From NCBI GenBank assembly GCA_043228905.1, contig JBHGNT010000018.1, positions 15,810,001-15,874,000 of the forward strand: a DNA stretch of 64,000 nt. Direction: 5' to 3'. Source of the DNA: Azolla caroliniana (Eukaryota; Plantae; Polypodiophyta). Every line of letters starts with the position of its first letter. Position 1 is the stretch's first letter. Shown piece by piece: positions 1 through 64,000 of this stretch. Below the pieces are notes generated by a model that saw nothing but the letters and a program-made list of their open reading frames with translations, was not told the origin of the DNA and did not search any database. Both the position numbers and the translations under genes were made by a program.

Positions 1-2
1 AG

Positions 3-2069
3 GTGTTCGGGTGTCTCGCATACGTGCATGTGGCAAAGGACCGGAGAGGAAAGCTAGATCCAAAGACCCGGCCATGCATATTCCTCGGTTACGGCGACGA
101 CGAGTTCGGCTACCGAGTATGGGACCCGGTCGACAAGAAGATATTCAGGAGTCGAGATATCATCTTCATGGAGGACAAGACACTCGCCGACTGGGAGTCG
201 GAGAAGAAGATGAAGAGCTCCAAGTCGACCGGTGAGGATCAACTCTACGAAGAGCAGTCCCGACCGGCAAGGGACCGGTTAGCACTCGAGGATCCGGCCA
301 AAGACGGTGAAGAAACAGAACCGGCCGAAGAAGATGAAAATGATACCGGAACCGGCCCCGATCCCGAAATGGATTCGGATGAAGAAGAATCGGAAGAACC
401 GGTTACTGAAGCTCCGGAACGGAGATATCCTCTAAGAGAGAGAAGGCCCCCCCGGAGATTTCCGGAACCAGAGCACGTGCTGCTAACCGACGAAGGGGAG
501 CCGGAGAGCTTTGAAGAAGCAAAGCATGACACCCAAAGCCGCAGGTGGTTGAGTGCCATGCAGGACGAGATGGATTCCCTGCATGAGAACCACACATATG
601 AACTTGTGGAGTTGCCGAAAGGAAAGCGGGCACTTCGAAACAAGTGGGTGTTCAAGCTGAAACCGGGAGATGCCGGAAACCCCCCGAGATACAAAGCCAG
701 GATCGTGGTGAAGGGGTTTCAGCAGAAGAAGGGCGTCGACTTCGACGAGATATTTGCCCCGGTAGTGAAGATGACCTCCATCCGGACGGTGCTGAGCATA
801 GCGGCAAGCATGGACCTCGAGGTAGAACAGATGGACGTGAAGACGGCATTCCTTCACGGTGACCTCGAAGAAGAGATCTACATGCAGCAACCGGAAGGAT
901 TCGAGAAGAAAGGGAAGGAGCACCTGGTATGCCGGTTGAAGAAGAGCCTTTACGGACTGAAGCAGGCTCCCCGGCAATGGTACTGGAAGTTCGACTCCTT
1001 CATGACCGACGAAGGGTACCTCAAAACGCAGTCCGACCACTGCGTGTTTGTGAAGAAGTTCGAAGGAGGAGACTTTCTAATACTCCTCTTGTACGTGGAC
1101 GACATGTTGATCGTCGGACGAGACCAGGTCAAGATACGGATGCTGAAGAAGGCTCTTCACCGAACCTTCTCAATGAAGGACCTGGGTCCGGCGAGGCAAA
1201 TACTAGGGATGCACATCATCCGGGACCGGAAGAAGAAGCAGTTGTGGCTGTCATAGGAGAAGTACGTGACAAAGGTGCTTCACCGGTTCAACATGTCGGA
1301 AGCAAGACCGGTCGGGTCAACACTCCCGGCAAACTGCAAGCTGTCCAGCAAGCAAAGCCCCAAGACAAAGGCTGAGAAGGAGGCCATGATGAAAGTACCA
1401 TATGCCTCTGCCGTCTGGAGCTTGATGTACGCAATGATGTGTACAAGACCGGACATAGGATATGCAGTCGGAGTGGTGAGCCGGTACATGAGCAATCCCG
1501 GCAAAGAGCATTGGAACGCAGCCAAGTGGATACTCCGATACCTGAAGGGCACGGCAAACGTGTGCCTCCGATTCGGCTCCGGTAAGCCCGAACTCGACGG
1601 CTTCACCGATTCGGATATGTCGGCTGATGCAGATACCAGCCGGTCCACATCAGGGTATGTGATGACGTATGCAGGGGGAGCTGTCTCATGGCAGTCGAGG
1701 CTGCAGAAGACGGTTGCGTTGTCAACCACTGAGGCGGAGTACATGGCGGCTGTTGAAGCCGGCAAGGAAATAATATGGATGAAGGACTTCATTAGAGAGC
1801 TCGGTATCCGGCAGGAGGAGTACCGACTCTACTGCGACAGTCAGAGTGCAATCCACCTTGCGAAGAACGCGGCCTATCACTCCCGGACGAAGCACATCCA
1901 GCGAAGATATCACTGGATCCGGGAAAGGATAGAAGACAAGGAGTTCGTGCTGACGAAGGTCCACACGGACGAGAACGGGTCGGATATGCTGACCAAGGTG
2001 CTCACACCCGACAAGCTGGAAGCATGCCGGAAGAGGATCGGATTGGAAAGACATCCCATGCCGAAGTGA
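3..2069 (+). pseudogene. Copia A pol (INT-RT-RH) with one premature stop
   Basis: ORFs 3-1256 and 1266-2069 are in the same frame. TAG at 1254-1256 corresponds to CAG (SQEKY) in both homologous segments of element B. Confidence 0.93.
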
Positions 2070-2079
2070 AGGGGGAGTT

Positions 2080-2674
2080 TGTTGGGATTACGGTCCCTTC
2101 GGATGGGATGGTCGGATGTCGGAGATGAATGCCGACGAGCCCGGTTTCGGTTTCGGAACCGGATGATGAAGACCCCGGCTTCGGAGCCGGATGACGAATG
2201 TACCCGGAGAGAGATCCGGATGCGGGGACATATCCGTGAATATGTTTGCTACGGGCCCTTGAGGCTATAGTTGTAAATAGCCCCAAAGTCATATGTGTAT
2301 AAATATGACTTAGGGCAAACAGTTTTAATGTTGCTTCTTATTTTTCTGTTTTTCCACTCAAGAGGAGTGAAGAGAGAGCAGCCGTGAGAGAGATAGAGCG
2401 TGAGAGAGGAAGAGGTCGACGCCTCTGTGTATTTCCGCCGCCTGTGGCGAGGACAGCGAGCTCAAGGTCGTCGCCTTGCAGCTCGCCATTGTATACTTCT
2501 CTGTCCATAGTTTTGGTTCGGAGTCTTGTACTCCCGTGGTTTTTCCCGTACAGGGTTTTCCACGTTAAATCGTGTGTCCACTGCATTTCCCATCTTCTGC
2601 AACAACGATTCGTGTGTTTCCTTGGTTGTGGCCGAGAGGTGAAGTTTTGGAAAGTGTCGATTAATTTTCCATCA
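2080..2674 (+). repeat. 3' LTR of Copia A
   Basis: Starts TG right after the PPT and ends CA. U3/R nearly identical to the LTRs at 30246, 34978 and 36576; U5 is different. Confidence 0.9.
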
Positions 2675-4227
2675 CCTCCCTCTCTCTACGCACAGAGTTG
2701 CTGCATCCATGGATATACATATATATATGGTCATGCCTGCTGCACCATGATGGAACGTTTCAATTTCGGAAGGAAGGGAGATGATGGAAGAACAACTGGG
2801 TATAATGCCAAGGAACACAAAGTTCTTGAAGGATCAAATGGACATTGAGAAGGTAAAGTTTAAGAAGAAGTTTGTCATCTCAGAGATGGTAGAAGCAGTC
2901 ACCTTCTGCGTTGAAAACAAAGATGGAGGTCGACCTAAGAAAACATGAAACTTCCATGAAAGCAATGGAAGAGGAAGCCGAGAGAGCTTCTAGGAAACAC
3001 TCTGCCATGATCACTTCGCTACATAAAGCGCTGAGAATGAAGTAATGTGAGGAGGATGAAAGGTTTGTTTCAAATGCCCCTTCCTACACCCCAATAGACA
3101 CACAGACCCAAACTCATTAAACCTTATCAAACTTTACTCCCTCTATTTTATCTCTCTCACTTGCATCATTACTATGGCTTATTCTCCCTCTTTTTCTATC
3201 CATAGCCACACCTAGCTCTCTCTCTACTTCCTCCCCTTTTTCTTATACAATTTAATTATTAATCCATCTCATATTCTCTCCCTATCTCCCTCCCTTCTCT
3301 TTCAGATCAAGCCCATGGATCAACAACCGACAAACGGCAGCAGTTGGACAGACACGACTGCCGAACAGTGCCAGTGGATACGGCTGTTCATCCAAACTGG
3401 CTGTCGACGGAGACAGTGGATACGGCTGGCCGGACAAAAGGTTCGACGACCAGCCTCCGTCGACGAAGAGCCGGACAGAAGGTCCCACAAAGAACGAGAC
3501 AACGAAGAACAAGGATTGTAAGAAGAAACTGAAGCCATGGAAGAGGCAGTGCCTGCTTCAAGAAGGAAATAGAAGGAGAAGAAGAAGAAGACGAAGAGGA
3601 GAAGAACGATGAGGGAGAGGACGAGGATCGAGTAGAAGAACGCAACAAAAGACAGAGAAGAAAGAGAAAGGAAGACAGACAAAGAAGAAGGTACAGAAAG
3701 AGGAGGAGAAGAAACAGAGAGAGGACGACCACAGATAGAAAGAGAGAGAAGAAAACATCAGGGGCATCCGACAAAATTTTCGAAACATAAGGGCAAATAA
3801 GAAGAAATTTCAAAAACCATGAGGACTTCCGAGTGGATTTCAAAAAGTGAAGGGCAGAAAGCAGAATTTCGAAAAATGAAGGGCCAAAAAAAAAAAAAAA
3901 AAAACTTGAGGGTAAAATTTTTTAGAGACCAAGGGTACAAAATACAAAGCTCAATTCACATGATGAAACCGAAAAATACACATACATGTAATAGAATCAT
4001 GAAAGGCCTATGCCGCAATGGAGGAGCCAATTAGTGTGTGATCCAATTGAGCGACATGCTGACCGAACGAGAAGGTTCGAGTCAAGCAATGCTCTGATCG
4101 AAGTTATCGATCGTAGAGCTATGATCCGGTCGATGGATTTTCGACCGTTGAGACGATTGATGAAGTTCCGGTCGTTAATAGTTGCCATGGCGAGTGGGTT
4201 CACTGTGCGATGCATTGTCCCACAGGC

Positions 4228-5964
4228 TGTGACGGATCATAAACTCAAGAGACAACCAAGAAGATAACCAAATGGACAAGAAAGAAGATAGTACTAAAGG
4301 AAAGACTCCATAACTGTTGTTGTTCACCTTGAATTCCTTCAAGGTGAACTCCTCTATTTATACTACATGGCATGCATACTTGTTGCACGCATGTGAATCT
4401 ACAATAGAGCATGTAGATATGCATGCATGTGCCAAGTGTAAATACTACAAGGGAGCAACTATGCACATGATGCTAGCAAAATAATAAGGACCAATTACAT
4501 ACATAACTAGTACTAGATATCTTGGTTAACTCATAATACTAGATTATAACATGGTCGTGTCAAGAGTTCGAATCTTGACATTATCCCCCCTCTTACGCCG
4601 CCTTCCCAAATCGGCCGCTGGTTTGTGGGGATATCGGTGATGAAAATCTTGGACGACCTCTGGGGCATTTTGTAAATTTGCCGATGGTTCCCATGTGGCC
4701 TCAGACATGGGGTAACCCCTCCATAGGATGAGGTATTGCAAGTGTCGACGGTGCCAACGCGAGTCAAGGATTTGGTCGACCTCGTATTCCTCCCCTGTCG
4801 TCAATTGCACAGGTGGTAGTGGTGGGGCTTGACGTCCTGGGAGTTGTGAAGCATAATGGGGTTCGAGGAGGGAGACATGAAAAACATCGTGAATCCGGAA
4901 GTGGGATGGAAGGGCGAGCCGAAAGGCGATGGGATTGATGCACTCGATGATATGGAATGGTCCCAACTTCTTGTAATCAAGTTTCGCACATGGACGAGTA
5001 GTAGAGATGTGTCGACGTAACAACCAGACCATGTCTCCAACGACAAAGTGTGGAGTGGAAGATCGATGGCGATCAGCCTGCTTCTTGTATCGTTCACTAG
5101 CAAGACTAAGCTCCAAGGATAAATCATGATGTACTTCTTCCAAAATGCGGGCACGATCCTCCGCCGAAGGGTTTACGGAAGTGGTAGGAAGGGAAATGTT
5201 GAAGCGAGGATGTAAACCATAGTTGGCAAAGAAGGGAGTGACGCCAGTCGATGCATGGAGAGAATTATTGTAGGCAAATTCCGCGAGCGAAAGTAAGTTG
5301 ACCCAATCATCTTGTTGGTAACTAACCGAGCACCGAAGATACTGCTCAAGGATTTGGTTGACACGCTCCGTTTGCCCGTCAGTTTGGGGGTGATAAGCGG
5401 AGGACAACTTGACAGAGATGCCTAAAGTTTGTAGCAGGCGCTGCCAAAAGTGAGAGATAAACTGGGGTCCGCGATCCGAGATGACATCATCGGGGAGTCC
5501 ATGCAAGCGTACTACATTGTTGAGTAGGAGATGCACCATTCCTTCTCCGGAAATGGTTTTGGAGCATGGAGTGAAGTGAGCCATCTTCGTAAACTGATCG
5601 ACAACGACCAACACCGAGTCATAGCTATTGACCAAGGGTAGATCAGTTATCAGGTCCATAGAGATAGAGGCCCAAGGACGACGAGGACATGGAAGCGACT
5701 GTAGTAAGCCGTATGGCCGATGATGAATGGCTTTGGAGCGAGCACAAACCTCACAACTCTTTATGTATTCTTTGACCAGCTTCCATGGTTGTGGCCACTA
5801 ATACCCTCGAGAGATTAGCTCGAGGGTTTTCGCGACCCCGAAATGACCTGCAAGTGGGTCATCGTGGCATTCCCGCAACACTCGGGTGCGACATGGGCCC
5901 TCTGGGACGTATAAGAGATGATCTCGGAACAACAAACCCTCTTGTATGGGTTCGAATCTTGACA
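4228..5964 (-). mobile_element. Internally deleted Ty3/gypsy chromovirus K (Tcn1-like)
   Basis: TG...CA ends with perfect TSD CAGGC (4223-4227 / 5965-5969). 3' LTR 4228-4580, PPT AAGAGGGGGGATAA next to 4580. Only about 17 bp of the 5' LTR remain, fused to pol upstream of integrase. Confidence 0.9.
4544..5947 (-). pseudogene. Integrase plus chromodomain of K
   Basis: HHCC finger (HDDPLAGH...CEVC), core (SMDLITDLP, SDRGPQF, QTDGQTERVNQ), GPF/Y (KLGPF, HDVFHVSLL), chromodomain EYEVDQIL...YLILWRGY...TWEP. One TGG>TAG stop near 5797-5800; the supplied ORF 4544-5659 is open. Confidence 0.92.
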
Positions 5965-5977
5965 CAGGCGTGCCATG

Positions 5978-6318
5978 TGTTACCCGTAGGAGTTGTACGG
6001 GGCGGTATAATGGTAGAACACATTAAAGGGGTTGTTCGGTATATGTAATGTATATGAGTGTGAGGATGAGTATGTGTGAGCACATGCACAATTATGTGCA
6101 TGTGACAAGAATGTAACGGTCTCTTTTTGTAACGGACATATTTACCGTTACATTATGTACTATAAAAACCCCTTATGGGGGCACATAAGGAAGATAGTTT
6201 TTCCCCCTCTCATTTGGTGTCATTTCCTATTTGTCTTTCTCTCTTGTTCTCTCTCTAACGTAACCCCCTTGGGAGGGGGGTGAAGCCATTCTAGGCTTCA
6301 CCCCCCCACCCAACAACA
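5978..6318 (+). repeat. LTR of element L
   Basis: TGTTACCC...CAACAACA, TATAAAAA near 6161 followed by a CT-rich segment; reverse-complement homolog of 20930-21278 and 23209-23563. Confidence 0.9.
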
Positions 6319-6589
6319 GAGCTCAACTCGCTCTCGTTAGTTTTCTATTTTCTGTTCTTCTGTTCTTACTTCTCTCTACTCTCACTATTCTACTACATAC
6401 TTTTTACCTAAGTTATAAGTCACTTACATATGCAACTAATTAGTTGTCAGTTGCCAAATAGTTGTGCATAGCTAAATAACTGTTTCACCTTTATGACCAC
6501 CAGTAGCTAATTAGCTAATAGCTACCATAACTTATTTCTCAATAAGCATCACATACCTTTGTTGAGCTTGCTTCTCAACAGATATGAGG

Positions 6590-8657
6590 GGGCTCGACAC
6601 GGCATTTTGTCAGCATCAAATTAATCTGCGCAGAGATGTGAAGCCGGTTCAACAACGTCGATATTGTCTAAATCCGAACTACGTAGTGAAAGTAAAAGAA
6701 GAAATCGACAAACTGCTATGAGTTAGCTTCATTCCACCGGTCAAGAAGGCTACTTGGTTGAGTCTGAGTAGTTGTGCCCAAAAAAATGAAAAGATCAAGG
6801 TATATGACGACTATCGGAATCTGACTGCTACAACACTAACGGATGCATTTCCATTACCTTTTACTAATGGCATCGTTGATGCGGTGGCTGGTCATGAAAT
6901 TTATAATTTTCTTGATGTGTTCAGTGGTTATAACCAGTTTCGAATGCATCTTGATGAACAGGAGAAAATAACTTTTGTCATGGAATGGGGTGTTTTTGTA
7001 GCAGTCGTCATGATGTTCAGACTAAAAACAGCTCCAGATACATTCTAGAGGGTCATTATGGAGATTTCGTTGATTATATACTGGCATTTATGTAGGCATT
7101 TTTAGATGATTTCGCGGTATACAATTGGTGAGCCAATGATTTCGAACACCTCCGACTCTAGATCTTGACAAGGTCGACTAAGTTGACCCCACCAAAGTTA
7201 AGGCCATAATGGAGGCACCACCGCCGACAAAAGCTAAGGCTCTGAGTAGATTCTTGGACCAGATTAGATGGCACAGTCAGATGATTCGATATTTAGCCGA
7301 TGTCATAACACCCCTACATGTGGTTGTACACAAAACACCTTTCCAGTGGTCGACAACAGAACAGGATGCGTACAACTGTCTAATGAAAATGCTCACAAAG
7401 GTACCCATTGTACAACCACTTGATTGGGCTAAAGATTTTCATGTTTTTGTAGACGCTTCGGATATTGCAATCGGCAGTGACTACTCAGTTGTCGGGGCCA
7501 AATTGGTACAAGCCTGTTTATTATGCAAGTCGAAAATTATCGACTACTGAGCACAATTATTCGACAACCAAACGAGAGGCTCTCGACATGGTCCACAACA
7601 TTAACAAGTTCCGACATTACCTGTTGGGTCAAAAATTTACTTTCCATGTCGACCATGCCGCCTTACTATACTTTTATGGTTGTCACACGAATCCTTAATG
7701 AAATTGGATGGGTACTGTGCCAGAATGGATTTTTAAATTTCCGTGCCAAATCCCGAGTCTCAAAACAATCATTAACAAGCAAACTAGCAAAGTGGACACT
7801 CCTGTTACAAGAATTTGAATATGATATTATCCATCGTCCAGGGGTAAAACATGCAGTAGCCGACTATCTAAGTCGACTAGAGTCAAGGGAGCCAAGTACA
7901 AGTGTTAAAGATGATTTTCCAAATGCTCAACTGTTCTTAGTCAAAGCAGTAACTTCTACCGAAGTTGATGAAGAAGCTGCCGAGTTATGGATTACGGACA
8001 TGTAAATATTCCTCATTACCGGATTGCCACTTGAAGGAATGCTAGTAGATGAACGAAAACTGTTAGCAGTTCGGAGTCAGATTGTCAACGAAAATCGCAC
8101 AGACTTGGATCAGAAGCTGCATAGTGCTTTATGGGCTTACCGTACCACATACAAAACAATGATCAAGTGGACTCCGTTCCGGATGCCATTCGGATTAGAG
8201 GCAGTCATGCCGATCAAATTTCAAATTCCGAAACTACCGGTACAGGTCACTGAACAACTCGTCGAGAAGCAGTCAAAATAGATTTGGAAGGAACAACTTT
8301 TGTTGTTGGAGGAAAGTCGGTTATATGCAATGTGTCAGTTGGAGCAGAAGCAGAGGAGAACTAAGGCGTTTGTCGATCGACACCGACACAATAAGGAAAA
8401 GTTGTTCGAGGTCGGCAAGCCGACCTTGGTTTTTCAAAAAAAAAAAGGGTGCTATGCTAGGAAAGTTGAGATTTCGATGGATCGGTCCATATTGGATTGT
8501 CAATAGTAACAATGGTATGTACCAAGTCGGCACGTTAACCGGTCAAGTCCTACCTAAGTGGATCAATGGGTTCCGACTCAAGCCATATCGGGGACCGACC
8601 CCGGCAAACCTGTTCAAACAAGGCTCCGAAATTGACAGTCGGCTGACTACCCCGTGA
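6590..8657 (+). pseudogene. Decayed non-chromoviral (Athila-like) Gypsy pol: RT-RH-partial INT
   Basis: DAFPLPF...FLDVFSGYNQ, FHVFVDASDIAIG, PVYYASRKL, FHVDHAAL, HAVADYLSRL, ALWAYRT, GKLRFRWIGPY...NGFRLKPY, spread over frames with stops and deletions. No LTR recognised. Confidence 0.85.
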
Positions 8658-8899
8658 AAGTTGTGGACAAGACATAATTGTAAATATAAAAAAAAAAAAA
8701 AAACAAATTCAAATCTTGGTAGAAAACTAAGGTAACAAAAAATCATTCTTTTTTTTGCGAAATAAAATATGCTTCATTAGTAAAATTCTGCATACATGAC
8801 AATCTGAATAGGCTAACAACATTACAATGGCTCTAGCCATGACGACCTATGAAAACAACAAATAATACAATCTAAGATTATTTCCACCTTCTCACACAA

Positions 8900-9140
8900 C
8901 ATTTTTGCAAAAACTTCAAGGCACCAAACTATTACCAATGTTTGCATAGCATGTAATCAATGCATTCAATGGTGCCCTACTTGTTATACGCATGGTTCAT
9001 TTCCCCCCCCACATCAAACTCATATCAACCAACATCCATGTCCTATATGCCCGGTCATCATTGCATTCCATGAAACCACCTATGTAGTTAGAAGCTTGTG
9101 GAACACATCTCCTGCTTCAACAAGGCGACGACCATGATCA
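8900..9140 (-). pseudogene. Relic of a PLS-class pentatricopeptide repeat (PPR) gene
   Basis: Manual minus-strand translation of about 9133-9036 gives GRRLVEAGDVFHKLLTT*VVSWNAMMTGHIGHG, then LNALITCYANIG. This resembles the PLS-PPR pattern G.LEEAR.VFDK...DVVSWNAMI.GY..HG. Confidence 0.55.
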
Positions 9141-9290
9141 TGAGAGTTCCATTTCCATCTTTCATAAAATAGTGTGTTACACCTTCCATTTCTAAAGTCT
9201 ACTCTTTTCTCTGTAGCTTCTGCATCAGAATTCCAATGAATCCTCCTAATTTCTTGCATCTTATGAAAGTTGGTTCGTAAACATGAACTC

Positions 9291-9685
9291 TGTAAAAAGA
9301 AGCGTGCGGAAGCAGGTATGAAGACCGAACAGAAGGAAGGAAACTCAGGTTCAATGGAGAGCTTGAGCTTAAACGGTATACGCAGGAGAGATAGAGAGAG
9401 TGAGAGAGAAGACAGAAAAATATATATTCAACAATAATACTAAGTTTGTACATAAGACGTGCTCAGTGAACACTTTTATACAAGTCCTAGAAGGATTGAC
9501 CAAAGTACTGACAGTACTTCAATGCTCATCAAGAGCTCCTACACTAACTCCCAAATATATTCCTCACGGAATATCTTTCCTAACGACCTCCCGGTTTATG
9601 TACTCGGCCTAACCGATCGGTCCCAACCGATCTGGTCCTCGGCTTCTTCAGCCGATCCGGCCGATGTTGAGCTTGTCTCTCAACA
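9291..9685 (-). repeat. 3' LTR of F
   Basis: TG...CA ends; direct repeat of 14567-14961; PPT adjacent. Confidence 0.95.
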
Positions 9686-12600
9686 CTCCCCCTCAAGCTC
9701 AACTCGAGGCTCTTCGGGATCCTCGGGCTCACAGCTCCGGTTCCTCCTGGCTTCACGCCTCGCTCGCGCTCCTCGACCTGTTCGACTCCGCGCGCTTCGA
9801 CCCTTCCGGTCGGCTTGTCTGCTCATGCGGCCCTTATCAGCTCTTCTGCTGTTGCGGTGTCGACACTTCTTCTGTTGCCTTTTCTTCCGCTTGGGCCTCA
9901 GTTGATTCAACGTGTCTGAATCAAACATCCGAACCAACTCGGCTGCCTCCGATCGGTTTTCGCTCTCGTCTGAGTTGGCTGTCTCCAACTCGTCTTCAGT
10001 CTTCTCGCCCTCGATGGCGTTGTCTCCCCTATGCGAGGTTGGCTTCAGCTCTTTCCTTCGGTTGCTCCCCTTCTGTCTGCTTCCGGACTTTTCCGCGGGT
10101 CCGCCCTCGGCTTCTTTAGCCGATCCAATGTCGAACTTGTCAAACAACTCGGTGTCGCGGTGTCCGCTCCTTTCCTGCTGCCTTGCTTGGTCGTTCGGGA
10201 CTGTTCTCCCCCTCAAGTTCGGCACGTCAAGGTGACGCAACCTGAGCGCACCTGAGAATTGCCGCAACTTGTCCAGACCAAGAGGCTTGGTGAAGATGTC
10301 GGCAGTCTGCCGATCCGTCGGAACGTATTGAAGTTCGACTTCACCGGAAAGGACACGCTCACGAACGAAATGGTAGTGCACCTCAATGTGCTTGGTCCGT
10401 GCGTGGAAGACGGGGTTCTTCGCGAGCTGGATGCTGCTGAGGTTGTCGTAGTAGATCGTCGTCAGATCTGACACCTCCTCTTGCCGGTCCTTATGTAGCC
10501 GCTTCAACCATATGGCTTCGCATGTCGCGACAGCCGCTCCTCGGTACTCAGCTTCGGTGCTCGACAGGGCAACTGTCGGCTGCTTCTTACTGCTCCACGC
10601 GATCGCGGCACTCCCGAGGGAGAACGCGTATCCGGACGTGGATCGGCGATCGGCGGCGTTGCCAGCCCAATCAGCATCGGTGTAGCCGACTAACTGCTCG
10701 GCTGCACCGGTCCGATATAGTAGTCCGCGGTCCTTAGTGCCGCTTACGTACCGCAGTACGCGTTGCGCACACTGAAGGTGCTCCTTGGTAGGTCGCGCCA
10801 TGAACTGACTGATCACTCCGACCGGATAACTGAGGTCGGGTCGGGTGATGGTCAAGTATATGAGACTTCCGACAATTTGTCGGAACCTCGTCGGGTCGCA
10901 TACCTTTCCCGTATCGGGACGAAGCTTGACGGTTCTGTCCAGAGGAGTCGAGACAGTCTTATAGTCGGCCATCCCGAATTTGAAGAGCATACTCAGCACG
11001 TAGTGACGTTGGCTGATCAATATGCCTTCGGGGGTACGGATCACTTCGATCCCGAGGAAGTAATGAAGGTCCCCCAGATCCTTCATGTCGAAGGATGCCG
11101 CAAGCTGGAGCTTCACGCGGTCGATTTCACCTAGGTCGGCGCCGGTGATGACCAAGTCATCAACATATAGTAAAATACTAACCGGTCCGAGTCGACCTTT
11201 CCGGATGAATAGGGAAGAGTCCGATTTTGACGTGGCGAAGCCCATCTGACGCAGTTGTTGCGTGATCTTCGCGTTCCAGGCACGCAAGGCTTGCTTCAGT
11301 CCGTAAAGGGACTTCTTCAGTCGGCATACTGCCGAGGAGTTCGTTCCGGAGTGAAATCCGGGGGGCTGTACCATGTACACTTGTTCCTCAAGGTCACCTT
11401 GCAGGAACACATTCTTTACATCCATCTGATGTAAGTGCCACCCCTTGGCCGCGGCTACTGCGAGCAAAACACGGACGATCGTCATTTTCGCGACCGGCGC
11501 AAACGTCTCATCATAGTCGATGCCATGTTTCTGCGCGTAGCCCTTTGCCACCAGCCGAGCCTTGTATCGGTTGACTGAGCCATCGGTGTTGTACTTGACC
11601 TTGTACACCCACCTACACCCGATCGGTTTTACCCCTTTTGGTGCATCAACCAGGTCCCAGGTCTCATTCTCCGCCAATGCGTGCATCTCTTCCTCCATCG
11701 CGGCACGCCAATTCGCGTCTTTAGCCGCTTTTGCGTAGCGCTCCGGCTCACGCACTTCCGCTACACGGGTCATGTACGCATAATGATGCACCATGTACTC
11801 GTTGTATCCGAACCGCAAAACAAGATTCTTCTGGCGGGTAGATCGTCGTAATCTCACATCAGCCGATGTCGAGGCCTTCTCGGTCGACGCGGTCTTCAGC
11901 TTTAAAGACCCGTCACCGGTTCCCTCGGAGTCGGACTCGCGTCGGTCTGACTCGTTCCTATCCGTGCCGGAATCCGACACCTTCTTCTTCCCTTTCTCTT
12001 TGCGCGTAAGCCGTCTCCTCGGCTTCCTGCGCGGGGAATGCACGGCCGAGTCTCCACTACTCGCCGGCTCTTCATCGGACTGGTCGTACCGACTCAGTCG
12101 TCCAATCGGTTCACTTAACCGGAGTGAAATCGGACTCTCTTCACGGGTCTCGATTTCGGGCTCATCCGGAGGCATCTCGGCCTCGCTGACCTCATCGTCA
12201 GAACTCGTATTGGAGTTGGGGTTCCGAGTCGGGGGCAGGTACCAGGACGCGGACTCGTCAAACACAACGTCGCGGCTGACACGCGCTTGTTTAGTGCGAG
12301 GGTTATAGCACTTATAACCCTTCTGCTCGTCCGAGTAACCGACCAAGATGCACTTCTCGGCCTTTGCCTCTAGCTTCCTCCTTTTCTCCTTCGGTACATG
12401 CACATACGCAATGCTACCGAACACCCTCAAGTGTCGCAAGTTCGGCTTCGTTCCGAAATATAGCTCGTGCGCCGACATTTTGTCTCCGATCCGGTTCTGG
12501 ATGTATACCGCGGTCCTTACCGCCTCGGCCCAGTAGAACTTGGGCAAGCTCTTCTCCTCCAGCATTGCCCGTGCCGCTTCCACAATCGACCGATTCTTTC

Positions 12601-13552
12601 TCTCGGCCACGCCGTTCTGCTCTGGCGTGTATCTACAACTGAATTCGCGGCGAATTCCCATTTGTTGTAGGTAACCGTTGAATTGACCGGAAAAGTACTC
12701 TTTCCCGCCATCCGACCACATGCACTTGATCTTTCGTCCCGTTTCGGCTTCCACGAACCCTTTGAGGTCCTGGAAACAGTCGAAGACTTCGCTCTTCCTC
12801 TCAATGAGGTAGATCCACGTGTGCCGCGTGTGGTCGTCGATGAAGGAGAAGAAATATCGGCTCCCGCCAAGACTAACGTTTTGTGCCGGCCCCCATACAT
12901 CGGCGTGTATAAGGTCGAGCTTGTTCTGGCTCCGGTTTTGCTCGTTGGGGAAGGGAAGTCGGTGTTGCTTCCCGAGCTGGCAGGCTTCAAAAATTTGTGC
13001 CTTTTGGCCACTAAATTTGGGCAATCCGAACACTACCTGTTTCGTTTGCAGATCTTGAAACCGCTGGTAGTTGACGTGGCCTAGCCGCTTGTGCCACAAG
13101 TCGATGTCCGACTCGGTCTTTTGTCCCTTTGCGAACATTGCGGTGCCGCCGTCAGTGGAATCGAGGATGAACATCCTCCCATCTCTGCGCCCTTGCGTAA
13201 TCACACGGCCTTCTTCCTCAATGAAGCACTCGAGGTGTGTAAACCGAACCTCCATCCCTTGGTCGACGATCTGTCCGACCGAGACCAAGTTCTTCGTGAT
13301 TGTCGGAACGTGCAACACATTCATGAGTTTCCCTTTTTGCCCGACATGGCTAAGGGGAACTTCTCCGACATTCTCGATCGGATGCGGAGTGTCGTCTCCT
13401 GTTGCGACTACTCCCGGTTGTATCGGTTTTTCAAGGTACAAGAACCACTCCTTATGGCTCGTCATGTGGTTTGACGCGCTGGAGTCTACGTACCACACCT
13501 CGTCCGATCTCGGGGTGCTCTGTTTCATTGAGTTTGCTTCGTGTCTCGACAC
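9680..13552 (-). CDS. Copia F pol (PR, GAG-pre-integrase, INT, RT, RH) plus about 170-aa charged C-terminal tail
   Basis: 1290-aa ORF with WYVDSSASNHM, LWHKRLGH, DVWGP, SDGGKEY, QNGVAERKNR, QMDVKN, YGLKQA, LYVDDL, TDADWAG, EAEY, TKHIEVHYHF, ADIFTK. Stop codon falls inside the LTR. Confidence 0.93.
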   Translation of the reverse strand: MSRHEANSMKQSTPRSDEVWYVDSSASNHMTSHKEWFLYLEKPIQPGVVATGDDTPHPIENVGEVPLSHVGQKGKLMNVLHVPTITKNLVSVGQIVDQGMEVRFTHLECFIEEEGRVITQGRRDGRMFILDSTDGGTAMFAKGQKTESDIDLWHKRLGHVNYQRFQDLQTKQVVFGLPKFSGQKAQIFEACQLGKQHRLPFPNEQNRSQNKLDLIHADVWGPAQNVSLGGSRYFFSFIDDHTRHTWIYLIERKSEVFDCFQDLKGFVEAETGRKIKCMWSDGGKEYFSGQFNGYLQQMGIRREFSCRYTPEQNGVAERKNRSIVEAARAMLEEKSLPKFYWAEAVRTAVYIQNRIGDKMSAHELYFGTKPNLRHLRVFGSIAYVHVPKEKRRKLEAKAEKCILVGYSDEQKGYKCYNPRTKQARVSRDVVFDESASWYLPPTRNPNSNTSSDDEVSEAEMPPDEPEIETREESPISLRLSEPIGRLSRYDQSDEEPASSGDSAVHSPRRKPRRRLTRKEKGKKKVSDSGTDRNESDRRESDSEGTGDGSLKLKTASTEKASTSADVRLRRSTRQKNLVLRFGYNEYMVHHYAYMTRVAEVREPERYAKAAKDANWRAAMEEEMHALAENETWDLVDAPKGVKPIGCRWVYKVKYNTDGSVNRYKARLVAKGYAQKHGIDYDETFAPVAKMTIVRVLLAVAAAKGWHLHQMDVKNVFLQGDLEEQVYMVQPPGFHSGTNSSAVCRLKKSLYGLKQALRAWNAKITQQLRQMGFATSKSDSSLFIRKGRLGPVSILLYVDDLVITGADLGEIDRVKLQLAASFDMKDLGDLHYFLGIEVIRTPEGILISQRHYVLSMLFKFGMADYKTVSTPLDRTVKLRPDTGKVCDPTRFRQIVGSLIYLTITRPDLSYPVGVISQFMARPTKEHLQCAQRVLRYVSGTKDRGLLYRTGAAEQLVGYTDADWAGNAADRRSTSGYAFSLGSAAIAWSSKKQPTVALSSTEAEYRGAAVATCEAIWLKRLHKDRQEEVSDLTTIYYDNLSSIQLAKNPVFHARTKHIEVHYHFVRERVLSGEVELQYVPTDRQTADIFTKPLGLDKLRQFSGALRLRHLDVPNLRGRTVPNDQARQQERSGHRDTELFDKFDIGSAKEAEGGPAEKSGSRQKGSNRRKELKPTSHRGDNAIEGEKTEDELETANSDESENRSEAAELVRMFDSDTLNQLRPKRKKRQQKKCRHRNSRRADKGRMSRQADRKGRSARSRTGRGARARREARRNRSCEPEDPEEPRVELEGEC

Positions 13553-14482
13553 GAAGGCAGACCCTTCTCCGGCTCTCCCGGAGTCTTCAGCGTAGTGCGA
13601 TTGCTGCCGATTTCCCTTGTCGGTATTTCTGGAGCCATTTCTCTTCGAATCGGTGCGCTTCTTCCAGCACTCACTTTCCTTGTGGCCTTTCTTGCCACAG
13701 TACCAGCACTCCGCGATGGCCTTCCCTTGCCGGTTCTCATCGCTTCGACTCCCCCTGTTTCTGGAGGGTCCGGAGTTGCTGTCGGCATCACTTCAGTGCC
13801 TTCTTCCTTGATCTCGTCGGCCGCCTCCATTGCGTACCGACTCGCCTCGTCCGCCACGACTACGGGGCCTTTCTCCCTCCGTGTACAACATCTTGTTGTC
13901 GGTGTGCGTGCTCGTCAACGCACCCGCGTGGTTCTCCTCTACCAGGAGCATCAACTATAAGTCGAAAAAGGACGACGTATTCTCCCGGGTACATACAGCC
14001 GTTCGGAACGCTCCGAACTTCGACGCCAAACCTCCGAGACAAATCTGGACCATTTCGCTCTCCTCGATGTTCACCTCTATGGAGGCGAGGGAGTCGCAGA
14101 TATCCTTGATCTTCGAGGTATAGTCCGCCACCGACAAGTCGCGTTGTCGTAGGTTGCTCAACTCCTGTCGGAGCTAAAGCTTCCTGGCTGTGGTGCTCAC
14201 GGCGAAAATCTTCTTCAGATTTTCCCACGCACCCTTCGGCGTCTTTGCATCCCGAACATAGCTCAATAGCTGTTCGCCCACACACGACGCGAAGCAGTAT
14301 AATACCCTGCTCGCCGATTGCTCCCACGATGGGAAGTCTCTGTGTGTCGATTCGGGTGCCGCGTCATTAGCTCCTTCGACATAACTCCATTAGCCGTGCC
14401 CGAGCAGGTACTGGTGCATCTTGTAGGACCAAGACGCGTAGTTGGTTCTGTTGAGTTTCTCTGTTGGAAGCGAGCTCGCCAT
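13553..14482 (-). pseudogene. Copia F gag, interrupted by stop codons
   Basis: ATG at 14482 (MASSLPTEKLNRTNYASWSYKM), YTSKIKDICDSL, CWYCGKKGH zinc knuckle; several in-frame TAA/TAG. Homologous to D gag. Confidence 0.85.
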
Positions 14483-14566
14483 GCCTCTATCCATCGTTCT
14501 TCTCGTTCTTCTTCGTCAAGCTGTGTCGGCTGCAGAGAGGTTCTCAACCCTCGCGCTCTGATACCA

Positions 14567-14961
14567 TGTAAAAAGAAGCGTGCGGAAGCAGGTATGAAGA
14601 CCGAACAGAAGGAAGGAAACTCAGGTTCAATGGAGATCTTGAGCTTAAATGGTATATGCGGGAGAGACAGAGAGAGTGAGAGAGAAGATAGAAAAATATA
14701 TATTCAACAATAATACTCAGTCTGTACATAAGACGTGCTCAGTGAACACTTTTATACAAGTCCTAGAAGGACTGACCGAAGTACTGACAGTACTTCAATG
14801 CTCATCAAGAGCTCCTACACTAACTCCCAAATATATTCCTCACGGAATATCTTTCCTAACGACCTCCCGGTTTATGTACTCGACCTAACCGATCAGTCCC
14901 AACCGATCCAATCCTCGGCTTCTTCAGCCGATCCGGCCGATGTTGAGCTTGTCTCTCAACA
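14567..14961 (-). repeat. 5' LTR of F
   Basis: Followed on the minus strand by the iMet PBS; TSD AACTC on the outer side. Confidence 0.95.
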
Positions 14962-15189
14962 AACTCCACAATTGATGAATGTCTCCCTAAGTAATGTTGC
15001 TACCATGCCAACACCCATATCACCAAGTAATGTTGATGCCATGCCAAAGCCCATAGCACCAATTCCATCGTATTCAACATGTTGTACTCATATATCTTCT
15101 TTCATTATGATTCCTTGATCACTGCTATATTTGAGAGTTCATCATATCCAGATGAACCTACCATATAAAAATACTAGTTCTCTACTACA

Positions 15190-16410
15190 ATCCAATATCC
15201 TCAAACCCTCATGAAAATTTGCTTCTGCCTCATCCACCATCTTCGTTCATCGTTGTATAAACTAAAAATAAGTAAATTTGGTTCAAAATATTTGCACATC
15301 AACCATCTTGCAATTTTCCATCAAATTCCTATATAGACAACAAACAAAACAAATAAGTTGTCCTCATCCACTCATGAAATCCTGCTTCAATCCTCGACAA
15401 CATCCTCACTCATCATTTCAAAAATAAATCAGTTTCATTTTCCACAACAACCATCTTGCCATTCATCGCCCGAGTCTTATATCTCTCTATTTTCAACAAT
15501 TTCATGTACATACACAAAACAGAATGAATCCACTCTCCTCAAACCCTCATGAAACCTTGCGTCTGCCTCCACCACCATCTTCACTCATCAGTTTAGAAAC
15601 TGAAAATAAATAAGTCTGCTTCAAAAAACTTCCACATCAACCATCTCGCCATTTTCCATCAAAATCCTGTATAGACAACAAACAAAACGAATCAGTTGTT
15701 CTCATCCACTCATGAAATTTTGCTTCAACTCTCGACAACATCCTCACTCATCCTTTAAAATATAAATTAGCTTCATTTTCCACTACAACCATCTTGCCAT
15801 TCATCGTCCGAGTCCTATACCTACAAAAACCAAAATGATTCTACTTTTCTCATCCCCTAATGAAAGGATGATTTAGCGCTTAATGAAAAGATTCTTCACC
15901 CCCCCACACCATCCTTATCAAATAAAACATCCGCTTCATTTTCCACATCCATCATCCCGTCGATTAAGACCATAGTCTTGTACCTCTCCATTTTCAGCAA
16001 TTTCCTACATATACACAAATCAACTCTCCTCAGATCCTCATGAAAATTTGCTTCTGCCTTTGTCACCATCTTCACTCATCATTCTAGAACTAAAAATAAA
16101 TAAATATGCTTCAAAATATTTCCACATCAACCATCTCGCCATTTTTCACCAAATTCCTGTATAAACAACAAACAAAACGAATTAGCTGTGCTCATCCCCT
16201 CATGAAATTCTGCTTCAACCCTCAACAACATCCTCATTCATCCTTTCAACAATAAATCATCTTCATTTTCCACATCAACTATCTTGCCAGTCATCGCTCG
16301 GATCTTGTGCCTACAAAAAATAGATTGAGTCTACTATTCTCATCCCCAGATGAAAGGATGCTTTAGTGCCCAATGAAAAGATACTTCAGACCCCGACACC
16401 CTCAACATTC
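15190..16410. repeat. Degenerate A/C-rich tandem repeat, three units of about 330-490 bp with an internal sub-motif
   Basis: CTCCTCAAACCCTCATGAAA-like starts near 15198, 15535 and 16026, each followed by ACAACAAACAAAAC; repeated sub-motif TTCCACA(T/A)CAACCATCT(T/C)GCCA. Confidence 0.8.
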
Positions 16411-17069
16411 CTTCTTCGAAACACTACAAATGTGCTATATCTTCCATGTCAATCCTACCGCCCATTACCGTCAAAATCCTCAACCATCAATCTGCAAGCA
16501 TTAATCTACTTGCACCAACAGGACCGATCAGTCACCAATAATCTATTTTTAGCCCCACACTTGCTAACATCATCCTTACCCAAAAACCAACCTGAAAATA
16601 TGCTACAGCCCCCGACATCATCTTCAATCATTAAAAATAGAAAAGCTACTTCTTTTTCCCACATCCACCCTCTTGCCGATTAACACCAAAGGCTTGTACA
16701 TACAAAAAAACAAAATGAGTCTAGGTCGTAATCCCCTCTTAAACTATTGTGTAACCCCCGCCACCATCTTTGCCACCAAAATCCTTGACCAACCATCTCG
16801 CTGAATCCAACAATCTACTTCCACGAATGGAACAAGTCACCTATGCCTCAATCACCTCCATCTTGAGTAATGTTGTTTGCAATATGAACGATGCTGGTGG
16901 CGGAAAAAACCAACGAGGTGGAAAGTTAATTCCACTTAACATCATCACCCACATCCAACATAATAGGAATAGATACCCAAACTCTACGAATTCTTTTTCT
17001 TTTCTGGTTAGCTGTATTTCCATAACCCTTATAACTATCATACTCACCTTTTATTGTATGTATCAATAA

Positions 17070-19400
17070 TTCCCAAAAGGTCTTAACCTGATCCACAACA
17101 TGAATTTTTTCAGTATTGTATAGTTTGGAACACCTCACTTTCCACAGAACTCATAAGGCCAAAGAGGAAACAATCTGCCAAACATAACACTGCGAGAAGA
17201 ACTTGATTCCCGACAGGGAGGTTGAACCAAAGTACACATGAAGACTTTTCACATGTAAAGTCAATGAAGAATTATGATAAAGATAAAATGTCTTTTGTTG
17301 AGCCAACGTTCCCCAAAATACTGCACCCCATGTGAAAATGGCCAACCTATACTTACGACCTAATAACCTAAGAATTCGAAACCAAAAACTTTTGGCCGTA
17401 ATACATTCCCAAAAAACATGATGCAATGTCTCAAATGCAAACCCACACATAACACATGATCTATCAGACACTGTTCCCCTCAATAAAACTCCTATTGGCA
17501 AGGCATAATGAATCATCAACCATCGAAAATGTAGTACCTTATTCATACACTTAAACATATGAGAGGATGAAACATTACCTTCCTCCCAATACGTTTTACT
17601 CGTAGGTACAAACTCAATTTGATTCAAACGGAAATTCCTACCAAACACCACAAAATATGTGAAGAATGGGAGGACCTTTGTTTGTGACGTGTCGGATCTG
17701 GACAGGTTCCAACCATAATCAGACAGATCCCAATGCAAATCAGCAATTGGCCTAGATTGTAAAACCCAAATATGATACGAGTATTTAGCAATTAAGGGAT
17801 TACGATCTATAAATATCTTTTTATCTAATCGGGCAATTACTCGCATTGGTAACTGATTTGCAGAAGACATAATTGGAGCCTCCTCCACTAAAAACAACCT
17901 ACCATTATCTAGAACTTCATAAAAATAAAGGCTGCCATTTTGATTGTATAAACAAGCTCCTAAAAGGATATTAAGAGTCGAAAACATACCATACCAATTT
18001 TGAAAATGATCGAACTGCATAATTGGCATTGTTACCTGAAACACCATGGACACTTGAGAGAACATAATATTTGCCCCTCTTAAATTAGACAACCTATTCC
18101 TCTAGTCCTACGCTTAAGTCTGCAAAAACTTTAGCCAATCCGCAACTGTACGGGCAAGGCCACTATCCAATGTTGCCCAAGATAACCTAGGCCGTAAACT
18201 CAAAACACATGCAACTTCATTAGTAAATAAGGAATTCCATAACAATGGTTGATGCATGAATTAAGAATACGTTTTTGGTGGCAAGAAAACAAGTGCTTGA
18301 CGAATACTTTCCCATGCACGACTAATTCCATTAATGAAATGTAAAGACCCAATAGTCGACTTAGGTAACGGAAAATTCAAATTAAAGAACCATCTAAGAC
18401 TATCCCTCCATTGACCACCTACTAATGGCTTAAACTTATGTAAACTAAGAATCCATAACTTTTTCCATAACTCCTCTCCACACAATAAACTCCTAACAAC
18501 ATGTTTAGCAAGTAATGCCTTACTTTGCATTAAGGGATTAATCAAACCTAAACCTCCTTTCTGTTTAGACTGTATAAGAACTGACCAAGCGACCTTGCTA
18601 CATGAGTGTCTGAACTAGCATTCCCCCAAATAAAATTTCGTACTAGACATTGAACTTTAAGCATTACTAACCTAGAAAACAACCATGTAGATGCTATGTA
18701 CCAAATCGAGGACAAAAGCACCGAATTTGCAATAACTACACTTCCTACTAAGGACAAGTTTTCCTTATTCTAGTATATTAGCTTATTTCTTAATCTTACC
18801 AACAAGGGCACTATCATATAATCTGCATTTAATCCCAAAACCATTCCACATCCTAAATACCTAATAGAATGACTTGTATGTATCCATGTAAATCCTGAAC
18901 TAAATACATTAATTGGCGGATCTCCCTCAGCCACCCAAAAACCTGATAATTTATCCCAATTAATCAATGCACCCGATGCATCTAAGAAGTTTTTCACAAC
19001 TTTTTGAACCTGGAACAAATTAATTCACTATCCACACCAACATAGAGAGCTGTATCATCAGCAAACTCAATATCCATGCTAACATCTACAAATGGTAGGG
19101 TGAAACCTTTGATATTTACATTACGAGAATTTAAATGTATAGAAAATGCTTCAAAAACTAGTAGAAACAAAAAAAAGGAGCAAGTGGACATCCCTGTCGT
19201 ACAGATCTTGAAATAGAGAAACGCCTACCAATATCCCTTGCAAATGAAAGAGAACTGTGTGCATTATGATATAGTGCTGAAACTCCTCGTATCCATCTGT
19301 TTGGAAAACCCATCCTAAGCAAAGTGCCCTCCATAAATCCCAATCCGCTTTGTCATAAGCTTTTTCATAATCAAGAAATAACATTGCCAAATCTTGCTTA
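17070..19400 (-). mobile_element. 5'-truncated, frameshifted LINE (L1/Tx1-like) ORF2
   Basis: LDYEKAYDK, SVRQGCPLAP, EFADDT, YLG, SLVGSVVIANSVLLSSIWY, and C-terminal zf-RVT-like CVMC...ETLHHVFWEC across broken ORFs. Confidence 0.88.
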
Positions 19401-19990
19401 TGTCAGAAATAACAGAAAATCATTCTTGTCATCATTACTTCTTGGCATTGTCCTTTTTCAGACTATAAAAGGACAAGCACACTTATGATTCAGTATTGAT
19501 TACGAGTGGTGGCTATTGAAGAGCTATTAATTGCATATTCTATTTTTATACCGTTTTGTCACGAAATGTAGACCAATTTTTCACAAAAACTCTTTCGGCT
19601 CCCTTCTTTGTCACAGAAAAGAGAACTGTGTGCATTACGATATAGTGCTGAAACTCCTCATATCCATCTGTTTGGAAAACCCATCCCGAGCAAAGTGCCC
19701 TCCATAAAATCCTAATCCACTCTATCATAAGCTTTTTCATAATCAAGAAATAACATTGCCAAATCTTGCTTATGTCAGAAATAACAGAAAATCATTCTTG
19801 TCATCATTACTTCTTGGCATTGTCCTTTTTCAGACTATAAAAGGACAAGCACGCTTATGATTTAGTATTGATTATGAGTGGTGGCTATTGAAGAGCTATT
19901 AATAGCATATTCTATTTTTATACCATTCTGTCTCGAAATGTAGACCAATTTTTCACAAAAACTCTTTCGGCTCCCTTCTCTGTCATAGAA
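19251..19990. repeat. Direct tandem duplication of about 371 bp spanning the LINE 5' junction
   Basis: AGAACTGTGTGCATTA at 19251 and 19622; CACAAAAACTCTTTCGGCTCCCTTC near 19582 and 19954. Confidence 0.9.
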
Positions 19991-20929
19991 AAGCACAGAA
20001 AATACAGGCGAGCAAAGCGACTAGCATTCTCACCCAGGCGAATAGACAATAGAACTTGACCAACAACACATGAAAGGCATTGCGACTCTCTCTGTTGAGC
20101 ACTGACAACAATGAAGACATTCACATAGAAGAAGAGGAAGGAGCCATGCTAATGGAAGTATCAGAGCGCTTGCATCGATGGCTAAAGATGAATAGTCTAG
20201 AAGGGTATCTTCGAATGGCGTACACAGAGCCCCACCCTCACGTAGAAGACATAGTAAAAGAAATCAACATCGAAAGAATCACGCGTCGGTTCCTCAATTT
20301 GAAAAAAGAGGAGTATGATGAAATAGATACTCTCAAAGCCGACATTCTGTAGTCATATTTCAGCGAATATTCTCCATCAACAAAGGCTTATAGGACTCAG
20401 GGAGGGGAGGACCTATTTTTTCAAGATGTGGCAAAATTTCTTTTGGAGGTCACTTGTGTCAGTCCGCAGTCCTATTGTATCCCCAAACAGAGGGTTGGTT
20501 TCATAATCGTGAGATAGGAGATGATATAAATGCCTTCTTAAGACTCTCAAAAGCCATGTCCGCTTCTTTAGACCAAACAAATGACTGCCCCTTGGTAAGT
20601 TGTGTGAGAGGTAGAATAAGCTTTGAGTAATCCGGTATAAACTTGCGGCAAAAATTGGCAAAACCTAAAAAACATTGCACATCTCGCAATGAATGTGGAG
20701 TCTGCCACTCTACCACAGTTTTGACCTTAGCTGGATCCATAGAGATGCCTTTCAAGGACATGACATAGCCCAGAAATTCCACTTGGTTGCACTCGAAACT
20801 ACATTTTTCTAGGTTTACATAAAGACCATGTTCTCGAAGCTGTTTATGTACTAATAGTACATGAGAATCATGCTCTTCTTGGGTCTTCGAATAAACTAGT
20901 AGATCATCCAAATAGATGATCAAACCAAC

Positions 20930-23563
20930 TGTTGTTGGGGTGGGGGGTGAAGCCCCAAGGGGGTTACGATAGTGAGAGAGCTAGAGAGAAAGACAAATTG
21001 AAAATGACACCAAATGAGAGGGGAAAAAACTATATCTCATTACATGCCCCATAAGGGGTTTATATATTACATAATGTAACGGTAAATAATATGTCTGTTA
21101 CAAAAAGAGACCGTTATAAATAAGACCGTTACACATTCTTGTACACATGCACATAATTGTGCATGTGTCCATACACATACACATACTCATCCTCACACAC
21201 TCATTTACTTTACCCATACACATCAACCACATCATTACACATACCCTTATGCCTCCCCGTATATTCTTACGGGTAACACATGGCACGCTTGTGGGACAGT
21301 GCATTGCACGGTGAACCCACTCGCCATGACAACTCTTCTCGACCGAAACTCCATTGGTCATCTAAACAGTCGAAAATCCCTCGACCGGATCACTGCTCTA
21401 CGATCGATAACTTTGATCGGAGCTTTGCTTGACTCGAACCTTCTCGTTCGGTCAACACAAGTCACGATTGGATCATACACCAATCGGCTAGTTCACTATG
21501 GCATGGGTCGTCAAATCGTATTGTGCATTTGTGCATTCTTTCTTTCATCATGTGAAATGAGTTTTATATTTTTTACCCGTTGGTCTTTAAAATTTTGCCC
21601 TCATGTTTTTTTAAATTTTTTTTATTTTATGCCCTTGAGTTTTCGAAAATTTCTCTTCTACCCTTATGTTTCTGAAATTTTCTCTTCATACTCCTCTTCT
21701 CTTCCTTCATTTCCTTATATTCTCCTCTTTTTTCTTCTCTTCTTCTGCTTCTTCCTCCTCCACTTCGTTTCTTCCTGTTTTCCTTCTCTGTGTGTATGTT
21801 CTATCTTTTTCTTTTTCCGTGGTCATCTATGGCCATTTCCATCCGTGTCGTCACCATCTCTCCGGCCAACTCTATCGGCCACTACTATTATGCGGGTTCT
21901 ACCATGTCTTTTCGGACACCTGTCGAACTTCAGCCATCTCTTGGGCTCTGCCACCGTCGATCTTCGTTCGTCCACTCTGTCGGATGTTGAAGGGCAGGCT
22001 CTTGGCTGACATTTCTGTCTCAGCCGATTCTCGGCCCAGCCGCCTGGCCGGCTTTGTCCGGCCACCGCCGTCTGTCGGTTGTCAAACCGGCTCTGTCCTA
22101 CGACCATCACTCACTCGGCCATCTTTGTCCGGTTGGTCGTCACTTGGCCGTCGTCGTCCATCTGTCGGCTGGCCATGTTTGTTCGCAGGCCGGCTGTCGA
22201 ACGTCGTCCGTCGCCGTTCGTCGGTGGCCGACTGTCCGCTCGGGCGAGGAGATGGTGGTGGTGGTGGTGAACTGGGCCTCACTCCACTCTCTGAACCAGA
22301 TGTAGAGTTTCCATAAGAGCTCACTGTAGAGGGAGATACATTTCCATAAGGCACATTACATCTAGAGCCATGTGATCCCAAGTTCGCATTCCTACTCATT
22401 CCACCATAGCTCTAATTTAGATTTAGACTTAGGCTCAGAGTTGCCATAGGAAGGGGGGAGAGCTTGGGTGAAAGCGATGGAGTGGGGAGTGATGATCGTT
22501 GCCATAGCTGTGAAGAGTATTTGGGACAGACAAACAAACACGTAGAGAGGAAGGTGAGATGAGGAGGGGATGATGAATGTAGAGAGGGGATGATGATGGT
22601 AAAGGCATCACAAGCATATGCAAAGTCATCATCATGATCCTCCCCCTCCTCCTGTGGATTCTCCATCATCATGTGGGTGTGTCTAAGAATCTGTAAAATG
22701 CCCACAAGTCACTACCACCACCAAGGGAAAAGGGAACAAGGAAGGCAGGAGAGAGAGGGAGAAGAATATTGCGTGCTTCCAAATCATTTTTCTCTGTACG
22801 TGTTTCTAAGCTTTGTACGTGTTTGTAAGAGAGCTAGACTGATAGCCTTTTCACCGGGACGCAACTGTGGACCAATTCTTCCAGAATCCTTTTCTCCCAA
22901 AATCTTATGCATCAATTTTTCTTCTCAGCCATGGGAACTTCAGCCATGATCTCCATGTCTTCTTCAAGTCTTTCATCTCATCAAAAACCTCTGATCGTAT
23001 CATGTAGAGAGTTTTTCACCAAAAACCTCTAATAAAAATGGCTCACCATATAGTGATTGTATGCACAAAAACACACTCTCTAACACACACAAGTAGAGAC
23101 ATAGAGAGGGAGGGTGAAAGATTAGTGCTGGAGAGAGGGAGAGGGAGAGTGAGGGAGGGAGAGATCACCTCTTCTCAAGGGAGGTCGGCCGTTCGGGCGT
23201 GCCAAAAGTGTTGTTGGGGTGGGGGGTGAAGCCATTCTCCCAAGGGGGTTACGATAGTGAGAGAGCTAGAGAGAAAGACAAATTGAAAATGACACCAAAT
23301 GAGAGGGGAAAAAACTATATCTCATTACATGCCCCATAAGGGGTTTATATATTACATAATGTAACGGTAAATAATATGTCCGTTACAAAAAGAGACCGTT
23401 ATAAATAAGACCGTTACACATTCTTGTACACATGCACATAATTGTGCATGTGTCCATACACATACACATACTCATCCTCACACACTCATTTACTTTACAC
23501 ATACACATCAACCACATCATTACACATACCCTTATGCATCCCCGTATATTCTTATGGGTAACA
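20930..23563 (-). mobile_element. Complete non-coding LTR element J (about 2.6 kb, TRIM/LARD-like)
   Basis: LTRs 20930-21278 and 23209-23563 (TG...CA), perfect TSD CCAAC (20925-20929 / 23564-23568), no protein domain. Strand inferred from the TATAAAAA-then-CT-rich order seen in the L copy. Confidence 0.93.
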
Positions 23564-25929
23564 CCAACATCCAAGAGATCTCGGAATATATCATTTGCCA
23601 TGTGCTGGAAGATTGTTGGCGCATTAATGAGACCAAATGGCATGACCGTATACTCGAAGTGCCCATAACTAGTGCGAAACGTGGTCTTCCATTCATCTCC
23701 TGGTCAGATCCGTACGAGGTTATATGCTCCTCGTAAGTCGATCTTTGTGAAGAACCTTGCACCATTGATCCATTCTAAAAGACTTAAGATAAGGGGAGTA
23801 CATACCTATTCCTGATGGTGACCATATTCAAGCCACAATAATCTACGACGAGAAGAAGTGATCCATCCTTTTTCTTGACAAAGAAAATGGGTGCGTCGGC
23901 TGGAGATTTCGAATGTCGAATGAAACCGTTTGCCAGTTTCTCCTTTATATAGGCTCGAAGGACTTCTAACTTGGTTGGTGACAAGTTGTAGATTGGTCCC
24001 CATGGTGGCTCTTTTCCGAGTTGTAAATCAATGGGGCAATCATACGCTCGGTGGTAAGGAAGCGTATTGGCTTGTACCTTATCGAACACATTCACATAAT
24101 GATGATACTTCTTTGGATGTTGAACTGTGGATTCCTCTTTAGTGGTGTTGCAAGGTTTTACTGATACCGCGAAGACGAACATTGCTTCCTTGCGTCCTTC
24201 CTCACCCAATTGATGTAGTGAAATGGTTTCAATCCTATGAGTAGATCCTCGGGTTTGTCGATACTGGATTTCTCTTGTTCTCTAATCTATGTCTAGGCTA
24301 TGTAATTTGAACCATGGTAATCCCAAAACAATGGGATGTTCTGGGCTACTAATTATATTAAATGATACTACACACGCTAAATTATCTAGGAAAATATTAA
24401 CTAACTCTGAGACTTCTATGATATTTCTGGAAGCGATGGGACGACCATCAATGACTACTACCGAGCCTAGACAAGGGAGTTTTCTTAGGGATATCTTATG
24501 AGCTTGGGCAAAATTCCTATCCATGAAGCAAGAATTAGCTCCAGAATCTAGGAGTGTTAAGACATGTACTAGAGGGGTACTTTTAGTACTAACTATTACT
24601 TGAGCGAAGAACACATTGCTAACTTGCTTAGAGGGAATGGAACTACTAATGGGCTGCATAGATCTAGGGTTGTCCAACCAAACGGCTCCTATTTTGGTTG
24701 GACTTAGTCATTTAACTCTTCTTCTAACTAACTAAGGACATCAAATTTGTTTGATAGACTTGGGCTATTAGTACTATTAGGACTATTAGACACTCCTACT
24801 GAAATAGACTCAAGTTTAGTACAAGCAACTATTTGATTTACCTGTCTTCTTGGCCTATGTGGGCAGTTTATTGCGATATGCCCTGGTCCTCCACAATAAA
24901 GACATAATCGATTAACTCGACGTCGTTGCTTTTCTTCTTCCGACAATGGTCCATGACGACGTGTGGTATTGATTTCCATTGGTGTTGGAGTATTTGCCAG
25001 AGATGCATGATATGACTCCCTTGCAAATGGTTTTGCTACGACCGAGGCGTATGTGGGCTCCGACCTGGTCCTTGGCATTTGTAACTGGCGTTCCGAACGT
25101 CGCTCGAAAAGCCGGTTATCGCATCGTACCACTCGATTGATTGCCTTTGTGAGCGATTTTGGTTCTTCGGAGAAAGTCAGGAGTAAGTCTTTGACATCAT
25201 TTCGTATGTCGTATCGAAATTTCTCCATCAATGCTTGGTCATTCCAAGGGATATCAGAAGCGAGTAGACGAAAATCTACAACGTAAGCGGAGGCTGGACA
25301 ATCACCTTGACGTAATTGTCAGATTTTGTTGATTGCCATCCTTATGCTACCAGTATCTCCAAAACAGGCTTTAAACTCGTTTATAAACTCTTCAAAATTA
25401 TTTAGTAAGGAAGAACTTGTTTCCAACAATGGAGCGAACCATGCCAAAGCTGAGCCGCTTAGTAACGTGCCTACTAGACCCACTCGTGATGCATCGGTGG
25501 GATATCGGGAAGGATGCATTTGAATGACTAATCATACCTGATTAAGGAATCCTCTGAACTGTGATCACATTGCATCGAATTTCATTCGAAGGCCGATCTT
25601 GGGCTCTTTCTGAATCCCTTGAGTACTTGATCCTTATTGTTGCAATGCTACAATGGTTGCTTCAAGTTGTTGCACGCGTAACACTAACTCCCCATGTTGT
25701 TGTTGCGCTTGGTGCTTTTCTAAAGAGATTTGTTGAAGATGCCCCAACAACCGTTGATTTTCTTGTTCCAATGCGACAAACCTTTCTTTCAAGCACAGCA
25801 GCTCCGAGAAAACAGATTGGTATTCTTGAGTGCTAACAATTGCCATAGTATTGGAGGAAGGAAGGATACGAAGATTAGTATGAAGGGAATGAGGGATACG
25901 AAGCTGAAGAGGGAAAAATCAGTTCAAAC

Positions 25930-26355
25930 TATCAGGGATAGTACTAGAGGCAAGGAGAATAAATACTAAAGGTAGAGGAGAAGAATGAGGATTAGTATTA
26001 AGAAGGGAAAGAGTGTGTGAGAACCACATGAGAGGACAGAGAGAGAGAGAGAGAGATAATGATGACAACAAGAAGTACTTTATATTATAAGAAGAAAGAT
26101 ACAAGAACAACTAGGAGGCTTAAGATTGGCGTTGAACCGATTTGGTTCTTGATAATGCTATGTGCCTCTTTTTATAGTGGTTTTAGGAATACTCTTCTTC
26201 GATAATGTTCTAGAGAAATATATAATAGTGTAATAATAAATGGTAATAAAATTCTTTGTATTATAACTTATAGCTTAATGGTAAGGCTTCCGCCCATGTG
26301 CCACAAGGTCATGGGTTCAAATCTTTTTGAAGCCATACCATACTATATCATGACA
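25930..26355 (-). repeat. 5' LTR of chromovirus I
   Basis: Starts TGTCATG, TATAAAAA at 26176-26169, ends TGATA (likely mutated TGACA), followed by a putative self-primer PBS at 25927-25916. Confidence 0.8.
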
Positions 26356-27067
26356 CCCATTCAAACTTCTGCCCCTTTTCAGTAAGCCATAGAGTGGCTT
26401 AGCTATATGTGCAGAATTGGGAATTCAAATGTGGTAGAAGGCACATGCCCCTAGGAGCCGTCAGACCTCCGTGGTCGACTTGCATTCCTCCTTCAGCACT
26501 GAGATGGCCTCGACCTTAGCCGGAGATGGTTTCCGACAGTAGGGTCCGTGTTGAGCGGCAAGCTCAACTGGAGCCGGATCGGCTGGATAAGCCTGAGCCG
26601 GTGAGCGAGACGGATCGGTAAGCCGGTGAGCAACCGAGCTGGGAAGCAATAGAGCCGACAAGCAACAGAGCCGGTTAGCCGGATCCAATTGGTAACCGGA
26701 AGCCTAGTATTAGTTTAGACTACTAGGCAGTTATAGTCTCGTAGTAAGTGTTAGATGCTCGTGTGAGCATTGAAGTACGCGGTACTTTTGTCAGTCCCAT
26801 GAGGACTTGTATAAATAGTGCTACTGAGCACAATTGTATGGACAAAGTGTTTATATTGTTTGGAATATACCTTTTACGTTCTGGTCTCTCTGTCTCTCCC
26901 GTGTACTCTGTGTATACTCTGCTTTCTCTGTTTTCTAATGCTTCTGCAAGTAATCATTTACATGGTATCAGAGCGCCAGGGTTGAGAACCTCTGTAGCCG
27001 ACAAACGCTTGAAAGCAAACCCTAACAGGTCGTAAGAACAACAGACAGAGAAGTGATGGATAGAGGA

Positions 27068-29749
27068 ATGGCTAGCTCGCTCCCTATGGAGAAACTCGAC
27101 AGATCCAACTATGCATCTTGGTCGTACAAGATGCACTAGTACCTGCTTGGGCATGGCTACTGGAGTTTCGTCGAAGGAACCAACGAAACAACACCTGATG
27201 CGGCACATATGGATTTCCCAGTGTGGGAACAATCGGCAAGCAGAGTGATGTACTGCTTCGCGTTCAGTGTCAGAGATGAGCTGCTGAGCCACATCCGAGA
27301 CGCCAAGACGCCGAAGGAGGCTTGGGGAAACTTGAAGAAGGCTTTTGCCGCGAGCACTACAGCCCGGAAACTGCAACTCCGACAGGAGTTGAGCAATGTC
27401 CGACAGAAGGACATGTCAGTGGCGGATTACACGGCCCGGATCAAAGAAACCAATGACTCGCTTGCCTCTATCAACGTTACCATAGAGCAAGGCGAGATGG
27501 TACAATTCTGTCTTGGGAATCTAGCGTCTAAGTTCAGAGCATTCCGAACGGTGGTATGTACAAGGGAGAATACACCGTCATTTTTCGACTTACAGTCGAT
27601 GCTCCTTGTAGAGGAGAACCACGCCGGTGCGTCAACTAGCGCACCCATTGACAGCCGGATGTTGTACACGGAAGCAGATCGGTCCCGTGGGCGTGGTGGA
27701 CGAGGAGGGTCGGCATGCAATGGAGGTGGCCAGCAAGACCAGGAACAAAGGCACAGAGAACATGCCGACAACAATTCTAGACCCTCCGGGAGCAGGGGGA
27801 GTCATGGCGGCACCGGAAGACGGCAAGAGAAGACTACAACAGAATGCTGGTACTGTGGAAAAAAGGGCCACAGAGAAAGCGAGTGCTGGAGAAAACGCGC
27901 CGATTCGGACAAATTCGGATCCGGCAAAGCCGGCAAGGATGGCCGACAAAGCTCGCACTACGCGAAGGGATCGGGAGTATCCAAGAACGGTAACAGGCCA
28001 GCCTTGATGATGAAGCACGAGGCGAACTCGATGAAGAAGACCACTTCAAAATCGGAGGAAGTGTGGTATGTTGATTCCGGTGCGTCGAACCACATGACGA
28101 GCCACAAAGAGTGGTTCTCCTTTTTGGAGAAACCGGATCAACCAGGAGTAGTCGAAACCGGAGACGACACTCCTCACCCAATCGTGCATGTCGGAGAAGT
28201 CCCTTTGAGCCACGTCGGACAGAAGGGGAAGCTGATGAACGTATTACACGTTCCGACAATCACGAAGAACCTGGTGTCGGTCGGACAGATCGTCAAATCA
28301 AGGGATGCAGGTGCGGTTTACGCACCTCGGGTGCTTCATCGAGGAAGAGGGCCAGATTATTGCGCAAGGGCGTAGAGACGGGAGGATGTTTATCCTCGAC
28401 ACCAATGACATCGACATCGCTGTGTTTGCAAAAGGACAAAAGGTTGAATCAGACATCGACATGTGGCACAAGCAGATAGGCCACGTCAATTAACGGAGGC
28501 TTCAAGACCTGCAAATGAAACAAGTTGTTTTCGGTTTGCCGAAGTTCAGCGGCCGGAAGGCCCAAGTATGTGAAGCCTGCCAACTCGGGAAGCAACACCG
28601 GCTTCCATTCCCTACGAAACGTAACTGGACCTGTAACAAGCTCGACCTTATCCATTCGGATGTGTGGGGACCGGCACAGAATGTTAGTCTTGGTGGGAGT
28701 CGATATTTCGTCTCCTTCATCGACGACTATAAGCGACACACATGGATCTACCTCATTGAGTGGAAGAGTGAAGTCTTCGAGTGTTTCCGGAGTCTCCAAA
28801 TCATGGTGGAACGGGAATCAGAGAGGAAGATCAAATGCCTGCGGTCGGATGGCGGAAAAGAATACTTTTCCAGCCAATTCAACAGTTATCTGCAACAAAA
28901 GGGAATTCGGCGAGAGTTCAGCTGCAGATTCACACCGCAACAGAACGGTGTTGCTGAAAGGAAGAACCGGTCGCTTATTGATGCGGCAAGGGCAATGCTG
29001 GAGGAGAAGAGCATGCCCAAATTCTACTGGGCGGAGGCAGTCCGAACGGCTGTCTACATACAGAACCGGATCGGTGACAAGGTGTCAGCTCACGAGCTGT
29101 ATTTCGGGCACAAGCCGAATTTGAGACACTTTAAGATCTTCGGTAGCATTGCATATGTGCATGTACCGGATGAGAAGTGGAGGAAGCTGGATGCAAAATC
29201 GGAAAACTGCATCCTAGTCGGCTATGCTCAAGAGCAAAAGGTATATAAGTGTTATAACTCCCAGACAAAGCAGGTCCGAGTTAGTTGAGATGTTGAGTTC
29301 GATGAATCGGCATCGTGGTACTCCTTACCGGCTCCGACTTCCGAATCCGACCCAATGCCGGAGGATGAGGTTAGTGAGCCTGAACCGGCCTAGGTAGATG
29401 ATGATGAAGCGTGGACTCAGGATGAGAGTCCGGAATTGTTTCGGTTGAGCAGGCCGAACGAGAGACTAAGTCAATCTGACCAGTCCGATGAGGAACCGGA
29501 GAGTAGTGGAGACTCTGCCGTGCTCTCCCCGTGCAAGGAAGTGAGGAGACGGTTCACGCGCAAAGAGAAAGGGAAGAGAAAGATGCCGGAATTCGAAACC
29601 GGCAACGATGAGTCGGATCGGTGTGCATCCGACTCCGGTAAGGAGAAAGGCGGATCTTCGGCAACGAAGAACGAACCGGCCAAGAAGGGCCTCAAACCGG
29701 GTAACGGTGAGTTCGCCGGTCCACCCGCCAGAAGGATCCCGTCAAGCGG
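27068..29749 (+). pseudogene. Copia D gag-PR-INT with stops and a frameshift
   Basis: CWYCGKKGHRESEC, WYVDSGASNHM, DVWGP, SDGGKEY, QNGVAERKNR in ORFs 27209-28375, 28305-28493 and 28515-29288. Confidence 0.9.
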
Positions 29750-30870
29750 TGTCATGAAGGAGAACGTCCCCAGGCGCAAACCGTGTATAGCGTATGTGAA
29801 CTGGCCCTTACACCTGGGCACGCCCCTTGTTGTATAGTAGATAGGTAGGCGCAAAAGTCAAATCCTAGGTAGCAATATTTTATAGGGGAAATCGAGGAGT
29901 ATCTCTGTCCAAAAGGACCGAGAATTAATGTGATGTAAATGGGTGAGACGGTCTCCCTCCTTGAGCTATAAAAGAGAGGGAGACGGGGGAGAAGGTATGG
30001 CGCGCTGGAGGGGACGAAGTGCTGTCGGACTGGGACCGAGCTCTTCTTCTCTCCATAGCTTTCTTTTGCGCAGGTTCTCAGGAGGCTGATTCTGCTCCGT
30101 AGAACGCCCGTGTGCTTCCGGCAGAATCTCCATCTTGCTCCCCTGTGTGCGTGGGTGATCAGGCGTCGGCATTCATCTCGCCGACCTGATCGGCTATAAC
30201 CGTTCGAGTCGTCTGCATACATATATTTACATACATACTCTAGTGTGTTGGGATTACGGTCCCTTCGGATGGGATGGTCGGATGTCGGAGATGAATGCCG
30301 ACAAGCCCGGTTGCGGTTTCGGAACCGGATGATGAAGACCCCGGCTTCGGAGCCGGATGACGAATGTACCCGGAGAGAGATCCGGATGCGGGGACATATC
30401 TGTGAATATGTTTGCCAAGGGCCCTTGAGGCTATAGTTGTAAATAGCCCCAAAGTCATATGTGTATAAATATGACTTAGGGCAAACAGGTTTATTGTTGC
30501 TACTCATTTTTCTGTTTTTCCACTCAAGAGGAGTGAAGAGAGAGAGCAGCCGTGAGAGAGAGAGAGCGTGAGAGAGGAAGAGGTCGACGCCTCTGTGTAA
30601 TACCGCCGCCTGTGGCGAGGACAGCGAGCTCAAGGTCGTCGCCTTGCAGCTCGCCATTGTATATTTCCCAGCGTGTAGTGATCGTTGGAGGCTTGCACTC
30701 CCGTGGTTTTTCCCGTCTAGGGTTTTCCACGTTAATCCCTGTGTATTCGTGTTTTTTCTCTGTGGTTCCTATTTTCTGCTGCATTGATTCGCGCTTACTC
30801 GGTTGTGGCCGAGTGGTGAAGGTTAATCGGAGCGTCGATTTCTCAACAAACTGGTATCAGAGCGACTGCA

Positions 30871-33800
30871 GTGCAGAAAATGGAAGGCGGCAGCAGCGGG
30901 CAGCCGGGAATGATGGTGCTGAATGTGCAGAATTACGCCGACTGGAAGATCAAGATGGAGGATCTTCTGATTGTTCAGGACCTGTACGAACCGATTGACA
31001 GGTCGGAAATACCGAAGGGGGTACTTGAGTCGGAATGGAGGCTTCTGAACCGGAAAGCCGTTGCAACCATTCGGCAATACGTCGACGTGAGCGTTCTACA
31101 ACATGTGGCGAACGACATCAACGCATATGAGATGTGGCGGAAGCTGTCGGGCCTCTACGAGAGGAAGAATGCGTTGAACCGGACCTCCCTGATGAGGAAG
31201 ATAGTGAACCTCAAGTACCGGGACGGCGAGAGTATGGTGGAACACGTAAGCACGTTCATGGGATTCGTGAATCAGCTTGCGGCGATCAAGTTCCCGCTGG
31301 AGGATGCAATGCAAGCCATCATTCTGATGTGTACATTGCCCGAAAGCTGGGAGAACTTGGTGGTGACTCTCAGCACCTCCTGCACGGAAGATAAGTTGTC
31401 CCTACAAACGGTAAAGACAAGTATTTTGAACGAAGAAGCGCGTTGGAGAGATAAAGAACCGGCCTCCGACTCGAAGGCGCTGCTTACCGAATCGGAACGG
31501 GGAAGACACTGGAACCGGAGTCCGCAAAGACGGGAGAAGTCGGGGACCCGGTCGCAGTCAAGAGGAAGACCCACCTGCTTCCACTATGGGAAGCCGGGGC
31601 ACTTCCGGAAGAATTGTCGGCATTACCGAAAGGACAACGGAGCCGACGACACCGATTCGAAGAAGTCACCGGAGAGAAACGGTGCATACCGGGGAGCCAC
31701 GGACCGGAGAGGTCCGGATCGGCGAGGGCAGGACCGGAAAGGAACGACGGCACTCGCGGCAAGTGAGGAAGAAATCATGCTCATCACCGAAGAAGGTGAA
31801 CTAAACATTGCCGGCGATGAGACGACCTGGGTGGTCGATTCCGGAGCATCGTTCCACCTGACCCCGGAGAGAAGATACTTCTCATCCTACACAGCCGGTG
31901 AGCATGGCTGTGTTCGGATGGGAAATGAAGGTACGTGCCGGATTGCCGGCATAGGAGACGTGTGGTTGACAACCCCGACCGGATGCAAAATGCTGCTGAA
32001 GGATGTCCGACACGTTCCGGAGGTTCGATTGAACCTGATTTCGGCCGGGAGGCTAGACGATGAAGACTACACAGGTAGCATCCGGAACGGCGTAATGAAG
32101 TTCAGCAAGGGGAGCCTGATAGTGGCTCGGGCCCGGAAAGTCAACACACTGTACCTGATGAATGCCCGTTTATGTCCGGAAGAGCTGAATGTGGCAGCCG
32201 ACACTGCCGGTGAGCTGTGGCACAAAAGACTGTGCCACATGAGTGAGAAGGGGATGAAGAGGCTTGGAGAAGACAACCTTATTCCAGTGAAGCATGTGCA
32301 CCTGGAGAAGTGGACCGATTTCCTGGCCGGTAAGCAGAACCGAACCTCCTTCCACTCAAGGCCACCGACGAGACGTAGCGCACCATTGGAGTTGGTGCAC
32401 ACTGATGTGTGTCAGGTAGAAACGAAGTCACATGGCGGAGCCCAGTACTTCGTAACATTCATAGATGATCATAGCCGAAAACTGTGGACGGCACCGATGA
32501 AGACAAAGGACCAAGTGTTGTCCGTCTTCAAAGAACTCCACGCGAGCGTGGAAAGAGAATCCGGCAAGAAGCTGAAAGCGATACGAGCGGATAACGGAGG
32601 GGAATACCGGGGGCAGTTCGCGGAGTACTGTCGCTCGAAGGGAATCCGGCTCGAGTTTATTGTGCCGAAGACGCCGGAACTGAACGGGCTGGCCGAGAGG
32701 ATGAACCGGACCATAATGGAGAGGGTCCGGAGTATGCTGGCGCATGCAGGATTACCCAAGGGGTTTTGGGCTGAGGCGATGTCGACGGCGACATACGTGA
32801 TAAACAGATCACCCTCAGTACCTTTGGACGGAGACACGCCGCAGAGAGTGTGGACCGGTAGGGAAGTATCCTACCGGCATCTGAAGGTGTTCGGGTGTCT
32901 CGCATACGTGCATGTGGCAAAGGACCGGAGAGGAAAGCTAGATCCAAAGACCCGGCCATGCATATTCCTCGGTTACGGCGACGACGAGTTCGGCTACCGA
33001 GTATGGGACCCGGTCGACAAGAAGATATTCCGGAGTCGTGATATCATCTTCATGGAGAACAAGACACTCGCCGACTGGGAGTCGGAGAAGAAGATGAAGA
33101 GCTCGAAGTCGACCGGTGAGGATCAACTCTACGAGGAGCAGTCCCGACCGGCAAGGGACCGGTTAGCACTCGAGGATCCGGCCGAAGACGGTGAAGAAAC
33201 AGAACCGGCCGAAGAAGATGAAAATGATACCGGAACCGGCCCCGATCCCGAAATGGATTCGGATGAAGAAGAATCGGAAGAACCGGTTACCGAAGCTCCG
33301 GAACAGAGATATCCTCTAAGAGAGAGAAGGGCCCCCCGGAGATTTCCGGAACCAGAGCACGTGCTGCTAACCGACGAAGGGGAGCCGGAGAGCTTTGAAG
33401 AAGCAAAGCATGACACCTAGAGCCGCAGGTGGTTGAGTGCCATGCAGGACGAGATGGATTCCCTGCATGAGAACCACACATATGAACTTGTGGAGTTGCC
33501 GAAAGGAAAGCGGGCACTTCGAAACAAGTGGGTGTTCAAGCTGAAACCGGGAGATGCCGGAAACCCCCCGAGATACAAAGCCAGGATCGTGGTGAAGGGG
33601 TTTCAGCAGAAGAAGGGCGTCGACTTCGACGAGATATTTGCCCCGGTAGTGAAGATGACCTCAATCCGGACGGTGCTGAGCATAGCGGCAAGCACGGACC
33701 TCGAGGTAGAACAGATGGACGTGAAGACGACATTCCTTCACGGTGACCTCGAAGAAGAGATCTACATGCAGCAACCGGAAGGATTCGAGAAGAAAGGGAA

Positions 33801-34926
33801 GGAGCACCTGGTATGCCGGTTGAAGAAGAGCCTTTACGGACTGAAGCAGGCTCCCCGGCAATGGTACCGGAAGTTCGACTCTTTCATGACCGACGAAGGG
33901 TACCTGAAAACGCAGTCCGACCACTGCGTGTTTGTGAAGAAGTTCGAAGGAGGAGACTTTCTAATACTCCTCCTGTACGTGGACGACATGTTGATCGTCG
34001 GACGAGACCAGGTCAAGATACGGATGCTGAAGAAGGCTCTTCACCGAACCTTCTCAATGAAGGACCTGGGTCCGGCGAGGCAAATACTAGGGATGCACAT
34101 CATCCGGGACCGGAAGAAGAAGCAGTTGTGGCTGTCACAGGAGAAGTACGTGACAAAGGTGCTTCACCGGTTCAACATGTCAGAAGCAAGACCGGTCGGA
34201 TCGACCCTCCTGGCAAACTGCAAGCTGTCCAGCAAGCAAAGCCCCAAGACAAAGGCTGAGAAGGAGGACATGATGAAAGTGCCATATGCCTCTGCCGTCG
34301 GAAGCTTGATGTACGCAATGGTGTGTACAAGACCGGACATTGGATACGCAGTCGGAGTGGTGAGCCGGTACATGAGCAATCCCGGCAAAGAGCATTGGAA
34401 CGCGGCCAAGTGGATACTCCGATACCTGAAAGGCACGGCAAACGTGTGCCTCCGATTCGGCTCCGATAAGCCCGAACTCGACGGCTTCACCGATTCGGAT
34501 ATGTCGGCTGATGGAGATACCAGCCGGTCCACATCAGGGTATGTGATGACGTATGCAGGGGGAGCTGTTTCATGGCAGTCGAGGCTGCAGAAGACGGTTG
34601 CGTTGTCAACCACGGAGGCGGAGTACATGGCGGTTGTTGAAGCCGGCAAGGAAATAATATGGATGAAGGACTTCATTAGAGAGCTCGGTATCCGGCAGGA
34701 GGAGTACCGACTCTACTGCGACAGTCAGAGTGCAATCCACCTTGCGAAGAACGCGGCCTATCAATCCCGGACAAAGCACATCCAGCGAAGATATCACTGG
34801 ATCCGGGAAAGGATAGAAGACAAGGAGTTCGTGCTGACGAAGGTCCACACGGACGAGAACGGGTCGGATATGCTGACCAAGGTGCTCACACCCGACAAGC
34901 TGGAAGCATGCCGGAAAAGGGTTTAG
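30871..34926 (+). pseudogene. Copia B gag-pol, one internal TAG (33418-33420) and a telomere-derived premature stop
   Basis: NYADWKIKMEDLL, LPESWENL, degenerate knuckle CFHYGKPGHFRKNC, WVVDSGASFH, LWHKRLCH, ADNGGEY, NGLAERMNRT, YVDD, RNase H. ORFs 30871-33420 and 33433-34926 share a frame. Confidence 0.94.
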
Positions 34927-34938
34927 GGTTTAGGGTTT
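34918..34938 (+). repeat. (AGGGTTT)3 plant telomeric repeat filler
   Basis: AGGGTTTAGGGTTTAGGGTTT sits where the homologous segments (about 2033-2045 and 36530-36541) read AGGATCGGATTG. Confidence 0.85.
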
Positions 34939-35581
34939 GTTGGGAAAGACATCCCATGCCGAAGTGAAGGGGGAGTTTGTTGGGATTACGGTCCCTTCGG
35001 ATGGGATGGTCGGATGTCGGAAATGAATGCCGACGACCCCGGTTTCGGTTTCGGTACCGGATGATGAAGATCCCGGCTTCGGAGCCGGATGACGAATGTA
35101 CCCGGAGAGAGATCCGGATGCGGGGACATATCCGTGAATATGTTTGCTAAGGGCCCTTGAGGCTATAGTTGTAAATAGCCCTAAAGTCATATGTGTATAA
35201 ATATGACTTAGGGCAAACAGTTTTATGTTGCTTCTTATTTTTCTGTTTTTCCACTTAAGAGGAGTGAAGAGAGAGAGCTGCCGTGAGAGAGATAGAGCGT
35301 GAGAGAGGAAGAGGTCGACGCCTCTGTGTAATACCGCCGCCTGTGGCGAGGACAGCGAGCTCAAGGTCGTCGCCTTGCAGTTCGCCATTGTATATTTCTC
35401 TGTGCATAGTTTTGGTTTGGAGTCTTGTACTCCCGTGGTTTTTTCCCGTCTAGGGTTTTCCACGTTAATCCCTGTGTATTCGTGTTCTTTCTTTGTGGTT
35501 CCTATTTTCTGCTGCATTGATTCGTGCTTACTCGGTTGTGGCCGAGTGGTGAAGGTTAATTGGAGCGTCGATTACTCAACA

Positions 35582-36565
35582 CTCCTGTACGTGGACGACA
35601 TGTTGATCGTCGGACGAGACCAGGTCAAGATACGGATGCTGAAGAAGGCTCTTCACCGAACCTTCTCAATGAAGGACCTGGGTCCGGCGAGGCAAATACT
35701 AGGGATGCACATCATCCGGTACCGGAAGAAGAAGCAGTTGTGGCTGTCACAGGAGAAGTACGTGACAAAGGTGCTTCACCGGTTCAACATGTCGGAAGCA
35801 AGACCGGTCGGGTCAACACTCCCGGCAAACTGCAAGCTGTCCAGCAAGCAAAGCCCCAAGACAAAGGCTGAGAAGGAGGACATGATGAAAGTACCATATG
35901 CCTCTGCCGTCGGGAGCTTGATGTACGCAATTGTGTGTACCCGACCTGACATAGGATATGCAGTCGGAGTGGTGAGCCGGTACATGAGCAATCCCGGCAA
36001 AGAGCATTGGAACGCGGCCAAGTGGATACTCCGATACCTGAAGGGCACGACAAACGTGTGCCTCCGATTCGGCTCTGGTAAGCCTGAACTCGACGGCTTC
36101 ACCGATTCGGATATGTCAGCTGATGCAGATACCAGCCGGTCCACATCAGGGTATGTGATGACGTATGCAGGGGGAGCTGTTTCATGGCAGTCGAGGCTGC
36201 AGAAGACGGTTGCGTTGTCAACCACGGAGGCGGAGTACATGGCGGTTGTTGAAGCCGGCAAGGAAATAATATGGATGAAGGACTTCATTAGAGAGCTCGG
36301 TATCCGGCAGGAGGAGTACCGACTCTACTGCGACAGTCAGAGTGCAATCCACCTTGCGAAGAACGCGGCCTATCACTCCCGGACGAAGCACATCCAGCGA
36401 AGATATCACTGGATCCGGGAAAGGATAGAAGACAAGGAGTTTGTGCTGACGAAGATCCACACGGACGAGAACGGGTCGGATATGCTGACCAAGGTGCTCA
36501 CACCCGACAAGCTGGAAGCATGCCGGAAGAGGATCGGATTGGAGAGACATCCCATGCCGAAGTGA
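35582..36565 (+). pseudogene. Second RT(C-terminal)-RNase H segment of B, starting at LLYVDD
   Basis: Directly follows the CA of the middle LTR with no PBS; duplicates about 33970-34967. Confidence 0.93.
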
Positions 36566-37352
36566 AGGGGGAGTTTGTTGGGATTACGGTCCCTTCGGAT
36601 GGGATGGTCGGATGTCGGAGATGAATGCCGACAAGCCCGGTTGCGGTTTCGGAACCGGATGATGAAGACCCCGGCTTCGGAGCCGGATGACGAACGTACC
36701 CGGAGAGAGATCCAGATGCGGGGACATATCTGTGAATATGTTTGCCAAGGGCCCTTGAGGCTATAGTTGTAAATAGCCCCAAAGTCATATGTGTATAAAT
36801 ATGACTTAGGGCAAACAGTTTTAATGTTGCTACTCATTTTTCTGTTTTTCCACTCAAGAGGAGTGAAGAGAGAGAGCAGCCGTGAGAGAGATAGAGCGTG
36901 AGAGAGGAAGAGGTCGACGCCTCTGTGTAATACCGCTGCCTGTGGCGAGGACAGCGAGCTCAAGGTCGTCGCCTTGCAGCTCGCCATTGTATATTTCCCA
37001 GCGTATAGTGATAGTTGGAGGCTTGCACTCCCGTGGTTTTTCCCGTCTAGGGTTTTCCACGTTAATCCCTGTGTATTCGTGTTTTTTCTCTGTGGTTCCT
37101 ATTTTCTGCTGCATTGATTCGTGCTTACTCGGTTGTGGCCGAGTGGTGAAGGTTAATCGGAGCGTCGATTTCTCAACATAGTGTTCTCAACTCGTGTCTC
37201 TTGTGTTGTTGGGCCTCGTCCCCGTGCACTTCTTTGTCTATACGTGAGTGAGCGTCTCTCTCTCTCTCTCCCTTTTCTCACCTATTCCTTGGTCCAAGAA
37301 CCCAGTGGTCCCGCCTTGTTCTCCACGTACGCGCGTAACAACGCGGCATATT

Positions 37353-37370
37353 TGGTGAACCCGACGTGAA
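37353..37370 (+). promoter_or_regulatory. Primer-binding site complementary to tRNA-Trp
   Basis: TGGTGAACCCGACGTGAA is the reverse complement of the recalled plant cytosolic tRNA-Trp 3' end (...TTCACGTCGGGTTCACCA); 4 nt after the LTR CA. Confidence 0.85.
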
Positions 37371-37399
37371 AAGGCGGCAGAGGAGTAGAAGATGAGGGG

Positions 37400-39596
37400 G
37401 TCGGAAAAATTGGTGTTGCAGAGGTTAGAGGGCACGAGGCTCACCTTTTCCGGGGAAAAATCGGCCTTCGGGGAATCAAAGATCATGGTCGTCGGACACC
37501 TATGCGGGTCGTACGGCCGGAATCAGTCTCCGGCTAAGTTAGAAGCCATCTTCGCGATGAAGCACGATTGTAGCTCGGTCACGGAGGTTCGGAGCTTCTT
37601 GGGAGCATGCGCGTTCTACCACATATGGATCCCGCATTACGCCCACGTCGCGGAGCCGTTATACGGGTTGCTGAAGAAGGGGCGAAAATTCGAGTGGAGA
37701 GACGAGCATACGGAGTTTGTCCGAAAGATGAAGGAAGCACTTGCCGCGGCTCCGGAACTCTGAAAGGTTGTCTACGGAAAGAACACTCCAATTTACGTAA
37801 CGGTAGACACGAGTCCGACCGGGATCGGATGGGTCGTCAACCAAGAGGACGAGGATGGCATGCGTTTCCCGATCCGGTTCGGCACGAAGGTCCTCAACGA
37901 GCGACAACGAGGATACGCCCAGGTTAAACGCGAGCTCTGGGGTATCGTTTCGGCGGTAAAGGCCGACAAAGACTACTTGATCGGGACAGAGGTAATTATC
38001 GAGACGGACTGCCTGCCAATTCTTGGCATGGTTTCCGGATGCGCGGCACCAGACCTGGCAATGCTCAGGTGGATAACGTACATCAAATCCCTGAATTCAG
38101 AAATACGACACATTTCCGGGAAAGACAATGCCATGGCCGACATGCTTTCAAGGGCGAGGTTCGAAAACGAGGGCGGCATGGTTTCGGAGGATGAGGAAGT
38201 CGATGTAGACTTCTTCGAGGCGGCTTACGTAACAACCAGAAGGGAGTGCACTCCAACGCTTAACGATTTCAACGAGAGCAGGTACAACGGGGAGTGGCTG
38301 CAGATCGACGGGTTCCTGAAAACAATGACACCGGACGCGGCATGGACAAAGGATGAGGCCAACCGGATTCGGAAGAAAGCGTACCGATTCTTTCTCCGGG
38401 ACGGGTACATATGGAAGCACCCGAAGAAGAGGAACGACATCCCGCTCCGAGTGGTGGCGAAGAAGGAGGAACAAGAGGATCTACTGATGACGTACCACGA
38501 CAGTCCTTGGGCTGGACACCGTGGAACGTGGGCCACGTTCGAAAAGCTAAAGGGGAAGTACTGGTGGCCGGGACTATACCGGGACGTGCATCGGTTTGTG
38601 ACAACTTGCGAAAGCTGTCAGGTGCACTCCATGATCCAACACCGGGACAAGCTTCACCTGACCTACCCTCCGATCGTCCACTTCAAGTGGATGGTGGATT
38701 TGGTGACGATGCCAATGGGGGTAGGACAGATGCGATATCTGGTGCTGGCTCGGGATGATCTAACGAACTAGGTTGAAGGCCGAGCCCTGCAGAACAAGAC
38801 GACTGCAGCCGTGTGCCGGTTTTTGATTGAGGACGTGGTATGTCGATACGGGTGCGTAGGGAAGACCGTGGCTGACCGTGGTGAGTTGGACGCAGAAGAG
38901 GCCGAAGAGTTGTTCGACCGGCTAGGAGTCAAACTTTCGCTCACCACAGCGTACAATCCGGAGGCGAACGGGAAGGTAGAGCGCGGACACGGGCCGATTG
39001 TCAAAGCGCTAGTACGGGCGTGCGAAGGCCAAGTCGGGAACTGGCCACGACTGCAACCTTATGCCTTGTGGGTGGACTGGACTACGCACAGTTCGGTAAC
39101 CTGGTTCATGCCGGTAGAGCTTATGTTCGGACAGAAGCCGATTATGCCAACAGAGCAAACGATCTCCTCGTGGGCCACGGTGGACTAGAGGGATCAGATG
39201 AGCCGGGAGGAACTGTTGGCGGCGCGGATTCGACAGCTCGAGCGGAGGCCGGAGGACGTAGAGTGAGCCGTGGAGAAACTTCGGGTAGCCAGGATAAGGA
39301 ACAAAGCCCGGTTCGACCGAACACACCGGCTCCAGCCAAGGAAGATCGAGGAAGGCGATTGGGTGCTAGTCTATGACAACAGCCTCGACAATCAGCACAG
39401 GGCCACGCGGAAGTTCGCGAGGAGGTGGTTCGGGCCTTACGTAGTAACAGGCGCCAACGACAATGGGACGTACCGTCTCGCGGAGCTCGACGGTACGAGA
39501 ATGGCGATACCGGTAGCGGGGAAGAGGATCAAAGCATTCAAGAAACGACACGACGGTGAGGCAGAGCTAGGGGGCACGGACAGCAACGACGAGTAG
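37400..39596 (+). pseudogene. Gypsy C pol remnant: RT thumb, RNase H, integrase; no chromodomain
   Basis: FLGACAFYHIWIP, VDTSPTGIGW, KRELWGI, ETDCLP, ADMLSR, HDSPWAGH...CESC, WMVDLV, ADRGE, NGKVERGH, RWFGPY; several stops. Confidence 0.9.
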
Positions 39597-40374
39597 CCCG
39601 AGGTGGGGGCCGAACCGGTAAACGAGGAATAAAACAAAGGACTGGTTTTCTCCAGTAGGAACCCAATTTTGGCGCATACCGGTGGATGCGCGGTTAGGTG
39701 GGGACGGATGTCGTGAAGGAAACCGTCCCAGGCGCAAACCGTGTATAGCGTGTGTGAACCGGCCCTTACACGTGGGCATGCCCCTTGTTGTATAGTACAT
39801 AGGTAGGCGCAAAAGTCAAATCCTAGGTAGCAATATTCTATAGGGGAAATCAAGGAGTATCTCTGTCCAAAAGGACTGAGAATTAATGTGATGTAAACGG
39901 GTGAGACGGTCTCCCTCCTTGAGCTATAAAAGAGAGGGAGACGAGGGAGAAGGTATGGCGCGCTGGAGGGGACGAAGTGCTATCAGACTAGGACCGAGCT
40001 CTTCTTCTCTCCATAGCTTTCTTTTGCGCAGGTTCTCAGGAGGCTGATTCTGCTCCGTGGAACGCTCGTGTGCTTCCGGCAGAATCTCCATCTTGCTCCC
40101 CTGTGTGCATGGGTGATCAGGCGTCGGCATCCATCTCGCCGACCTGATCGGCTGTAACCGTTCGAGTCGTCTACATACATATATTTACATACATACTCTA
40201 GTGTTCTCAACTCGTGTCTCCTGTGTTGTTGGGCCGCGTCCCCGTGCACTTCTTTGTCTATACGTGAGTGACCGTCTCTCTCTCTCTCTCTCCCTTTTCT
40301 CACCTATTCCTCGGTCCAAGACCCCAGTGGTCCCGCCTTGTTCTCCACGTACGCGCGTAACAACGCGACAACGG

Positions 40375-42169
40375 TACAGGTACAATGAGTACATGGCGCA
40401 TCACTATGCGTACATGACTAAGGTGGCGGAAGTGCGTGAGCCGGAAAGCAATGCGGGCACTTGATGTAAATGAGGCATGGGACCTAGTTGACTGTCCCCG
40501 TCACTATAAACCGATCAGATGCAAGTGGGTGTACAAGGTAAAGTACAATGCTGACGGTTTAGTTAACCGGTACAAGGACCGGTTAGTGGCGAAGGGATAC
40601 ACACAGACCCACGGAATCGACTATGACGAGACCTTCGCTCAAGTAGCGAAGATGACGACGGTTCGTGTGGTGCTGGCGGTTGCTGCAGCAAGGGGGTAGC
40701 ATCTTCACCAGATGGATGTGAAGAATGCGTTTCCTTAGGGTGATCTTGAAGAAGAAGTCTTTATGACTCAGCCCCCCGGTTTTCAATCGGAGATGAACAA
40801 GTCGGTGGTATGCCGGCTGAAGAAGTCATTATACGGCCTGAAGCAAGCCCCTCGAGCTTGGAATGTGAAGATCACGCACCGGTTGCGTAAGATGGGGTTT
40901 GCGGCCTCCATGTCTGACTCTTCGTTGTTCATCCGGCAAGGCTCAACCGGTCCGGTATGTATCCTGCTCTATGCTGATGATTTAGTCATCACCGGACCGG
41001 GTCTTCCTGAAGTCAACCGCGTCAAGTCCCAGTTGTCGGACACATTTGAGATGAAGGACCTGGGGGACCTTCATTATTTTCTTGGGATCGAGGTGATCTG
41101 AACCCCCGATGGCATATTGCTCTCACAACGACATTACGTCTTGAATATGTTGTACAAGTTCGATATGACAGAATGCCGACCTGTCTCCACACCCTTGGAT
41201 CGGAACCAGAAGCTTCGTCCCAACTCCGGACTGGCCTGCAACGAGAAACGGTTCCGACAAATTGTCGGAAGCCTTATCTACTTGACTATCACTTGACCCG
41301 ACTTCGGCTATCTAGCCAGAATGATAAGTCAGTTCATGCAGAAGCCGACCATGGAGCACCTTCAGTGCGCATAGCGGATACTGCGATATGTAAGCGGCAT
41401 GAAGGATCGGGGATTGTTATATCGGCGAGGTATCACCGAAGAGCTAGTCGGTTACACGGATGCCGACTAGGTCAGCGATGCGTCGGATCGTAGATCCACT
41501 TCCTGTTTTATGTTTTCCCTTGGGAGTGCAACTGTTGCGTGGAGCAGCAAAAAGCAGCCAACAGTGGCTCTGTCAAGCACTGAGGCTGAGTACCGGGGCG
41601 CGAGCTTTGCCACCTGCGAAGCCATTTGGCTTCGGCAACTGCTGCGAGACTTGCGGATCGAGGTACCGACCCCGATCCCGATTTATTGTGATAACATCAG
41701 CAGCATGCAGCTTGCCAAGAACCCTGTGTTCCATGCTCGCACGAAGCACATAGAAGTGCATTATCACTTTGTGTGTGAGCGGGTCCTAAGTGGTGAAGTT
41801 GAACTACGGTATGTTCACACGGATCGGCAAGTTGCCAACATCTTCACCAAGCCGCTCGCATCGGACAAGTTGCAGCACTTTGCCAACGTGCTTGGTGTTC
41901 AACATCTCGACATGCCGCACTTGAGGGGGAGAAGAAGGGGCAAAGACACCGCCGGAACGGGCAAAGGCAACGAAACTGTTGCCGACACCGGTAAGGGAAG
42001 AACCGGAAGAGGGGGAGACAAGGAGGAAGAAGAAGCCGAGGATGGAAGCAAAGCCAAGACCCGGACGTGGTCTGATGTGGTGAAGGGCCTTAAAACAAAA
42101 GACGAGTTGGAGGATACCAACTCGGACAAGAGCTGGAACGAGTCGGGAGTGACCGATTCGGATCAATAG
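40375..42169 (+). pseudogene. Copia D RT-RNase H plus charged tail
   Basis: [75 protein letters not shown]. Confidence 0.9.
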
Positions 42170-44415
42170 ACGGATCCGGGTGAACCGAATGAACTAGAGG
42201 CCAAGCAAACACGGATGCAACGGAAGTCGATGCCATCCCGGAGGAACTGACGGATCGGCAAGCGCCGGAGTCATAGCAGTGAAGGAGATGAGAGGGGCCT
42301 ATTGAGCAGACATGCCGACCGAGAAGGTCGAGGCGCGCAGAACTAGAAGGGTCACGGCAAACGAGACCGGACGAGAAGAGGAGCGCGAGCAAGGCGGAGC
42401 GACGCTAGGAGAAGTAGGTTGGAAGAACCAACTGCCATAGAGGCTGACACTAGGATCCAACCTCAAGTTGAGCTTGAGAGGGAGTGTTGAGCAGCAAGCT
42501 CAACTGGAGCCGGATCGGCTGGATAAGCCTGAGCCGGTGAGAGAGACGGATTGGTAAGCTGGTGAGCAACTGAGCCGGTGAGCTGGGGAGCCAGTTAGCC
42601 GGATCCAATCGGTAACCGGAAGCCTAGTATTAGTTTAGACTACTAGGCAGTTATAGTCTCGTAGTAAGTGTCAGATGCTTGTGTGAGCATTGAAGTATGC
42701 GGTACTTTTGTCAGTCCCACGAGGACTTGTATAAATAGTGCTACTGAGCATAGTTGTATGGACAGAGTGTTTATATTGTTTTGAATATAGCTTTTATGTT
42801 CTGCTCTCTCTGTCTCTCCCGTGTACTCTGTGTATACTCTGCTTTCTATGTTTTCTAACGCTTCCGCAAGTAATCGTTTACAATCCGCATAGGTGACCGA
42901 ACACCAAGATCTTCGATTGTCCGAAAGCCGACTTCTCCCCAGAGAAGGTAAGTTGTGCTCCCGCCAACCCAGTCGACAATGTGGTCGGCAATGAACCTTC
43001 GACATCCGTCTTCTCTGACTGTCTAGTCCTTCTGGTTCTCTCATAATGTCGTCCAAGAATGGCGTGCTAATGTTCAAGATGCAATCTCTTCGTACCTTAT
43101 TCATCGCATTCACCATGTGCGCCACCAAATTCGTTCCTCGCGATAGGGCACACATCCGAACTAAGCCAAGTGGGGTCTACAGTGTTGTGATGTCCTTGCT
43201 TTCGTTGGCTAGTTGGAACTGATCATACCCCGAGTATAGGTCGCCGACCTAGTAGATCGACCTTCTAGCAAAGGCCTCTGCAAACTCATCAATGGTCGGC
43301 CTAACCCCTGCATTTCATATCGTTACCTTGTTAACTGGTTGAAGATCTTGTAGAAAGCACAGAGTGTCGTTCTTCTTCGACACTGTGAACCACTTATTCG
43401 AATATGGGGCACTCGACGGCTCGAGGATTCCCATCTCGAACTTCTCCTTGAACAACTCCATCAGCTTCGGAATGTGGGCTCTTGGTTCCGGAATCGGTTT
43501 AAGGTTCCACGGTACATGTGGTACTATGAATATCACCATCACTTCGACAATGGATAGGTTGCCGCACCCGATCTCCTCCAACGACAATATGAAAGCCCTC
43601 CCATGATCATCGATAATCCTCCGAAACGAGTCCTCCTCTGTGGGCAGTAGGAAGCCACCCCCACCAATTTTGAACTTCCGTAGCATCTCGTTGGTGAACT
43701 GGTGGCCTATGCCACACGGGTCTCGTAAACTTGGATCAATTGCGACCCCCTTCATCTGTTCCCTATTGTTCTCCAATAAGGGTGTCACGATTGGCCTCAT
43801 CTTTTGGTCCACAGTCTTGTACTTAGTGTTAACATGGGCGGTTCGATCCTCCCTAGCCATCTGCTCGAATTCCCTGATGACATCGTATATCTCGATAGAA
43901 TTGACCAGAATCGTCCAGTCCCCACTCAGTTCTCCCTCGATCACCATCTCGATCTCTCGAGGGCATCGTCAAATGATATAACCTTCATGGTTACACTGAT
44001 TGAGTCTTCAAGGTCCATTGCTCCGCATGCCTTCAAGCGTCCCTCGACCTGTCATTTTTCCTGGTTGTCGATGTCGGTTACTTTACAACCTCCATTATCG
44101 GAGAGCCAAAATTTCCTACCTATGGTACAAGTGTGGGGTTTTGGCCAATTGTCCTGACTATCATGGACCCACGCCTTGATAGCCCTCTTCAAAAATCTTC
44201 TCGGCCTTATTTGTCGAGAGAGTCCATGTTTCGCTCGTGGTTTGGGCAAACTGTGAAGAACTGGACGAAGTGTCGATTGTCTTGGCTCTTTACGCGAACA
44301 TATGTCGACCCATTGTCTAGCACCTTCGTCTCCATCAGAGCTTCCGTAATGTAAGGCTCACCCAAGATTACCAGATGGGAGGAAGACTCCCGTACAATAA
44401 AATGTTGGTCAATTT

Positions 44416-46757
44416 TGTTGGGATTTGTTCCCTTCCGATTCTGAGAATGACCGATTGTGTAATTGACAATATCGCGGAAAAACATAAACACACCAAATAC
44501 AGAGAATAGAAAATTTTATGTGGAAACCCTAAATGGGGAAAAACCACGGGAGAATTTATCTTCTCTATACAAGATATTGAGGATCAAACCTCAGATATGT
44601 GAGAAAGACTAACTTGAAATACACAACGCACGTGGAACAGCAAATGCACAGTACACAGTGATTTACATGGAAACCCTAAACGGGAAAAACTACGAGACTG
44701 AGATTCCATTATACAAAGAGAAGTACACTCTAAAACTAAGTGTATCAGCCGCAAAGGGCTCTCGACATCCAAGCTCACTTAACTATGGCGCCACTCTCTT
44801 TCCCATTCTCACTCTCGCACAACGATGAGACCCACAACTTTTGGTTGTTGTCGTCTACGAACGTCACGAAGTACTTCGATCCGACATGTGACTTCGTGTC
44901 CACTTGACATACATCGGTATGCACAAGTTCTAGTGGTGCATTCCGTCTCATTGGTGGTCTTGTCCGGAAAGAGGTTAGGTTTTTCTTGCCGGAGAAACTA
45001 TTGGTGCATCTCTCAAGTTGCATGTTTCACCTCCAGAATGAGGTTATCCTCGGCAAGTCTTCTCATCCCTTTTTGGGCTCATGTGACACAACCTCTTGTG
45101 CCACAGCTCACCGGCATTGTCGGATGCCACTTCACTTCTTCTCGGTGTATCCGAGCATGCATAAGGTACAACGTGTTGATCTTCCGGGCCCGAGCCACGA
45201 TCAGGCTTCCTTTGCAGAACTTCATGACTCTATTCCGGATGCCAATGGTGTAGCCTTCATCATCTAACTGACCGGCTAGTATCAGGTTCAACCGAACCTC
45301 CAGAACGTGTCGTACGTCCTTCAACAACAACTTGCACCTGGTTGACGTTGTCAACCACACATCTCCCCTTCTTCAGCATGCACCTTCATTTCCCATCCGG
45401 AAAGAACTGTGATCTCTAGCTCTGTATGATGAGAAGCATTTCCGGTCGGGGGTCAGATGGAACAACGCTCTGGAGTCGACTAGCCATATCGTCTTGTCGT
45501 TGACAAGATGTAGCTCACTCTCCTCCGTGACCAGTAGCAATTCTTCCTCACTTGTCGTGATTGCCGACGTTCCTCTTCTTTTTGAAATCCTCTTCGGTTC
45601 CGGAATGTTGGTTCCCCCTTTGGCTTTCCAAAAGTGTCAGCAATTCTTCTGGAAGTGCCTCGACTTTCTGCAATAAAAGCAAGTGGGCCTCCCCCTCGAC
45701 TTCGACCTCGTCCCCGATTTGTCCCGGTTTTGGGGACTCTGATTCCGACATCTTGCCCGATTATGATTATCTCCCATGACCAAGGTCTTCAGATCAGTTC
45801 CGGAGTCCCGGTCCTTCCAGCAAAACTTCTTCATCCATCAAGCTTAATTTTACCCTTGCCAAGGACAACTGTTTTCCTTCCGGCCCGGTGATGCCCAAAG
45901 TGACAACTAGTGTCTCCCAACTATCCGGGAGGGAACCAAGAAGGAGCAACACTAGTACCTCATCAGCCAGAGGTACTTCTAGCGAGGTTGTTTGATTTAT
46001 GAGCCCCTGGAAAGCATTCATGTGCTCTACCATGCTGGATCCGTCTTGGTACCAAAGTCTCACTAACTTCCGGAATACTGAAACCCGATTTACGACGTTT
46101 TTACTCTCCAACATGGTACTGATTTTCTCCCATAGCACATGAGCCTTACTTTCTTCATTAAAGTTAGTGTACAATCTCATGTCGATGAAGCATCTGATGT
46201 ATGTCGATTCATATGCATCACCTCCCACGTCGTGTCATCGATCTTCTCCGGTTTCTTGTCCCCGAACTATGTCGACAGCTAGAGATCTTTGACCATGAGC
46301 ATGTCCCTCATCTTCGACTTCCACACTGGGTAGTTGGAGCCAATGAGCTTGAACATGCTTTCGGATGACTCTTCCATTTTTCTTTCTTTGTTTGAAGTTT
46401 ACAACTTCACTCTGATACCAGATTGAGAGGAAATTATGCTCCGCCACAACTGAGTCTTAAACTCACAATGGAAGGAGAAACAGGAAGATAGGAATAAGAC
46501 AATTAGTGCACTTACGCAAAATGAGACGACACCAGATGTTTACGTGGAAAACCCTAATCGAAAAAAACCATGGGAGCCCACAGACTCCGACCAAAATCAC
46601 TATAGAGAGGGGTACAATGGAATGAGACTCGGAGGCAACGACCTCGAACACTATGTCTTCACCAACCGACGGTTACAACAGAAAAGCTTTCTGTATCTCA
46701 CACTTTCCCTTAGACTCTCTCTCTATGTCTCTACAATAATATCTCTACACGCGTTAT
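44416..46757 (-). mobile_element. Decayed, internally deleted Copia M (relative of A/B)
   Basis: PBS TGGTATCAGAG at 46420-46410; LTR fragments 46424-46757 and about 44416-44810; LPDSWETL, CFYCRKSRHFQKNC, LKDVRHV, LELVHTDVCQV; RT and RH absent. Confidence 0.8.
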
Positions 46758-49700
46758 TATAAAAGAATATGTGTGTGGAAGCATATGCATAAGACACAAA
46801 GTACACGGTTCGGAATTATGACAGTTAGGTAAAACGCAGAAATCACAGAGAAGGAGAGGGAGAGACAGAGAGAGAGCAGAAAGACAATTCTATACGAGAA
46901 AAGATAACACTCTATATACACTTCGTGCTCAGTGAGCACCTTTTATACAAGCCCTGACTATTGGGCTGACACAAGTACTTACAGTACTTGACCGCTCATA
47001 AATGAGCATCCTACACTTATTCCCAAAATTATTCCTTATGAGGAATAACGTTCTAACAACCTCTCAATTTACACAGCGCCACGATCATATTGTGCATACG
47101 GTTTTACGCACCCAATGTTAAGCTTGTCTCTCAACACTCCCCCTCAAGCTCAACTTGAGGTTCCATCTGCTTTTCCGGATCTTCGCTCCGGCCTCACCTA
47201 GCTTCACACCTCGCTCACACTCCTCGACCCGTTAGATCCCTTCCGGTTGGCTTGTCTGCTCACATGGCCTTTCTCAGCTCCCTTGTTGTCTTAGTGTTGG
47301 CGCCTCTTTCGTTGCCCTTTCCTCCACTCGGCCCTCAGTCGATTCGTAAGTCCAAATAGAATATTTCGATTGAATCGATCACTTCCGATCTAATTCCACT
47401 TTCGCCCGAATTGGCTATCTCCAATTCGTATTCTGTTTCTAGGCCCTTGCAACATCAGACCACGTCTTGGTCTTGGCGTTTACACCCTTCTTGGCTGTAT
47501 TTCCCCTTCTTTCAGCTGTCTTCGGCTCTTCCTTGCGATTACGGCCCCTGTTTTCTTCTTTAGCTTCTTCTGACGGCTTGAAATTTAATTCTTCATCCGT
47601 CTCGGCGTCGCGATCACCACCGCTCCTTCCAAGCTCCTGTTCCTGTCTCCACCTCAAGTTCGGCGTGTCGAGGTGACGCAAATCCAACTCACTTGATAAA
47701 TGCTGCAACTTGTCGAGACCAAGGGGCTTGGTGAAGATGTCGGCAAATACGCTAGTTCGACTTCACCAGAAAGGACACGCTCGTGGATAAAATGGTAGTG
47801 CACCTTAATGTGCTTGATCCGGGCATGGAATACAGGATTTTTCGCAAGGTGGATGCTTCTGAGGTTGTCACAATAGATCATCGTCGGATCGGAAACTTCC
47901 ACAGCAGATCCCGTAATAGTCATTTCAGCCAAATGATAGTCGCCGCACTTCCCATTGAGAATGTGTATTTGGACGTGGATCTACGATCGTTGGCATTTCT
48001 AGCCCAATCGGCATCCGTGTAGCCAACTAACTATTTGGCTATGCCTGCCCAATATAGCAACGTCATGTCCTTAGTGCCATTGACATATCGCAATATCCTT
48101 TGTGCGCACTGAAAGTGTTCGGCCATGGTCTGTGACATAAATTCGTTGATCAAGACAACCGGGTAACTAAGATCTGGCCGAGTGATCGTTAAGTAGATTA
48201 GATTGTTGGAACCGTGTAAGCTCGCATGCCTTTCCCGAATCTCGGCGAACCTTTACGTTTCTATCCAGAGGGGTCAAGATGGGCTTACAATCTGCCATCA
48301 TGAACTTAAAGAGCATATTCAGCACGTAGTGACGCTGACTGATCAATATGCCTTTGAGGGTGTGGATCACTTCGATCTCGAGGAAGTAATGAAGGTCGCC
48401 AAGATCCTTCGTTTCGAACGATGCCGCAAGTTGAGACTTTACATGGCCGATTTCTTCCATGTCGGTACCGGCGATGACTAAATCATCAACATAAAGTAAA
48501 AGACAAACCGGTCCATGTCGACCTTGTCGAACGACTTGGACATTGTGAACCCCATCCTATGCAACCGCCGCGTAATGTTCGCGTTCCAAGCTCACGGGGC
48601 TTTTTAATGTGAAATAACAATATGAAATTTATGGGAACCTTTTATTTAGTTAATTTATTTACATTTTTTTTTTTTCGTTTTATTAAAAAATAAAACAAAT
48701 ACATTTAAGTTTTATATATATTATAAAAATATTATTAGTACAAGGTTCCCTTTTAATAACAGATAAAAATATCAATTTTTGTGGGAGAGTAAAGTGGGAA
48801 ATTAATGAACCTTTTATTTATTATTTATTATTATTTTATATTTATTAAAAATAAAACAAATACTTTTAAGTTTTAAGTTTTCTATTTATTATATAAAAAT
48901 ATTATTTAGCATAAGCCTCCATTTTAATGTCAAGTGAAATATCTCATATTTAATGTGAAAGTCTCTTTGTTATATGATATATATATTAGAAACTAAAAAG
49001 TAGGAACACTTTTTTTCTTTCTTTTTTTAACGAATATTTTTTCATGTATTCTGATGCATATTCGTATGTATTAGTATGGTAACCCCCACGAATGCGAATA
49101 TGTCAATCTATGTTGTCTGATAATGCGCACATCTCTTCCTCCATCGCGGCACGCTAGTTTGCGTCTTCCGCCGCTTCTGCGTAGCTCTCCTGCTCACGCA
49201 CTTCCGCACTCGTGTCATGTATGCGTAATGGTGCGCCATGTATTCATTGTACCCGTATCTTTTTATGGGTTTGTTCAGGCGGGTACATCAGCATAATTCG
49301 TGATTACCCTATTTCACGACCTTTCCGGCCGATTTTGACCTCTTCCGTGGAGGATCCTTCTCGATTGGCCCGAAGTTAGATTCGCTTCGATCTTACTCGG
49401 CACTACTGAAATTGTATTCTGACATTTTCTTCTTCCCTTTTTCTTTACGCGTAGATCATCTCCTTGGTTCTTTACGAGAGGACAACACGACCGCGTCTCC
49501 ACTACTCGCCGACTCTTCATTTGATTGGCCATCTCGGCCCAACCCCTCATTCGGCCCACTTAGCCGAAATGAGATTGGACTCTCTGTCAGAGCTTCGATT
49601 TCCTCATCACGCGGAGGCAGCTCGGCCTCACTGACCTCTTCTTCAGAATTCGGAATGGATTCATGAGGTATTGGAGGTGAAGGCAAGTACCACGAAGCGG

Positions 49701-51659
49701 ACTCGTTGAATGCGAGATCTCAGCTTATGCGAACTTCCTTTGTTCCGGGGTTATAGCACTTATACCCCTTCTGTTCTCTGAATAGCCGACCAAGATACAC
49801 TTCTCGTCTTTGGTGTCCAGCTTCCTCCTCTTCTCCTTCGGCACATGCACATACGCAATGTTGTCGGAAATCCTCAGGTGTGCTAGGTTTGGCTTCTTCC
49901 CATAATACAACTCATGTGGTGACACTCCTCCATTAGCAGAAGTCTGATTTTGCAATTAAACAATCGTCCTTACGGCTTCAGCCCAGTAAAACTTCGGCAT
50001 ATGCTTCTCTTCAAGCATTGCCATGGCGCCTTCTTCAATTCTCTGATTCTTCCGTTCGGCCATGTCGTTCTGCTCCGGCGTATATCTACACAAGAATTCA
50101 CGTCGAATTCCCTCCTTCTGTAGATAACTTATGAACCGGTCGGAGAAGTACTCCTTCCCGCCATTGGACCATAAGCATTTGATCTTCCCGCCATCGGACC
50201 TTCAAGAAACATGTGAAGACTTCGCTCTTCTGCGCAATCGTACATGCCCAGGTATGCCGAGCGAAGTCATCGATGAAGGTTACGAAGTAACGGTTACCAT
50301 CGAAACTCACGTTCTATGTTGGTCCCCACACATCCGAGTGGATCAAATCCAACGGATTTCCACTGTGATTACGCTCATTGGGGAATGGAAGTCCGTGTTG
50401 CTTCCCAAGTTGGCAGGCTTCGCAGACTTGGCCATCCCAAGTTGGTGTCGAGGATGAACATCCTCCCTTCACGGCGCCCTTGCGTGATGACTTGGCCTTC
50501 CTCTTCCATGTAGCACCCGAGGTGCGTGAATCGAACTTCCATCCCCTAGTCGACGATCTATCCGACCGACACCAGGTTCTTGGTTATTGTCGGGATGTGC
50601 AACACATTCATGAGTTAACCTTTTTGACCGATGTGGCTGAGGGGAACTTCGCCGACATGTTTGATGGTATGCGGAGTGTCGTCTCCCGTTTCCACAACTC
50701 CTTGTTTTCCTGGTTTCTCCAAGTACGAGAACCATTCATCACGACTCGTCATATGATTTGACGCTCCTGAATCAACATACCACACCTCAGTCGGTTTCGA
50801 GGTGTTCATGGCCATCGAATTGGCCTTGTGCTTCATTACGAAGGTTGGGCCCAATCCATTTCCGGCTCATTCGGAGCCCTCGGCATAGTGCGATTTCAGA
50901 CGTCTTCCTACATCTCTTCCACTCGATCCGGCTTTGTTCGAATCAGCTCTTTTTTTCTAGCACTCGCTCTCTCTATGGCCTTTCTTGCCATAGTACCAGC
51001 AATCCGTCGCGACCTTCTCTTGCCGGCTTCCGGCGCCACTATGACTCCCCCTGCTTCTAGAGGGTTCGGAATTGCTTTCGGCATTTCGATTATGCTGCTC
51101 GTTCTGGTCTTTTCGGTCACCTCCATTGCGCACCAATCCACCTCGTCTACCATGACCATGGGCCCTATCTTCCTCCGTGTACAACATCCTGTTGTCGGCG
51201 TGCGTACACGTCGACGCACCCTCGTGATTTTCCTCCACGAGCAACATCAACTGAAGCTCGAAGAATGAAGGCATATTCTGCCTTGTGCAGACTACCGTCC
51301 GAAATGCTCCGAACTTTGACGCTAACCCTCCAAGACAAACCTGCACCATTTTTTCCTCCTCGATGTTCACGTTGACGGAGGCGAGAGAGTCGTAGATCTC
51401 CTTGATTCGGGCCGTGTAACCGGCCACAGATAGATCTTTCTGTCGGACATTGTTGAGCTCCTACCTGAGCTGTAGCTTCCTGACCGTTGTGCTAGTAGCA
51501 AAAATCCCCTTGAGTTCACCCACACGCGTCCTTTGGCATCTTAGCATCTCGAATGTAGCTCAGAGCTGGTTGCTCACACAGGATGCAAAGCAGTGAAGAA
51601 CTCTGCTTGCCGCTTGTTCCCAAGACGAAAAATCTCTGTGTGTCGATTCGGGTGTTGTA
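46758..51659 (-). mobile_element. Decayed Copia G (family of F/D); gag interrupted by H
   Basis: LTR about 46758-47136 ending CTTGTCTCTCAACA like F; PPT adjacent; RH, RT, INT, PR (WYVDSGASNHM) and gag fragments homologous to F. Confidence 0.87.
48601..49121. other. Very AT-rich insert replacing part of the G reverse transcriptase
   Basis: Abrupt compositional switch. Two degenerate copies of GAACCTTTTATTTA...AAATAAAACAAATAC...TATAAAAATATTATT. About 385 bp of RT present in F (about 11290-11676) are missing here. Confidence 0.75.
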
Positions 51660-54205
51660 TGTCATGTGTATACAAAACCCAATAAGCTTTATGGTGATTC
51701 GAACCCATGACCTCCTCAAAGAAGGCATACAACCCCATCCATTAGGATACATCATATTGTATACATTAAATAATAAATTCTATTATATCAATAGGAAATA
51801 CATATAATAATATTATTGAAATGTCGCCACTTTGCATAAGCTAACGCATGATTGCCAAGGGGGATGCTTGCATGAATGCCAAGTGGCGATCATGCGTGCC
51901 TATGAGGTGGCAAGCATGCATGTATCCAAACCATCCTATATAAAAATATATTTGACTATTGATGAACCATTCTGGTTCAACGCCAGTCTTCGGCATATTC
52001 TTGTAAACATTGCTCTCGTTGTTAATACATTATCAAATTCTTCTTATCTCTCTCATTTGGTTCGCTTCTCATTCTCTTCTTCATTTTAAAACTCGTTCCT
52101 AACTTTGGCCTTGACAGTTTGAACCAGAAGTTCGATGGTAATCAATCATAGTTTCGAGGGTTTCTAAACCAAGTACATCTAGTAATTCATATGCACCCTA
52201 ATAGGTATCTGGCTGATGCAGCTCAAGTTGGACTAGTTGGGACCCTCTTAAGAGGAACTGCATTAGCGTGGTTTGCAGCACTGCTAGAAAAAAAGTTTCC
52301 TCTTCTCCAAGACTTCGAAGGTTTTATTAGAGAATTTCAAGTAAACTTTGGAGACACTGATAGTATTAGAACAACGATTAACAAGATTCGAAGACTGGGT
52401 CAAGGGGACCATCCTGCCTCTGCCTATGCCACAGATTTTCGACCTCCTAGCTTGTGATATTCCATGGGATGAAGAAGCCTTAATGGATCAATTTCGCTAT
52501 GGACTAAGAAATTATGTAAAGGATTTGCTATTAACTTTTCATGAAGATCCAAGATCACTTAAAGAAGCGATAAGTCGTGAAGTGCGATGTGACAACCGCT
52601 TATTCGAGCGATGTTCGGAGCATCAATTAATGTCACGACCAAGAACGGATCAAACATATGCTTCAGTAGTAGCCTCGACACCTACAAGCACAACCCAAAC
52701 TTCACACATGATTCCATCAAGTGGTCCAAGTCCAATGGAGATCGATGTAACACGTCGTCCAGGGCCTTTATCTGAAGCTGAGAAGCAAAGATGTCGAGCA
52801 AACCGTCTATGTTTGTATTGTGGTGGTTCTGGACACATCGCGATCACATGCCCACATAGGCCAAAACAAAAAGTAAATCAAGTATTAGTGAGAATCTTCA
52901 TTCCAATTCTCCAGTTAGATCGTCTAGCCCTAGTAGTCCCACATGTCATGGTCAGTCCAATAGTTTTGAAGTCTTGAGTCAACTTGATGAAATATTAAAC
53001 GAATAAGTCCAACCAAAATCGGAGCCATTTGGTTAGACAATCCTGAATATGTAAAGTCAACCCCAAGTAGTGGTTCCATTTTATCGAATCATGTTAGCAG
53101 AGTTTTTTCAGCACAAGTTGAGCTTAGCACTTCTAGGTGTCACCGAGTTCTTGCCTCTGTTCTCTTAAATTCAAGAGCCAACTCTTGTTTTATGGACAAC
53201 AAATTTGCTTTATCCGAGAAAATCCTATTGAAAAACCTCCCTTGCCTTGCATATGTTGTAGTCATTGATGGTCGCCCTATTTCATTTGGGAATATAGTTG
53301 AAGAATCTGAGCCAATTCGAGTAGTTCTTGGTAGCTTTGCTTGTATGATTTCCTTCCATATAATTAGTAGCCCTAAGCATCCGGTTATCCTTGGTTTGCC
53401 TTGGTTTGCCTTGGTTTGAACTTCACAATCCTGAAATTGATTGGAGAAATCGAACGATCAATGATTTCCAGCAGAAACCTGAATCCAGCTGCCTTGTTAC
53501 TACCAACCAAGATTCAAATCCTCACCAAATCTCGCCCTTCTCTCTACAAAAATTACGAGAAGATGGGCAAAGAAATGAAATGTTTGTCTTTGCAGTAATA
53601 GCAAACCCATCCTCTAGCTCACAAGGGGTAGGTACTCCCCTCCCTACCAAGTACTTGGATTTTGAAGACATCTTCAACAAAGCTAAAGCTAGTTCTCTCC
53701 CAGAACATCGGCCTTATGATTGTCCTATTGATCTACAACTTGGGAAAGAGCCACCATGGGGCCCAATATATAATCTATCACCTTCCAAACTCAAGGCCCT
53801 TCGAGAGTATATAGACGAGCACTTAGCAAATGGATTCATTCGACATTCTAAAAGCCCCTACTGGTGCACCCATCTTCTTTGTCAAGAAGAAAGATGGATC
53901 TCTACGACTGGTCGTGGACTATCGAGCTCTGAACAAAATCACAGTTCGAAATAGATATGCTCTACCCTTGATTTCGAGTTTACTAGAGCGTCTTAGTGGA
54001 GCGAAAGTTTTCACGAAGCTAGATCTTCGAGGTGCATATAACCTTGTTCGGATACGTCCAAGAGATGAATGGAAGACAACATTCCGTACTCGATACGGAC
54101 ATTTTGAGTACACAATTATGCCTTTTGGTCTCACGAATGCGCCCGCGGTTTTTCAACACATGACGAATGATATTTTCCCCGTTTTTTTGGATTCATTCAC
54201 CATAG
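51660..54205 (+). mobile_element. Tcn1-like chromovirus H (5' LTR, partly deleted gag, PR, RT N-terminus)
   Basis: LTR 51660-52116 (TGTCA...TGACA); [62 protein letters not shown]; cut immediately before YLDD by the tandem array. Confidence 0.9.
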
Positions 54206-54954
54206 TGTGAAAGTGTTTTTAGAATCTAAGCCATTGAACATTAGGAGAATATAAAGTATAGATAATTCACCTTTTGAGGATAAGAACACGAACTAAGACC
54301 TTAGGGAAGAAGTCAAAAGTAAAAGTACGAGACCAAGAGAAAAGTAAAAAGAGAAAACGCAGACTATAAAAAACAGTAAAAATAGAATGGTCATAACTCC
54401 CTCGTTGTTTATCCAAATATCACGTTTAAATATGGATTAGAAAGCTTGTAAAAAGAGCTTTCTATAGCTTTTAAAATCGCTTAATTTGGATTTCGGATGA
54501 GGGAGATATGACGATTAGAAGGTTGATGTGTCATAGCTAAAAATAGGGAGATAAAAAGCTTCTAAAAATAGCATGAACGTGGATAAGAAGAGGCAGGTTA
54601 TAAAAGAAGAAGTAATATTAGTGAGAAGGGGGGCTAAGAGTGAAGGCCAAAGAGTGGATGAGGAGTGTTAGGAAGAAGTGTCTTTGTGGAAGAGGAAGTG
54701 TCTTAGAAGAGGAAGGTCTTTGGTTTTAGTTCAATGTGGAGTTTGTCTCCTTTGTATTCTCTTGATGTTGGAATATCAGAACATTCTTATTTCTTGCTCG
54801 CTTTCTCTATCTTTTTTCTTAGTTTCTTGAGTTATACTCTCCAATCATAATTACCTAGAGCTATATAATATATTATGATTTTCAACTCCATCTAATCGGT
54901 TTGGTCAAGCCCTCATATAGTGTATAACTATCTATTATCTTATACACCCTATCA
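54206..54954 (+). repeat. LTR of array unit 1 (copies at 57396-58144, 60586-61334, partial 63776-64000)
   Basis: TG...CA ends, PPT upstream of copies 2-4, PBS downstream; TATAAAAG near 54599. Confidence 0.92.
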
Positions 54955-54957
54955 TTT

Positions 54958-54978
54958 TGGCGCTCCAGGGAGGGTCGA
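54958..54978 (+). promoter_or_regulatory. Primer-binding site, probably tRNA-Asn (also 58148 and 61338)
   Basis: TGGCGCTCCAGGGAGGGTCGA, 3 nt after the LTR. Resembles the complement of the recalled plant tRNA-Asn 3' end (TGGCGCTAGAAGGAGGGGTCGA); tRNA identity inferred. Confidence 0.7.
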
Positions 54979-55041
54979 TCCTTTCCGTATAGGAAGAGAA
55001 GTTATCATTTAATTGTGTTACTATATTACATTAACTTAGCT

Positions 55042-57135
55042 ATGCAATTTGCATTTTCGGGTGAAAGAACACAAGATGCTGGTGCCTTTTTGGCATGCTT
55101 TGAGCATCATGCCATATCTATTGGACGCATCACCGACAACGAAAAGTTGCCCTTGTTGGTAGCTACATTCTATGGTCGTGCTCGAGATTGGTATGACTCT
55201 CTTCCGCAAAATGAACAAGGAGAATATCAATTATTGGTGCATCAATTTCGTACAAGATATATTCAATGGAAAAGTGCAACTGAGGTAAGGGAGGAGCTTT
55301 TTCAACTAAAGATGGAATCACCTTTTGGTTTTTTAGAGTATGAACGAAATTTCCAAGAATTGTGGACGACGTGGATTCGTCTTCGTGGTGGCACCGAAGA
55401 CGAGTGGTTTAAGATAGAACAATTTAAGGTGGGCCTTGATATGCATTTCCGTTTGGAGGCAAGCTTGAAGGATCCAACGACTTTTCAAGCTCTTCTCCAA
55501 GTTTGTCAAGATTATGATCGACAAGTGAAGATGATGAGTTCCATGGGGGATCCCCAAATGACGGCTTTGGGTGCAAATTTGATGCCTCGTGCCAACTTTC
55601 AAGCCTTATCTTCAATTGTGCATGGTGGACAAGTGTTTCCAAATGTGTATACCACCACAACAATAAGTATATCTCAAGAAGTGGAACAAGTGAAGAGTGA
55701 ACAAGATACAATGGCGTTGGTGAATCGGCGCTTTGATGAAGTGATGGCCCACTTGCAACAATCCCAAGCAATTCGCAACACTATTCCCGATGGTGGTGGC
55801 TCTAGAGGGCATCACGGTGTAATTTGTTATTCTTGTCAAGAGGAGGGACCCATCTCAACAAGATGTCCTCATCGACAACAAAGAGGTATGGAAAGAGACA
55901 TGTATGAAGTGCAACGGAATGGACAACGACCTATCAACAATGGAGTCGAAGGAGGCGAATCCATAACACTTCCAATGACTCAGGTTCCTACAATTCCTCA
56001 TAATGTGAATCTTCTTAATTTTATTGATGATAGTGATAGTGCTTGTGAAGTAGCTCTTGTGAAAAGGACAAGAGCCTCGCAAAAGGAGAAAGAAGTTGAA
56101 GGAGAATCTAGTGACTCAAGACAAAAGAAGAAGTCTAAGGAGAATGAGAAAGAGGACAAATTGAGAAGGAGACACTCTAGAAGGAAGATAAAGATGGAGG
56201 ATATTCCTATGGGAGAAGGTGTAGAATCTTTCAATCGGAAGCATGAATTGATATCGAGTGGACCAAGGATAACATGGCCGCAACTTCTCCAATTATCATC
56301 CACATTACAAAATGAGTGGGGGAGGCTTGTGAGTATTTGCCAAAGTCAAAAGACCGTGCATTACGTGGGGATCATGCGAGTAGAAGATCGAAAGGACATA
56401 CGTCCAATCATCCCTGTCTCCATCAAAGGGGTTCACATCAAAGATGCCTTGGGTGATAGTGGTGCTAGGGTAAGCTTGATTTCTGAATTTGTAGTAAACA
56501 AAGTAGGAATTCCTATTAGTAGGTCATCTTCAACAAGGGTGGTTGTAGTAGATAGTGGAGTGGTGCATTGCACAAGCATAGTGGAGGATGTGTTCATCAA
56601 GTGTTTTGGAATAAGAGGAGAAGCTTGCAACAAATACCACATCAACTTGAAGGAAAGTGTATCAATTTCCCCAAAGCTTCGGCAATTGAGTGTTGAACAA
56701 AAGGAAGAATTTATGCAAGAGTTCAACGCATGGTTACAAGAAAGTTCCAATTATAAGATGGAAGATTTGAGGTGTGTGTCACCTATAGTTTTGGTTCCAA
56801 AGAAGAATGAGATCAATTTCAAAGCCTTGAATGATTCGACCAAACGAGATGAATTTTCACTTCCTTCTCGAGATGAGATTGTCGATAAAATGGTGGTTTA
56901 TACAAAACAAGGTAGTGTGGACAATATGTTGTGCCAAAAAGGATTTCATGTGGATGATTCAAAGATTAACATAATTACAAAGATGACAATTCCGACAAGT
57001 CTTGAAGCTTTGAAAGTATTTGTGCAAAAGGTGCGCTCGCTCGAAAGATTCATTTATATGTTGACATGCTTACTGCTATCAAGAGTGATGTATCCCATGG
57101 CCCTACTAGTCTTTGGAGCGTTAACGAAGACATAA
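55042..57135 (+). CDS. 697-aa Gag-protease-RT-remnant polyprotein, copy 1
   Basis: First ATG at 55042 (supplied ORF starts 55015). Capsid motifs FSGE...F...FE and GRARDWYDSL, knuckle CYSCQEEGPISTRC, protease LGDSGA, RT pieces SPIVLVPKK and NFKALN...DEFSLP; no YxDD, RH or INT. Confidence 0.88.
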   Translation: MQFAFSGERTQDAGAFLACFEHHAISIGRITDNEKLPLLVATFYGRARDWYDSLPQNEQGEYQLLVHQFRTRYIQWKSATEVREELFQLKMESPFGFLEYERNFQELWTTWIRLRGGTEDEWFKIEQFKVGLDMHFRLEASLKDPTTFQALLQVCQDYDRQVKMMSSMGDPQMTALGANLMPRANFQALSSIVHGGQVFPNVYTTTTISISQEVEQVKSEQDTMALVNRRFDEVMAHLQQSQAIRNTIPDGGGSRGHHGVICYSCQEEGPISTRCPHRQQRGMERDMYEVQRNGQRPINNGVEGGESITLPMTQVPTIPHNVNLLNFIDDSDSACEVALVKRTRASQKEKEVEGESSDSRQKKKSKENEKEDKLRRRHSRRKIKMEDIPMGEGVESFNRKHELISSGPRITWPQLLQLSSTLQNEWGRLVSICQSQKTVHYVGIMRVEDRKDIRPIIPVSIKGVHIKDALGDSGARVSLISEFVVNKVGIPISRSSSTRVVVVDSGVVHCTSIVEDVFIKCFGIRGEACNKYHINLKESVSISPKLRQLSVEQKEEFMQEFNAWLQESSNYKMEDLRCVSPIVLVPKKNEINFKALNDSTKRDEFSLPSRDEIVDKMVVYTKQGSVDNMLCQKGFHVDDSKINIITKMTIPTSLEALKVFVQKVRSLERFIYMLTCLLLSRVMYPMALLVFGALTKT

Positions 57136-58231
57136 TGATTGTGGTAACCTCTTTCTTTGTGTTGACAAGGAGAAAGATGATGATGGAATTGTCAATGTGT
57201 GTGTGGGTGTGTCTAGGAGTGTGAGGTTTTTCCTACCGACTAGCGGGGGTTTTACTCACATAGTTTGTTTCTTTTTATTATATCTCTCTCATTTTCTATA
57301 GCCAAGAGATTGGCGAGAGAGCTTTTGTTTGTTAAGTACTGCCAATAAGTGCTTCGCCATAAATGGCTTAGCCTCTAACAAGGGGGAGGGCTAAATGTGA
57401 AAGTGTTTTTAGAATCTAAGCCATTGAACATTAGGAGAATATAAAGTATAGATAATTCACCTTTTGAGGATAAGAACACGAACTAAGACCTTAGGGAAGA
57501 AGTCAAAAGTAAAAGTACGAGACCAAGAGAAAAGTAAAAAGAGAAAACGCAGACTATAAAAAACAGTAAAAATAGAATGGTCATAACTCCCTCGTTGTTT
57601 ATCCAAATATCACGTTTAAATATGGATTAGAAAGCTTGTAAAAAGAGCTTTCTATAGCTTTTTAAATCGCTTAATTTGGATTTCGGATGAGGGAGATATG
57701 ACGATTAGAAGGTTGATGTGTCATAGCTAAAAATAGGGAGATAAAAAGCTTCTAAAAATAGCATGAACGTGGATAAGAAGAGGCAGGTTATAAAAGAAGA
57801 AGTAATATTAGTGAGAAGGGGGGCTAAGAGTGAAGGCCAAAGAGTGGATGAGGAGTGTTAGGAAGAAGTGTCTTTGTGGAAGAGGAAGTGTCTTAGAAGA
57901 GGAAGGTCTTTGGTTTTAGTTCAATGTGGAGTTTGTCTCCTTTGTATTCTCTTGATGTTGGAATATCAGAACATTCTTATTTCTTGCTCGCTTTCTCTAT
58001 CTTTTTTCTTAGTTTCTTGAGTTATACTCTCCAATCATAATTACCTAGAGCTATATAATATATTATGATTTTCAACTCCATCTAATCGGTTTGGTCAAGC
58101 CCTCATATAGTGTATAACTATCTATTATCTTATACACCCTATCATTTTGGCGCTCCAGGGAGGGTCGATCCTTTCCGTATAGGAAGAGAAGTTATCATTT
58201 AATTGTGTTACTATATTACATTAACTTAGCT

Positions 58232-60325
58232 ATGCAATTTGCATTTTCGGGTGAAAGAACACAAGATGCTGGTGCCTTTTTGGCATGCTTTGAGCATCAT
58301 GCCATATCTATTGGACGCATCACCGACAACGAAAAGTTGCCCTTGTTGGTAGCTACATTCTATGGTCGTGCTCGAGATTGGTATGACTCTCTTCCGCAAA
58401 ATGAACAAGGAGAATATCAATTATTGGTGCATCAATTTCGTACAAGATATATTCAATGGAAAAGTGCAACTGAGGTAAGGGAGGAGCTTTTTCAACTAAA
58501 GATGGAATCACCTTTTGGTTTTTTAGAGTATGAACGAAATTTCCAAGAATTGTGGACGACGTGGATTCGTCTTCGTGGTGGCACCGAAGACGAGTGGTTT
58601 AAGATAGAACAATTTAAGGTGGGCCTTGATATGCATTTCCGTTTGGAGGCAAGCTTGAAGGATCCAACGACTTTTCAAGCTCTTCTCCAAGTTTGTCAAG
58701 ATTATGATCGACAAGTGAAGATGATGAGTTCCATGGGGGATCCCCAAATGACGGCTTTGGGTGCAAATTTGATGCCTCGTGCCAACTTTCAAGCCTTATC
58801 TTCAATTGTGCATGGTGGACAAGTGTTTCCAAATGTGTATACCACCACAACAATAAGTATATCTCAAGAAGTGGAACAAGTGAAGAGTGAACAAGATACA
58901 ATGGCGTTGGTGAATCGGCGCTTTGATGAAGTGATGGCCCACTTGCAACAATCCCAAGCAATTCGCAACACTATTCCCGATGGTGGTGGCTCTAGAGGGC
59001 ATCACGGTGTAATTTGTTATTCTTGTCAAGAGGAGGGACCCATCTCAACAAGATGTCCTCATCGACAACAAAGAGGTATGGAAAGAGACATGTATGAAGT
59101 GCAACGGAATGGACAACGACCTATCAACAATGGAGTCGAAGGAGGCGAATCCATAACACTTCCAATGACTCAGGTTCCTACAATTCCTCATAATGTGAAT
59201 CTTCTTAATTTTATTGATGATAGTGATAGTGCTTGTGAAGTAGCTCTTGTGAAAAGGACAAGAGCCTCGCAAAAGGAGAAAGAAGTTGAAGGAGAATCTA
59301 GTGACTCAAGACAAAAGAAGAAGTCTAAGGAGAATGAGAAAGAGGACAAATTGAGAAGGAGACACTCTAGAAGGAAGATAAAGATGGAGGATATTCCTAT
59401 GGGAGAAGGTGTAGAATCTTTCAATCGGAAGCATGAATTGATATCGAGTGGACCAAGGATAACATGGCCGCAACTTCTCCAATTATCATCCACATTACAA
59501 AATGAGTGGGGGAGGCTTGTGAGTATTTGCCAAAGTCAAAAGACCGTGCATTACGTGGGGATCATGCGAGTAGAAGATCGAAAGGACATACGTCCAATCA
59601 TCCCTGTCTCCATCAAAGGGGTTCACATCAAAGATGCCTTGGGTGATAGTGGTGCTAGGGTAAGCTTGATTTCTGAATTTGTAGTAAACAAAGTAGGAAT
59701 TCCTATTAGTAGGTCATCTTCAACAAGGGTGGTTGTAGTAGATAGTGGAGTGGTGCATTGCACAAGCATAGTGGAGGATGTGTTCATCAAGTGTTTTGGA
59801 ATAAGAGGAGAAGCTTGCAACAAATACCACATCAACTTGAAGGAAAGTGTATCAATTTCCCCAAAGCTTCGGCAATTGAGTGTTGAACAAAAGGAAGAAT
59901 TTATGCAAGAGTTCAACGCATGGTTACAAGAAAGTTCCAATTATAAGATGGAAGATTTGAGGTGTGTGTCACCTATAGTTTTGGTTCCAAAGAAGAATGA
60001 GATCAATTTCAAAGCCTTGAATGATTCGACCAAACGAGATGAATTTTCACTTCCTTCTCGAGATGAGATTGTCGATAAAATGGTGGTTTATACAAAACAA
60101 GGTAGTGTGGACAATATGTTGTGCCAAAAAGGATTTCATGTGGATGATTCAAAGATTAACATAATTACAAAGATGACAATTCCGACAAGTCTTGAAGCTT
60201 TGAAAGTATTTGTGCAAAAGGTGCGCTCGCTCGAAAGATTCATTTATATGTTGACATGCTTACTGCTATCAAGAGTGATGTATCCCATGGCCCTACTAGT
60301 CTTTGGAGCGTTAACGAAGACATAA
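58232..60325 (+). CDS. 697-aa Gag-protease-RT-remnant polyprotein, copy 2
   Basis: Translation identical to copy 1. Confidence 0.88.
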   Translation: MQFAFSGERTQDAGAFLACFEHHAISIGRITDNEKLPLLVATFYGRARDWYDSLPQNEQGEYQLLVHQFRTRYIQWKSATEVREELFQLKMESPFGFLEYERNFQELWTTWIRLRGGTEDEWFKIEQFKVGLDMHFRLEASLKDPTTFQALLQVCQDYDRQVKMMSSMGDPQMTALGANLMPRANFQALSSIVHGGQVFPNVYTTTTISISQEVEQVKSEQDTMALVNRRFDEVMAHLQQSQAIRNTIPDGGGSRGHHGVICYSCQEEGPISTRCPHRQQRGMERDMYEVQRNGQRPINNGVEGGESITLPMTQVPTIPHNVNLLNFIDDSDSACEVALVKRTRASQKEKEVEGESSDSRQKKKSKENEKEDKLRRRHSRRKIKMEDIPMGEGVESFNRKHELISSGPRITWPQLLQLSSTLQNEWGRLVSICQSQKTVHYVGIMRVEDRKDIRPIIPVSIKGVHIKDALGDSGARVSLISEFVVNKVGIPISRSSSTRVVVVDSGVVHCTSIVEDVFIKCFGIRGEACNKYHINLKESVSISPKLRQLSVEQKEEFMQEFNAWLQESSNYKMEDLRCVSPIVLVPKKNEINFKALNDSTKRDEFSLPSRDEIVDKMVVYTKQGSVDNMLCQKGFHVDDSKINIITKMTIPTSLEALKVFVQKVRSLERFIYMLTCLLLSRVMYPMALLVFGALTKT

Positions 60326-61421
60326 TGATTGTGGTAACCTCTTTCTTTGTGTTGACAAGGAGAAAGATGATGATGGAATTGTCAATGTGTGTGTGGGTGT
60401 GTCTAGGAGTGTGAGGTTTTTCCTACCGACTAGCGGGGGTTTTACTCACATAGTTTGTTTCTTTTTATTATATCTCTCTCATTTTCTATAGCCAAGAGAT
60501 TGGCGAGAGAGCTTTTGTTTGTTAAGTACTGCCAATAAGTGCTTCGCCATAAATGGCTTAGCCTCTAACAAGGGGGAGGGCTAAATGTGAAAGTGTTTTT
60601 AGAATCTAAGCCATTGAACATTAGGAGAATATAAAGTATAGATAATTCACCTTTTGAGGATAAGAACACGAACTAAGACCTTAGGGAAGAAGTCAAAAGT
60701 AAAAGTACGAGACCAAGAGAAAAGTAAAAAGAGAAAACGCAGACTATAAAAAACAGTAAAAATAGAATGGTCATAACTCCCTCGTTGTTTATCCAAATAT
60801 CACGTTTAAATATGGATTAGAAAGCTTGTAAAAAGAGCTTTCTATAGCTTTTAAAATCGCTTAATTTGGATTTCGGATGAGGGAGATATGACGATTAGAA
60901 GGTTGATGTGTCATAGCTAAAAATAGGGAGATAAAAAGCTTCTAAAAATAGCATGAACGTGGATAAGAAGAGGCAGGTTATAAAAGAAGAAGTAATATTA
61001 GTGAGAAGGGGGGCTAAGAGTGAAGGCCAAAGAGTGGATGAGGAGTGTTAGGAAGAAGTGTCTTTGTGGAAGAGGAAGTGTCTTAGAAGAGGAAGGTCTT
61101 TGGTTTTAGTTCAATGTGGAGTTTGTCTCCTTTGTATTCTCTTGATGTTGGAATATCAGAACATTCTTATTTCTTGCTCGCTTTCTCTATCTTTTTTCTT
61201 AGTTTCTTGAGTTATACTCTCCAATCATAATTACCTAGAGCTATATAATATATTATGATTTTCAACTCCATCTAATCGGTTTGGTCAAGCCCTCATATAG
61301 TGTATAACTATCTATTATCTTATACACCCTATCATTTTGGCGCTCCAGGGAGGGTCGATCCTTTCCGTATAGGAAGAGAAGTTATCATTTAATTGTGTTA
61401 CTATATTACATTAACTTAGCT

Positions 61422-63515
61422 ATGCAATTTGCATTTTCGGGTGAAAGAACACAAGATGCTGGTGCCTTTTTGGCATGCTTTGAGCATCATGCCATATCTA
61501 TTGGACGCATCACCGACAACGAAAAGTTGCCCTTGTTGGTAGCTACATTCTATGGTCGTGCTCGAGATTGGTATGACTCTCTTCCGCAAAATGAACAAGG
61601 AGAATATCAATTATTGGTGCATCAATTTCGTACAAGATATATTCAATGGAAAAGTGCAACTGAGGTAAGGGAGGAGCTTTTTCAACTAAAGATGGAATCA
61701 CCTTTTGGTTTTTTAGAGTATGAACGAAATTTCCAAGAATTGTGGACGACGTGGATTCGTCTTCGTGGTGGCACCGAAGACGAGTGGTTTAAGATAGAAC
61801 AATTTAAGGTGGGCCTTGATATGCATTTCCGTTTGGAGGCAAGCTTGAAGGATCCAACGACTTTTCAAGCTCTTCTCCAAGTTTGTCAAGATTATGATCG
61901 ACAAGTGAAGATGATGAGTTCCATGGGGGATCCCCAAATGACGGCTTTGGGTGCAAATTTGATGCCTCGTGCCAACTTTCAAGCCTTATCTTCAATTGTG
62001 CATGGTGGACAAGTGTTTCCAAATGTGTATACCACCACAACAATAAGTATATCTCAAGAAGTGGAACAAGTGAAGAGTGAACAAGATACAATGGCGTTGG
62101 TGAATCGGCGCTTTGATGAAGTGATGGCCCACTTGCAACAATCCCAAGCAATTCGCAACACTATTCCCGATGGTGGTGGCTCTAGAGGGCATCACGGTGT
62201 AATTTGTTATTCTTGTCAAGAGGAGGGACCCATCTCAACAAGATGTCCTCATCGACAACAAAGAGGTATGGAAAGAGACATGTATGAAGTGCAACGGAAT
62301 GGACAACGACCTATCAACAATGGAGTCGAAGGAGGCGAATCCATAACACTTCCAATGACTCAGGTTCCTACAATTCCTCATAATGTGAATCTTCTTAATT
62401 TTATTGATGATAGTGATAGTGCTTGTGAAGTAGCTCTTGTGAAAAGGACAAGAGCCTCGCAAAAGGAGAAAGAAGTTGAAGGAGAATCTAGTGACTCAAG
62501 ACAAAAGAAGAAGTCTAAGGAGAATGAGAAAGAGGACAAATTGAGAAGGAGACACTCTAGAAGGAAGATAAAGATGGAGGATATTCCTATGGGAGAAGGT
62601 GTAGAATCTTTCAATCGGAAGCATGAATTGATATCGAGTGGACCAAGGATAACATGGCCGCAACTTCTCCAATTATCATCCACATTACAAAATGAGTGGG
62701 GGAGGCTTGTGAGTATTTGCCAAAGTCAAAAGACCGTGCATTACGTGGGGATCATGCGAGTAGAAGATCGAAAGGACATACGTCCAATCATCCCTGTCTC
62801 CATCAAAGGGGTTCACATCAAAGATGCCTTGGGTGATAGTGGTGCTAGGGTAAGCTTGATTTCTGAATTTGTAGTAAACAAAGTAGGAATTCCTATTAGT
62901 AGGTCATCTTCAACAAGGGTGGTTGTAGTAGATAGTGGAGTGGTGCATTGCACAAGCATAGTGGAGGATGTGTTCATCAAGTGTTTTGGAATAAGAGGAG
63001 AAGCTTGCAACAAATACCACATCAACTTGAAGGAAAGTGTATCAATTTCCCCAAAGCTTCGGCAATTGAGTGTTGAACAAAAGGAAGAATTTATGCAAGA
63101 GTTCAACGCATGGTTACAAGAAAGTTCCAATTATAAGATGGAAGATTTGAGGTGTGTGTCACCTATAGTTTTGGTTCCAAAGAAGAATGAGATCAATTTC
63201 AAAGCCTTGAATGATTCGACCAAACGAGATGAATTTTCACTTCCTTCTCGAGATGAGATTGTCGATAAAATGGTGGTTTATACAAAACAAGGTAGTGTGG
63301 ACAATATGTTGTGCCAAAAAGGATTTCATGTGGATGATTCAAAGATTAACATAATTACAAAGATGACAATTCCGACAAGTCTTGAAGCTTTGAAAGTATT
63401 TGTGCAAAAGGTGCGCTCGCTCGAAAGATTCATTTATATGTTGACATGCTTACTGCTATCAAGAGTGATGTATCCCATGGCCCTACTAGTCTTTGGAGCG
63501 TTAACGAAGACATAA
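61422..63515 (+). CDS. 697-aa Gag-protease-RT-remnant polyprotein, copy 3
   Basis: Translation identical to copy 1. Confidence 0.88.
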   Translation: MQFAFSGERTQDAGAFLACFEHHAISIGRITDNEKLPLLVATFYGRARDWYDSLPQNEQGEYQLLVHQFRTRYIQWKSATEVREELFQLKMESPFGFLEYERNFQELWTTWIRLRGGTEDEWFKIEQFKVGLDMHFRLEASLKDPTTFQALLQVCQDYDRQVKMMSSMGDPQMTALGANLMPRANFQALSSIVHGGQVFPNVYTTTTISISQEVEQVKSEQDTMALVNRRFDEVMAHLQQSQAIRNTIPDGGGSRGHHGVICYSCQEEGPISTRCPHRQQRGMERDMYEVQRNGQRPINNGVEGGESITLPMTQVPTIPHNVNLLNFIDDSDSACEVALVKRTRASQKEKEVEGESSDSRQKKKSKENEKEDKLRRRHSRRKIKMEDIPMGEGVESFNRKHELISSGPRITWPQLLQLSSTLQNEWGRLVSICQSQKTVHYVGIMRVEDRKDIRPIIPVSIKGVHIKDALGDSGARVSLISEFVVNKVGIPISRSSSTRVVVVDSGVVHCTSIVEDVFIKCFGIRGEACNKYHINLKESVSISPKLRQLSVEQKEEFMQEFNAWLQESSNYKMEDLRCVSPIVLVPKKNEINFKALNDSTKRDEFSLPSRDEIVDKMVVYTKQGSVDNMLCQKGFHVDDSKINIITKMTIPTSLEALKVFVQKVRSLERFIYMLTCLLLSRVMYPMALLVFGALTKT

Positions 63516-64000
63516 TGATTGTGGTAACCTCTTTCTTTGTGTTGACAAGGAGAAAGATGATGATGGAATTGTCAATGTGTGTGTGGGTGTGTCTAGGAGT
63601 GTGAGGTTTTTCCTACCGACTAGCGGGGGTTTTACTCACATAGTTTGTTTCTTTTTATTATATCTCTCTCATTTTCTATAGCCAAGAGATTGGCGAGAGA
63701 GCTTTTGTTTGTTAAGTACTGCCAATAAGTGCTTCGCCATAAATGGCTTAGCCTCTAACAAGGGGGAGGGCTAAATGTGAAAGTGTTTTTAGAATCTAAG
63801 CCATTGAACATTAGGAGAATATAAAGTATAGATAATTCACCTTTTGAGGATAAGAACACGAACTAAGACCTTAGGGAAGAAGTCAAAAGTAAAAGTACGA
63901 GACCAAGAGAAAAGTAAAAAGAGAAAACGCAGACTATAAAAAACAGTAAAAATAGAATGGTCATAACTCCCTCGTTGTTTATCCAAATATCACGTTTAAA

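What the first reader, a model, noticed from the sequence alone, without database searches (positions are those of the whole stretch)
20930..23563. LTR element with a tRNA-end motif at both inner LTR borders and no PPT: possible double tRNA priming
Seen: J is a clean integrant (TG...CA, TSD CCAAC). Two nt inside the left LTR is TGGCACGCTTGTGGGAC (21281-21297, + strand). Four nt inside the right LTR, on the opposite strand, is TGGCACGCCCG (23204-23194). Neither LTR is abutted by a polypurine tract; the nearest GA run ends about 45 nt from the right LTR. The second family member L has GTCCCACAGGCGTGCCA-TG directly before its LTR (4217-4227 joined to 5970-5977 once K is removed), so the motif in the PPT position is conserved. 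Established: LTR elements normally use one PBS after the 5' LTR and an RNase H-resistant PPT before the 3' LTR; TGGCACGCC matches the CCA end and acceptor stem of plant tRNA-Arg(UCU) as I recall it. Inference: plus-strand synthesis may be primed by a second tRNA-Arg annealed to minus-strand DNA, or the two mutually complementary sites may close the RNA into a panhandle. I know no precedent but cannot search.
Basis: partly seen in the sequence, partly recalled or inferred. Interest (0 to 1): 0.85.

Follow-up and report, generated by a model that had tools for sequence, protein, structure and literature searches.

The report
tRNA site replaces polypurine tract
This plant jumping-gene family, likely from a fern, lacks the purine-rich patch that normally starts the second DNA strand and carries a conserved copy of a tRNA end at that spot, so a second host tRNA likely primes that strand, a route we did not find described.

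Summary
Confirmed. J (20930-23563) is a clean LTR insertion with matches to the 3' end of tRNA-Arg(UCU) facing each other at both inner borders and no PPT. Its RNA most likely reads on the window's minus strand: host-gene fragments in relatives lie on that strand only (7 of 71 segments versus 0 of 76). So 23204-23187 is the ordinary PBS, and 21281-21320 sits in the PPT slot. That cassette copies about 28 nt of the tRNA end (acceptor strand, T stem, T loop) with a 13-nt hairpin inserted; its CCA ends 2 nt before U3. Both borders are conserved in contigs of five runs from four organisms (four runs per border), and other LTR families share the cassette. Best reading (0.55): a second tRNA primes plus-strand synthesis on minus-strand DNA. 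Main rival (0.27): the element's own tRNA-like RNA piece is the primer. No priming event was observed, the host tRNA was not available, and I found no autonomous partner. Ten literature searches gave no precedent. The scan already noted this in autonomous Gypsy elements elsewhere in this genome (unchecked). Extra: the family carries host-gene fragments.

The parts
20925..20929 (+). Target site duplication CCAAC (left copy)
20930..21278 (-). 3' LTR in the inferred RNA orientation (349 bp; U3 starts at 21278)
   Evidence: alignment; orientation inferred
21279..21280 (-). 2-nt spacer between the cassette's CCA and U3, like the 2-3 nt PPT-LTR spacer of neighbouring elements
21281..21297 (-). tRNA-Arg(UCU) 3'-end copy in the PPT slot (T-stem 3' strand, acceptor 3' strand, CCA; one base shorter than the tRNA); a tRNA-binding site on minus-strand cDNA
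21298..21310 (-). 13-nt hairpin inserted at the T-loop position
   Evidence: possible compensating pair 21301/21307 (unphased)
21311..21320 (-). T-stem 5' strand and T-loop part of the tRNA copy
21321..21678 (-). Conserved 3' non-coding region shared with L, L009 and L013 (78-80% to J); several predicted hairpins
   Evidence: z -2.47 as DNA for 21270-21480
21679..23186 (-). Variable cargo region and CT-rich leader; no gag or pol; no Pfam hit below E 1e-3 in the segments of J that were scanned
23187..23204 (-). Minus-strand primer binding site for tRNA-Arg(UCU): 10-11 contiguous matches, then a mismatch loop, then a partial GGAC match
23205..23208 (-). 4-nt spacer CTTT between U5 and PBS
23209..23563 (-). 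5' LTR in the inferred RNA orientation (355 bp); TATATAAA at 23351-23344 followed by a pyrimidine-rich R/U5
23564..23568 (+). Target site duplication CCAAC (right copy)
2664..4227 (+). Family member L, internal part up to the cassette (5' end cut off by a Copia insertion)
5970..6318 (+). L: rest of cassette, 2-nt spacer and 3' LTR (5978-6318); the chromodomain element K (4228-5964, TSD CAGGC) sits inside the cassette

Best explanation
J is a non-autonomous LTR retrotransposon that has no polypurine tract and carries a conserved copy of a tRNA-Arg(UCU) 3' end in its place, and it likely primes both DNA strands with host tRNA-Arg. Shown: clean LTR insertion, no coding capacity found, no PPT, tRNA-end matches at both borders, conservation of both borders. 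Inferred steps: (1) the RNA is the window's minus strand; (2) a helper element's RT uses tRNA-Arg at the PBS (23204) for minus-strand synthesis; (3) after first transfer and RNase H removal of the RNA, the cassette appears on minus-strand DNA as a second PBS; (4) a second tRNA pairs over 17 nt, loops out the 13-nt hairpin, and pairs 9-10 nt more with its T loop and T stem; (5) synthesis starts 2 nt before U3, RNase H removes the tRNA, and integrase trims 2 nt at this end and 4 nt at the other.
For: The CCA 3' end is 2 nt from U3, where PPT ends lie in the window's Copia and K elements. The match to tRNA-Arg continues beyond the hairpin into T loop and T stem: duplex -43.8 kcal/mol against -31.0 for the first 17 nt alone. 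Only 1 of 8,528 sampled windows scored as well or better, and that one is L's cassette fused to K's end. (4 of 20 listed runs; organisms A, B, C, E) lists no substitution at 21272-21288 (40 of 57 rows shown). The two variable sites (21289, 21290) are C/T on the strand that would face tRNA guanines, so pairing survives as G-T. Summed depth peaks on the cassette and collapses on J-like flanks in run X14 (about 51,000-101,000 against 11-265), so other LTR families share it. (organisms A, A, B, C): the only listed substitution in 23183-23213 is G23199A (8-13%; 40 of 44 rows shown). One contig, L009, runs from the PBS to the cassette. Orientation: Pfam hits at E<1e-4 in 7 of 71 sense segments, and none at E<1e-3 in 76 antisense segments; TATATAAA lies 116-167 nt before the PBS-side LTR end in J and in 5 of 5 relatives checked.
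Against: No priming intermediate was observed. The host tRNA was not available; the probes are a phage tRNA-Arg(tct) (L018) and a partial bacterial one (L003). I found no autonomous partner, so RT and RNase H were not inspected. C/T variation at 21289-21290 is also what methylation-driven decay gives. The cassette folds into a local stem-loop in RNA and in DNA, which could mask the site or be the real selected feature. Read laying takes only contigs at least 80% alike and summed depth is not copy number, so a PPT-bearing subfamily with the same LTR would appear only as loose ends; those behind 21278 showed no shared sequence (agreement 0.35-0.37), but only 24 of 235 rows were shown. J's own cassette has two changes from the majority letters.
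Confidence: 0.55

Rival explanations
1. The element's own RNA cassette is the plus-strand primer: a tRNA mimic that RNase H spares and cuts just after CCA, used like a PPT, reusing the enzyme's ability to recognise tRNA-DNA junctions.
For: Same position and spacer. Needs no second tRNA. The cassette folds into a T-arm-like stem inside a longer stem. Ty3 RT shows that PPT recognition is enzyme-specific (PMC5371799, passages).
Against: The sequence is 44% purine, and mixed RNA/DNA hybrids are normally cut by RNase H (general knowledge). The model does not explain why complementarity to the tRNA resumes after the hairpin.
Confidence: 0.27
2. The orientation is reversed: the cassette at 21281 is an extended true PBS (like the bipartite Ty1 PBS), and the 23204 site is the second-strand site. 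This is still dual tRNA priming, and either strand's transcript could in principle be copied.
For: The left site is the longer and stronger tRNA match (-43.8 against -32.0 kcal/mol) and has the usual 2-nt spacer. The Ty1 PBS is split by an internal loop.
Against: Captured gene fragments and the TATA/pyrimidine layout point the other way. No gag-pol was available to fix the orientation in my data.
Confidence: 0.08
3. PBS and cassette pair within the RNA (panhandle) for circularisation, packaging or self-priming of the minus strand, and the plus strand is primed by some unrecognised site.
For: The two sites are complementary over up to 11 nt with majority letters; duplex -23.7 kcal/mol for J.
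Against: Mean pairing probability 0.003 in J's 2.3-kb fold. L009 keeps C in the PBS where its cassette would offer A. T-arm complementarity is to tRNA, not to the PBS flank. The plus-strand start would stay unexplained.
Confidence: 0.08
4. The motif is a passive relic or chance match, and J is a rearranged dead copy of a PPT-bearing family.
For: J and L have decayed positions; no whole genome was available.
Against: Chance is excluded; both borders are conserved across organisms; LTRs are nearly identical with an exact TSD.
Confidence: 0.02

Closest known systems
Canonical LTR retroelement priming, e.g. Ty3 and Ty1 (PMC5371799, passages read)
   Same: LTRs, tRNA-primed minus strand, primer end a few nt from the LTR; Ty1 and Ty3 use bipartite PBSs with extra pairing to the tRNA T arm.
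   Different: There the plus strand is primed by an RNase H-resistant PPT. The 3' part of the Ty3 PBS is complementary to tRNA on the RNA and serves minus-strand priming. Here the 3' motif has the tRNA's own sequence on the RNA, so it can bind tRNA only on cDNA.
Plant non-chromovirus Ty3/gypsy, OTA superclade: TatIII, Ogre, Retand (PMC6317226, passages and supplementary file 3 read)
   Same: tRNA-Arg PBS (64%, 89% and 30% of elements) and 5-bp TSD.
   Different: No dual PBS is mentioned in what I read. [quoted passage not shown] J has no pol, so lineage cannot be assigned. Additional file 1 was too large to read.
Self-priming Tf1/Sushi, Tcn1 and TAR elements; Dictyostelium Skipper (PMC5006619, passages)
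   Same: LTR elements with non-canonical priming.
   Different: They alter the minus-strand primer. Here the PBS is kept and the plus-strand signal is replaced.
Gene-capturing LTR elements such as maize Bs1 (PMC13317346, passages)
   Same: Non-autonomous LTR element with pieces of several host genes.
   Different: Here different copies carry different cargo between constant ends; no priming anomaly is mentioned for Bs1 in the passages read.

Membership tests
LTR retrotransposon (non-autonomous) | Direct LTRs with TG...CA ends | tested here: met
LTR retrotransposon (non-autonomous) | 4-6 bp target site duplication | tested here: met
   CCAAC; flanks are two halves of one RT frame
LTR retrotransposon (non-autonomous) | tRNA PBS just inside the 5' LTR | tested here: met
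   10-11 contiguous nt against non-host tRNA-Arg(UCU)
LTR retrotransposon (canonical replication) | Polypurine tract directly before the 3' LTR | tested here: not met
   both orientations
Ty3/gypsy OTA (Tat, Ogre, Retand) | RT-RH-INT phylogeny and archaeal-type RNase H domain | not testable with these tools
   no pol in J; no linked autonomous element found
Ty3/gypsy OTA (Tat, Ogre, Retand) | tRNA-Arg PBS and 5-bp TSD | tested here: met
   suggestive only
TRIM (terminal-repeat retrotransposon in miniature) | Very short non-coding interior with PBS and PPT (definition recalled) | tested here: not met
   interior 1.93 kb, no PPT
Pack-type DNA transposon with TIRs | Terminal inverted repeats flanked directly by the TSD | tested here: not met
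   the inverted motifs are internal; the TSD flanks the LTRs
tRNA gene or tRNA-derived SINE | Complete cloverleaf or Rfam tRNA match | tested here: not met
   ARAGORN 0 genes in the window; no tRNA hit in 20900-23600 up to E 5

The most novel reading that the evidence does not exclude
An abundant group of fern LTR retrotransposons, with non-autonomous gene-capturing satellites like J, replicates without any PPT: host tRNA-Arg primes both strands, the second through a captured tRNA end that anneals with a looped-out hairpin. The PPT would then not be a universal part of LTR reverse transcription, and the layout would be nearly symmetric, so that either transcript could be copied.
Probability: 0.55. 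Interest if true: 0.9.

Novelty: new variant of a known kind. Interest (0 to 1): 0.77.

Why it matters
PPT priming of the plus strand is treated as shared by retroviruses and LTR retrotransposons (PMC5371799). A successful lineage that replaced it would show that RT and RNase H can define the U3 end from a tRNA primer, a directly testable alternative. Annotation tools that score PPTs or orient elements by the best PBS would miss or flip these elements. The family also appears to shuffle host-gene fragments. Even under the main rival, a non-purine tRNA-mimic primer would be new.

Tried and rejected
No whole genome is held, so no genome-wide copy count or host tRNA scan. Run search: no RNA holder listed; no evidence on expression. 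Border patterns in viral contigs: 0 hits. Genome contigs: 3 bacterial hits with no tRNA gene, treated as chance. Metagenome scan: 14 loci, of which 10 are relatives, 3 are GC-rich bacterial coding matches (L001, L007, L012; dropped) and 1 is a bacterial tRNA (L003). The 19-letter pattern fixes the motif in those 10, so they do not test its first 10 nt. L005 was left out of the Pfam test as 94% identical to L013, and segments under 58 aa (50 aa in the window) were not scanned. L019 was not a tRNA. Fuzzy search found no third cassette or PBS in the window, so no helper element lies here. Rfam on J gave only sub-threshold miRNA matches, treated as chance. The fold of 21270-21400 as RNA is no more stable than shuffles (z 0.15). 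The T-stem changes in L009 are not compensatory. MAFFT placed the tRNA probe on the upstream T-loop-like 10-mer, so one search is not the cassette alignment; one search is. No cover at 23128-23160 reflects skipped repeats. Literature searches (listings only, except the papers named) gave no description of a tRNA site in the PPT slot; the library lacks most subscription papers and Repbase. PMC3185511 has no occurrence of tRNA. PMC3350952 passages added only context on Tcn1.

Full report
Observation. J spans 20930-23563, with LTRs of 349 and 355 bp that differ by 4 substitutions and a 6-bp indel, and the TSD CCAAC. It interrupts a chromovirus-type RT gene whose two flanks read as halves of one frame. 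Neither border has a PPT in either orientation, while the window's Copia element and K have one 2-3 nt before the LTR. L is real but inverted relative to J; it repeats J's left motif only, and its other end is outside the window.

Identity of the motifs. ARAGORN and Rfam find no tRNA in J, and no genome is held, so I used outside tRNAs. L003, hit by the right-border pattern, is a partial bacterial tRNA with a UCU anticodon loop. L018 is a phage tRNA-Arg(tct). Against its 3' end, the only three sites in the window with 8 or more contiguous matches are the three LTR borders. The right motif is a PBS with 10-11 contiguous matches, a mismatch loop and a partial GGAC match; J and 10 relatives score 11-16 of 18, with the first 10 fixed by the search pattern in the relatives. 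The predicted duplex improves from -31.0 to -43.8 kcal/mol when the part beyond the hairpin is included (RNA parameters, non-host tRNA).

Conservation. Twenty runs were listed; I laid five. Right border (X1, X4, X5, X11; organisms A, A, B, C): summed depth over the motif is of the same order as over the LTR, and the only listed substitution in 23183-23213 is G23199A, a CpG change, at 8-13% (40 of 44 rows shown). Left border (X1, X5, X11, X14; organisms A, B, C, E): no substitution is listed at 21272-21288; 21289 is C in 92, 90, 97 and 28% of depth and 21290 is C in 70, 74, 92 and 88%, so J's TT is a minority form in most runs (40 of 57 rows shown). Depth peaks on the cassette and falls off on J-like flanks, most sharply in X14, and loose ends show other LTR ends joined to it: the cassette is shared by other LTR families. 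G21301A and C21307T have similar depths in three runs, which fits a compensated hairpin pair but is unphased. Summed depth is not copy number, X1 may be the window's own source, and only contigs at least 80% alike are laid. The metagenome scan gave 10 relatives among 14 loci. L009 runs from the PBS into the cassette and stops 8 nt short of CCA at the contig end; L013 and L005 reach the conserved 3' region. The 10 have accessions of one series, so I count them as one source.

Orientation. J has no gag or pol. Relatives carry pieces of host genes: Prp18, filament-like protein, Tim17 family, tubulin, Nramp, WD40 and a CCCH zinc finger. These hit at E<1e-4 in 7 of 71 segments read in J-minus orientation, and nothing hits at E<1e-3 in 76 opposite segments. 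Capture by template switching between co-packaged RNAs is a described route (PMC13317346, passages); that it gives sense-oriented cargo is my inference. L006 and L008 pieces run into what look like introns (by eye), so some may be flanking genes or assembly chimeras; the two pieces in L013 lie between the family's two ends. TATATAAA followed by pyrimidine-rich sequence points the same way in J and in 5 of 5 relatives checked. So the RNA most likely reads on the minus strand, the PBS is at 23204, and the cassette is in the PPT slot. The nearest named relatives of the L008 fragment are fern proteins at 74-80% identity, so the host is probably a fern (inference).

Mechanism. On the RNA the cassette has the tRNA's own sequence and cannot bind tRNA. 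On minus-strand cDNA it becomes a second PBS whose primer end lies 2 nt from U3, the geometry of a PPT. Renewed complementarity to the T loop and T stem after the hairpin, and C/T variation only where the tRNA has G, favour a real tRNA as the partner (0.55). The element's own RNA piece, spared and cut by RNase H, is the main rival (0.27). Reversed orientation (0.08) would still be dual tRNA priming. A panhandle as the main role (0.08) has little support. The local stem-loop around the cassette might keep it from blocking the PBS; this is speculation, and its pairing probability in the full-length fold is only 0.18. A possible origin is capture of a tRNA end by the same template switching that brought in mRNA pieces (speculation).

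Comparison. Ty1 and Ty3 use bipartite PBSs with T-arm pairing but prime the plus strand from a PPT (PMC5371799, passages). tRNA-Arg PBSs with 5-bp TSDs are typical of TatIII, Ogre and Retand (PMC6317226, passages and supplementary file 3); that survey's Additional file 1 could not be read and might hold relevant rows. Known non-canonical priming (Tf1/Tcn1/TAR self-priming, Skipper) concerns the minus strand. Ten searches found no precedent in the open library. After I had recorded my reading, the scan's notes showed three reports of the same arrangement in coding Gypsy elements of this genome and one fungal case. They are unchecked AI notes: a lead to the helper element, not support. I did not see their sequences.

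Verdict. The feature is real, conserved and not explained by the canonical scheme. It is an LTR retrotransposon that fails the PPT criterion, so I file it as a new variant of a known kind, with an untested but sharply testable new priming mechanism. Interest 0.77.

Noticed in passing
L006, L008, L010, L011, L013: Family copies carry different host-gene fragments, all on one strand (Pfam: Prp18, FPP, Tim17, tubulin, Nramp, WD40, CCCH); by eye also an eEF1A start in L014 and E2F/DEL-like and MADS-like pieces in L011. A Pack-like LTR family.
   Followed up: partly
window 4228-5964: K, a chromodomain integrase element inserted inside L's cassette (TSD CAGGC), keeps a full LTR at one end and only about 15 nt of LTR at the other, joined to integrase sequence at a TTCGAAC microhomology.
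   Followed up: partly
window 21437-21446 (minus): A second T-loop-like 10-mer (also a Pol III B-box shape), identical in J, L, L009 and L013 and to the tRNA probe, about 140 nt upstream of the cassette; may be an extra tRNA contact or chance.
   Followed up: no
window 21278-21317, run X11: One contig shows a 40-nt back-step, that is a tandem duplication of almost exactly the cassette unit.
   Followed up: no
window 54206-64000: Three near-identical tandem copies (3190-bp period, 99.97-100%) of a 735-codon gag-protease-truncated RT frame; recent duplication or assembly artefact.
   Followed up: no
window 20950-20959 and 23229-23244: Hairpin near the U5 end of the LTR is variable in length among copies (6-bp indel between J's LTRs; longer forms and in L010, L013).
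   Followed up: no
L009 internal region: Three and a half plant telomere-type repeats inside the element.
   Followed up: no
window 30242-37189: Copia element with three LTRs and a duplicated 1.6-kb pol-LTR segment, 95-98% like the copy at 1-2663.
   Followed up: no
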